DNA of 64,000 bases from Blasia pusilla (lineage: Eukaryota), in the NCBI GenBank assembly GCA_050084515.1, contig CM114271.1, positions 41,354,001 through 41,418,000 on the forward strand. Direction: 5' to 3'. Of the stretch, positions 1 through 64,000 are shown piece by piece (position 1 is the first letter of the stretch; every line of letters begins with the position of its first letter). The notes under the pieces were generated by a model. That model had not been told where the DNA came from and did not search any database. It worked only from the letters and a program-made list of their open reading frames with translations. Both the position numbers and the translations under genes were made by a program.

Positions 1-157
1 GTGGTCACAGTTTGTAGCCAAACTCCCTCGAGGCTCATTTTTGCGTGAGGAAGGTGGTCCTCCATCCCTACCCAAATCACATGGCCACGGTGGAAATGGG
101 CATGCACTCAATGAACATGTAAGTATCTTGAAACTTTATTCCCGAATATATTACGGC

Positions 158-793
158 TTCAACCCGTCGGACTCCCACGGGTTGATTCTTTAGTATTTAA
201 AAAAAAAATCATTAGCGAGATCATGATCAGTAACCCGTCGGAATCCGACGGGTTGCAAGAGAAAGACTTCCCTGCCGTATTTGCAATCCGTCGGACTTCC
301 ACGGATTGCATTTGACTTCCTTAATTGAGTTGTCTGGCAACTCGTCAGAGCCCAAAGGGTTGCACATACTCGAGTGGAGCCAACCCAATATGACTGCACC
401 TGCAACCCGTTGGAGTCCGACGTGTTGCATATTTGGTGGGAAAGGCCCTCGTTTGAGTGGCCTTGCAACCCGTCAGAGTCCGACGGATTGCATGGCCACC
501 CAAACAAGGAGTCATTCCTTAAAGATCATTCGAACCCGTCGGACTCTGACAGTTTGCAAAGCCCCTCAAACCAGCACCTTTCCTTCCCAATATGCAAGGT
601 GTCCGACTCCAACGAGTTGCAAGGGTAGTCATAATGGGTTGGCTACACTCGAGTATGTGCAACCGGTCGGACTCCCACGAGTCGCAAGAGTGGGGATGTC
701 TTGCAACCCGTCGGACTCCAACGGGTAACAAATCCATGCAAATCGGGACCTTTCGTACAGAATATGCAACCCGTCTGACTCCGACGGGACTTG
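158..793. repeat. Array of 11 palindromic 29-bp repeats (consensus TGCAACCCGTCGGA[C/G]TCCGACGGGTTGCA) separated by 15-42 bp spacers
   Basis: Copies start at about 158, 229, 282, 336, 401, 464, 530, 593, 658, 702 and 765, with a degenerate outlier at 960-988. The consensus is a 14+1+14 palindrome. Confidence 0.9.
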
Positions 794-1469
794 GAAGAGA
801 GGGTATAAATTTTGATTAGGCCAAAATATAAGGAGGAAATAACCATTTAGGGTTGGTAGAGTCTCATGAAGGAAATGAAAATTGAGGATGGAGTTGCCAA
901 AATTAGTCTACGAAAATTGAAATGGACTTTGGTAAATAAGAGACCCTTAAAGTCATCCTTGAAACTCATTGGAGTCCCACACGTTGCAAGACATGAGAAG
1001 GGAAGCTAAGGCAAAGAAGCAACATCTCATGAAATCAGATCTTAATAAAGTATGGTTTGAATTCAATGGAGGAATGAGAGGGAACGCTTCTAATCTCATT
1101 TTTAGAAAGCAAGTGATCCATCTTTAGTATCCATTTATTATAGTTCTCCAATGAAGAAATTTCCTCCTTATGATACCTAAACCCTAAAATACCCTCATGC
1201 TTTAGTAAATCTGGCTTCCATAGAGAGTGATTTAAGCATGTCGAAATGGTCTTCACATTTTCAAATAAGTTTCTAGTCGGAAAAAATGATTATAGTTTGA
1301 GCCCCAACCCGGTTGACTAGTAACTCTCTTTTAAATATTTCTTCCATTTCAAGTATTGGAGAATATTAAAAAATAGAAGAAGGGTTTGAAGAGAGGTTAC
1401 GGATTTTTTCCTTTGCTTTGGAGAGAGACTCTACTCTCTTCATCTCTCCTACTAGAATACCAACCCCCG

Positions 1470-3393
1470 AGAGGCTGGCACATGGCATGTTTGACGCCAC
1501 CTCTTACTAGTGTTCCTCGATGACAATGGATGTGCCCCAGATGTATATAGATCAAGTGGATACTAGGTAGTGATAGATCCAGACTTGTGTTTGTGACATG
1601 GATGATAAGAAGGTAACTAACGATGAGGCCACATGAGCACCCGACCTTTTTGCTCTTAGCGTCCTCGAGATGTGTGTTATGATAGATAGAGAAAGATGGC
1701 TATCTTGAGTTTGAGGGATCTAACCAACAGCTAGGGGGGCGATGGGAGATATTTTATTACTCGATCATCTTGATGTTTGGATGCTATGAGTTAGTATGAT
1801 ATCTTGTCTGTTTCTGTGAGCATTTAGTGACGGTAATGTATGTTGTGCATCATGTTAGGATTTAGAGTATGTGCACAATAATTGTCTCGTCTTTTATGAT
1901 GGATCAACGAGTTCACTGTAAGATGCGTTCAAGGATATTGGAGGACAACCTCAAAAGATCAAGGATAACCTATTTAGGCCTCCGTAATCTGAAAGAGCGA
2001 GTTTTCCCTTTGTTTCAACTCGTTTGAGCTAAATAGAAAAACTTGTTATTTTGGGTAAGTTATTGTTATAAGTAGAGTTGAATTTCCATTTTGGGAAGTT
2101 TTCGTTTATCCCCTATAGTAGATCAAGAGCCAAGGAGGTGACTTGGCACCATAGGTTACTATGGAGAGTTTGGGATAGGGGAACGAGGTATACCCAAGGA
2201 GAGAGAGCTTTGGAGCTCATTCTCTTTTGTTGAACCTCTTGGCATGGGGCAGAGGAACTATGGTCCTTCTTGCCTGTGAGTTATCCAAGCCTCTCATTAG
2301 AAGAGTGGGTTTGGTTTGACATGAGAAAGACAAAGAGATGGATTTGTGAGCATATTGTGAAATATCATGATTTATTGGAGAAATTTTGGTACTCGATTGT
2401 CTCGATGTTTGGATATCATGAATAAGTATGGTATCTTGTGTTTATATGTATATTCAATAACAACGATGTATGTTGTGTAGTTGGCAATGTGCATGCGTCA
2501 CGACAAATGGATGACAAGAAGGCGATTGACAATGAAGCCACTTTAGCATTTGGCCTTTTGCTCTTAGCATCCTAGATATATGTGTCATAGTAGGTAGGGA
2601 TATATGGGTATTTAGAGTTAGAGGATCTAACCACCAACTAGGGGAATGATTGGAGATATTTTGGTATTCGATCATCTCAATGTTTAGGTGACTTTGAGTT
2701 AGTATGGCATCTTGTATGTTTGTGTATTGGGTGACAACGATATATAATGTGTTGTGATATGTATTTGCCGACAATTGTCACATGTTTTGGGATGGATTGA
2801 CGAGTTTATAGTAGGTTTACTTTGAGGATATTGGAGGAGAGCCTCAAGACATAAAAAAATAACATACTTAGGCCTCGCATAACTTGAGAGAGTAGGTTTC
2901 CCCTTCATTTCGGCTCGTTTGGAGCTAAATAGAGAAACTTAATTTTCCGGTAAGCTATCATTATGAATAGAGTTGAATTTCCAATTTGGAGAGTAGCCCT
3001 TGACCCCTATAGAAGGTCAAGAGCCAAGGAGGGGACTTGCGAGCATAGATTATGATGGAAAGAGCTTGGAAGAGGGAACAAGGTATACTCGAGGAGAAAG
3101 AACGTTGGAGCTCATTCTCTCTTTGTTGAACCTCTTGGCATGAGACGGAGGAGATATGGTCCTCCTTGCCTAGCCTCTCATTAGGAGAATGGGTTTGGTT
3201 TGACATAAGAGAGAGACATGGATTTATGTGCCCATTGAGAGAGATCTTGAATTGATCTTGGGGCGATTGGAGATATTTCTTTACTCAATCGTCTCGATGT
3301 TTACATGCCATGAGTTAGTATGGTATCTTGTATTTTTTTTTTGTGTATTCGGTAAAACGATGTATGTTGTGTAGCAATGTGTATGCACACGAC
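1470..3393 (+). mobile_element. 3' remnant of a Ty3/Gypsy element: PHD-finger C-terminal half followed by two tandem ~900-bp LTR-like units
   Basis: 1470-1550 reads RGWHMACLTPPLTSVPR*QWMCPRCI*. Units at ~1592-2505 and ~2500-3393 match each other and the sequence following the PHD in the elements at 40760-41036 (+) and 49985-50710 (-). Confidence 0.8.
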
Positions 3394-4399
3394 ATCATAG
3401 CTAGGACTCGGCATCGGTCTCTATTGCTGTGGCTTGCACCACGTACTCATTTGATAGATGTCTTGGTTGAATCCTCACCACAACTTCATGTCGGGTGATA
3501 AATTAAGTAAGTCTTACTTGCTCCATCCAAGGATGTGTGTATCTTGAATGGGCAGTGCTCTACATCGGCCCTTGTTAGGTCCAATCTTGTAAACATCGCG
3601 TTCTCCAACATGAATGGTTTTGCTCCCAAATCCAACAAGAGCTACCTCCATCTGTGCAGCCCCACACATCCAACCATGATCCTCCATGTCCTTAGCTACT
3701 TCATATGAGATCAATGCCACTGATTTGGCATAAGATAATGTCAATGTCATTTTGGCAATCTGATGTTGCAATTTCTCTATTTACGCATCCATCCCAACCT
3801 CACACCTAAAGTCTCTCTGAACTTATCTAGGTGGCGGACCTCTACCTCCTCCACAAGCATATCCACCATCTCCATAAGCAAACCCAACTCCTCGTTTCCC
3901 TACAAGACCAACAAGGAGCCGTAGGAAGAGAGGGAGAGAGGAGAGAGGAAAGAGGAAGAGGGGAAGAGAGGAAAATATTGTCAATCCAATTGCAAAGAGA
4001 TCACTTTTTTGGAGAGATGTTCTTGTGATTTGAAGAGAATTTCCTATAGGTTGAAGAGAGGGAGGATTTTGTTTTCATATTTTACATTTATGTTCCCTTT
4101 TCTTAGTCACTTCCTCAACATACTTTTTTCCTCTTCCCCACTATGGAAATCTTTCTTTATCCGAAAAGTTGCACCATACATGAAAGCTTGATCCTGTATC
4201 CAATCATCACTCAAGTATATAGTTACAAAATTGGAAACTTTATTGAAGCACAAATGTGGAACAATTCATTCTTTCAATCCAAGGTCTGAAAAAATATTAT
4301 GTTAAGCACACTGATGAAAGTTCAAGTTCATAGTGAACAACTTGGGATTTCCAAACTACACTATTAAACCTAATGTTGCATCCTCATAGTGGCTTGTTT

Positions 4400-4760
4400 A
4401 AGATACTACGCACTTCCTTCACGGAAAAAAATCGGTTGGTGGATTCCTACACTTAGGGGTGACTCTCTTAAAGCTACGAGCAAAACATAATACATGTGCT
4501 TACAAGGGAAATACCTTTTCCCACTTGTCTCTCTTTGGACAAAGTCATCACACGAACATGTGAGAAAGCAACAAATGTATACAACATACATCTAAAAACA
4601 CTCCAATTTATGGTGTTATTGCTAACCCAATACATTCTTCCTATTCCATTCCCAACATGCACATCTCTTGCGACAATGACTTCCATGTTAGGCCGGAGAT
4701 GATATGATTTGCTTTGCCCTCTCCACCGATGGTCTACACATTCTGTTTCTCTTCACTCCA
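4400..4760 (-). pseudogene. Frameshifted SWIM zinc-finger fragment, probably transposon-derived
   Basis: YVVYICCFLTCSCDDFVQRETSGKRYFPCKHMYYVLL matches the SWIM CxC-xn-CxH pattern; neighbouring frames are broken. Confidence 0.65.
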
Positions 4761-5069
4761 TTTCTTGTTTCAAAGCAGAAATAGTGGATTGAGATCACCC
4801 ATCTTTTCAAGATACAAGTTGATATCAATCTTAGGTTGGATCCAAATGCGAAGGACTTTGTAATCTAACGTGTTTTGAACTCCCTCCATCTACCAACCTA
4901 AACCTGCACTTACAAGGAATCAAGGATGTCCACATCATCCTGAGTACAATTGGAACTTATAGCAATGGGCCAAATTGTGGGGGTTATTCCTTGAGCTCCA
5001 ATGGCAAATGGGTAGGATTTTCTGAATGGGCATGATTCATTTGGACAAAAGAACTACATCAATTGATTC

Positions 5070-5600
5070 TGTCACGTCTTTACTCACTACCATAATTATT
5101 GCCATTGTCCGCCTATATTTTGGGCCTTGTTGGCACTCTTGCTGTCCACTTTGCCTTTGCAATAGCAATTAAAGGTGACCCTCAATCCATCTCTTACTAG
5201 TATACGTGCCTCAAGGATGCAAAAGTCATAGTTATTGATGAGAGTTAAATGTAGACATCCCGTTTGCTACAAATAGTTTCCATGAGGTTACATCAAGTGC
5301 CTCTATTGCCAAATTTAAATTTGTTCCCAAAAAGGCTTCTCATGTTGGTTGGTGACCTTTCTCAAGTGCCTCAAGTTTTCCGGCAGATCATATGGACTAT
5401 CTTCACCATTCTAAACTACCATAGACGAATATTATTTATCGGAAACCATGAGAAATACTTATGATCCTATCTTTATGAGATTCCTTTCACATGTAAGGCA
5501 TATAAGGCCAACACATCGTGATATAAATTCTCATTTGGGACATTGCTTCGTTGACGAAAATGATGTTGTCTACTTTTGGATGGGAATTCACAAATTACAC
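5070..5600 (+). pseudogene. Degenerate PIF1-family (SF1B) helicase fragment, Helitron- or TE-derived
   Basis: AKVIVIDES*M (motif II), LMLVGDLSQVPQV (motif III) and DPIFMRFLSHVR (motif IV region), with stops and frameshifts. Confidence 0.7.
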
Positions 5601-8296
5601 CATTGCTCTCACGTCCATCTCCTTAATATTATTTATCGTTACGAAAAAAATATTTTTTATAAAATGCCCGAATAAAAAATTAGTGATGAATTTTCTTGAA
5701 TTTATTTAAACTTGATTGATTAGTTACGATCTTTACGAATTCTCCATGTTTATGTTTCATGTAACCTACCTACCCACTTATAATTACTTTCTCCCCACCC
5801 GCACACTCTTAAACAAGACGATTGTCATAATAGATAGGAATGCTGACAGGGGATCCATTCGGGATAAAGTAATCGGAAACAACTAGATAGATGAAGCCGT
5901 GCAAAGAGGTGAGGCCAGAGAGTACGGACTACGGAGGCATCATCCTGATACTAAGTTAAGCGACTGAGTATTGAGCGACATATAGCACCACTCCGTATTT
6001 CTGCGAACGCAGGAAGTAAGCAACTAAGCAGGAAAAAGCGGAAACTTTTGCGCTGATGTTTGCGAACCATCCAGAGTTTGTTGTGGACGGCATAAGGCCG
6101 TCATAGACAGGGTGATCAGTGGAGTGAATCCAGGACAAGCCTAATATAGTAGCCTTGGCGACGGAATTCCCATCGATCCTGCAGCCGCAGTATTATCTCG
6201 ACTCTTACAACCAGTGTGCGGCCTATGAGAGGTTCCTTCTGTCTCTTCTGGGCCGGTTTTGGCCCCGAATGGGAGCCATAAATGCTCTGTATTCTTTCTC
6301 TATTGTGAGGCCGAAGAGAGAGGGGTGGGACGGTAGTAACTATCACGGAGTTTGCGAACCATCCAGAGCAAGTTGTGGACGGCATCAGTGCCACGGTGGA
6401 TCCAGGACACTGCAGCCGAAGTATTATCTCGACTCTTAAACCTTGAGTGGCCTTTAAGAGGGGTGGGGAGGTAGTGGTTATCAAACACGTGTGGGGAGGT
6501 AGTGGTTATAAAAAACGTGGATAGACTAGATGGAAAGAAATCACATTTTCCGTCTGCAGAAGACTTTCTTTTGAGGTAAGGGACGTAATCAAACACGTGG
6601 ATAACTAGGTAAAGAGGAAAAAACCAGGGAGAACGTAAGCGTGTAAGCGCCGTAACGAGGAGAATGAATCTTAAAAAGTTTTAGCTGCAACTAAAATCAG
6701 AATAAAAATCTCACTAAAAATTGACCAAATAGCAGCCTGGTCATTTGCACAAGGCTTCCACCCAAGAAGTGAGGCCAGGAGCGAGACTCGGTCAGGGTCA
6801 ATTGCAGACCAGAGACAGCCAAAGTCTATGACAGAGGAGACCATTCCAAGAAAGAGCGTTTCCTCGTCGGAGGAAGAGAAGCGTCAACGCAGAGCCTAGG
6901 GCCCTAGACTCCGGTTCTTGGTCAGACCACTGGCTCTGTAGATCGTGACTTTCCACCCCTACATTTGCTGTGATCAATACCCGACAGAAGAACATTCCGT
7001 TCTTCCAAACTGTGTCCCTTCAGCAGTAATGGAACCTTTCCGAGAACGCATCGCCGATTCGCCGTCCGTTTGAGCCGAACTTGGCGTACGGACCTTCATT
7101 GAACGACGACGGTTAATTCTAGCCCGCAGTGCCGGAAACGAAGGATGGATAGATGCACTCAGACTTTAGCAGATCGATTTGGGACGAACGAATGGATGCC
7201 GCGTGTCAGGATCAGGATCTTCCAGTGAGAAGAAAGTTCTTTTCCCAAGACTTGATTAAAAAAAACTTATTATTCATCTCAGGAAATAACACCTAGTTTC
7301 CTTCAAAACTATCGAAATATTTTTCAATGATTAAATTTGAAAACGCCTCGTCAATAGAGTTCGTTACTTTCTTTTCATTCTTTTCTCTCCTGCTCTCAAA
7401 CCAAACAAAATGAACCCCAAGTTATATGATCGGTTTTCGGCTGCAACTGTCCGTTCTATGATCCTCCATGAAGCAGCAGCGCTGCAGCACTTGATGGTAG
7501 GAAATCGTTAATGCCCTGACTTCCGATGCAAGTGTCGTCTCTGTGCTAACGACTTCCTGAGGGGAATGAATGAGCTCACATCCTTCGATTTTCGATGGGT
7601 ACAAATGTCGAGGAGCAGTGATCGAACATTTCAACTGGGAGTGCAATTCCTACGAACACCATTTACGAAAGGAGAATATTTGCGAGACTAACTAAGTGTT
7701 AAGCGTGAACTCGCACTCGGATTTTTGGTCTTCAGGAATTGCTTATCCTGGATCATTTGGTGCCATCTGTAATCAAGCCCTCTGACAGAATACAGTCATA
7801 ATGACGCTTCTGAGATTGCCTGTCTTGATCGAGACAGTGTTATGCGGTCGATCGAGATAGCGGTCTTTGCATCGCCAGAAATTGAATGGGTCAGAGTTTG
7901 GGGCATGACATGCACACCGTTTGTAAAAGTTAACTTTAGCAGATGAGTACATCCTAGAAACTGTAGAGCTCGGACGATGGTCCACCTATCGTGGAAAGAA
8001 AAGAAATTATCGCTAAGTACTGTGGCACATGACCATATCTCTGTAGCTAGATGTGCTTCAGCTGGCCAAACCCGAGACAAATTGAGGACATCCACCCACA
8101 TCCACTCACAGAGCAAAGCACTGATCAAATGTCAGCTGACCCGGCTTTTGGATGTCCGGGTTAGCTTTGAATATAGACCGATCAGTCAATATCATATCTT
8201 TGGTGTTGAAGTTTGGTGTTGAAGTGTGGGACTGATGATGCTGTCCATAACTTCCTTAGGGTGTCTCAAACTAGTTTCGGACGTCCATGTCTGTAT

Positions 8297-8548
8297 TAGG
8301 GCCACTCACTGCCGGAGTTGGGAGGGCCCTGGGAGTCGTGGCAACGGCAAATGAAGAAACGGGTACCTACACACGGCTCCCGTTTCCGGAACGGCAATTT
8401 TTAGGGACGTCTTTCGGACGATACCAATTTTTAAATTATTGTTTAAAAAATTTATTATTATTATTCAATAAAGTCCATTCGTGTGGACTACACGGGAATT
8501 TCCTCCGTCCCCGTATTTGTTCCCGTCGGGAGGAAATGAGTGGCCCTA
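8297..8548. mobile_element. hAT-like MITE, 252 bp
   Basis: 12-bp TIR TAGGGCCACTCA...TGAGTGGCCCTA and Ac-like AAACGG/CCGTTT subterminal motifs; no clear TSD. Confidence 0.55.
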
Positions 8549-9610
8549 TTCCTTTTTACGGTTTTCTGCCCTGCCGTTGAGGCAGAGGCACACCCGGCTG
8601 CCTCGGGTAAAATGTAGAAAAACCAGAGGTAGTTCGGAACGTAACAGCAAGGACGTAAATTTTGGAAGTGGCAACTTACGAGACAGGATTTCGTAAGGAT
8701 GTCGCTACACCTACGTCGCGCTCTATGAGACGTCCGGTTGCATAGATCGTCACTTTGTCCTCCCTCCTTTGGAATCAGCTTTATCAGCTAAGGGTGCCGC
8801 GTCCACATGGTTGTTTAGGGTTACGCTCGGTCCGTGCCCACTCAGGCCCCCAGGTGACTCCAGTCACTCCACTACGACATGTCCTGTCTATGCTAGTAGT
8901 TACCATTAGTTATTGCTTTGGACCTAGTAGACTATCCCATTTCTTGAAGTTGGTTGACCTTGAAATCTATCTCGTTCCATCCATTGGTCTGTCAAGGGAT
9001 CTGTGAAGTGTGAATATCAGGATCCCAGTTTCTTGATCGCCGAAGGTCTGCACCGACTGCCCAGGACTTCCGTGTTGACAACAGTATCCATGGGCACAAA
9101 GTCGTGAGCGTAAGACCTATGAAAAAAGGAAAATAATTCCAATAAATTTGAAGAACTTTTGTTAGAATATAATCCGTGAAGTGACTAATGTTCCTCCACA
9201 GAAATTCAATTTTTATTTTATTTTTTTGAGTTTGTGTTTGCAAATCAATAGAACACTCCCCGTGAAAACCCTGGGGGCCAAAACCGGCCCGGCTATCCTC
9301 TCGCCCCGGCGACCGGGCCATGCTATCGCGCAGGACCGTCCCTCCTCGCGCGCGGGAACGGAGAAGGCCTATGATGGTTGTGGTGATTTACAGCTTGCCG
9401 CTTTTAAGGGGAAAGCTTCCTCAAGCTTCGTACACAAAGACTACGGTAACGGCACACAAGTCTTGTGACGTTTTGACTGGTCAGGTAGAGCATCTAAACC
9501 CGAGATTCCTAGACGTTGTGTTTTCCCGACACAGGGCTCCGCGGTGGCGATGTCCTTAACTTATCAAATGCCCTACTTTACTTGTGGTTGGACGTCCGTG
9601 AGGTGCGTAT

Positions 9611-9825
9611 CAATGCTCGGCAAGAACCGGCATTCTTTGTTAAAGAAGCCGGTTGAGAACGTGCGATTCCCGGTTCAAATCTGAAAGTTTTGGAAATTCT
9701 CGACGAGAAAAGTGAGTTTTCTTTGTTAAATTAAAAAAGACCGGCTAGAATGGAGAAATTGCCGACTACCTTGAGAGTTCTCTCGGAAAGCTACCGGTAT
9801 GCATAAAAATCCTTGCCGAGCACTG
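9611..9825. mobile_element. hAT MITE, 215 bp
   Basis: TIRs CAATGCTCGGCAAG / CTTGCCGAGCACTG (13/14 match); 8-bp TSD GTGCGTAT at 9603-9610 and 9826-9833. Confidence 0.9.
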
Positions 9826-10297
9826 GTGCGTATCCACCTCCGGCTGACGGGATTCCACCATAAAAATAACTAGAATGATACCAGTCTTATGCACGTGCAT
9901 CCTTCTAGTTCTCGCCGGTGGACGGGCGACAGGAAAAGAATTTCTTGCACGCGGTCAAGTTTTGGGCTTTTCATTTGACTATTTATCACACGTGTAAGGA
10001 CGGACTAGCGAGAGAAAAACTTTTCTTCTCCGAGAGAAAAATGTTTTTGCACGAGTCTTTGGTCCTCCTTTGGTGTTAAATATTAAAAGTAAAGCAGAAT
10101 TTTAAATTACCTATCCAAAATATGTAATTGAATTTGTATGGAATTGTTGAATGGGATGAGTTCAATTATATACTATCCTATTCAATAAAATAGCAAAGGA
10201 TTCTATTGGCTAAGAAGGACATGTGACTAAAGAGGGGAGATATTTGAAAAATAAAGAGGCACTCTTCTATAATGATATAGATTTCTCATATCTAACA

Positions 10298-10438
10298 CTT
10301 GTAAACAACATAAGAACTTTCAACATGGGAGGAGGATATAAATTACTAACTTTGAAATCAGACCTAACTTGTAAACAACATAAGAACTTTCAACATGGGA
10401 GGAGGATATAAATTACGAACTTTGAAATCATACCTAAC
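10298..10438. repeat. Near-perfect 70-bp tandem duplication
   Basis: CTTGTAAACAACATAAGAACTTTCAACATGGGAGGAGGATATAAATTAC... occurs twice with period 70. Confidence 0.9.
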
Positions 10439-10895
10439 CTTTTTGAGACACACTATTAGAAAAGCATAGGATAATTGTTAACCCTAGAAGCAATACAACT
10501 TGGCAGGGCGATCTATATTTGTAATTGAGGATTACTTCCATGATAACGCGTGGTATAAATCATGTCTCAAAAAAAAGTGATAACTAGTGTGTTGCCTTGA
10601 GCAGATGAGTTAGGCAAGGTGCAGGATACTCGGATGGAAGGTATGCCAATTGATTATGGAACAGGCCGGAAGTTGCGTTGAAGTTGCATTCTCACGGGCA
10701 GATGTAGAATGGGTGAGAGATACTGGTTTATGTGCAATGAAGTGTGTGGCAGCCTATTGTGGAAAAAATTTGCATTCGAACATTATAAGATTTTAAGATG
10801 AGTAGGATAGTCATTCAATTCACACGAACCACGACATCATAAAGGAGGTTGTGGCACAATTTCAACACATAGTGGCGCTAGGGACCACTCCACAT

Positions 10896-11121
10896 CAGGG
10901 TCCGGGGAGTTTTTTCGTGACAACGGGTACATTTCCGGTCTCTACAAAACCGAGCGGCAATTTTTGAAGATTTCGTCATTCCAGCCGGCTAAACAGATAC
11001 GAATACAAAACACACCCTCCCTGAACCCTCAGTTTTTAGCCGGTAAATGACAAACTGAATCGGAAATTCTCAAATTCTTCCGGCCAGCTCAACACCTAAC
11101 GCCGGTTCTCCCCGGACATTG
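10896..11121. mobile_element. hAT MITE, 226 bp, same TIR family as the 11893-16512 element
   Basis: TIRs CAGGGTCCGGGGAG / CTCCCCGGACATTG; 8-bp TSD CTCCACAT at 10888-10895 and 11122-11129. Confidence 0.9.
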
Positions 11122-11892
11122 CTCCACATACTGAAGACAACAAACAAACTCGCGCAATGGATATGAAGGCAAGGGCCACTCGCGCTGAAATGTAGTCCGT
11201 CTGCCGATATCTAAGTGTGAAGATGACAATGGACATATGCAAAGTCAGATATTCTAACGTGGACATAAAACGGGCAGAGGCAAGAATTTAAAACGGAGGC
11301 TGCACATAATGGCAATGATATTTAAATAAAATAAAAATCGGATGGTGTATTTGCACCGGCATCGCAAAACTTGTTTTCAGCATCCTAAACCTTACTGGAT
11401 GATGTCAAGAAAGCGGCGGTAAGTTCTAATCCGAGGATGCGTGCGTGCCAAGAGGGTCGGTAACCGTGGGCTAGAGGCACTTCTATGTGTACTACTCTTC
11501 CAGTTTAGAGCTCCTCCGCTGTCTACAGCCTGCTACGGAGACTTTCTAAAGTTGCGTGGTTTGAATAGCATATTCCGACGACCAGTATCACGAAAGGGTT
11601 GGATGTTTATAAGATCCCGGGTTTAATCGGACACGAAAACGTCGGCCTGGGTTGGCTTTTCTAGTGTAATGTTAGATCTTCCCCAACAACGTCCGATGAT
11701 AACCAAACCAGGGGTTATGTGTTGACTTGGCCGGGTAAATTACCGATTCAATCTTTCAGTCAAAAACCAACGGAGTATAGGTTCTCTTTTCTATAAAAAT
11801 AGCCGACCCGAATCAAGAAAACGTTAAAATTTACTGTTCTGTTTTGAAAAATCCATCCGAATCCTGGATGAGTAAGGGGAGTGAGAGTGGAC

Positions 11893-14800
11893 CAGAGTCC
11901 GGGGAGCTTTTCCCGAGGCATTTGAAAATTTTCTAATCCTGGCTAAGATAAGGGGAGATTTTTTTAATCTCTCAGCCGATTACTGCTATTTAGATTATCA
12001 TGCCGGTTTTTTTCTCTTCTAGCCAGTCCTGGTTGGTATAATTTGAACCAGTGTGAGGCCCTCTCATCTCATCCAAAATAGAATAGTGAGAGTTTTTATT
12101 TCTAAAAATGCTAAAAATATAAAATTTTGATATTTTTAGAATAAATGTGTTATTTGCCATATGTTCATTCCTTCTAAAGAGGTGTTGTGGCAATGCTGAA
12201 TTTTTTTATTTAAAACAATACACTATATTTGGAGCCCTAACAAGACAATTAAAAAATGGTTTTTATTTTTTAAAACGGTTTTAATCCGAATGTTAAAAAT
12301 CGTAGCCACTCTATTTATGGTATTTTGGAAATGGACGCATCCAATTTTGAGTTGTTTTATCGGCCGACGGAAAATTTCCGGCACATGTGTTTTCTCGGAC
12401 GTCTGCCAATTTTTTGCACATATGTAACAAGCCTTTTTTTTATCTTTCCCCTATGTTTTTTCTCTCTTTACCTTCACCTCATCATCTACCTTGCTCCCTT
12501 TTACCTGGGAGCAAAACCTCCCTTCCAAAATCTTCCCTTCAAAAATTTGCATGGAGGAAATCTTCTACTCTCTACCTTGAGGTATCCTTGGCAGTAGCCA
12601 TGCCTCCCCACCAGTTCGAAGCCAAGGATCATACCCCTCTATAATACTTGGAGCTCCTGAGCTCCAAGTGTTCTAGAAGGGCTCTACGTCCTACAAAACA
12701 AAACACACATCAAACTAACAAGTCAAGAGATGGGGCAACACATTCCGTTTCTACTTGAGAGTTCATGTATCGATCGAGATTAGAATACAAGGACCTAAAA
12801 TCAGCAGATGTTTTCCACAATATGATAGATTCACACAACATGTCGTCGTAGTCACTTGCAGGTCCTTCTAAAGCAATCATTAGTACAACATCTAGATGTT
12901 TAGTACCTAGTTTTTACAAGTCTTAGTCTTAATCAAATTCTGAATTGGGAAAGCCCTCTCACATATGGCAGTGCTAACATATTGAACCCTTGCAACATTA
13001 GCCAAAACAAGCAAGTTGGAAAACTTACATTCTAAAGTGGGGCTCCAACTCACCATTGCCCATAAATCTCTGAAATTACGATCTTTCCACCCAGTTGTAG
13101 CCATCAACTTGAATGATTCAAATTCCTCCATCACTATGACAGAGGGTTGGAGATATCCCTTGAATGGTAACTCACACCCAAAATGTGCACACAAGTCTTC
13201 CAAGTCCTTAGATCCCCAGCTATTTAACCCAACTTGTTGGGAGCGCATGTGCAATGGGTTCAAAATTCTCATTGCACCAATAAGATTGTTATCCGTAAAT
13301 CTTTTTTGCAATTCTAAACAAACACTTTCAGCATATGACTTTTCAAATAAGAGAGTGGCTTCCAAATCCTTGCATGAACGGTCTCTCAACATATCTATGC
13401 TATGAAACTTATTATCCATGATCTCGGATTGCAAACGTCTAAGATATCGATTTAGGGGGGACGAAAATCAGGTAGGATATGATAACCTGTTTCTTCCGAA
13501 AATCTAGATGCATTGAAATGTAGACTCTCCATCACAAAATTCATGGTAATAGAAGCAATCTCAAAAGTAACAATGTTGCCAATAGTACTAACGTCAAAAG
13601 ACTTGTATTGGAAGATCTTAGTCAAGTTAGCAAAATTTGGAAAGAATATCTAAAAAAAAAAAAGTGATAAGTGATTTGGAATGACCTTAACTTGTTGTAT
13701 AAATTTGAGGCATTTCGTCATCTTATGAAGGGAAAATATCTCTGAAAATGTCAATATAGAGTCAAGCTTAATCACACAATGTACATACTGATTTTGCCAA
13801 TGTGACAACCATCTTATTTTATGATATCTCTTCTTGACTCGTTGAGAGTCATTCAACTTCTCTTGAAGTGATGCTAGGTTAGCTTTCCTCTTTGATGACC
13901 TTTTGAAATACCCTCCTATGACATTCAAAATAGAATCAATTTCTGTTGAAATGACTTTACAATAAGATGCTCGCTGATGTTAAAGCCGCAAGATTGGTTT
14001 TTTGCGCTATATAATGCACCGAGAGCAGAAACTGGTTAACCTTTTGCTTCAATTGAGAAGCTACCCCAATTTGGCTACCTACCATTGTAAAGGCCCCATC
14101 TGAACCAAATCCAACCATTTTGGAATGCTCTAGTCCTCCATCTTTCATAAACTCCAACAAAGTATTAGTGATAGCATTAAAACATTTAGATTCACAAAAA
14201 TAAACCTAGAAAACAACACTCAACGTGTTCCTCTTCTATGAATGTTGCAAACACAACTAAATTCTGTGTCACCCAGATATCAGTAGACTCATCGATCAGA
14301 ATCCCAAAGAAACGAGATGATTGAACTCTAGCTAGAGTCCTCTTTATCAAAATTTGGCAAATGAAAAACACATCTTACTACAACTCTTTTCATCTTGATA
14401 AAGGTCCCTGGTGATAGATGCATTCATGGCAAGCAAAAATTTACATCGAGCGATGAATTTTGAGAAGGGCATGGCCTCCTTTGCAAGAAAATATGCACAC
14501 TTTAGAGTCAAGAGTGCGACCTCACAGTTTCGGTTGGATGTGGCGATGGCCTTTGCCATAGATTTCTTACCCCAATTGGATGCCCAAGCAAGCTTTACAT
14601 GCTCGTTCGATTTTGCATGATCTATGAATGCCGAAACTTTACAATTGATTGCACCATCCATAGCAAATACACTCTTGCCCCTACCCTTTCTACAGACATT
14701 ATAATGGATCCTCCCACTTGTTCTATCAAATCTTATCCAATCATACATTGTATATCACACATCCTTCCAAGTTACACGATTTTTCTCAGATATGGATGAA

Positions 14801-16512
14801 TTTCTCCCTAGCGTACTTTGGTCTTCCCTCTCATCGGATGATCCCGACAAGCTATGACATCGGACTGTTCCTTCCAAAGCAATTCATTCATAGTTTGCTG
14901 GCGGTTAGCCATACCAAACACAAGCCAAAGTAGAGCAAAGTTGGGAAGTCTTGAGTCGGAAGTACACATAGGTCGTGCATGAGAGTACTCTAAATAGCAC
15001 TACGAGTAAGAGGTGTGGGATGCCGCAATCTGTCCTAAATTTTTGGAACCGCTCAGGTCGTCAGCATAGGAAACTACGGCTCTAAACATCTAAAACTAAT
15101 GGAGTCAAGACGCAGAGGATGCAATGAGGCACATGCAGGTCCCTGCTGGAAATTCATGTTGAAGGTAAAAATATTTACATTCATCACGAAGAACAAGTTG
15201 GAAAACACATGGAAGTTCAAACCCTAAAACTAAACCTCCATAAGACTTAAGTTTTTCGGGCACAACCTATGCTGCCCCAATGCACAAGTATGAGCTACAA
15301 TAGGACCTTTGATGTAGCACATCAAAAGCTACAACACTAGTGAGCAATCGACCTCAATCGATGCCATAATCAAGCTCGACCATACTGATCATCAAGGAGA
15401 GATCTGGGTGAGGACATTCGGCCATGACCAGGGCTTTGCAGCATGACCATGACGCAACAATTGCTAGCAGCGTGGCTACAAGGCAGCAAGAGCAAGAGAT
15501 CTTGCAGCGCGAACTAGGGAACCGCAATAAGAGGGATAGCGTGGCTAAAAGGCAGCAAGAGAGCTATGAACGCAACTACCAGGGATTCATGGAATAGCAC
15601 CAAGACTCCAAGAGCGAAAGCGTGTCACCAAGAGCGAGAAATACAACTATGAGTTCCAGTAGGAAGGAAAGGCGAGCGAACTAAATAGGCAAGAAAAGAC
15701 ACATGTCGAAACGGAGGCTCTGAGCGCACCGGCAAGCAAGAGTGCACTCAACGAGCAAGAGCTTCCCAAAGCGGGCAAGAACGCAACCACAACAGCAAGC
15801 AAGCAAGAGCGCACAAATCTCTTGCTCTTGCTTAGTCGAGAACACAACAGCGAGCAAGAGTGTACAACCGCTTAGCGCGTAGCAACAACCAAGAGCGGCC
15901 CGATGGGACTCGAAGAGTATCAAACGGTTCCGGAGGGGTAGTCAAGTCCTTAGGGTGCGGTTGAGATTAGGGCACCCTACAAAGTTTGGTAAAACCCTTT
16001 AGTGTGCGGCCAGGATTCGAAAATAAGCTGGAGTGCATATCCATCCCTCCTTCTAGCCCTCCAATCTCCTTCTAACCCTCATCAATTTCGCAGTTGTCAA
16101 GAACCATTCCAATAGTATTCCGCCATGCTGTAGTATGACACCGATCACTTTCCGGTATCTCTTCCCGTGATAGGTGTTAGTTTCGATAGTGCCATTGCAA
16201 TTTCCGGTAGGTTTCCGGAAATCCGACTGCCGATTTCCTAGAACTCACTCAAATGCACTGGAGACTCCTCAGATCTCTCGAGCAGAGACGGAATTTTAAA
16301 AACAACTTCTGGTTTTACTTATTAGTATGAGCTACAATAGGACCTCATACTTTTATATCAAAACCTCGGAGCTCCCCATACATTGATCCTGACCTGCTAT
16401 TCCAAAAAGAGAACTTGTAATACAAAAGAGATCCTATAAGTTATTCAGAATTTGAATCGGTAATTTTCAACCTGCCAACTAGGCACATAATCCCAGTTCT
16501 CCCCTGACATTG
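11893..16512 (-). mobile_element. Full-length (4620 bp) hAT DNA transposon with decayed transposase
   Basis: TIRs CAGAGTCCGGGGAG / CTCCCCTGACATTG; 8-bp TSD GAGTGGAC at 11885-11892 and 16513-16520; internal transposase pseudogene. Confidence 0.92.
12850..14750 (-). pseudogene. hAT transposase pseudogene (ZNF862-like type)
   Basis: Fragments in the expected order: zinc-finger-like N-terminus (NVCRK...HAKSNEH), FFGILIDESTDI, GFGSDGAFTMVG, HYIAQK (degenerate CxxH), RWLS and VSTAICERAF (dimerisation domain); several frameshifts. Confidence 0.88.
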
Positions 16513-18411
16513 GAGTGGACGTTTATCTCTAGACTTTTGTTCGGAGGAGTCATATCGAAAATCGAGCAGGGAATATACTTTCAAACCTCACATGGGTATG
16601 TTTTAAAAATTATAAAACACTACTGATTTATATTGAAATTATAAATCAGTAGTGGGTGTCAATGTGATATGTGGATTAATGGTGTGTAATCATCCATCAT
16701 TGATATAAAAATATTACCACTCCTTTTATTCACTGCTGAAATTATATGTGATCACTTTAATCCTATTGGCTCAACGGGAGAGGAATTTGAAAATGGAAGG
16801 GACACTCTTAGAGCACGATTAACATATCCAAACCATCATGCTACTCCAATGTACGTTAACTTTAACTCCCCATATGCTTCATGGAAAAGGACTATAAAAC
16901 ATGCTCTCTCCAAGCGGTTCTAATTAACGTATTTTTTGGACCGTGAACAGTCAAATAATTACATCCTAGTTTCATAAACTAGAGCTCAACTTGGAATCTT
17001 TTTGTATCAGGGAGGAATTGTGGGGATGCTAGTTTCCTGAAATGATTTCCAGCATTTCGAAACTATGACGTGCAGCTTGAATGTCAGAGGAAGAGAAGAT
17101 TTTGTCGTGACCATTTTGTTCTCCTAAATTGATATTCAAGCACATCCACTTCTGACTAGCTTACTCTAAGCGACATATTATCTGTCACGGACTATCCAGC
17201 CTGAACATAGGATCTAGAGTCCCAAAGCAAAGACAGGCAATACTTAATGACTAGTCTCCGCGAGAATTTGACGAGGAGCCACAAAGCTGAATCAACTCCT
17301 ACTAACGACACTCGACATTGGTGCCTACACACAATGATCCTGTCGAGCCTCTGTCAAATGTGGTGTGCTCCTTGCGAGCCTTCATAATCCGGAACCAGTT
17401 AAATGTTAAAACTCGTCGAAACCACGAGCACATGTTACAGAAGGATCGCTGCTAGTGCATAAATTCAACACTTAGATATACCACTGGTATGAGCTTCTGT
17501 CCATGTGGTAATACCTGTAGCACTGTCATACAAAGTAAGATAGATACAGAAACTTGATGAGTACAGCTGAAATTCATCAACACATTTTCTATTATGGGTT
17601 GGATCCTGATCTTCACCAACACCCATATGAGAAAAGACGCCTATGAGAGGCTTTTGGTTATGACAAGTGCTTAGATGACATCTCACCAAATTTCAAACTA
17701 TCACATAAGTCAAGGATTTAGAGAAACACTCACCAGCATCTGGCCCTTTCCAGTATGTCAAGCACACGAGAGCTACCTCCATCAGGTCCGTCACATGGTA
17801 TGTTAGATTTTTTAAGGCATGAAATCAGAACCTGTCGCTTCCTTCCAGGTAGCCCCAGATAAACCTGCACGTCAATTGATCATGTTTGTGATCCAAGTTC
17901 CTCATAATATTACCATTATATCTAGACAATGATGCATAAAAATTTGCAGACTGGGAGGAGGATGGTTAACTAAGGAATGTGTAAAGATAGAGACATTACA
18001 GAAGAAAACATGATCCATGGTCTAGTCACACTACAACCATGTTTCACTTTAACTCAGGACAACTCAGATGTTCAAACAAAAGGGTCCCAGCATTCTGAAA
18101 GAGTCCTATGGAGCCACCAAAGATCTCAATACACAGATAGATAAGCAAACATCCGAACGAGGTTATTTATAACAGTTTAGTGGGCAAGTATCTTAGTAAC
18201 AGAAAGCAGATGAGAGAAGGGTATGATGAATGCACCGCTTCTTCAATCAAAGCTTTTAAAAACGAAATTCCTTTGTTTCAAGTTAGATCCACGGCAATAA
18301 CGAAAATAAAGGGCCCGTTTTACCTCAAGAGTTCGGACTGAGAATGAAAAGGTCGAGGTTCAGTGGCTTTTTTGCAATTTCTTCTGAAAAAAGACTTCTT
18401 TTGAAACAAAT

Positions 18412-21172
18412 TCATGGCCTCCAATCACTTTGGTAGTACTCATTGGGGAGTCCCAGCCAAAACTTGAATGCTTCAACTGCCTTCCGCTTCTCAGCTGATT
18501 TGGCACGTCTTCTAGCTGATACATGCTTGCTAGTGTACAAATTTGAGTAAAGCTCGATGAACATACGTTTGTATTTGGTCTTGTCTGCCAAGATACCCTC
18601 CTGCTCCATACAAGAGACCACTTCCAAAGCTTTCTGGAAATACCCAGCTCTAACGCAAGTGTCGACTAGGCAATCTAACAACCCACCATCTGGAGCAAGC
18701 GGCTCAATTTCACTTCCTTTCTTTGCCATTGTCCTTTCTTGTATTTCCTTCCAAATGACAAGAGCATCACCAGCTTTACCAGCTGTAGCATATCCTTTCA
18801 CCAGACTTCCATAAGTGGCCACACTAGGGTGTAACCCCTGCTCCTTCATCTCAGTGAAACCTCTCTTTGCTTCATCCATCAGTCCAGCCCTACAGTAGCC
18901 ATCAATTAGCACATTCCACGCAATCACATCCACTCTCATCCATGGATCCTGCTGCATTTCTTCGAACACTTCAGCCACCAATCTCGGTTGCCCATTCCTT
19001 GCAAACGCCTTCATTAGAGTGGAATAACTCACCTCGGATGGGGCGATACCAGCAAACCTCATTTCCCGAAAAACTTCCAACGCAACCACATTGTCATCCC
19101 TATGAATGCACCCGTTGATTAAAGTGTTGTACGACACTACGTCCGGTGCAAGGCCTGCAGCTTTCATCTCTTTAATCAGCTCGTAAGCCACAGAGAGTCG
19201 ACCCGCATTGCAGTAACCCTTCAGCAAAATATTGTAGGTTACCAGATTAGCAGGTACTTTCTGAGCAGCCATCTCATGAAGAACACTTCTTGCTTCGTCC
19301 ATCAATCCCTGCTTCACACATGCGCTTAAGACTGTTGTGTAAGTGACCTCATTAGGTTGACTGCTCGCGTCTTCCTCTTTCTGCATAGCTATAAGAAGCT
19401 GAACCGCATCTTTCATTCGGCCTTTCTTCACATAGCCATTCATCAATGTCGTGTAAGTGCGCACGTCAGGTTTCACGCGGCATCTCCAAACAGAATTCAC
19501 CGTTGTCCTCTCCGCACTCTTCTTCATGGCCCGCTCTGGGACCTTTTCTTTCCTCATAATTTTCTCCAGCCATTGGGATGATTTCGTGGACTTCCGCTGT
19601 CCTACTTCACGCGAACGCTCCGTTGGGGAAGGGTTCAAATCCTTCCAAAATTGCGATTGCCTCGAACCCTGCTGCATTGCCTGCACCACTTTCTCTGCCT
19701 CATCCAGTTCTCCCAAGCTCACATATGCATGAACTAACGAATTGTAAGTGGACAAATCAGGCATGATCCCCACCTCCTCCATCTGCTGAACGACGATGGG
19801 GAGTTGACATATTTCCTCGGCTTTGGCAAATAGCTTAATCAAAACGTTGAAAGTGACAAGGTCTGGTTCCACTTTGAAAATTTCCATGCGCTCCAAAAAA
19901 ATCTCTGCTTCCTTAACTAGTCCAGCTGTGGCGCATGCATTGAGCACCGCATTGAATGCACCGGTGTCCGGTCCCATCTTTCCACGCTGTGCAATAGACC
20001 CTTCTCCATGCATGGGACCAACAGAGGTTTCCTTTTCTGATTCCCTCGCAGAATTCCGGGAGTTTGAGTCGACCATGACTAAGTTACAAATTTCGTCGAA
20101 CAGCTCCAGAGCTAAAGGTGCATCGTATGGGTGCTTTCCGAGACGACTGACTACTGCGCTCCAGACTTTCACAGGTGGATATGTCCCCATATGCAACATG
20201 ACTCTTGTGATACTGAGGGCGTAACGTGCCGCTCCCGCACGCGCAGAGGCCATAACAACCAGACCCAGTGCATCTGTGTCTAAGAGACACACCTTCTCTA
20301 CGTTTTGGAGATCGACCAATATACTCTGTGCTCGTGAAAGGGCAGAAGGGCTGCCCTTGTGAGAAAGCTGTGCTACCAATCTACTGCAGCACACTTGGGA
20401 TGGCAGCATACCAACTCTTCTCAATTCTTGATGCAACTGCCATGCATCCTCTGTTCTTCTTTCCTGAAGAGCTCTCAGCAACCTTTCTTCAATTGTGTCA
20501 CTGTCAAATCTTAAAGGCAGGGACTGAGAACCAACACAATGCACGCCAATTCCTCGAGCTCCAGGAGGTCGAATTCTCAGTTGTTTGACTGTTCTACCTG
20601 GCTGCAGAGAACCAAATGAGCACTCTCAACATACCATGGCTTACGGCAACAACTTGAAGGCTTGGTGATGATTAAACCCTGCTACCATTCTTGTTACCAC
20701 ATTCCAATACAGACCCGTGTGCACATATTGGCAGTAGAAATGCCTAAAACTGGAAAGAAAAACAGAGTTGAGAGAAAGGAGCGGTGGTCCGTTGACGCCA
20801 TTTTGCGTACGGAGGATGGCGAGGAACACCAGGTCTCCGAGAATGACTGAACCAGCTAGATTCGAGGCAATGTCATACCTTAGGAGCTACAAAAGAGAAC
20901 GACCGTCGCATACGCCGGGAAGACAAGACACCATATAGTGTGAGCTTCACGAAGGGACAAGTGCCCTGCACAAGGCCAAGAGACAGTGCATCCACTCGCA
21001 TCTGGAAGTGCGATGTAGATCCCATAACCTTCCTTCTGCCTCGTCCTCCCAAAACCAAAGGTCTACAGGACACGCGGATAGCATAACTCGCGGACGTGAG
21101 CTGCGATGAGGCAGGCGTCTCTGGCGAACATGAATTACAACCTCCGCCCGTCTGCAACCCCAGTGCAAACAT
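18412..21172 (-). CDS. HCF152: Chloroplast P-class pentatricopeptide repeat protein, HCF152 homolog; exons 21172-20879 and 20601-18412, 827 aa
   Basis: Multiple 35-aa PPR motifs (PDTGAFNAVLNACA, PDVRTYTTLMNGY, PNEVTYTTVLSAC and others). The N-terminal LLRALQERRTEDAW/CSRLVAQLS and C-terminal AVEAFKFWLGLPNEYY match my recollection of Arabidopsis HCF152. A phase-0 GT-AG intron (AAG|GTATGA...CTGCAG|CCA) joins the two ORFs in frame. Confidence 0.85.
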
Positions 21173-21929
21173 CTCCGCTTCCTGCCTCTGGCAATCCAAT
21201 CCGGGCAGCGAAATCCTCTGTCGGCGCACCCGCAGGTTCCCGATCACACACTCCCGACAATTTTCCGCTCACCAATCCTTCAGACACCCTGTCCTTCTCC
21301 TGGACGCCTCTCCCTTCCGTCTCAGGAATCTTCTCCTCCCATCCTCGCTCTGCACAATTTTGAAGGTTCTGCGTGCCATGGCCCCTCCGCGAGCCTCGTG
21401 GCCCAATTCAAAGTCTCACAAACCTGCCGAAGCGGCTCGCAACACACTCTCTATCATTCCCCACTTCCCCCGGCTCTCACCAGCAATACGTCTCTACTCC
21501 TAGTCTCCTCCTCCTATGCTCTTTTCACACGCCCGCCACTGGTTTGCTTACGTGTGTTCGTCTGAACACAACTCAACCCCAGCCACCAGGCGATTCGAAA
21601 CTGTCAATTTACACCCGCGATGGTGATACGTGTCGTCACAGGAGAATGACACGCACGTTGCTCGCATTCAGAGTTGCATCCTATCGGCCCGGCTTGCGGG
21701 CTTTCAATTTCGAACAGAAATTCGCTTAAGCGGCTCCTGCAGATACATCCCTCTTTCGATGGCCCCTCGGTAATTTCGTAGGTCAATGGCCCCTGGCCGT
21801 GCCACGTAGGATCTGCAAACCGGCCACGGAGATCTTGATACCGAAATTCACCCCGACGCACTTGAATATACATCACCTTCCAAATGGATGGTTGTTAACG
21901 TAGAGTTCCGCTTATATGTAAATCCACTT

Positions 21930-24900
21930 TCTTATAAAATAAATATCAGAAGATGACAAAGAAAGGTAATAACATTTCAAAAGAGGAGTCAAAAAATGTA
22001 TAAAAGAATGCAAAAAGAAAATGGCAACAAGCCAATGCAAACATCGGCTCAACGAACTACACGATTGATAACCTGAAACAAATCTGACAAGAATACGAAT
22101 GGTTGGTCAGATGTGAATGGACGACGAGGCGAGTGACCCCCCACCACCTCCGCACGACATATCAATGCCAAGGCTTGTGCACATTATAAGGCCACTGAGA
22201 TGCATTGCCGAAAATAAGTTGTAACTATCGAGAGAGAAGGACTACGGGAAGGGGCAAGGTGATGATTCTCGAGGGAGTGGTGAGCACATGTTTTCAGGAA
22301 AGTATCAAAAAACACATGTAAATGACCGAATTGCAAAAGGAATAAATCCATCTGTCGCAAGTCTCACAGCATAACTTAACTCCTTGATTCTTGCTGCAGC
22401 TTCGGCCACCAAACCTTTGGTATGTGCGGCTCGACACACCAAATTAGAACGTGTTGGATCAGCAATTACCACATCACCTAGTGTCCAAAATCCACCTCGA
22501 GACATAACAAGATCCACTCTCCGACGAGAGGTTGCTTGTGTGGTTGAAGGTAGTACATGGAGTTGCTCTTGCCCAACAGTGTATCCTGCAGTACGAGCCA
22601 CCGATGCTACCGCCTCTCTAATGACATCATGTGTGGCCGTTCGTTCTCCACCATGTGCACATCGGAGAATATGGATACCCTTGGCATCAATGGGATCCCC
22701 GCATACACAATTCGGCACACCTAAGAGAGAAGGATGGGGAAGTCCAAGACGTAACCGCAAAGCTGTCGAGAATATACTTCGAGGAAGACGAAATGGAAGA
22801 ATAAGAGGATTTGCAATAAGCCACACCCCCGCTCCGGTACCCGCACATGAACGTAGACAAGCTCGATTAGCGTCGGAGGATGCCTCGGAGAGAATGCTGG
22901 AAAAGTTGATTTGATGCAGATTCTCGGAGATATGCTCTTGAAGTCGATCAAGCCCTTTTGTAATCAGTTGACTGAAAGGGGGTAGAATTGCTTGTGTAGC
23001 AAGAGGAAGAAGAGCTCGTGCAGATCTCAATTGTTGTTGAAATAACAAGTCCCCCTCCTCTACATGGGCGATATGATCCATCAAGATAGGTGTATCTCCT
23101 TGGAGAAACCTTGAAGCCATAATCGGTACTACCAACGCCCAACTCCCCAAAAAGGCTGCGGGAGCATATGGGACTGTGGAGGACAGTCCCACCCCTCCAA
23201 AAGAACTAGGCAAGATAGCTCATCGTGAAGCAAAGACACCATCCTCTCCTTCAAAGGTATTCGGGCCAAGAAGTTGACCAAAAGTTGCCAAGATAGAAGC
23301 ATCAAAAGAGGCCAACCGATGTAAGAACCTTGAAGTGGGAGGACAAGTGCAAAGAAGGTAGGAAGGACGTCGTAGAAAAAATTGGGAGAGAATCCCATAA
23401 GCCATTTGGGGATCCCCAAGAAGAGGTAACAAATGAAGCCATTCCACGTCTTTCAAAAGGGCCTCATCCAAGAACTTTGAGACATAGTCGATGAAGCCAA
23501 TTGGGACCCCAAGAACTCTAAACCCTTCAATGTAGATGGGAAAATCAGGAGTAGGTGGGGTGAATGTTGAGGGAAGGCATGAAGGCGACCATACTCCACA
23601 TTTACTAGGTTGGACTTTAAGGTTCAAGAAAGAGAGTTGCTCCACGAAATGGGTATAAGCAGGAACCACTTCAGAAGGAGGACCTATAATGTGAGTGTCA
23701 TCAGCAATAGATGGGAAAAGGCAATATGGAAATGCTTGCACTGATGCTCGGAGTGCACGAAAATGGGCAATGGCAAAGAGTGGGCCCCCCATGGGATCAC
23801 CTTGACGTGTGCCACAAGCTGATTGTAGAATACTATATTCCCCAGAAATAGCATGATGGGAATCGATAATGGGCATATCATAGGCATAGAAGGAGCGAAC
23901 AAATGGAATGAGGCTTGCGAGTTGTCCTCCTACACAACGTAACTCCTCAAAGATGGCCGCACGAGAAACTAAATTGAATGCGTTAGCCACATCGACTTGA
24001 ATTGCTACCCAATCTTGATGAATATCAAGAGTGGAGCGAATCCCATGCACCACAGCCTCACAACCTCTAGGAGTTGCCACTCCAAATTGATGAGGAAATA
24101 AGTGGGCACTAAAGTGAGGACGAAATTGCAAGCATAGGGATCGACTGACCAAGCGGTATAAAACCTCTCCAATAGCCAAAGGGCGCACACCTGAATGAGG
24201 CTTATCCATAGCCAACAAACAACAAGCCCCTAAGAGCCTAGAGATAGAGAATGGGAGACGACCTGCCACCATATGTGCACACACCTTACATAGAGAGACA
24301 AAGCCACTTGCTGAATCTGCTGGGATAAAGCAATCGCGGAGATGCTCAAAAACCATCCCTGATAGCCCGCTTGCTAATAAGCGAGGAGTATGCAGAAAAG
24401 CCCTCGTGAAAACCTCCAAGTCAAGCTCCAAGTCAAGGTCCATTGTATAGTCTTCCACAAAAGTTGGAGCATCGCCACTTGAAGGAGGATGAAGAGCTTC
24501 TAAGAGAGCCAATGTTTCCGCACTTGGAACCTCCGGAGAAAGAGGACCCAATGCTCGAGCTGCACGTAAAAACTCACCAACCTGCCCCAAAATTAGACTT
24601 CGTCGAATGCGTTGTTGTATTGAAGGCCTCCCATGATTGGCATGTTGAGTGGGATGAGCCGCATCTAAGGCCTCTGCTCGAAGTACATGCTCATTCTGAA
24701 GATTCTCCCAATCCCCAGACATAAAGCGTTGAATACGTGTGGAGGTTTCATGATGACCCGTTGCACCACCCCTTGGAGGGGGGACTAAAACCCATTGTGG
24801 GAAGAGTAATAGGAGATACCAAGCATTTATATCTGTGGGGTCACGCGCTAACCTTTCTAATGGGAAAAGAAAAGCTTGTTGGGTGATGGGGCGAAGAGCA

Positions 24901-26460
24901 ATAGGAATGCGAGTGTAGAGTCTAGGACGAGGAAGACCTGGATGGAAAGAGCGAAGGAGATCAATTTGGCTTAACCAAGTCCAAGTAGTTGTTGTGGGGA
25001 GTGCAGTAGGATGTGGTATTGGGTTAGGGATTGAAGGCCCATGCATGGATCGACAGTACCGCTGATGTCTTTTGATTCCATTAGGAGCAAACTCCTTACC
25101 ACAAGGTATGCAACGAACCTTTGGTACAAATGGAGAAGTAGAAGGGTAAGAAGGAGAGGAGGTGGGAGGTGCAAGAGGTGGTGATGGCCGACGATGAGGG
25201 GGTAAGTAGGTTGGGGAAGGAGGAGGAGGAAGAGGGGAGATTCGGGTAGAATAGATGGGAGTTGGAAGCAAGGGCATAGATGAGATATGTGGGGATGGCA
25301 AAGTAGAAGGATTCGGTAATAATGGATCAAGATTAGGCTCAATAGGACAAGGCAAAGAAGGGAGAAGAGGAGAATCCGGAAGAAAATTAGCGAGTGTAAT
25401 GGGTGTATTAGCATCTGGAGGAAAATGGCGAGATCTACGATGAGGAGGTGAACCAGGGGGAGAGGTTACGGCTGTAGGAGGGCGTGTAAAACCAGATAAG
25501 CGAGTAGATGGAGAATCCAAATCCATCTCTGATGACATAGAAATAAAGGTAGACAAGTCTTCGGAGACAAGAAAAGACATATGAAACGTGGTTTGGAGAA
25601 AGCATGAGGATAACGAGCAAAGCAAAAGTAGTGAAATCCGTCCAAAAGAAATTTCGATGGAGAGATGAAGATTAGGCAATACCGAATTTATGATTGAAAG
25701 TTACTATAAGAAAAATATAAAAAACAATTGAAAAGGAAAAGTGATGTATATGACATCGGAAGAGATGGCTCAAGAATATGAATTTCTAATGTCCTTAAGG
25801 AAATGGCAAACGTATGTAGGGGCGAAACAGTAAGGTAAGGAGTTGAAAGAGCAAGTAAGACTTTTGGGAGGAATTGACCTAAAACAAACCCGTACACAAA
25901 AATAGGCGCCTACAGAGAAGGAAGAAAAACTAGAAAAATTACTTGATATCAAAAGAACGAGCTCATCAAGACGATTGAAACAGGCCCAAACACGTCCAAA
26001 ACCGACATTCCAGAAGAAAGTTATGAAAGAAATTAGAAACACCAAAAAAGAGGATGTGAGGAGTAAGTGAGCCACCCACCAATGACCGCTATGAGGGAAT
26101 GAGTTCGTAATGTTGGGCCCAGCCCGTATCAAAAGATCCAAAAAAAGCAAGAGGAATCCCTTAAACCAATGGTAACCTGATATCACTCTAAAAGGAGAGC
26201 GCTATGTTTGAAATTGCATGTAGGAATCTATGAGCACATTTAGGAGAGAAGGAGGTCCAAAGATCCCAAGAACTTTGGAAAACTCAATCTTAAGTGGAAA
26301 AAAGAAGAACCCCAAGTTCAAACTTGAGAAGATGAACACATTGGGCCTCAGATTGAAAAGATTGGATCACCATGGAAATAGTTAGAAGCAAAATTCAAGA
26401 CGTCCCTCCATCTCCTCCGCCATAGTCCTCCTCCTCCATATCTCCTCCCAAACCCCCCAA
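21930..26460 (-). mobile_element. Near full-length CRE-clade non-LTR retrotransposon (Zn finger, RT, CCHC, restriction-like endonuclease), inactivated; ends approximate
   Basis: CIPCGKEF...HQRYC finger; RT motifs RPLAIGE, QFGV, DVANAFN, QGDPMG and IADD; CVCGDPIDAKGIHILRC; RLE RVDLV...GDVVIADP...KELSY...FIPFAI. One in-frame TGA at 23220-23222 separates the 819-aa and 302-aa ORFs, and there is a frameshift near 22330. Confidence 0.85.
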
Positions 26461-27923
26461 ATAAATTGGCTCCAACTCCCTTATGCTTTATGTTCCACAT
26501 TCGACCAAATTGCATTTTTCTTTGGATGAGAAGAAGTAACGTAACAAGAATGCGGCCCTGAACTGTTATTTTGTATGGGCAGTATAGTTAACGGACATTG
26601 TATAGTAATTGTTTGGTAGAGTATACATATAGCAGTAGTTAAATAATTTGATAATTTACACCGGAAACAGGTGGAATGGTAAAGTTCACAAGCCGATTGC
26701 CTAAATCAAGTAGTGCATAGTTTGAGTAATGTGTTTAACTTCATAGAGAATGAAAGTAAGTACAAAGGAAATTAGTTATGTTAAATAGTAAAAAAAATTC
26801 ATAGTTAGTCAATTAGGGTAGCCAACTTAAGTGGGAATAGTTTTAATGGAAGTGGTTGACTGTTATTGTTGATGTGGCTACAAGAGACGATTATCCTAAG
26901 AAACACACAAAATGAGCATGCTGATACCGGCACGAACGCCACGACATGACTGAGAAAGAACGAGCCACATTTCATGAATATATGAAATGTGTAAGAGACA
27001 ATTTTCTGTAATGTTTTTTGGCCGATATTTTTATGTAGACTATCGACTCATTTCCGTTGGTGCTGGATGTTTAAGAGGTTGCTATGTAGGTTTCCTAGGG
27101 CACATAAGTGTCTTACAATTTCTTATGGCAGCTTGGAGGTGGAGTCTAAGGGTGGCAATTTTCTTATCCTTATCCTCACAACAAGTTTGTCACTTTTGAT
27201 GGATTGTGCCGACAGAACCGGGATATGGTTTGTGAGAAAGAGAGCTAGCTGACTGCCTATGTCAGTTATCAAAACAAAGAAGGCTTACTTTGGATGTGCC
27301 GAAGGGTTGAATAACTAGCAACATATATAGGAAAGGACAAGGAGGTAGTGAACGGCAGTGGAGAGCTGAATTGTAGTGTTAATACAGTGAACAGATTAAT
27401 GTGCCATAGATTCATGAGTAAAATCAAAACTAACAAATAGCATGGAGTAAGTTAACTGACTGAGCTAGGTAAAGAATTGCATGTCATACAAGTTGTGAGA
27501 TTCATGGTGATAGTGATCAAGTTTTTAAAAAAAACACTCAATAGAAAATAGGCCATGTGTGTGTTACTAGCTGAATTAGGGGCAATTGGAATAAATGTGC
27601 ACTGTGAAAATATAATGATGGCATGATGTTACAGTGAAATCACTGAATAAAAGAGCAAACATTTTTTAAGATTGTTGAAATGCCATTATTGCAGCAAATG
27701 CAAAACCGATTTAAACATGTGGTCTGAGAAATGCCACAGTAGCCAATACACAAAATTGGAAACCTCCTCACACAAAGGACCCACAATGCATACCAAAATA
27801 GCCGGTGGGTAATAGCTGAACATGTTGTACTACAGATCACTAAAGTTGCCTAACTTGTCAAGTGCTTGTTCTGAAATAGCAACATTGTAGCAAGCAACTC
27901 AAGTGCTTATAGTTCATGGACAC

Positions 27924-28360
27924 CTACACTATATGACAGAGGGACTGCAGGAACATAAGGTGCTGCTCCAAGTCCTTGTCGTTCAAGTACCTGTTGGCAC
28001 AATACTTAATGACATTGTGCAGCTCAGTCTTGATATCATACAGCTGTTGCTGCATGATTAGAATATTTGCTATATTTTGTCCTTGATCTGTGTCTGTGTA
28101 CTGCATACCCTGATGCAGTGTCTTGTTTTGTTATTCATAGTTCCGGAGTTGTGCCTAAAAGTTTTCAATATTTGCTAGAGCTGCATTAAAGAGCGACGTG
28201 GATATCCTGGTCGTGGTCGCAACTTCAACTTGATCAGCATTGGAGATATGCTTGCCCTTGTCGTCCTTGTTGGAATACGTGGGGTGATGAGCAGGCTTGC
28301 AAGCCGACTTTGTTGGAGTTCTGTAATCAGGGCTAGTAGAGTGTGGTGGGTACCTGATCT
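27924..28360 (-). pseudogene. Degenerate ORF of unknown identity (two in-frame stops, coiled-coil-like C-terminal half), probably TE cargo
   Basis: ORFs 28155-28445 and 27924-28106 are in the same frame, joined by *AQLRNYE*QNKTLHQG. Confidence 0.4.
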
Positions 28361-29241
28361 TGTGTATGCAGCAATACAATAGCAAGTAAGTGGATGTAGA
28401 AAATTCAAGTGTATGAAATATAATGAATCTCAAGATGTGTCCCAATAAAATTATAGAACACTTTTTACCTGCTGTGCGGGTATTATGTATTAGGACTATT
28501 TAATTTCTTTTGTAGCATAGTATAATGTCTCTTTGAGCTATAATAGACTAATCAATTCTCCCCCACGGGAAATAAAGAAGTCCGAGTAGGGTAGAAATGG
28601 TCGTGGAGTCCACATGAGTGGATTTAATATGATTCGGGAGAGGGCAAAAATCTCTTTTGGACGTCCCGAAAAAAATTCGTTTGGAGGGAGAAACGAGACA
28701 CCAAGATAGGTGCCGTAACCCGTGCATCCGTGTCCTCCGAACCTCGCAGTAGCCCAGATTTGAGTGGTCCTAATGCTCGACGGCCACCACATCCATTCTA
28801 GGTGCATTCAACTATGTATCCAATTTTTAATATCTATTGTATTAGCATAGTGTCTTTGTACCCAAAATTTTCTTAACACCCATCGGATTAGTATAGTTCT
28901 AAATTTCTACACAAAACCATCGCATTAGTAGATGCATTCAACTTTGTTTCAACACCCATCGTATTAGTACAATATTGAAATATGTCTCATTAACACTAAT
29001 TTAGTGTCTCCCCATTTGTCAAAGTATAAATCGTTTAGCGGAGACATATATTCTATTAGCAAATCCGTGTTGGATGGAGCCTCCCGCTTTGGATTGAAGA
29101 TTGCTATACTCTCCAATGCTCGCTTTGGATTGAAATTGGGTGCTAACCCCCAATTCTTGTACACTTTTTTGCGAACTTTTGTATATTATGGGTTTATTTT
29201 TTATGGTTACCTTTTCGCATTAGTATTGTTATTTTATATTA

Positions 29242-29268
29242 CCCCACCTTTTGGGGCCTCCACACTAG
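29242..29268 (+). mobile_element. Helitron-like 3' terminus; 5' end not located
   Basis: Short hairpin CCCCACCTTTTGGGG, 8 nt, then CTAG followed by T, in an AT-rich context. Confidence 0.45.
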
Positions 29269-31495
29269 TTATAATAACAAGTGATAGATTTTAATTAATT
29301 TTCAAAATTAATTTTTAAAAATTTCAAATACCATTTTAAAATGATTTTAAATGATGCTATTGACTTAAAAAGTAGTAATATCTTAAAAATAACAATTATC
29401 ATTTTTTTTTAAAAATGCCCTCCAAGAATATTATAATAAAATATTTGATTTAGATGCTGGTTTGCATCTTCAACTTCATACGGTGATGACCCTAGGCCAC
29501 GTCTCCCTCACTCCGATTACCTCACTCCTTTCGTAGTTTACGTGTGTGGTTCTCGGTGCATCTGTCTGATCCGCTGGAACTTCGTTCTCTATCTTCCATC
29601 ATTGGACAGATGGATGCGCGAGAATACGCATCCTCGTGCCACGGGTACCATGCTTACCGTCCAATCCCCGGTTCTTGATGAGCGGATGGGAACGTCCAGG
29701 TCTTCTGTTGGGGGCCCCGCTCTTGTTGCATCTCATGAAGCAATGCAGTCTGAATTGTCTATCGGGTGATTAGAGAGGTTGGGGCTTTGTATCTTATCTT
29801 CAATTCTTCACATCACAGGGCTCTCCAACTCCAGTTTCCCTGTGGTTTCCGCCGGAGAGGACTGACGACACGTACTGTCTTTTTCTTCTTCCCACCCCAC
29901 GGAAGCGTGGAAACAACTTTCCCCACAGCTTCCCAAGACGGAAAGCAGGTGCGATGAGGAGAGTTTGGGGTACCCATGATCAGGAGAGAGAACTCTAGAG
30001 TGCGTCAGGGTCAGAAAGGTTGCGAAGTCCAGGGTCTGCTTCGAGCACTTCACCTAAGCCTTCACAAATGCTCCCACGGGTTTCCATGGACGGGAAATCC
30101 TATCATACATTGATATTTGCTTGCTCGAAAGAAGGGTGACACCACAGACAGGGGCATTAAGAAATTTCTCGCGAAGAAATGATTTAAAATTGTGAGATAT
30201 CGGCAAACGACCAAATGGTATCCATAAGTCCATCCATGGTCTGGGACAGATGGGCGTGTACAAACCAATTAGTCTCGGAAGCCATATGGAAAGAACGAAT
30301 TCTAGACAGCTCTCATGGATTCACACCGGGTAGATGTCACTCTGCCCTGCGTTTTAACTATTTGATGAACTGTCCATCGGTATCATACTATTGTACAAAA
30401 TTGATAAACTATCAATGGGTGTCAGAGTGTCAATCGGTCATACTAGCGCACAAACTTCATCAACCGTCGATCGGTGTCAGAGAGTACAGCCAGAGCACGG
30501 GCTATACACTCCTGGATGATACTCTTGAGTTTGTTTTAAATAGAAAAAGAGCTTTTGGTGCCCTTGTCAAGGAAAACTTCATTATCATATGGAAATTGCA
30601 TACAAATTGAAAAGCAAACCAAGTTCAAAAATATTGAGAGGCTTCGAGTAATTTTGGTTACAGCCTTGAATGTGATGAAATCCTTCTACAAACATTGTCA
30701 AACCTAGATATGCCTGCTGATACTATTTTTGAATTTTGGTGTTGGTTCATGCTGGAGACCCAAACCTCAATCCGATTCTTCTCCTGAAATTCGAGCATTG
30801 CGTGAATTGTGGGACTTTGGAAATCCACACATCTCCGACCCATCGGATCACGTGTACTTCAACCAGGTAAGAAGCCACTTACAAAGAGAGGACCTCACGT
30901 CTAGTTTTGGCTCCCCACCCTGAGTACTACGATTGAATGTTTCAATTCTCCACCAAAATCATCGACCAGGCTTTGAATCATTGCAATACTCAGACGCTTA
31001 GGTTTGAGAAGCTGGGAAACTCGGGAACGATGACCGGGGACTAATCGTAGCCTGTTAAAATCAGAAATATCCGTTTCGTATAAAACTCGGGTTTAATGAA
31101 AATTTAATGAGAAAAGCATGATTTGGGAGATCCGGAATTAATGGTAGCCGGTTAAAATCAGATATCTCCGATAGGGGAAAAACTGGCAGGGAATGTGGGG
31201 TCTCTGAACTACCGGCAATGTACCAATTCCCGAGTAGAAACTACACGGGCCTTACTCGGATTTGATTCCATGAGCGTCCAAAACTTTTGGGCATAGAATT
31301 GGTCAGCGTCCTCATGACCCCATTTGACGGAAATCTGTAAGTAAGTAGTTGAGACCTGTATTTTTTCCTCATGAACCCATTGGATAACCTTTCTGGACCC
31401 AAAAAATGGGTTGCCCATAGAACCGATCCCTTAGGGCCTTAACCCATCCACTCCTCCATCTACGACCTTACAGGGTCGCCAATTTTTCTGCGCTA

Positions 31496-31538
31496 GGACG
31501 GTGGATCATTTCATTATTTCAGAAATGATCCACCGTCC
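31496..31538. repeat. Perfect 17-bp inverted repeat with 9-nt loop
   Basis: GGACGGTGGATCATTTC-attatttca-GAAATGATCCACCGTCC. Confidence 0.9.
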
Positions 31539-32811
31539 GTCCTCGTGACCTCGGCCTGATTTTAAGCGGAAACACTTATTAAAGACCAATGAATTTTGCT
31601 CTACTGTTCAGTGGGAACTTGCTTTGGTTGTCGTGACCCAAAGCGCATCCATGGGATAAAGCCCTAAGAGCAGGTCCCCATGGAGCAATGTACGATCAAC
31701 GGGTATCCTTCCAATGTACGATCAACGGGTATCATTTCACATACCACAGGTGGGTTTTTGGTCCTTGTGCTCTGTGAAATTTGCAACGCAGAAATCTCAG
31801 GGACAATCTTTGGGAAATAAAAGGACTATAGCCGCTCGTTAGTTTTAGCCCCATCACAACCAAGCGTCGAAAACTTGTAGAGCACGCCTGCGACACCCGG
31901 AGAAACTGGTTATGTCGTCGGACAAACCTATAGGACCATCAGCCTAGGCCCACTGGGAACTTCTGCCGCAGACTCCATGAGAACGGGCTATCAGACTAGA
32001 CGCACTGTTGACCTTGCACGCTCTTACCATGATTGGCGAGTGTATGCATGTGCGACGTATGCCTCGTGTGTGAGGCTGCTGCAACGGATACTGGGCCTCT
32101 GCATCCTTCACCATTCCTGCCCACAATGGTCGGATCAGTTCTCTGCTGAGTCCAGCCGGCACCTGCGATGGTACCACACGGCCCCAGGATGACAGAACGG
32201 GTAACAGGCTTCCACTTTTTGTACGCCGTTGGTTATCCGTCTTATAGTTCCAATGGGTCCTCAAATCTTTTATTCATACTTTTTATTATGTCCTCTGTTT
32301 CTTATTAATATCAAAACTGTTTAATCTGCCCTCTCACCAGCAAGCACCCGCTCAACTTTCTTATCATTTGCAACCACTTGCACCACCCAATCAGAGGAAC
32401 CTACAAAAATGGAGTGCATCAGTCTGTCCTTGTGATAGCTGACGGAAATCCAGACCTACGAGTTCGTATCTCGGAATGGTATTATACCCGGCTTTGAGAA
32501 ATAAGATCATCCTTCGGCAGAGAAAGAATGATTTGCTATGAGCTTTACATCACTCAGGGAAAAGTTCCCAACAGAATCTCTTAGATTTACAGGTATCTCT
32601 GCTGTGAGCAATTGCACCAATAAGCAAAGATAGCAATAGGCCTCCATGATGAAAAAATTCTCAACCTGCTTTTTCATGTAATGTTACTAAACTCTTGTGG
32701 TCCTAAAAGTATCACCATTATCTCCTGACCCATGGAGCTTCTACACGACTCAAACTTCCCCATGTTCGAAAACTAATTCTATCCAAATTCCTTGAACAGG
32801 TTCATACAGCC

Positions 32812-35387
32812 TCACTTAGCAATGACGTTGATTTTGACTGGAGCAATGACTTCAGGGTGAAGTTTGATCTCCACCGTATACTGTCCAATCTCTCGGATGT
32901 CTGGAATGGTAACAACTCTCTTGTCCACATCCCTACACAACCACCACAACCAGAAGTTACTTCAAAGTCTGTGAACCAGCACTCTGCAGACATATTCCGG
33001 TATAGTGAAATAAACAAAGTCCTTCCATCTTGCTTGAGAAGAGAAGCTTAATAATGTGTGGAGTGTCCTATATTTATACTACCATTGAAGTTTCTATAAT
33101 CTTAAACCTGATGGTAGTTGGCAACTCGACATCAGTAAAAGGTCACATAATCTGACTGCTAAGCACAAACACCACGTACCTTCCAGTCTGTGACTTGATG
33201 ATGTCCACAATATCTTGGGAAGTAACTCTGCATGGAACCACTCACACATACAGTCTGATTACTCTACCACATAGGGTTCAAATAGGGGTTAGCATTGCAT
33301 TTCTACTAATTTCTTGGGCAGACACAACACTCAATGAATAATCTCAATGGAAACTGCAAGATACAAAACCAACTCCAACTTTTCTTCTTCTTTCATTGAC
33401 TCTACCCAAGAAGGCACATCTGAGGTCCTTTTGATCCCTGTCAGCAGTATATTTCTAGGGAAAAGGTGATTAGTTTACGTACGAGCCAAAGATCTGCTTG
33501 CCCTGACCACCTCTCCGCCTAACATTGAAAAAACCAACAGCTTGAAATTGTCTTGCGATTAACTCAGCCTCCTCCTTCACCTGTTTGCCAACTTAAAATT
33601 TCAGTCTTGAACATTCTCAAGAGTAGCCCGCTCATTCTAGAACATGTGTGAATCCATAACATTGGAATATCTTCATCGAATACAGTAGAACAGTAGAATA
33701 ACGTATGCCTTGCCATCAAGGATTTAATGCAGTAAATAGACCGACATACCAGAGCTTCTCCAATATTTTACCTTTCTTTTCTCAGCTGCTATCTTCTCCT
33801 CCTGCTGTTTGATAGATCTGCACATCGTCAAACACAGTGTGAGCTGTGGACGGGGCACAAGTTACTAACACGACTGAACCTTTCCTGCATGTTTTCATCC
33901 AATTTGACCGGGAAAATCATGTGGAATTCAAACCTTGACATCCTGAATGAATGAGAGTATGCATGCTCCATGACCAACATGGTATACTGATAGTAAGTAA
34001 ATTCAGTTTGAACCCTTCACATAGTGGTATCTTCCTCTTGCAGTCTACCAGTTAACATCCCCTGACCGGAAATTATCATCATCATCAACTTACTTGAGCA
34101 GCTCTGCAGTGGCAATTTTTGCCTTTCCGTACGGATACAAGAAGTTCCGGAAATATCCCGTCTTAACTGATAAAAGCTCACCAGTCTTTCCCAATGCCGG
34201 AACATCTTCCGTCAAGACAATCTGTGGAAGAGAAAGTGACATCGACTATTATCGTGACATCTTGGTGTGTTTGAAATTCAGGTGACGTTAAGGCTGTCCC
34301 AGCCGGAACAATTCCATGCGACATTCAGTTAAGAGTACTGATAAAACGAGCCACAAAGGAGTATTCTAAGGGATCTTCAACTGAATCTATCTATCAGCGG
34401 ACAGTCCAAACAGCGGAGCCCTTGGACCTTGTCAGAATCGTAAAGACATTGCTCTATCCAGAACTTGTTTGTATTGTCCCTTCACTTCAATGCTGTGCTG
34501 TGTCCTTAAGGAACCGGGGAGGGTGATAGGGCTTAGGTGAAATGAACGTGGTTAAGGTACGCAAGGAGGATTGAGAGAAAAGCTACGGATGCAGTTCATG
34601 TGTAGCTTGCACGTACTACAAAATCACTCCATAGGCTTAACGCAACGCAGACTATACCTGACGTCTCTTTTGAACCTTCTTATCGGCCCTGATCAACGGT
34701 CTTTGAACCCTCCGCTCTTCGAGTGTGGGTGCAACTTTCACCTGATCAAATCACGCAAGTTTGCCACGAAATAAGCTCCTCACATCCCAGAACGTCAGCA
34801 CACCATGCATCCATTCTACTCGTTGAAAAGCCCCGCCCTGACAAACTCAATCAAGGGCGTTTGGAGGCTCATGGTATGGGCACCATAGCATCCCAAGCAT
34901 AATAGGACGAGGGTGTCAATGCTGCAGAGGCCCTTTGCTCAAGAATTTCCTCGTCCTCATTGCGTTGAAGATTCCAATCCCCATCCTGCTAACAAGAATA
35001 ATGCCGTCTCCATCCGCCACAACAGAAAAAATCAAGCAGCGGATTCATTTCATAAAGCGAATGGCAATGCCCAGTAATCTTCTACTCAAATTCGCTTCAG
35101 TTTCAGTCTTTTCAGCTGTCCTTCTCGACAATCAACTCTACAACTCACTTATTTCATTCCGCCAAAAACAGCTCCTTGCCGCAACAATGCGACCTAAACC
35201 AGGATAAATTCCCAACACCAATCGAATATCGAGGTAAATCAAGCACGGCAAACAAAGCAATAGCATGAGGGTCTGCATAGCCACGTACGGTCGCCTGCTG
35301 CTGCACGCGAAGACCTTCGAACGACGGAAGGAGACGCAGCGATGAGGTCGGAAAGGAGGCAGCCATGGTTGCATTGCAGTTCGCCAT
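32812..35387 (-). CDS. RPL9: Plastid 50S ribosomal protein L9 precursor; exons 35387(or 35366)-35289, 34741-34658, 34221-34094, 33817-33772, 33580-33483, 33227-33180, 32932-32812; 200-207 aa
   Basis: Spliced product includes [34 protein letters not shown] (L9 N-domain), [17 protein letters not shown] and [17 protein letters not shown] (C-domain). All six introns are GT-AG with compatible phases. Confidence 0.95.
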
Positions 35388-35929
35388 CGCTGAACCCAAC
35401 TCTATTTCCCTTGCCCTTATCCGGACAAAACTCGCTCTCCGTCTCAACTTCAGCTCTACGAGTGCCCGCCCCCAACACTTCCGTGCATTCCTTATCCACA
35501 ACCGATTACCTTATTGCAAAGTAGATATGCGCCGATGTCTGGTGACTCTGGTCTCCCTGAATCTGTCTCAAACTCATGTACTAGTGTACAACCGCATTCA
35601 AAACAAGGACTAAGGTCACCTAAGTAAAACATGGTATACTGTAGCCGTGATATAATACCAACAAAGTTAGTATGATTATAAAATTCAATTCGGTATATTC
35701 TAAATTCTTGTTATTCATATATCATATGCTTATGTATATACATGTCCTATACATAGGGCATGTAGTTGCTCTTGTCCGACTGAATCTTCTATAAGAGTCA
35801 TTGATGTTAGTGCTCTCTAATCATATTATATGTGGTCATTCATTTTTTATTATTTACATATTAAGAATATGAATATCTTTCATATCAATAAATACATCAT
35901 GTACAAAATTCAAGTCTAGTCTCGAGCCT

Positions 35930-38620
35930 CATTTCCTTCATGAAGTCTTTCTAGGGGGCCCTTTTGGCTCTCTATTCCCACCATGGGCGATCACTAGCTA
36001 GAGGAGAAGGTGGTGGTTTTGGAGGTTGCCACCAACACTTTTCATGGTGATCCCTAGGTGGTGCTCTTTTTTCTATGTCTCAATATCAAATGGTTCTCTC
36101 TATCGTGGATTTAGTTTAGGGCTGCATTTTCCAATTACTGGCAGATGATATGTATACTGTTAGCTTTCGAGATCTTGTTGTTCTTGCACTCTAATTATTT
36201 ACTGCTTAGTTAGCATACGTTGGTCTAGCGGTGAAGGTGGGAAAGTGCAAGGCATAGTCTCCATCATGCCTACCCGATGATGTTCATTTACCCGACGGAT
36301 TCATGACACATGTTCAAGGTCTACACGTCTTGGGAGTCCCATTTAAGAGTTATGACTTTGTCTTGATTTTTGTGGCATCGGCGCTTATCGAGGATCTACT
36401 CCATATTGATGACCTCATGAGAATCGTGATCCTTAAATTACTTTTGACATTCTCTCCTCTTGTTTTTTCGGACAACCAAATTGTCGCACTAGAATTGTAC
36501 GGATGTCTAGTCACCTCTCTACCCTCTTTAGATCATTTAATAGGAAGATCCTACAAGTTTTGGGGATTTATTACAACCCGATTGCTTAGAGTTTCCTATG
36601 GGAGGAGCTAGCTCATCGACCAACTTCTTGGCAGATTGCCTTTGGCGGTGTAGATCTTCTCTCGACTCAATTAGTGCCCCCCTCGACTTTTTAAGGGAGT
36701 GTGGCCATCTGGAGCATCCCTTCTTTGCTCCAGATTCCTCAATTGTAAGGGATAGACCACTCCTCCTACACTACATATCCTAGGTTGATGACAGCTCCTT
36801 CCCACTATAGTCTTCCCTCAGAGCATGCATAGATTCCCTTCTACTTAAAACCAAAGTCGTTCTCCCCACTTTCTCCTCCTAAGTTACCTCTAGCCAATCT
36901 AAGCTCCAATCTTCTTTGATGGAAACCAACTTTGAGGCAAGTTTTAGAGGCACTCTATGTGATGGGGATATTTCCATGGAAGTTCAAGCCTATATTTGCT
37001 CTTGCTCCGGGAATAAGGTTGCACATAAACTAACTTGTTTGTCCATGGGATGGACATTCCCAAGGGGTCCCTTGCCCAAGTTTCTTTGGTACCATGAGCG
37101 CATGTGTAGGCTTTGGACGCAAGAACAAGTGCAGGAAGGGATTGAACGGGTGTGCATCCACAAACCCTTGCTAGGCCCAGATGAAGCCCATGCATGGCCC
37201 AGATTGAGTGCCCAGGCCTTGGATTTGCCCTCTACGGGCTCTGGGGCGTGTCATGTGCCTACTCTCCTTGAACGTAATCTTGTTTGTTGCGGAAGCGTGC
37301 GTTCAATACGTCACGCTCTCAACGCTGATCTGCATCCAAACAGGCACTTTGGTTAGTCGGGTCTTGGATCAATCAGAAGGCTAACTTTCCGAGTTCTCAT
37401 CTCAGACTCTCATCAAGCTCAACCTTCCTAGTTTCGCGGTTTACAACACGGGCAAGTCTCGAAAGACTTCAGACAGACTTTCTGGTCGGTTCAGGAACCT
37501 GAAACGGCGTTTCGCACCTGGCGGTTCCAACTGTACGATGGACATCCAATGAGTTCCTCACCAAGACTCGTACTAAGTGAATCTGGGGTTGGAATCCAAG
37601 TGTGGCGTACAAAGTCCACTCCCTTGGATCAGGTTTGGGCTTCGAGTTCCAATGCCAAACTCCCGTTCCATCCCGTGCCTCTGAAACGTCGTCTGGCGCC
37701 CAAAGCGGGATTCGTGTTCCGAGACATCTCGGAGAGACTCCTCCCTTACTAGTACTTCTGGGAATCTCTGGGGGGCCCCTACATTTAGGGAAAGACACCC
37801 GGGCCTCTCCAACTGGCCCTCAACCCAATTGCTCTCACATTCGTTTTCGGCCAATATCTCAGCCTGTACTTATGCGTTTGCTGAGATCTTTGGTGCGTTG
37901 GAAGCGTCTCAAGATAAGATTTCCAACACGCCCTTACTTGTCCCAAACTCATCTTGGATCTCAACGTTATGGTCATAAACACGGTCAGATTCTCCCAAAC
38001 GCTAGTAGTGTTCCAAATTGGTTCTCACCTCTTTGGCAACCAACCTCCCAAGACTCAACTCATCTCAAGTCTTTGCTTGCGTTTGATCTAGGTTTCCTGG
38101 TCGTGACCACTAACACATGAAACGCACAACTCTGTTCCGCGTTTCGTCTCTTCGACTTTTTCAAGATACCTTTCCAAACGCCTCTCCAAAGCGCAAACCT
38201 CGCAGCGTGAGTTCACTTGAGTTCTGATGTTTCGCTTGGCACCTATTTGGTGTTGTTTGGTTATGAGGGTCACGACACTTGGGTCCTTGTGTGAAACCTG
38301 GAGCCTGCATTGTACGGACCTACCATGGGCTTAGTGCTAGTCTTCACAGGCTTGTTGTGGGCTACAAAACGGTGGTGGCAAGAACAAGTGACGGAGCGCT
38401 AGATTGGGTGCGAGCTAGTCAAGCCTGGGTCTACGTTGTGGGCTCGAAACCTTGGGCCCGCATGGACATAAGCCCACAAACATGAACTTTGTTCGTGTGC
38501 AACCTTGTCTAGAAAGGGGTAGTTCATAGATGGAGGTTTACCTGCTCATCTCACCTTTCTATATCGCACCACTTACCTACACCACAACAATGTGGTTCCG
38601 ATTGGGCTTCACCATTGATG
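35930..38620 (+). mobile_element. Heavily decayed CRE-clade RT fragment interrupted by a nested insertion at ~37043-38520
   Basis: HGDP-LGGALF, ADD and GLHVLGVPF are collinear with the 22-26 kb element; weak CRE-like sequence appears to resume at ~38520. Confidence 0.65.
37043..38520. mobile_element. Non-autonomous element (family shared with 58351-58912) containing a ~1-kb possible solo LTR at 37249-38277
   Basis: Left end CCATGGGATGGACAT.CCCAA.GGGTCCC and right part ACAAACATGAAC...GTGTGCAACCTTG are shared with the 58.4-58.9 kb element. The inner segment is bounded by TGTCATG...CACGACA without a clear TSD. Confidence 0.45.
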
Positions 38621-38989
38621 GTTGGATGGCTATTAAGGCGGGCTCAGATAGTGGAAGATGTTACCACTAGAGGCCCTCTTAGCAACAATCATGTTTCTTT
38701 AGGCATAGGTAAATGATTCCTTGGCGTCTCAATTCCCTAAGTCCCCCTTTTTTGTACTTTTGATGGATTCCCTCATCACCCTTTATGCAAGCCTTATTTT
38801 ACTATAAATTCCTCCTTTATTGAAAATTAAAATATTTCCCTCTTCTCCTTTGTTGAAACATTATCCCTTCTTCCCCTCCTCTATTTAAAATTCCCTATCT
38901 CTTCTTTACTCTCATACTTGGAAATCATACCCCTATAATAATAGAGCCCACGCGCGCTTTCGTGGGATTGGAAAACTTCTATTAATGAT

Positions 38990-41040
38990 ATCTCAAAGGA
39001 TACGATGTGATTGCAAAGCCCCTAATCTTGTTCACCAAGGTGGATCATGAGTTACACAAGGGAAATGAGCAATAGAAAGCATTTCAACTCCTCGAGGAGA
39101 TATTAACACTGACAATTATCTTGAGAAGATCTATCAAGGGGTGTCATTTCTAGCCGTGCATAAATTGGAGTTTGTTGGGTTTGGGTATAGTGCTTACCTA
39201 GCATGACAATGAAGGTAGAGGGTTCACGATAGCTTGTGCTTGTCGCTCAAATAATGATGCAAAGGAAAAGTACATCTTGTATGAAAGTGAGTACTTAGCT
39301 ATAGTGTGGGCTATCACGCATTTCAAGTGTTATTTATTCGGTAACCCTTTCACCCTTACCACTAATCACCAAGTACTTAAGAGATTGATGAAGTCAGACA
39401 AGCTTGTATAGAAGCTTGCTAAGTGGGCTCTATTATTATAGGGGAATAATTTCCAAGTAGTTCATGGACTTGGAAGACTAAACCAAGATACGTAGATGAG
39501 TTGAGTTGTAACCCATGCTTGGTCAACGAGATACAAGTGTAGCTCATTGGCATGGTGCCTTGCTGGCACCCATATGCTTATTTGGGTTTAATTTTTGGCT
39601 ATGGATAGCCATATTGTGGTGAATTTGATGGTAGGGTTAGATGGCAAGTAATTAGATCCAAAGGCTGGTGAGAAGGCGACAAGTAGCAGAGATATCCACG
39701 AGGATGGGGTATTTTTGGAGTATGTAGGCATTGACAACGTTGTGAGCAAAATGGGTACTAGAGAGGGTGACCTACAACAAGCCAAATGGTTTATGTGGGA
39801 GGGGACACATGTTTTACGAGTTTAGGAAGATGGTAGAGTACAAGTGGTCCCTCATCCTTCGTAGAGAGCATGATTGGTGCAACATGTCCACAAGGAGTTT
39901 GAACACTTTGGAATGGACAAATAACTTGCTTGAAGTATATTATTGGTCATGAAATATACATACAAATGTACAAAAATTTATTGTCAAATTCATGGTGTGT
40001 GATTGGATCCCCAAATGTTTCAATACCCTGACTCCATAGTTGCATTCACTATTGATCATGGATTTCAAATTTTGCAGGGCCTTTGTACTTTATAGAGTAT
40101 TATAGTCATTGTGTGTTGGTGATGGTGGAGTACTTCTTGAAGTGGATAGAGTTGGTTGCATTCCCGAAAAAAGTGAGTAAGGGAGTAGTGTATGCACTCT
40201 TAGACCGAGTGCTCAATCAATATGGCGTACTAGCAACGACTTAACAAATCAATGTATAGGTGCAAGCATGTTCTCGATGAGCTGAGACATTTGAGAGAAT
40301 CATGGATATGGATTTTGAGAACTTGGCTATTGCACAACATCTAGACACATTCACGTGTATGTTTCATGTCTTCCTACAATAGACGACATCTATAAGGTTG
40401 GATGTTACAATATGGCTCACCATCTTGAGATTGTGTGAGGTATTGCCATCTAGTGTTCTCTTATTGGAGGGACGTGATGGTATGGTTTGGAAGGATTCTG
40501 TGCATAACTACGCACGATGTCACTTTCTTAATATTGATGGGGCAATGGACCCGAGATTAGCAATAGTATATGCATGTTTATGTTTTATGTTGTATGGATC
40601 TACGAGGGATACAACCATTATGCTAGTTTGTGATTGATGTTCGAGACGAAGATACATGGCACGTTTGACACCACCTCCCACTTGGGTTTCTCATGGACGA
40701 TGGTTATGTCCTAGATGTATATAAAGTAGGTACTTTGTGATCATAGATCTAGACTTGCAATAGTGATATGGATGATAAGAAGGTGACTAATTATGGGGTT
40801 ATATGAGCACTTGGTCTTTTTCTCTAGCATCGTTGATTTTTCTATCATGGTAGGTAAGTTTAGATGACTATCTGGAATTAGAGGGACCTAACCACCAACT
40901 AGGGGAATGATTGGAGATATTTTGGTATATGATTGACTACGTTTGTAGATGTAATGAGTGAGTATTATATCTTGTCTTTATGTATGTGTGGGTGATGATA
41001 ACAATGTATATTGTTTAGAGATGTGCATGTGCACGATAAG
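38990..41040 (+). mobile_element. Decayed Ty3/Gypsy pol remnant (RT end, RNase H, integrase, PHD) with partial LTR
   Basis: YESEYLAIVWAITHFKCYLFGNPF (RNase H), VMVEYFLKWIELV (integrase) and TIMLVCD*CSR...WLCPRC (PHD), with many stops. Confidence 0.85.
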
Positions 41041-42305
41041 TTAGTTAGCATAAAAGTCCAATTCAAAACTTTTCAAGTTCGATTACCATTGCCGAAAACT
41101 TTCTTTGGAGAATTTCTTATCATCTTTCGACCTCCATCCCTGTATAGCTCACTAGAAATATCCAATCCAAAAGAAAATTGAAATGACTTTCTTGCCATGG
41201 AAATTTTTTCTCAAAATCATCTATCGTATAATCTATACTATTATTGAAGATACTCATCTTGCGTTTAAATATCCCACACGTCAACACACGATATTTTTTC
41301 TCAATATAATTTTGCCTCCTATTACCATTTGGTACCTTTAATTCGAATTGACACTCCATTATCACGACCAATATCACACATGCATCCCCAAATTTCCCCC
41401 TTCATTGCATGGGCATCGAATGTTTCAATCTTGAAACATTCGTTTATCAATAAAAAAATCATTCATATTAAATGTCATCAAAATTGCCTACCATGAGGGA
41501 TATCGGCGGGCTTGAATCCTATGGCCACTCAACATACTATCACGATCACATGAAGGTCCCAAGAAACAATATATGCATTGTGATTGAGAAATCATTATCA
41601 GTGGAAGTAGTCCAAAAGACAATGAATTTGATTTGGAATACTAGTTTCCAAGGGTCACAAAACTAAGTTCTATGCCTCGGCCAAAATTGTTGGCGGAAAT
41701 CCAGTGGTCACGAGGATACCACTATTTGAGCTCGATCCCATAAGTAGACAAACACACTACAACGACCCTCATTTCTACGTCTGAAATAGATTACCAATAG
41801 ATAATATGACAAAACACACTGGTCCCGGATAATTACTTCCCATCATAACCAAGTCGAGATCGCCAAGATGTTAGACCAATTCTACACCCAAAATTTTTTA
41901 GGGCAGACAAATCGGCAACCCTCTATGGTCGCTTGTTTATGTGTGCATGAGATTACACACTTTGAGGTGCGCATGGGATCCACCCTTAATTTACATCATT
42001 AAAAGAGAGAATGAGAAAGGGAGAATGAGGTTAGAGGAAACCCTCCTCTACTTGTGGTGTTGGATACATGTCATTTTAAGAGAGGGAATTCACTTAAGAG
42101 AAGACAATAAAAAATAAAAACCAGAAGCTTTTTAAAATTTGAATATCATCCATGTTATACAAGGGCACAAACTAGGGAGAAAAAAAATCTATTGTTAAAA
42201 TGTGGTTAAAACCCAATCATGGCATGGTCATGAAATTAAAATTATTAATTAAGTATATTAATAAATCGAGTCACCGCAATGCCAGTCCCGGCTGAGGAAG
42301 CAGGC

Positions 42306-42313
42306 TACGTGGC
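42306..42313 (+). promoter_or_regulatory. G-box/ABRE-like element TACGTGGC upstream of OHP2
   Basis: Motif lies ~290 bp upstream of the ATG, just before a pyrimidine-rich tract; the same octamer is upstream of HCF152 (21801-21808, minus). Confidence 0.4.
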
Positions 42314-42593
42314 GTCACGCTCAGGCTCACATCTCTCATCCTCCTTGTTCGCCTCCCGTCCATTCCTCTCCTAGTCCTAAACCCTCCGTCCTTGGAACGG
42401 GTCCTGCCTTCCCTTTCCTTTCCTTTCCCTTCCCTTGTTTCGACACTTTAGGGTCGAAACAACTTGTACCAGACGGATAAGAAAGAACTTGGGAGGGACA
42501 GATCCTTGGAAAGGGTAGGTCCTTTCCCTACCCTTCCCCTGTGTCGTCCCTTCTCGCGTGAGACAGATAAGCAAGAACTTGGGAGCTTTGGCG

Positions 42594-45500
42594 ATGGCAA
42601 TCTCCGTCACCATGGCTGTCTCAGCTCCCACATCGTCGCTGCATCTTCTTCCGTCTTTCGAAGGCCTTCGCGCTCCTCGGCGTGCGTCTGTGAGTGCATC
42701 ATTCTTGTTTTTCAGATTCCATTTCAGCGTACTAATTGTGCTTGCAATTCTTGGTTCTCCGAGAAAGTGACGAAGTGGAGGTGTAGGGACTTTGTGTTCA
42801 TGTCATTCCGCTTTCAGTGGCCCCATTCCGAATTCATTCTAGCAGTCGGAGTGTATTGGAGTACTGGAATCTCTCGTTTTTCCCACTCTCGTATCAACAG
42901 CGCAGTTGGCTTCTGATTCTGGATCTCCGAGGAACTACAGACTTTGGGACTGATTTGTGGTTGGTTTTCTTGGTCAGGTGAAAGCTTTGGCTGTACCTGC
43001 AGATAGTAGCATTCATCGACCACTGATCGTAGCTGTCCAAGAGCCTATCGCCAGTACCACTACCTCCTCTCCTCCTCCAGCTTCGTCCAGCACTAGCAAG
43101 TCCGGGGGCGTCACTATCGAGTACCAGCGACAAAGGGCGAAGGAGATGCAAGAATATTTTAAGGACAAGAAGTACGACGAGGAAATCTTTAAAAGTAGAC
43201 TCTTCGGCTGGACTCGGAAGAACGAGGTCACAAATGGCAGGTGAGATTTGCTTGTCGAGATGGATATGTGATGTGGCTCAGACATTTGGTAAAAGTAGAT
43301 GGGGAAGAAATGTGAGTAAGGTGGAAGAAAGGTCAGTAGTATTGACCAGACACATTGCGCTATTTTGGGATGGGAGCGTCTTCGTTCGTGACCAGTCATG
43401 TCAATGTTTGCTCATCACGGGCTTGCTAAACGCAAATTTTTCTCTATCTGTTTCCACCAAACCTTAGCGTTATAGACACAATCCCAGATTTGGAACCCTT
43501 AGTTCTCTCCATTCTATCTTTCTACTTGGCATGCGCTGTCACCTCTTCTGCTCTGTTACTAGCTTTGAATTCGATTACGGATTCGGAATCCTACTTCCTT
43601 ACATTCCACCATTTTATCTGGGATGCCATTCGACCTTTTCTCTAATTGATTGCTGACTTCGAATTAGATCCCGGCATGTCCCTTCCCAGCTTTTGGGTGA
43701 TTGATTCCACGTTTTATGTTGGTTGAAAATCCACATCCTACAAGTCGTGATATGTAGGTGTGTGTTGATGTTATTTGCAGCAAGTCACTTGTTGCGCTCG
43801 ACATTTTGAATCGAGTTTTTTGACAGACATCTGTAAAGACAATTAATATGCACATATTGCGCTAAACTCTCGTAAGTCCGTACCATTCACGATTTGGATT
43901 TTCTAAGATAAATTGCTAGGGTTATGCACTGTTGCATTCCCTTTCCAGTATTCAACCTGATTTAGATCTTGATCACTGCTTTAGGGAATAATCATTTCCC
44001 CACCTGTCAATGTAGCTCATTTTGGGAAGGAAGGGACAGGATGTGATTGAACTTGTTTCAAGTTTACGGTAAGCATGTAATCTCAGGGGAGCCCTTCCAT
44101 GTGTGTCCCTTGGGATCGCATCCGATGTGATCTCTCATCAGATCTCAAGCTTCTAGGCTCGGACTCTCAATGAATGAGAGGTTTTTAGGGGTGAAGGCCC
44201 TGGATCTCCATCCTGTCATCTGGGAGTATAGGCAAAGTTCACACTCTGTGTAGCATGGTTCGTCCATGCTCTAGGTAGGTGATATCACTTGCAGGCTCGG
44301 GCAACCCTTGACTGTCAGTACCAGGTATTGAGCTGCCAACTTACTTCTCAGGAAAGTAGGAGAAAGTTAGGCAGTACCATGTAGTGCTGCTGGAGAGATC
44401 AATGAATCGAAACATTCAAAGATACTTACGGCACACTGGTTGGACGTTGCTGAATGTTTTGTGTAAAGATTAATCTATTACCTTGGTTGTTCGGAGACAG
44501 GAATTGCCCTGAGGTAGGTCGTGAACTTCTGGTTCAGGAAACACATTTAGTAGAGAAATGTCGGGTTGTGCTTTTTTTAATACTGTATTTCTTCAAGATT
44601 TCTTCTGCTGCTCTGGTTACTGCATTCACATTAGAGGTCTCCCACAATCAGTCGTAGGAACTACACCGAAAGAGTCTCCTGGATATTTTCATCCCCAAAC
44701 TTGTCTCTTGGACGGGTCCCTTTGTCATGTGGTCTCCATCAACAGCTTTGGTTGGGGATCTAAAGGTATTCCCTAAAGTTGCCTCTGCAACTCACGTTTT
44801 GGCTACAGGACGCCTGTCATCCAGTGGCTCCACTCCACTGCAAATTCAAATGCACACCTGCCTTAGGCACACCCGGAACGAAGCTGACATCATACTACAC
44901 TGTATAAGAGACTCTACTCACAGTAGCAGAGCATCTCATTGCCTTGCAAACATAGACCTATAGAGCGCGAGAGAATTTTCTCATGCACCAATGCTCTGCC
45001 TTAGCTAAGAACCGACAATTGTGTCCTCCTATGACAGGATCTAGATTGGATGGATATTGCACTTCCGCCGCAACCATATGTCTTCAATTTCAGGAGACAG
45101 GATGCACTGGGTTGGGGATGTAGGATTAAGCAACGAATTTTATGTACACACATTCTTCAGACCCACTCATTGTTCATGAGGCACTTCTTCCCTTGAGAGA
45201 CACTGGGGATTGAATTCCTTCCCGCCAGCAAGAGAGGAGCTCGCAAATTTATCATTATGATGAGATAGCATGATGTAGGGGACCCAACAAGGTCTTGGGA
45301 TTGAGAGACTGAGCGACTGAGCAACTGAGCTACTTGGTGAACAGTGTCTGTCTTGGCCTTGTGACTATAGATCAACCATGAGAGGCAGGCAGAAAGAGAT
45401 GCTGCATTCGCTTATGACATTCTACTCTTTATGACACCGCATTACCCTGTTCATGTATCACTGAAATGTCGTCACCTGGTTGATGGTACAGGTGGACTAT

Positions 45501-45606
45501 GTTTGGAATTGCCGTTGGCTTGTTAACCGAGTATGCGACGGGATCCGACTTTATTGAACAACTCAAAATCATTGTATCCAATTTGGGCATTGCAGAAGTG
45601 GACTAA
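42594..45606 (+). CDS. OHP2: One-helix protein 2 (LHC-like family), chloroplast precursor; exons 42594(or 42612)-42689, 42978-43240, 45492-45606
   Basis: VTIEYQRQRAKEMQEYFK...FGWTRKNEVTNGR|WTMFGIAVGLLTEYATGSDFIEQLKIIVSNLGIAEVD*: LHC motif ExxNGRW plus the OHP2-specific C-terminus. GT-AG introns of phase 0 and 2. Confidence 0.95.
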
Positions 45607-45959
45607 ATCTTGTCTTTCCGAACAGCAAAGCTGTGTATACAATGTAGCTTAACCACATTCACCTCTGGAATAGAGACTGTTTGGCCGAATTTTTAGACAA
45701 CTTATCAGGTGATCTGAAGAATCTTTGAATTAAACAGCTATGGGTTCAATTTTTGTATGTAAATCTGAAAACCGTGATCAAGGCCAATGAATGAAGTTTC
45801 AATCATACTTTTAGGATTATTCAGAAATAGTTTTGTCCACCTATGGCACCCTGCATATGTGAGACTTGTACCATCCACAGTGGCTTCTGTATTTTAACCA
45901 GCTGAGCAATTTAAAAAGTCGGTTGTGTTCCATGGAAAAGGTCCTTGTAATTGTGCCAT

Positions 45960-48400
45960 CACTTTGTCCCAACTATGAGTTGTGGATTTTCGCTCTTAGA
46001 GCCAAATGCCTAGATAATGTTGCTCCTTGATTGCAGCCTTGTATATCTTGTGAATTTCAATCTCAAGGGTATACAGGTGGGAGACTGACTCCAAGAGTGG
46101 GGAGGGAATACCAAGGCCACATCTGGCCTGGGGGAAAGGGAGCTACCTAAAGGAACATGACCACCAGCAAAAAGGCCTCTTCGAATCATGTTTCCACATT
46201 TTGAGCCTGCCTCCGAAATCCAACTAAAGAGTACCTTGGGAAGCGATGAATCCATTGTCTACAAAGTGACAACGCACAAGTTGAGGACAATTCACTTCTA
46301 GAGCGCCAAACCTCTCCCTCATCATTCCATACATCTCTGTCGGTAGTGTGAGGTACTTACGTTATGTATGATGATCAAAAAGATGAGCCATAATTTTCTT
46401 TGTGGAGTCTCTCTAATGTCACCACGTGTGTGCCTGAATAGACTCATAGGATTTGTGATTGTGACATCGTTCACCACAAACTCAGCTTCCCACGTCATTG
46501 AAAGTTTAGCTTGAATAAGAATGGTGCATGGAATAGCATTAGGCCTTTAGCATGTGAAAGTTTGTACCTTGCACTACCTTGTGAGTGGCAATCCTATCAT
46601 CCCCCAATTGGACATTGCGTTAAATGCAAACCAAGAGAATCTATACAATCACAAATATGTCGAGCCAATAGTGGGCAAGAGGAATGCCTATGGGCTAGTG
46701 TGCCCAAGGGACTCTCAAAGGAGCCCAACTCTGCAAGATATTCGATCATTCGTAGGATCCTCCTAACAAATATCTAAAGAGGGTATGGAGGTAGTTAATA
46801 TCCACTCAATTTTAGTAAGATGATCAAGGTGTGTAGCTAAACAAATAGAGAAGATGACCAACTCACCTATCACCAATCCTCATGTGGTCATCAATATGAA
46901 GCACATCCTTCATAAGTGTTGTAACTCTAAAGCTCAAAACAAAGTTTGGCTTCCAAGTGGAACCCATAAGACGTGCAAACCTCCATTAGTTGTCATAAAT
47001 CCGTCACGTATATGAAGGTCAAAGGATAGTCGCGATGGAGATCATCCCTTATACGTCCCAACCTTCACTGTTAGGACAATACATGCCAATTGGGTAATAA
47101 GTGGTGGAATTTAGGGACAATGAGATCTCCTAAACCAATAATACGCATATCATGAGCCAATGAGGGGAAAATGCAACTTGAAAACGCCTCCACCATAAGT
47201 ACAGTCAATAACATACTACTAAGCCAAGGCAAAAAGAGCACCATCCATGTGATCACCTTGACGGGTATTGTTGGCAAATTCTAAAATTGTTCTCAACATT
47301 CACTCGATGAACAACCCACTCTAGATACAACCCAATGCGAGAGTCTTACAGCCAGTTGGGATGACTCTCCAAATTAATGCAAACATTAGTGTGACTAGAA
47401 GTCCTCATGAAAATTATAGAGCAAAAGTTCAATTTGCCAACCTTAGGAGAAGCTTACCAATGGCAATTAAAAGAATCCCTCCATCCTTCTTAGTCTACAC
47501 CAAGAGTCACTCCACCACCAACATTTGGACTACTATTTCCGGAATTCTCCCCTCAACTAGGTCAAAAGCAACTTGGAGTAGCTCACAAAAAGCCATTAGT
47601 GGAATCCTTTGGAGGGAAGCAATCTTGAAGGTATTTAATTTGTACATCATGCGTGACAAACCTCTAGAAGCAATCCACATAGTACGCCCAAATGATCATG
47701 CAAAGAGCAATTAGTCAAGTCCAACAACCTTCCCAAAATGGAAGTCACATACAAGAGTGAGGATATCAATCACTACCTCAGAATATAGCCTTCGGAGGGC
47801 GTTGATAGCATCAACCGTTGGAAGCGCAACATCCATAGGGTAAAGAGTGCACGCAACTCGCAAGAACTTGCAAGCACGTCATAGTGTTCTACAACATTGC
47901 AACCTGGTTGCTACAAGGTCATACAAAAGGAAAACCAAGTGAAATGCTCCCAATGACGTAAGCCAAAAACTTGCTTTGAAGAGACTCCCAATCACCTCCA
48001 CGAGAATGCCTCAATAATGCCAAACCTTGATATGGTCGGCCTTCCCTCTTTAAGTCTAATAGATATATCAACCTAAAAGAAGAAGTAGTAGATACCATGA
48101 GAGCTCATCCATAAGGTCAAGTACGATCCTAGCTAGGGGTAGGAGGAAAGAATAATGGAGGTCATGCCCTCATGCCATGGCGGATGGCAAGTGAGATCCC
48201 TTGGAATAACCTCGGGAAGGGAAAACATGTCTTGAAGAGACCCATGCTACTTTTGAGGTGAGATCTCCCATGACTCAAGAGGGCATGGGGTTGCGATTGA
48301 AGGACATCCATGGTCGATTAGGAGAATCATCCATCCAAATATATTAAAGACGAGATGTTGAGATACTAAGTAATTTTGGACTAAACTGCAAAAGAAAGAT
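45960..48400 (-). mobile_element. Third, strongly decayed CRE-clade non-LTR copy
   Basis: KKDGGILLIAIGKLLLRL, TRQGDHMDGALFALA and AFSSCIFPSLAHDMRIIG are collinear with the RT of the 22-26 kb element. Confidence 0.75.
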
Positions 48401-48549
48401 TCGAGACAACAAGGGTATTTAATATATCAACTAGATTTTCCATGTGGCCTCAAATTGGGGACGAATTGTGACTCTCTGATGATTAAGGCATAGATACAAC
48501 TAATCTCGAGAGAACCTCCTCTCTCCAGCATACATGGGAGATAGCACAA

Positions 48550-49170
48550 ATCCTTGCAAGCCTAGCGCAAAGTCCCATGTGGGCTAGCGCTACCCAAGCG
48601 CGAGGGTTAGGCCAGCGTACAGGCCAAGCGGAGAGTAGGGTGCATGCTTAGGCGTCGACCATGCAAGTTGGGTACCAAGCCTAGGCTCAGGCCAAGATGG
48701 GAGGTTTCGAGCTCCCTACAAGCTAGAGCAGACCCTTGCAAGCCTAGCGCGGACTCCCATGCGGGCTAGCGCTGCCCAAGTGCGAGGGCTAGGCCTACGC
48801 ATGGGCCAAGCGAGTTGGCACTGCCTAGGCACAGGCCATGTGGGCTTGGTGTTGGTTGGCACAGGTTGTGTACAAGCTAGGAGAGTATGGTGCATGCTTG
48901 GGCGTGGGCATGGGCCAATCGGGCTTGGTGTTGGTTGATGTGGGTTGTGTACGGGCCAGGAGAGGCTTAGGTGCGACCATGCAGATGGGGTGCGGGCCTA
49001 GAGCCAAGATGGGAGGTTGCGGGCCAATTGCAGGCCACCCAAGATTGGGCGTGGGCTTAAGCGCGGGCCTTGAACGGGCTGATGTGTGGGGCATGGACCG
49101 GGGTCGTTTGCGGATAGAGGTGGGCTTTGGGTATGGATTGTTCCGGAGGCCACGTGATTGGTATTGAGGG
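48550..49170. repeat. GC-rich repeat block with ~182-bp period, probably a TE subterminal region
   Basis: CTTGCAAGCCTAGCGC...GGCCAAGCG at ~48553 and ~48735, with a further partial copy near 48880-49020. Confidence 0.6.
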
Positions 49171-49984
49171 ATGGATAGGAAAGGGGAATATTAGAGTATA
49201 AGTGAATAGGGTGGTTGTATTAGAGAATATGTTAGTTGCAAATGAAGATGGATGAAGAAGTTGGGATTATTGAAAAAAGGTTGGGATTACAAGAACAAAA
49301 GAAGATTTTTTATATACTTATTAGTGGAATTGGTTAAGGCATCAACAATAAGTAAGGATAGATGAGAAAAAAGAATCAAGGATTAATTCCCTTCCTTCCA
49401 TCCTCCCCTATATAAACTTGCTCATTTTTAGTATTATATCACAATCTAACTCCTCTCTCCATCTCTCCCTCTTTCTAATCTTTTTTCTATGTTCATTTCT
49501 CCATAGATAGGTGAAGTTGATAAATGAGAATTTATTTTTCCACTCGATATCTCAGTTATCTAGGTTAGCATATTGATCTTTATTGTTCTAAGATTACTAC
49601 TAGCGCATTCATATATAATATATAATGTAATTAATGTATATTCCATAGATCAATATATCTAATTATTGAGTATGTAAAATTATTGCGATTTACCCAAATA
49701 TTGTTTGGGTGGATACAATATCTACTTGGAAGGAACATTACGAAGAAGTACATATGGAAGGTGGAACACAAGTAAATAAAATGTAAGTATTATTCATATT
49801 CAATAAAAATATATCATAACACGCGGATGGTGGAGCATTTCACACAAGAGAGTCGAAAGACAAAAGATGGGAATCACGATACACATCATGCAAAATTATG
49901 TGTTAAGGTTCAAACTTATGATGGAAGGTAGGGCAAGGGCGAGTGGAGCAATAACGAGGGAGGGAGTGAAGGTGCAGGGCACTC

Positions 49985-52900
49985 TCACATGTCTATCTCA
50001 ATGTCAAACCAAACCCACTCTCCTAATGAGAGGCAAGGGATCATAACTCCACCGCCTCGTCCTGAGAGGTTCAACAAAGAGAGGATGAGCTCTCAAGCTC
50101 TCTCTCTCTCCTTGAGGTATATCCCTCCCCTCTCCCAAGCTCTATCCATGGTAACCTATGCTCCCAAGTCACTTCCTTGGCTCTTGACCTGATGTAGGAG
50201 GTCAAGGGTCACTTCCCAAAATAGAAAGTTGACCATAAATTTGAAATTGTACTTACCCAAAATAGTAAGTTTCTCATTTCGGCTCATTTGAGCCAAAACG
50301 AAGAGGAAACCTATTCTCTTAGGTTTCCTGGGGCCTCGGAAGGTCATCCTCAACCTCTTGAGCTTTTCCTACACTGATCGCAAAGGCGCTCTACTAGATC
50401 TTACCGATCTATCCTAAAATACGTGACAACTATTGTGCGCATACACATCGCTACACAATATACATCGTTGTCATCGAACACACACATAAACATGCACGAT
50501 CCCATGCTAACTCATGGTACCCAAACATAGAGGCGAGAAGTACCAAAATATCTCCAATCGCCCCCCTAGCTGGTGGTTAGGTCCCTCTTACTCTAGATAG
50601 TCATCTATCCCTACCTACTATGACACACATCTTTAGGACGCTAAGAGCAAAAAGGTCATGTGCTCATGTGGCCCCATCGTTGGTAGCCTTCTTGTCGTTC
50701 ATGTCACAGACACAAGTCGGAATCTAGAACTACCTACTCTTTATACATGTGGGACACATCCATGGTCCCTGAGGAACCCTAGTGAGAGGTGGCGTCAAAC
50801 ATGTCATATGTCATCCTCTCGAACACCCATCACAGACTAACATAGTGGCTGCATCACGGGCGGAACCACAAAATATACATCGTAAGCCTACATGAACTAC
50901 TGCTAATCTCGGATCAACTATACCATCAATGTTCAGAAGATGACGTAGCGCACACTTACGCACATGGTCCTTCCAAACCATACCATTGCGTCCCTCCAAT
51001 AAGAGAACACCATATTGCAAAATCTCACGCACTCTCAAGATAGTACACCCTCCCATGAGTCACATCCAACATTGTGGGTGCCATCTGCTGCAAGTCGACA
51101 TAGTCTCATTGATGAAATCTTTGGATAGTAGGTCGATAACCACCTCCCCGAATAGTTGCATACCTCAACTTATCCCGATGTTGCGCAGTCGCCAAGTTCT
51201 CAAACGTCATGGGCATCAATCTCCGAAATAACTCAGCCCTCTAAGAACATGCTCGCATCCATACATTAGGGTCATTAAGGTTCAACACCTCACCAACATC
51301 TCGACAAATGGCCACAAGCAAATCTAGCTCTCGGCCATAAAGTAGCAAGTACGGTGAGAAAGACGCTAAAGATACCTTCCTACTAAATCTGTATCCCATC
51401 GCCAACCATGGAAACTGGAGGTCCCAATCTCCTAGGTGACCTCTCTGCAAGTCATACTTGCTTAATCCTCTCTTCACCGTCTGCACAACCCTCTCCGCTA
51501 GTCCATCCGCCTCACGATGATCTCGCAAAGTGGTGCGGTGGTCGATCAATGCCTAATCATACAAGACCTAAAACTCCCCGCGAAACTCTGTACCTTGGTC
51601 TATCAACACCTTAGCTGGTGCGCCGTAATGACTCAGCACTCGATCTAGGAAGGCATATGCTACTCCCTCACTCGCTTTGTCAGGCAATACAACCAACTCT
51701 ATCCACTTTGAGAAGTGCTCAACCATCACCAACACATAATGACTATGGCGCTTCGTCAAAGGCAAAGGTCATGCAAACTCCATCTATAACCTAAATCCAT
51801 GATCGGAAGTGGATGCAATCGAGGAGTCCGAGCATTGAACGATGCTCACACCCGATCACACACCATGCATCTGGCAACAAACTTTCGAACGTCAGTCTCC
51901 ATGCCTCGCCACCAATACTGTATTTGGAGCAAGTTGTACGTCCGCTTCACTCCAAAATGACCCAACTCCTCATGGGCATGACGCACCAAACGTGCTCTCT
52001 GTGAAGTATGACGCACTACACATACTCTACCATCCTCCCAAACGTGCAACACATGTGTCCCTTCCCACTAGAACCGTCTGGCTCGCTGTTGGATCCGATC
52101 CCGCTCTCTAGCACCCACTGTGCTCGGCGCGCTGCCAGTACGCAGGTACTCCAAGACCACTCCATCGTCGTGAATATCTCGGCCACATGTTGTCTCCTCA
52201 CCGGCCTCTGGATCTAAGGACTCTCCATCCGATCTCACCATTGAAGTCTCAACAATTTGGCTCTCCATAACCAAAATAGGCTAACGGATGTCATCCTAGC
52301 ACCAACTCCTCATTACTCTCTCCATGCCAACGAGCTCCAATCGCATCTCTTTGACTCGACCATGGGTTACGGCTCAAACCATTTGGATCATGGTTAAGCA
52401 TCCCAGATCTATGCACCATCTGGTAATCATACTCCTGCAACAAAAGAGCCCACCTTGCAAGCTTCCCTATAAGCTTTTCGGACTCCATGAACCACTGAAA
52501 TGGCTGATGATCAATAATGATGGTAAAAGGATTCACAAATAGATAACACCTGAAATGTGCGACAGCCCATACCGCAACCAAGCACTCACCCTCATCCAAG
52601 CTATACTTCACCTTTGCAGCGCTTTTAGAGCGACTAGCATAAGCCACCACAAACTCTCTACCATCATCGTCATGCTGGGTGAGCACGGCTCCAAGCCCCA
52701 AAATGCTCCAATCGGTATGCAATTGGAAAGGACACCCCATGATCGATCACCTCAATATGGGCGTATATGTCAATCTGTCCTTGAGCAGCTGAAATGCTCT
52801 CTCTTGCTCATCCCCCTAATGCCACTTCTGATCCACCTTGGTCAGCAAGGTCAACGGCTTCGCAATCAAAGTGAAACCCTTGATATACTATCAAGGAAGA

Positions 52901-55610
52901 AGTTTTCCAATGCCATGAATGCACAAACTCAACTCACATTTGTAGGATGTGGAATGCGTGAAATAGCCTCTACCTTTGTCTGCTGCACACTAAGGCCCCC
53001 TAGATATATCGTATGACCCAAGTACTCAATCTGGTTGTAGAAGAACTTGCACTTGTTTGGATGTAAGTTCAGCCCATGTACTGCAATCGTCAAAACACCT
53101 CCTCTAGATGTCGCTCATGCTCCTCAACTGTGGCGCTAAAGACTATGATGTCATCAATATAACACCTAGCAAAATCCAGACCTGCCAAAATCCTATCCAT
53201 GATACTCTGAAACTCAGCCGGGGCGTTCTTTAACCCAAATGGTAAGAACGATCCTTCCCATGATGATCGATGCCCAAAATGACGTCTTCTGCCTGTCCTC
53301 CAATTTGATAGGCAGTTGATGGTATCCCGCTCGAAGATCTAACAAACTCAAGACCTTTACATGCCCAATAGCATCAAAGATCTCCTCATGGATGGGCATG
53401 GCATACCTATCAAACTTCGTTTGCCGATAGATAGGTCGGTAATCTCCACACATCCGCCTATGCTTCCAGTTACCATGCACATCCTTCTTGGCGGGCATGA
53501 TAGTGGCAGATGCATACTCTCCATGCGACATCTCCACTAGTCCTGCTCCAACCAAGTCCTCCCAAACGTGCAACACATCTGTCACTATCGCCTTGGCTTG
53601 CACCACGGACTCATCTGTAGGATGTTCTCAGCAAATCTCACCGTGACCTCTTGTCGGATGATATACTGTGTGATACTCGCTCCACCCAAGGATGTCTATA
53701 TCCGGAATGGACAATGATCCACATTGGCTCTCGTCAAGCCCAATCCTCTGAATGTCGCTTTCTCCAACTGTGAATCCAACAAGACGCGTTGCGATCTAAA
53801 AACTCTACCTCATGGACTCACCAACTGGAAGACTTCTCCCCAATTATCCAACAACACAACACCAGGAGTAGCCAAGACATGCTCTATTGCGGGTCTAGCG
53901 GGCATCTCCGCCATCCTAGCAGCTGCAGCAAGCCATGAATCTGAGGTGGACGGCCTAAGCATAGGCTCCAAGGGCAAGTCCATCACCTTCTCTGCAATCA
54001 CCCCTGAGTATGTTGAAAGAACACCAACTCCATGCTCACATAGTGTAGAGGCCAGCCGGAAAACCTAGGCAAGCATACCTCCCAACGTCATAACATCGGA
54101 AGCAAAAAATGTTGGGAGCGCGGTACACAAAAGTGGCCGCCCCCAACAACGTGCTTGACACATGCTCCTCTTGAGCATCAGCAATATGAGTCATCGTACA
54201 TGCTTCTCCCATCGCCCTCCATGCCTGCACACCAACAACATCACAAACTCTCCGGGAACTATGATCAGGACCCATCAATAGGGTCCTCATCGCCTCAGAT
54301 AACGTGAAAGTTGAGGAAGCCTGGTTTGTTTCTTGGCTTCCCCTCGCTCTAGATCCAACTCTTCAGCTGCTCCATGCGTAATAAATGCGGCAGCCTCCAG
54401 CAAGGCAACCCCGCACATCCAACCAAGATCTGCTATATCTCTGGGTGCTCCATATGACGTCGATGCCACTGATCCGACATCGGGTAACCTCAGTGCCATA
54501 GCGGCAATCTGCTACTGTAGCTGCTGTATGTGAGTAGCCATCCCAACCTCACGCTTGGCGTCTCCCTTGACGGGTCTAGGTAGTGGAACTATACCTCCTC
54601 CATGGGCAACTCCAACACCCCCTTGGACAACTCTAGCTCCTTGTCCCCCAACAGGATCAACTGGTGCACGACCTCTAGCCCACCCGGACCAACTACTCGC
54701 TCTAGTGCCCTCTCTAGCCCTCAGTCCGGACGTAACTCAAGGTGTAAGCTGAAACATCTATCGCATGTGTGACCGTACCTCTGATAATAGTCACACTGAT
54801 AACTTCATGGTGCAGCACCATCTACTCCTCCATGTTGAGGCAAACGTCCATGACCCTTACACATACAATTGCGTTGGTGATGGGCTCTACTGCATGCCCA
54901 AAAAATTATATCTGGCGGGTCTCTGTGGCACATGCTTTCAATAACCTCCATGTGTTCGTGGTCCCATAGTCCTCTCTCAAAATCCACGTTGCTACACTGG
55001 TGGTGCAGATACTTTTGGTTGCTCTTGCCCAGAACTCATGGTGGTTGCGCTCTCCTCTGTCATGTTGCGCTCAATGTTCTTGGCGGTCCTAAAAACATCT
55101 GTCAACATGGGTGAGGTGTTCATAAGAAGCACCCCCTTCCGCACCCATCTCCGCACCGTTCGATTCATCATCGCGTACGATGATTAGATAGCCTGGGCCT
55201 CTATCACTCCCGAGTGACGTTAATCAACATGCACAAGCGAGTGTAGGCCTCACGCAAACTCTCACCCGCCTATGCAAGTCGTGGATGCTCCGAAACTTCT
55301 CCGTCCGTACCTCTTGATAGCTCATCCTCAACTCCGCAAAGAACTCAACCACGGGGTTGAACCTAGGACGAACCCGATTGGACGGTGCAACTGCTCCAAT
55401 GCAAGTGACCCCTCCTAACACATCACTTATGGAAGAGGAAGTAGCCTCTCTTGACTCCTCCTCCTCATCTGGGAACGGCTTCGTCCATGACACATAGTGT
55501 GGGTCATAGTAGAGTCGTCGTGCCTCAATCTCCTGGGCATATATGTGGGAGAAGTCATGGTAATCGTCTATGGGTGCCCCCTCTAGGTGCTGGAACATAC
55601 CGTTCCATGC
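49985..55610 (-). mobile_element. Decayed Ty3/Gypsy retrotransposon: gag-like region, RT, RNase H, integrase, PHD finger and truncated 3' LTR
   Basis: RMCGDYRPI, LDLRAGYHQ and VYIDDIIV (RT); LHTDWSILGLGAVL and EGECLVAVWAV (RNase H); HEELGHFG...CMVC, DQGTEF and GLAERVVQT (integrase); CIFCGSARDAATMLVCDGCSRG*HMTCLTPPL...WMCPTC (PHD). Confidence 0.9.
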
Positions 55611-56839
55611 TGTAAATGGGTTGAACTCTCCTCAGAGTCTTATTTCCGCAGAAGAGGCACATCACGTCGAACAAAGTATAGGGTTTTTTGATTGGATTTT
55701 GGGGAAGACATATAAATTATTGTGGAAGAACTTGAGGGTATTTTTAATATAGGGCAATGCTTATAAGAAAAATAGGGTTTTACAAATTCACCAGTTGTAC
55801 ATGGTCCCATGGAAGATGTCCAAGAAAGTAAGGGGAATTTTTCGGATTATAATAGTGGATACACGTGTCAACCATGTATTAGTCCATGTGTCAGCTCTTT
55901 AGAGCTAGCCAATGTTTCCTTTGTGTCTAGAATTCTAGCTGCTATCATGGAGATCCCTGAAATGCGAGCTTGCTTGCCGTCTATGACCGCCCCGGTGGAG
56001 GGATCCTTTGGGGGAAGGGGGGGGCGGATATGGTACACACTGTGGATTCGTGCCTATTTACATGAAGCCATGTTAGGGTTTCGTTGCTATTCCGGGCACG
56101 CAGCGTTAGGCTTGTGAGAGAGTCTTGGAGAGCTCTAAATCAGACTTTTTGTTTAGTTGATAACAAATTTACTTTTGATTCAGATGTTTTTTTTCTAGGG
56201 TTTTGGGGCCAAGAGCGAGAGAACTAGGATGAGAGCACGAACCAACGCGGGAGGCGATGAAGGCAATGAACCAAAGCGGGAGAATTAGGACGAGAGCACA
56301 AACCAACATGGCTAGGACGAGAGCACAAACCGGTTGGGCTAAGACGAAAGCACGAACACGCAAGGCAAGCAGCGGAGCATTTTGAAGTGGCATCACAATC
56401 GGTGGGAGAGCGATATCGAGTGAAAGAGAATCACCTCTTGTGGCATGTTGTTGTTTCTTCTCTGTTTCTGCAGGTCTATGGATGGACTGCGGAATATAAG
56501 ATGCAGGTTTTTCCTTCAAGAAGAGCGTTGAGTGTCTGTTTATGGGAAGCACATATAGAATCATAGTGAGTTTGTTGTCTCTACATGGAATTTTTTCAAA
56601 CGACCGCTCACGGGATCTCAAATTTGACCTACAAGAGTTTTTTCAAGTGAAATCATCTCCTATCCATTGATCGATTAGAGGTCTCATGACTTCCTCTATG
56701 TATTATGAGTTTTGCGCAGAAGACCAAGTAGTGACTAGAGGTGTCATCACGGTTGGCACACAAGGTGGAAGAGTTGGTGTTGAGATTCCAAGTGGCAACC
56801 AGGAATCTCTGCTGCAAACCATCTACAATACATGATTGG

Positions 56840-57580
56840 GATCTCCAATAAACATTACAGGACTCCAGTGCAGTAGCTTTGTGCGATTAATCAAGGCTAC
56901 TAAATGTGTTGAACAATTCTCGTCTGACCTGCTTAGCAACATCAGCATTTGCTCTTGCTTTATGTGTTGTGATTTTTCTGCAAGAGACCAAGTAGTGGGA
57001 GGAGTGTGTGCACTTTATTGGGATCTCCAATAGACATTACTTACTAGTGTATTAGCTTTGGGGAATGAATCAAGGCTACTGAATGTGTTGAACAATTCTG
57101 GTGTGACCAACTTAGCACCACCAACATTTGCTCTTGATTCGTGTCTTGTAAATTTTCTAAAAAAGAGCAAGTAGTGGGAGGAGTGTGTGTACTACCTGGC
57201 AACTCCAATATACATTACTTGCTAGTGCAGCACCTTTGGGCAATGAATCAAGGCAACTAAATGTGTTTAACAATTATGGTGTGACCAGCTTAGCAACATC
57301 AATATTTGCTCTTGCTTGGTGTGTTGTAAATTTTCTACAAGAGATCAAATAGTGGGAGGAGTGTGTGTACTGTGTGGCAACTCTAATAGACATTACTTAC
57401 AGGCTATTGAATGTGTTGAACAATTCTGGTGTGACTAGCATATGCTCTTACAAGTGCAAAAGCTTTGGGCAATGAATCAAGCCTATTGAATGTGTTAAAC
57501 AATTCTGGAAAGTGACCAGCTTAGCAATATCAGCATCTGCTCTTCCTTTGTGTGTTATGATTTTTTTGCGAGTAGTGGAG
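56840..57580. repeat. Tandem repeat, ~178-179 bp unit, about 4 diverged copies
   Basis: AGGCTACT.AATGTGTTGAACAATTCT recurs at ~56894, 57072, 57251, 57401 (shortened unit) and 57480. Confidence 0.85.
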
Positions 57581-57649
57581 GACAGGCTCAGGAGGTCACA
57601 AAGGCGCTCTACTAAATCTCATCGATCTATCCTAAAAGACGTGACAGTG

Positions 57650-59370
57650 AGAGCAATACTTGAGAGGAACTTGGATATTGGAAACCGATTGGAGAACTTT
57701 GGTGAAGACGCCTTACCAACACGATGAAAGCTCCCAAGGATGGTTAGAGGATTTGAAGAAGGGGGCAAGTGTGATGCACGTTACCCTTGTGGATGGTGTT
57801 CTAAATTGGAAGCTGCAAAATATACACGTTCTTGAGAGTTTAAGGACCAAGGTTCTCAAGGTTCATCATGATGCACCTTAGGTGGAACATCCAAATGAGG
57901 TAGCAACCTTGGAGATTCTTAAAAAACATTCCTAGTGGCCATCTCAAGACAAGGATACCATAAAGTATGTCAAATTGTGTTTGGTTTGTCAAAATAACCA
58001 AACAAACTATGGCAAGACACAAGGGCTTCTTCAACCTTTTCCGATTTCGGGCAGAAAGTGTTGCTATGGATTTCATCATTGGATCACTTGAGTCAAAAGT
58101 TTTTAATTCAATCATGGTAGTGGTAGATTGATTTTCAAAAGATGTGAGTTTTTCATTCCTACTCCAAATGCACTTATGGCATTGGAGGTTTCTCATGTTT
58201 TCTTTGACAATGTTTTCAGAAATTGGGGTTTACCAATGGATTTAGTATCCAATCGGAACACCAAGTTTGTCTCTAAGTTTTGGACATGTGTGTTGAGGGC
58301 ACTAAGAGCAGATTTTATTCTAAGTTTGGGTTATCACTCAAATGGACATATCCACGGACATGCCCAACGGGTCCCCCGCCCGGGTTTTTTTGGTACGTTT
58401 AATACCCGAATGGCATGCGCGGGCTCGAGACGCATGAATGGGTGTGGGATCAAATTAAGGGAGGTAGGTAGGATTTGGCCCACATGCAACCCACATGAGC
58501 CCGTAGAGGGAGAGCTCGGTATTGCCTAGGGCGGGCTCAGACATACTCATGTTTAGGGCGGGCTCGCGTAGGCCAGGCTCGCCCTATGCAGGCCTATCAG
58601 CATCCAATGTGGGCTTAGGGCAAGCGAGTGCAGGCTACAAAATGGGCGACAGGTTCTTAGACTTAGTACGGGTTGGTTGAGCTTGGTTGTACATTGTGGG
58701 TGGGGCAAGCTTGGGTCCAGATGCCCCCGCTTGCACACACATGTTTGTACTAGGGACAAACATGAACATGTCCACAAACACAGACTTTTTCTGTGTGCAA
58801 CCTTGGGGTGAGCTCATAAGTGAACTAAAAAAGTTCATGGATAATCAAGACCCCTCTCGGACAAGACTATTGCCAAGTTTTCATATTGACATAGTCCATG
58901 TCCATCCTATGGAAGGACTTATCCATATGGGTCCCACGTCCCCATTTTCTTGTCCCTCCCCCACTCACCTCTATGTTATGTGCTTACTCCTTGCTTCTCC
59001 TATTTCCACTACCTCCCCCTTTCTTGCCCCACCCTTCCTCCCACCATGAGCAACAAAAAGTGGGCTCCACCAATTGCAATCCATGTGTGAAGACATATTC
59101 AAACTTGTCCATCCATGTTCTTCCTGGTGACGAATTTGTGTGTTTTTGTGCAACCATGACTAGTGCAATTTGACCCAATGATAGTCGAAGACCAAGAGAA
59201 GTTTGAAGTTGAGACTACATTGGATGAGCCTAGAGTAAAGAGATGAAGGAGATTAATAAATGAATACTTAGTGGCATGGAAAGGTTATGATTTATGCGAA
59301 AGAATATGGGAACTAAACAATAATCTGACTCATGTTGGAGAACTTCTAGAAGAATTTCGGAGTAGGAAAT
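57650..59370 (+). mobile_element. Chromovirus (Ty3/Gypsy) integrase-chromodomain remnant, interrupted by an insertion
   Basis: HHDAP...CLVCQ zinc finger, AMDFIIG and RNWGLPMDLVSNRNTKFVSKFW (integrase core); EKFEVETTLDE...EYLVAWKGYDLCERIWELNNNL (chromodomain, ~59190-59350). Confidence 0.8.
58351..58912. mobile_element. Non-autonomous TIR-type insertion inside the chromovirus integrase
   Basis: Right end ATGTCCATCCTATGG is the reverse complement (14/15) of the left end of the related element at 37043; it interrupts the integrase at the YHPQTDG-like motif. Confidence 0.5.
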
Positions 59371-61199
59371 TGTAGGGAATGTAGATGGTGAGAGTAGAGT
59401 TTAGCACATAGTTTGAGCAAAGTAGCCTTGTTTGTAGAATTTCCTTTGGTCGTATTTTGCTTTAAAGTATGACATTAATAGTATGCGGAAACTTAAGAAT
59501 TCAAGAAATTGTACAAAATTTGTCTTGAATGAGGAGCAAATTTTGAATGTTTTCATTGGGATGCATGTACTTGTGAATAGAGCATGACTTGTATGTATTA
59601 TGGCATCACAAGATTAGGTGGATGAGCTTGACATAGTTTGCTATTGTATTTGGGTTTGAAGTGTAATGTACTTAGTATGACTTGACCCGCCGGATAACAT
59701 TATATTAGCGTAGGCTTGGGTGTCTAGTAAAGGACAAGGCCATAACCTAAGGCATTGGTGAATTTAACCTTAGGATTTCCTATGGTGTCTTTAGGGGGGA
59801 TCTAACTCAATTCCATGAGGATGTCGACTCAAAAAAGTGGGTGAGCATCGCGAATAGCTAAGTTTATGGCACCCACGCTAGTGAGACCCGGGAAGTGAGT
59901 CATGATTGCAGGTCCAAGGAGGAAAGACCTTGGTATGACCCACCAAAGTTGAAACCTAGACTAGCTAGTCGCAAGACTAGGAAGGGTGGTGGAACCAACC
60001 TTAGGACTAATGTTAGGCGAGACGCGCACGTGTCTTATGACTAGCCTTAAATGAGAAAGGGGCATAGCTATTTGTGGATACAAAGGCAAGCAAGGTTTAA
60101 GACCTTGGAGCAAAGTTCTAACTGAAGGATGAGAAGCAAGGAACACATGAGTAGTCAAGATGGACAAGACGTCATGAGACTAGTCATGAAACGCAAAGAA
60201 CAGCAAGTCAACCATGACGAGGAGTCAATATGGGTGCTATCCATGAGATGCGGGTCCAAGATTCAAGATGCATTTGGGGAGCCAAGAGTTGTATTAGCTA
60301 CAAGAAGCCTCCGCCAAGCCATCTTGATGGATAAATAGTCAAACATTGGTCTCCCACTTATAAACCATGTTTGGGTTGAGGGCCAAAAAATATGGGTCCA
60401 ACAACCACACCAAGTCAACAAAAAAAGGACCAAATTCCAAGCAAAAGATTGTGGTATGAAGTGAAGGAACACTTTAGTAAGGTACTTATGGACACAAAGA
60501 TTTTGGACTCTCAACATTCACTGAAAACACATTTGTTATTCAAGTCTTTCAATACAAGTTTTTTTCCGTACATATATGCCTAGTGAAATATTTTACTATG
60601 AATAACCATCATTTCGAGGGAGGCTATTCACAATTTCACATTGTGGTCAACACCTATGCCCCAACTTCTTGGTTCCCATCCACAATTTTTCATTCTCGTC
60701 AAATGTTATGTGAAATCTTCCTAGCGGCTACTAACCGACATTGACTAGTATCCTATAGTTGATTAGTAGTAAGTGGTTATTGGGCGGAAAGCGTTATTGG
60801 AAATTATTGTGGAGTGTGGTTACGGTTCAAGTTGGTGGAAAATTCTCGTTGCAATTTTTAAGGAGGCGGCTACATTATATTCAAGTTTTTCTTACTTATT
60901 TTCAAGAACATGAGAGGTGGTGGCATGTGCTTGTAGGTGACTATTTGCAATCGGCCAAAAGGAATCCTTTTTCCAAATTTAGTTTAGAGGTGACGACTAT
61001 ATTTTGTGTGTTGAGAATTACAAAGTATGTGAGAACTTCACACGACTAATAATTGATTATTTTGACTACAACAGAACTTGGTGCATGTTTGTTTTCGGTG
61101 GTTGTCTTTAGAAGGAGGCTATGAGATGTTGGTACATGGGGGGAATAGGTGTGTATTATTTAAGAATGCTTTTCATGCAATTTTTCCTCTTTGACACGT

Positions 61200-62600
61200 G
61201 TGATTTAGGGTACCGGAGTAGGGATGGAAGTTCCCTTGACATGTTCATAAGAACAACCGCCTTTCTGCACTCTTGAATCATTCCCGATCAACGAAAGTAT
61301 CTTCCAACTGCTGATGATATGTATATGGGGGTAGGACGGAAGAAGTTGTGCACTTGGACTACCATGAGGATAAGATCAACCACAAAGGTTAGTTATTAGA
61401 TAGATCATACGAAAACTTAGAGGTTGTCGAATAGAGGCACACAAATTTGATGTGCGAAAGAGAGGACCTTTTCTGAAACTAGGGCTTATTAGTTCCAACT
61501 CAAGTTTGGTATGGGCAGAGGCAATGTCTTGAGTACTAGCCATGTTGGACCTAGCGGCAAAGAATGCTTGAATCATAAAGGTTCAAATTTAGAAAAGCTC
61601 GTGTGACTATTGTAGATTTGCATCGACTTGCTCAACCTCCATGATATGAGGCTAATCTTGCCTTCGCCAAATTTTTTTGCATGTACATGTACCATGCATA
61701 TGTGGAACAAGCATGTAAGTGAATTATCATCTCTTTGTTTCATCTCTCATTTAGAAGATTGTCTCTCAGACCAGGCTTTTTCAAGCCTTCCACCCCCATC
61801 AAGACAACCCTATCTACCATGGTGGAGTGTTCTCTTTGTTTCATCCTCTCATTTACAAGATTGTCTCTCAGACGACTAGTCACTTTCTCAATACCTTGTG
61901 ATGGTATTACAAGGTATGGAGGGTTTCCTGCCTTATTTGCGACACTCAACACAAGTGGAAGGAATTTTTACAACATGATCACATCCCAAGTGGCATTGTA
62001 AACAAAACTTTCTTAACGACCAGGTCTGTGGTCCACAAGAAACATCCCAACTCCACCTGAATGTACCTCTACATACTCGCCACATATGTGGTAAGTCTCT
62101 CCTCTCGAGAGATGTTCTCTTGCAATTTCCAGTGTACTATTGTCCTCTAAGTGCGCAAACAAGATAGGTGTACCACCTTCACCCAAGTTGGAGGGAATTG
62201 ACGATTTGCTCCCCACGCCCGTGACCCTATGTAACATTGCCGAGTTGATGGGACCAAACTACACCCTTCCTAAACTGCTGCAGAAGAACACCAAGAACCC
62301 AAAGGTCAAAATAGCCGCATGTGTAACCGTGGCCAAATGTTTTGGACAGATCAAAGCCTTAGATGTACTTCCCATCACTTTATCACCTGCCACCCATACG
62401 CAACTATCCTCCCAACCTTGCTTGCCTTCACTACTCGTAATGTACCTGTGGAACCCTTCAAGGTAGTAAGACTTCTTACCGGTCCTCCAGATTTCGCCTA
62501 CAATCCATTTCCTTTAACAGGCCTACAGGAGGTCGCTTATTCCCTAGAGGGCTGCCTATGCAATTATCTCTGTCCTAAGTGCACCCACTATTCTAAAGAT
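61200..62600 (-). mobile_element. Possible decayed gag-like region related to the 55.1-55.6 kb Gypsy 5' region
   Basis: RVQKGGCSYEH at ~61242-61275 resembles the K-G-x-SYEH-type segment at ~55116-55145 (TGTTCATAAGAA shared); otherwise weak. Confidence 0.35.
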
Positions 62601-63691
62601 ATGGAATGAGAACAAATTCGGTATGTGTTCTACACAGTACAACATCGCTCTAGAAGACCAACGACAGTCTAAGAAATGAAGTGAGTCCCACGATATTCAC
62701 CATTCTCCTCCACAAACGCATGTGGAGGAGATTTGTGAATCAGCAATCAGTGAATACCGAGGGCAACTAAACAAAACAAGTGGCCCTTCGGTATACGCTT
62801 TAAAACGTCATAGAATTTCTTCGTAAAATGGGAAAGTCAAGCGGTATCGTCCACTCAAATACCAATAAAATTGAGCATCCAGATACCCAGGAACATCAAA
62901 CTACGGACCACAGAACTTTGCAAATTGTTTCATTTGCCAATCTTTATCCTACCACTAACGGTGCCATTGTCGACCTTAAGTTCTCTCTCCTAAGAATCTG
63001 TCGAAGTTCAAACATAACAGAAAGCCAAAACTGTTTGTACAGTTTGCTTTCTTAATTACGTGAAAAGCGGAATTTTGAATTCTTTCGGCATTTTTCTTGT
63101 TCATAATACTATTCCCATGAAATCAAACAGAAAGGGAGTCTTGAGACATTTTGGATGACCAGCCAAAATTTCACGATTACTTCATGAGCACATTTAGGAA
63201 ATAAGAGTTCGAACTGCCTACATCTCCGAATCAAGCGTGAAAACGCAGTCTGTACTGCACTCCCAAGATCCAAAAATGAAAATACAGACGATCCAACAAC
63301 TTCCACAATAGACAACCAGTCGAAAGTCAAATGCATGATCTTCCCAGTCTTTCCAAATGGCGACATAGATCACTGTAAAGGGCTACCCAGCTACCCATAA
63401 TTACATCAACCCACTAGAAAAAAAGAGCTCAAGCCTTGAAAAAATACTTCAACATCACCGGAACTTTCAGGTATAGAAACATGGAGTATAGAGACGGTCC
63501 AACCTATACCAGAAAGTGTAGTATCAATTTTGTAAACCTCATGACTAGCCCAATCACTGCGTGTCATGAACCAAAACAACCTACAACTTCTGTGGGAAGT
63601 GAACATAAAAAGAAAAGAAAGGATCTGTATAGAACTAGGGCCGACGTGGAACTACTCCTTTATTTGGTCCCACCCAACCGATGATACTCAT

Positions 63692-64000
63692 TCAATGGGT
63701 ATTTCTTTGAGATTGATACAATTGTTGTGGGGCATCATTGATATCTGAAAAGCCTCTCGTCAGGAAACTGTGACCACTTTGCCTCTCCGTCATCACATCT
63801 TTTATCGATTGAGCAGTCTTCAGAGCAAGCATGTCTGAATCAGATTCTACTGCCGCAGTGAGCAGCTTGATCCAATTGTCTGTCACACACATACAGAGAA
63901 ACACTTCTGAGGTGAGGCCAAATTCTAATCTCCGGCTCCTCCTTACCTCACAATGCAAGCCTTTTCCATCATGGGGAAGATTGATCTGACTACATAAGAC
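63692..64000 (-). other. Possible 3' end of a spliced gene extending beyond the window
   Basis: Candidate ~65-nt intron GAG|GTAAGG...TGACAG at about 63881-63947; reading frame and product not identifiable. Confidence 0.25.

Follow-up and report, generated by a model that had tools for sequence, protein, structure and literature searches.

Introduction

The closest described relatives of the locus reported here are plastid proteins that carry a presequence taken from an unrelated gene. In Populus and other Malpighiales rpl32 took its transit peptide from the gene for chloroplast Cu-Zn superoxide dismutase (SOD1; Cusack and Wolfe; Ueda et al., as summarised in PMC8018952), and, according to that summary, in Populus one SOD1-RPL32 gene gives both products by alternative splicing and this chimeric gene has been duplicated. 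PMC7456531 treats exon shuffling as a source from which organelle targeting signals arise in general, citing Long et al. (1996) on mitochondrial cytochrome c1 and Vibranovski et al. (2006), and it also describes an FGLK-type transit-peptide element for preferredoxin and the Rubisco small subunit. Here we analyzed a liverwort locus where two neighboring genes, RPL9 and an OHP2-type gene, share an N-terminal module. We consider it probable that the 5' end of RPL9 was copied to OHP2 in an ancestor of the Marchantia-like liverworts, replacing an older presequence, and that both copies were then kept.

Results

In the window, i.e. the whole 64-kb stretch of DNA analyzed, RPL9 (minus strand) and the OHP2-type gene (plus strand) lie head-to-head with 7.2 kb between their 5' coding ends, in line with the arrangement and the ~7 kb given in an earlier note on this DNA. 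The intergenic spacer (35411..42388) is nearly without RNA-seq cover, with a depth of 0 to about 1 in every bin from 35657 to 42421, and contains a decayed retrotransposon fragment (RT_RNaseH, plus strand, 39280-39408; Pfam 40.6 bits, in one of six ORF pieces tested). No RNA-seq joint linking RPL9 with OHP2 was seen in this species.

RPL9 encodes plastid bL9, as shown by Pfam matches to Ribosomal_L9_N (65 bits) and L9_C (40 bits), and its spliced translation is colinear with the 206-aa bL9 proteins of liverworts. Exon 1 (35289..35410, minus strand), defined by reading of the sequence, the inverted match described below and an RNA-seq joint, holds a short 5'UTR and the start of the transit-peptide module; it has 33 codons counted from ATG1 (35387), ATG2 is at 35366, and 5' read ends are stacked at 35410 in run X6 (15 out of a depth of 49). 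Intron 1 (34742..35288, minus strand; 547 nt, GT..AG, phase 0) separates it from exon 2 (34658..34741, minus strand; 28 codons, defined by the RNA-seq joint and codon comparison), where the first 19 codons (34685-34741), up to RPLIRA, belong to the module and the remainder, DKKVQKRRQ, is L9-only sequence. The bacterial-type L9 domains are encoded by exons 3-7 (32812..34221, minus strand; individually 34094-34221, 33772-33817, 33483-33580, 33180-33227 and 32812-32932 with the stop included), which were defined by RNA-seq joints and Pfam. The L9_N match begins no earlier than exon 3, and exons 1-2 form only an extension ahead of the L9 domain.

The second gene encodes a one-helix protein of the LHC superfamily; the name OHP2 itself was returned by no search. 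Its promoter and 5' leader (42389..42593, plus strand) contain direct-repeat families D1-D3 and a ~100-bp tandem duplication with copies at 42389-42495 and 42503-42585, comprising a CT-rich tract and AGAC.GATAAG.AAGAACTTGGGAG; a contig from run X1 extends upstream as far as 42488. The coding part of exon 1 (42594..42689, plus strand; inverted match, RNA-seq and codon comparison) has 32 codons counted from ATG1 (42594), with ATG2 at 42612. Many 5' read ends are stacked at 42606-42614, that is, on ATG2. Intron 1 (42690..42977, plus strand; 288 nt, GT..AG, phase 0) leads to exon 2 (42978..43240, plus strand; sequence, RNA-seq and codon comparison), in which the first 19 codons (42978-43034), up to RPLIVA, belong to the module and are followed by the OHP2-specific mature N-terminal region. 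The next intron (43241-45491), whose joint was mapped 43237->45489 (cut +3) in RNA-seq, precedes exon 3 (45492..45606, plus strand) with the LHC-type membrane helix, the C-terminus and the stop, and mRNA 3' ends lie near 45931-45935 as judged from read ends.

Both first exons are used in mRNA, a point the earlier note had proposed to check. In raw RNA-seq (three runs labelled as the same species) the exon 1-exon 2 joint of RPL9 (34741|35289) was covered by 101+4, 80+2 and 105+3 reads, with the 101/80/105 first-mate-on-plus reads mapped 34739->35287 (cut +2), and that of OHP2 (42689|42978) by 10+143, 2+81 and 5+195 reads.

The longest inverted pair that a repeat search found within 34000-44000 has arms of 88 nt at 35282-35369 and 42609-42696, which are 75% complementary. 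Counted from the second ATG, exon 1 has 26 codons in each gene, as stated earlier, and the two agree at 18/26 residues and 58/78 bases, values that none of 100000 shuffles matched; the figures previously given for the first 20 of these codons (17/20 residues, 49/60 bases, 7 of the 11 differences synonymous) were reproduced exactly. The phase-0 intron follows the same codon in both genes, the near-identical acceptor junctions read as quoted, and the exon 2 starts align gap-free: with the register fixed at the splice site, identity over the first 19 codons amounts to 7/19 residues, a value met by 46 of 100000 shuffles, and 33/57 bases, met by none. Over the module, residue identity is 25/45 from ATG2 (counted on the exon peptides) and 28/51 from ATG1. 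Where a degenerate residue is shared, the codon is the same at 13 of 24 positions vs. 6.9 expected, an excess met in 637 of 100000 simulations. Both copies contain P-S-F-E-G-L-R, a six-frame translation of the window showed F-x-G-L-[RK] at just these two sites, and the extra upstream ATG reported for both genes was found in GCGATGGC context. The comparison supports homology of the N-terminal module beyond compositional likeness, as the same-codon excess and the shared intron position argue for common descent over convergence. It equally supports the claim that the mature proteins are unrelated, with Pfam L9 domains in one and an LHC-superfamily helix in the other. Between the two copies dS is ~0.8 and dN/dS about 0.3-0.45, which is consistent with the proposed purifying selection.

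Outside the coding sequence the earlier note had listed similar 5'UTR words and suggested that the 5'UTR was transferred along with the signal. GATAAG, CAAG and TTGGG do occur in the 5' regions of both genes, but the likeness there did not exceed chance in shuffles (30-60 nt before ATG1, score met by 572-997/1000; 313 nt upstream, 28/300), leaving the transfer of the 5'UTR without statistical support. Neither did intron 1 against intron 1 (36/300) nor the final 30 nt of the introns (211/1000) score above chance. Because the non-coding flanks are dissimilar, the evidence for a copy at the DNA level comes only from the coding sequence and the intron position. A library search with OHP2 exon 1 (E <= 0.001) returned two repeat proteins and no plant protein; the RPL9/OHP2 pair in the window itself, at 28.5-29.1 bits, falls under this cut-off, and equally good matches are thereby uncountable.

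Among relatives, RPL9 carried the module in 5/5 liverworts examined, Calypogeia included, and Sphagnum RPL9 had only the stretch LLPTFQGLR in common with it. In OHP2 the module (~50 residues) was found in all four named Marchantia-like species (M. paleacea, M. polymorpha, Riccia sorocarpa and R. fluitans), and OHP2 of Calypogeia fissa (as annotated), of two Sphagnum species and of four relatives (P0007-P0010) lacked it; five of these seven module-less proteins were scored by phmmer, each at 2 bits or less. In the Sphagnum-like OHP2 loci L016 and L023 residues 1 to about 187 are in one exon, with no presequence intron and only the NGR|W intron, the one before exon 3, in common. As the module is in RPL9 of all five liverworts and absent from some OHP2 proteins, the donor was RPL9, and in OHP2 the module took the place of an older signal, which answers the donor-recipient question of the earlier note. 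Its claim that one gene acquired the import signal of its neighbor thus holds as regards the copied module; judged by sequence comparison, the OHP2 signal is a replacement and not a first gain, because OHP2 of the moss and of other relatives has its own, unrelated presequence. The duplication is also old, given the dS and the module in Marchantia/Riccia OHP2; on these two grounds a duplication peculiar to this genome was rejected.

Close linkage is not universal in a comparison of synteny, another check proposed earlier: the genes are adjacent here and on the same contig in Calypogeia fissa (accession numbers 5 or 6 apart in two assemblies, with four or five accessions between), but on different contigs in M. 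paleacea and ~1550 locus tags apart in Riccia sorocarpa.

Two liverwort transcripts, P0006 and P0021 (6 contigs, two sequence variants), encode an RPL9-like N-terminus followed by a complete OHP2 that keeps the old VIRCSKAEGPLRRPS region. The RPL9-like part reaches mature L9 residues (KKVQ..., ...LGKTG), shares 63% identity with Calypogeia RPL9 across 64 residues and, in P0006, has substitutions at otherwise conserved L9 positions. Genomic DNA for P0006 residues 1-76 had no match among 63 metagenome loci.

Discussion

Taken together, our results indicate that each protein begins with one and the same chloroplast transit-peptide module of 51-52 residues, which is probably native to the gene for plastid ribosomal protein bL9. 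Exon 1 and the opening 19 codons of exon 2 encode it, with a phase-0 intron in between. Genomic DNA copied from the 5' end of RPL9, together with its intron, would have been placed before the nearby OHP2-type gene in an ancestor of the Marchantia-like group and fused in frame, replacing the older presequence, after which both copies would have been retained through selection for import. With its serine/alanine-rich start, FGLK-type F-x-G-L-R element and basic middle the module may carry either precursor across the chloroplast envelope, and it is probably cleaved after RPLI(R/V)A, the point where the similarity between RPL9 and OHP2 ends. After import L9 would enter the 50S subunit and the one-helix protein would insert in the thylakoid via its own helix.

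RPL9 could also have passed the module to OHP2 repeatedly, or gene conversion between the neighbors could have homogenised the copies; this species, Marchantia/Riccia and the P0006 lineage would then hold copies that do not go back to one event. In phmmer, OHP2 exon 1 of this species reached 35.0, 33.0, 29.2 and 28.5 bits with four RPL9 proteins, compared with only 22.0, 17.7, 15.2 and 9.1 bits for the four Marchantia/Riccia OHP2 proteins, and the P0006 module is identical to Calypogeia RPL9 at 35/54 residues vs. 15-18 of 44-46 for the Marchantia/Riccia OHP2 modules. Both copies here have the E of FEGLR and RPLI; at these places the two Marchantia copies show D and another sequence. Quartets of this species with M. 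paleacea, M. polymorpha and R. sorocarpa gave 0 'by gene', 1-2 'by species' and 1-3 'cross' sites, whereas the Marchantia-Riccia quartet gave 3 'by gene' and 0 'by species', and the OHP2 module of this species fell outside the Marchantia/Riccia OHP2 group (bootstrap 46) in a tree built on just about 50 residues, with relevant bootstrap values of 34-56. The absence of informative 'by gene' sites from the three quartets, this bootstrap value and the phmmer scores mean that a single clean event is not established. Such scores could however also result from faster change of the OHP2 presequence in Marchantia/Riccia alone, P0006 may represent a conjoined transcript and not a gene, and a dS of about 0.8 rules out recent conversion; we regard repeated exchange as unlikely.

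P0006 and P0021, which begin as RPL9 exons and finish as OHP2, would also fit an early liverwort gene whose promoter and transit-peptide exons served both products via alternative splicing, later duplicated and relieved of its alternate exons to give two genes that are still neighbors here. Their gap relative to L9 (IVL) coincides with the RPL9 exon 2/3 junction of this species (KRRQ|IVLT), so that use of another splice acceptor could account for it. The genes also lie together here and are linked in Calypogeia, and the duplicated SOD1-RPL32 chimera, as described in PMC8018952, offers a precedent. Against this, the head-to-head order here allows no read-through and no joint connects the genes, other accessions lie between the two in Calypogeia, the substituted L9 positions of P0006 resemble those of a decaying copy, and its first 76 residues had no metagenome match, so such a gene is in our view very unlikely. 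We give still less credence to convergence, by which each gene would have arrived on its own at the kind of stromal transit peptide that is typical of liverworts, with a serine-rich start, an F-x-G-L-R element of FGLK type and a V/I-x-A cleavage motif, the likeness stemming from shared demands of import. In its favor, transit peptides resemble one another in composition, the FGLK motif occurs in unrelated precursors (as outlined in PMC7456531), LLPTFQGLR recurs in Sphagnum RPL9, and the flanks are dissimilar. Convergence is opposed by the codon excess, by an intron of identical position and phase that moss OHP2 lacks, by a ~50-residue alignment almost without gaps in five species and by the unrelated OHP2 presequences outside the Marchantia-like group; nor can it explain the fusion in P0006/P0021, where mature L9 residues stand ahead of OHP2.

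With transfer from RPL9 to OHP2 as the preferred reading, the locus resembles SOD1/rpl32, as summarised in PMC8018952, in that a plastid protein bears the presequence of an unrelated plastid protein, gained when the 5' exons of the donor were duplicated or shuffled, and in that only the transit peptides are similar, with about 50-60% of residues identical there and 25/45 or 28/51 here. It differs in that rpl32 had newly moved from the plastid genome without a signal of its own, whereas OHP2 had a presequence in other bryophytes, that the ribosomal protein was the recipient there and is the donor here, and that donor and recipient are still neighbors in this genome. As in the exon-shuffling cases covered by PMC7456531, the targeting part lies on separate 5' exons with a phase-0 intron boundary common to non-homologous genes, but the RPL9/OHP2 module spans the intron (exon 1 and part of exon 2) and its in-frame fusion point is inside OHP2 exon 2 and not at an exon border. 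P-S-F-E-G-L-R of both copies fits the loosely conserved FGLK element described in that source; unlike this short convergent feature of ~5 residues, the match here extends over ~50 residues, codons and an intron position. Transit-peptide exon shuffling is a known process, of which the RPL9/OHP2 pair is a new example and a clear natural case of a gene borrowing the chloroplast-import signal of another.

Identity of the two genes

By its sequence, the minus-strand gene is a plastid-type bL9. Exon 3 matched Ribosomal_L9_N (Pfam PF01281, 65 bits, cut-off 20.7), the last exon matched Ribosomal_L9_C (Pfam PF03948, 40.1 bits, cut-off 23.2), and 133-135 of 154 mature residues were identical to bL9 of Marchantia, Riccia and Calypogeia. 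The RNA-seq joints gave a model of seven exons in frame. As the L9_N match opens with exon 3, nothing but an N-terminal extension is encoded in exons 1 and 2; it puts about 60 residues ahead of the Pfam match, and a role in plastid import is predicted for it.

The plus-strand gene encodes a product of 157 residues in three exons, also in frame according to the RNA-seq joints. Its closest named relative was a 155-aa 'hypothetical protein' of Marchantia paleacea (P0001), identical at 72 of 80 residues from TIEYQ on. When compared with the PDB, P0001 matched both PsbS helices (E 7.6e-9) and many LHC chains over residues about 102-144, and it scored 21 bits on Pfam Chloroa_b-bind, just below the cut-off of 22.3. 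From the PsbS/LHC matches and the near-threshold Chloroa_b-bind score we conclude that the product of the plus-strand gene is an OHP2-type, one-helix LHC-like protein, with a single LHC-type membrane helix and a chlorophyll-binding motif. A PDB search using OHP2 exon 2 alone gave no match, and the nearest ESM Atlas cluster for the OHP2-type protein, 'high light inducible protein' (0.86), serves as a lead only. The name OHP2 is one that we assume, from the earlier note and from the general features of the family, and the 12 relatives found are all unnamed or 'hypothetical'. The sequence of the gene shows a long N-terminal region and, at the C-terminus, a hydrophobic stretch. Both features are part of the description of OHP2 in an excerpt of a preprint, where OHP2 acts with OHP1 and HCF244 in chlorophyll delivery to nascent D1 (bioRxiv 10.1101/2022.08.29.505686). 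Moss-type OHP2 loci (the Sphagnum-like L016 and L023, and L001) had two exons and one intron at NGR|W, which matches liverwort intron 2 in place and phase, and that intron is therefore old.

RPL9 and OHP2 share a presequence

The RPL9 exon 1 reading frame (35289-35387, minus strand, 33 residues) and the coding part of OHP2 exon 1 (42594-42689, plus strand, 32 residues) are each directly followed by GT. In a repeat search the longest inverted pair within 34000-44000 had its arms at 35282-35369 and 42609-42696 (88 nt, 75% complementary). Counted from the second ATG, exon 1 is 26 codons long in both genes, and a codon comparison from this point showed 18/26 residues and 58/78 bases to be identical. 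A recount over the first 20 codons returned the figures of the earlier note, i.e. 17/20 residues and 49/60 bases identical and 11 differences, 7 of them synonymous. In the opening part of exon 2, the OHP2 stretch VKALAVPADSSIHRPLIVA and the corresponding 19-residue stretch of RPL9 had 7/19 residues and 33/57 bases in common. With the register set by the splice site, the exon 1 identities and the exon 2 base identity were equalled by none of 100000 shuffles, and the exon 2 residue identity by 46 of 100000. The similarity stops at RPLIRA in RPL9 and RPLIVA in OHP2; significant similarity is confined to the presequence, in agreement with the earlier claim that the mature parts are non-homologous. 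In a six-frame translation of the 64-kb window, F-x-G-L-[RK] was found at these two sites only. Our results confirm the observation of a module shared by RPL9 and OHP2.

Both first exons are used in mRNA

Three raw-read RNA-seq runs labelled with the same species were aligned to 32500-46000. The use of both predicted first exons was borne out, as the RPL9 joint 34741|35289 was found in 101, 80 and 105 reads and the OHP2 joint 42689|42978 in 143, 81 and 195 reads (main orientation). From 35657 to 42421 the depth was 0 to about 1, and thus there is no expressed gene between RPL9 and OHP2 in these samples. RPL9 read 5' ends clustered at 35410, upstream of ATG1, in one run, and a contig of another run (X1) carried the OHP2 transcript back to 42488. 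The pattern 'MA..(x)TMA' is kept in relatives, and this conservation suggests that the first ATG is coding.

OHP2 read 5' ends also clustered on the second ATG, at 42606-42614, with, for example, 30+23 ends in run X5 (depth about 86) and 26+6 in run X7 (about 98). Transcripts beginning here would be without ATG1 and nearly leaderless before ATG2; the cluster may mark a second, almost leaderless start site or be an artefact. In the OHP2 promoter/leader (42389-42585), about 100 bp are duplicated in tandem, each unit having a CT-rich tract and then AGAC.GATAAG.AAGAACTTGGGAG; the two copies of the latter (25 nt) are 92% identical and 90 nt apart. The X1 contig begins 7 nt past the first GATAAG of OHP2, and the RPL9 read ends begin about 6 nt past RPL9's own GATAAG. 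A minor alternative RPL9 joint, 34984-35288 (minus strand), with its acceptor within intron 1, had 2 supporting reads in run X6 and 3 in run X7. All RNA-seq reads and the X1 contig depart from the window at fixed sites, namely 43088 and about 40 others, where the C>G change at 43088 (194/194, 124/124 and 207/207 reads, main orientation) is synonymous and lies in OHP2 exon 2. Such fixed differences indicate that the sequenced plants are of another strain than the assembly, or that the assembly contains errors.

Common descent of the module

Transit peptides are compositionally alike. Moreover, F-x-G-L-K/R is a loosely conserved transit-peptide element, according to the section of PMC7456531 that deals with it, and convergence is thus the alternative against which common descent has to be weighed. 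At 24 aligned positions where RPL9 and OHP2 have the same degenerate amino acid, the codon was identical at 13, as compared to 6.9 predicted from the codon usage of both genes, and 13 identical codons were reached in 637 of 100000 simulations. The RNA-seq joints place the first intron of both genes in phase 0 after the same codon. In the Sphagnum-like OHP2 loci L016 and L023, residues 1 to about 187 are encoded in one exon, and the NGR|W intron is the only one in common with the liverwort gene.

Non-coding similarity between RPL9 and OHP2 was at chance level, with the observed score reached by 36/300 shuffles for intron 1 against intron 1, 211/1000 for the last 30 nt of the introns, 28/300 for the 313 nt upstream of ATG1 and 572-997/1000 for the 30-60 nt before ATG1. 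The words GATAAG, CAAG and TTGGG, which the earlier note had taken as a sign of a shared 5'UTR, do occur in both leaders but carry no weight. Two database searches were under-powered: full-library phmmer with OHP2 exon 1 (32 aa), judged so by local scoring at an equal database size, gave 2 matches, both to internally repetitive proteins with no relation to plastid targeting, and a word-indexed search of a database of 5.8 billion with a 40-aa RPL9 query (7 intron codons included) gave 6 candidates, none at E <= 10.

Among relatives, the module of about 50 residues was present in OHP2 of M. paleacea, M. polymorpha, Riccia sorocarpa and R. fluitans. Outside this Marchantia-like group it was missing, as judged by eye, from all seven OHP2 relatives (P0005, P0007-P0012), with P0006 and P0021 as the exception; the seven comprise Calypogeia fissa (as annotated), two Sphagnum species and four further relatives, and the five scored by phmmer reached 2 bits or less. 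In RPL9, the module was present in 5/5 liverworts examined, Calypogeia included, where 20-24 of 50-51 residues were identical to the Marchantia-like RPL9 modules. Sphagnum RPL9 had the LLPTFQGLR stretch only.

The two exceptions, found in 6 contigs and two variants, have an RPL9-like N-terminus that runs into mature L9 and is then followed by a complete OHP2. This N-terminus was 63% identical to Calypogeia RPL9 over 64 residues, and the P0006 module groups with Calypogeia RPL9. The OHP2 part keeps the older VIRCSKAEGPLRRPS region, as in mosses. P0006/P0021 thus have the appearance of a fusion mRNA from a leafy-liverwort-like organism, with about 25 mature L9 residues and without the conserved IVL. 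A metagenome scan with P0006 gave 63 loci (453 kb), each matching the OHP2 part only (residue 77 on), and no RPL9-like module or L9 gene was found in their flanks (best tblastn 26.6 bits, E 0.01), so that the scan did not reveal the genomic locus of the fusion transcript.

Because mature L9 residues precede OHP2 in P0006/P0021, convergence is impossible for that N-terminus. Codon identity, intron position, distribution and the fusion transcript together show a likeness that exceeds transit-peptide composition and the F-x-G-L-K/R element. On the same four lines of evidence we take RPL9 to have been the donor of the module, and OHP2 its recipient. The earlier note had proposed the acquisition of an import signal; on our reading OHP2 did take that of RPL9, but in a swap of an existing presequence and not as a first gain. 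The core of that interpretation is right, but its age, its claim on the 5'UTR and its view of the event as an acquisition, where we see a replacement, need correcting.

Age and history of the module

Between the two module copies in the window dS was about 0.82 and dN about 0.32. These values fit moderate purifying selection, in line with the selection proposed earlier, but they require a correction on age, since a dS of this size makes the duplication old, with no recent homogenisation. Recent gene conversion between the inverted copies was ruled out by the same dS of about 0.8. The mature L9 of the window species is about equidistant from Marchantia (135/154) and Calypogeia (133/154), and its OHP2 is nearer to Marchantia (72/80) than to Calypogeia (61/80); judging from these identities the species probably belongs to the Marchantia-like liverworts but not to the Marchantia-Riccia group itself.

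Module identities among Marchantia-like paralogues and orthologues were 44-69%, Marchantia/Riccia same-gene pairs left out. The sole supported clade in the module tree was that of the Marchantia and Riccia OHP2 modules (89), and the OHP2 module of the window species fell outside it. By phmmer this module scored 28.5-35 bits against RPL9 proteins vs 9-22 bits against Marchantia/Riccia OHP2. The pattern would fit a single capture just before the lineages split, followed by unequal rates, as well as repeated capture or old gene conversion, and a module of 50 residues cannot separate these histories. That it was captured repeatedly, or that the copies were homogenised by old gene conversion, we regard as quite improbable.

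RPL9 and OHP2 are adjacent in the window. In two Calypogeia assemblies both genes are on the same contig, with accession numbers that differ by 5 and 6, a proxy for linkage that assumes that accessions track gene order. In Riccia sorocarpa they lie on one contig, about 1550 locus tags apart, and in M. paleacea on different contigs. A bolder and rather doubtful reading is that RPL9 and OHP2 were coupled physically and evolutionarily throughout liverwort history, either because the module moved or was homogenised repeatedly between neighbours, or because both derive from one alternatively spliced ancestral gene. If so, three states would be visible: adjacent and inverted (here), unlinked (Marchantia, Riccia) and an RPL9-OHP2 fusion transcript (leafy-liverwort-like), and the case would represent a rare concerted evolution limited to a targeting exon common to unrelated genes. 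Such repeated exchange or shared-gene origin is the more interesting possibility, although unproven.

The spacer and other elements of the window

The earlier description of the spacer as mostly transposon debris is plausible and partly shown: one recognisable retrotransposon fragment, RT_RNaseH, is present at 39280-39408, but five other ORF pieces had no Pfam match. Just upstream of this fragment begins an inverted repeat of 37 nt (38915-38951 / 39423-39459; 95% complementary, arms 471 nt apart), which may represent the termini of a small foldback or MITE-like element. The window further contains, all on the minus strand, a pentatricopeptide-repeat protein (18415-20625, 737-residue open frame, PPR_2 291 bits) with a possible first exon upstream near 20876-21268, retroelement remains with a reverse transcriptase frame (23223-25700, RVT_1 52 bits, 826-residue open frame) and with an RT_RNaseH frame (52294-52746, 106 bits), and a zf-C17orf113 zinc-finger frame (14350-14754, 34.5 bits).

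Relation to known cases of presequence capture

The way in which nuclear genes gain or alter their organelle address labels has long been a question in research on plastid evolution, and most documented cases concern flowering-plant genes newly moved from the organelle genome. The RPL9/OHP2 case sits in an early-diverging land-plant lineage, with donor and recipient still side by side, and the RPL9 intron travelled with the module. As the recipient already had a working signal, transit peptides can be swapped and not only gained. One module, with import predicted, serving both a soluble stromal ribosomal protein and a thylakoid membrane protein is a natural experiment, and among the relatives the older signal, the swapped one and a possible fusion intermediate can all be compared.

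No description of a presequence common to RPL9 and OHP2 was found in the literature, supplementary gene lists being outside the scope of the search. The one paper found in which both gene names occur along with 'transit peptide', PMC11585782, names RPL9 and OHP2 once each, and passages of PMC12531127 contain nothing on the RPL9/OHP2 module. In the transfer of the module from RPL9 to OHP2, a transit peptide was captured, through exon shuffling, from the gene of an unrelated plastid protein. This is an established kind of event, and part of PMC7456531 describes exon shuffling as a general source of targeting signals. The example usually given is that of Populus, where, as an extract of PMC8018952 relates, rpl32 took the presequence of chloroplast SOD1 and the chimeric gene was duplicated later. 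The two cases are alike in that a presequence was captured from an unrelated plastid protein. However, here the donor is the gene for the ribosomal protein, and the recipient OHP2 was already equipped with a signal. In addition, the module extends across an intron, the fusion point lies within exon 2, and donor and recipient remain neighbours.
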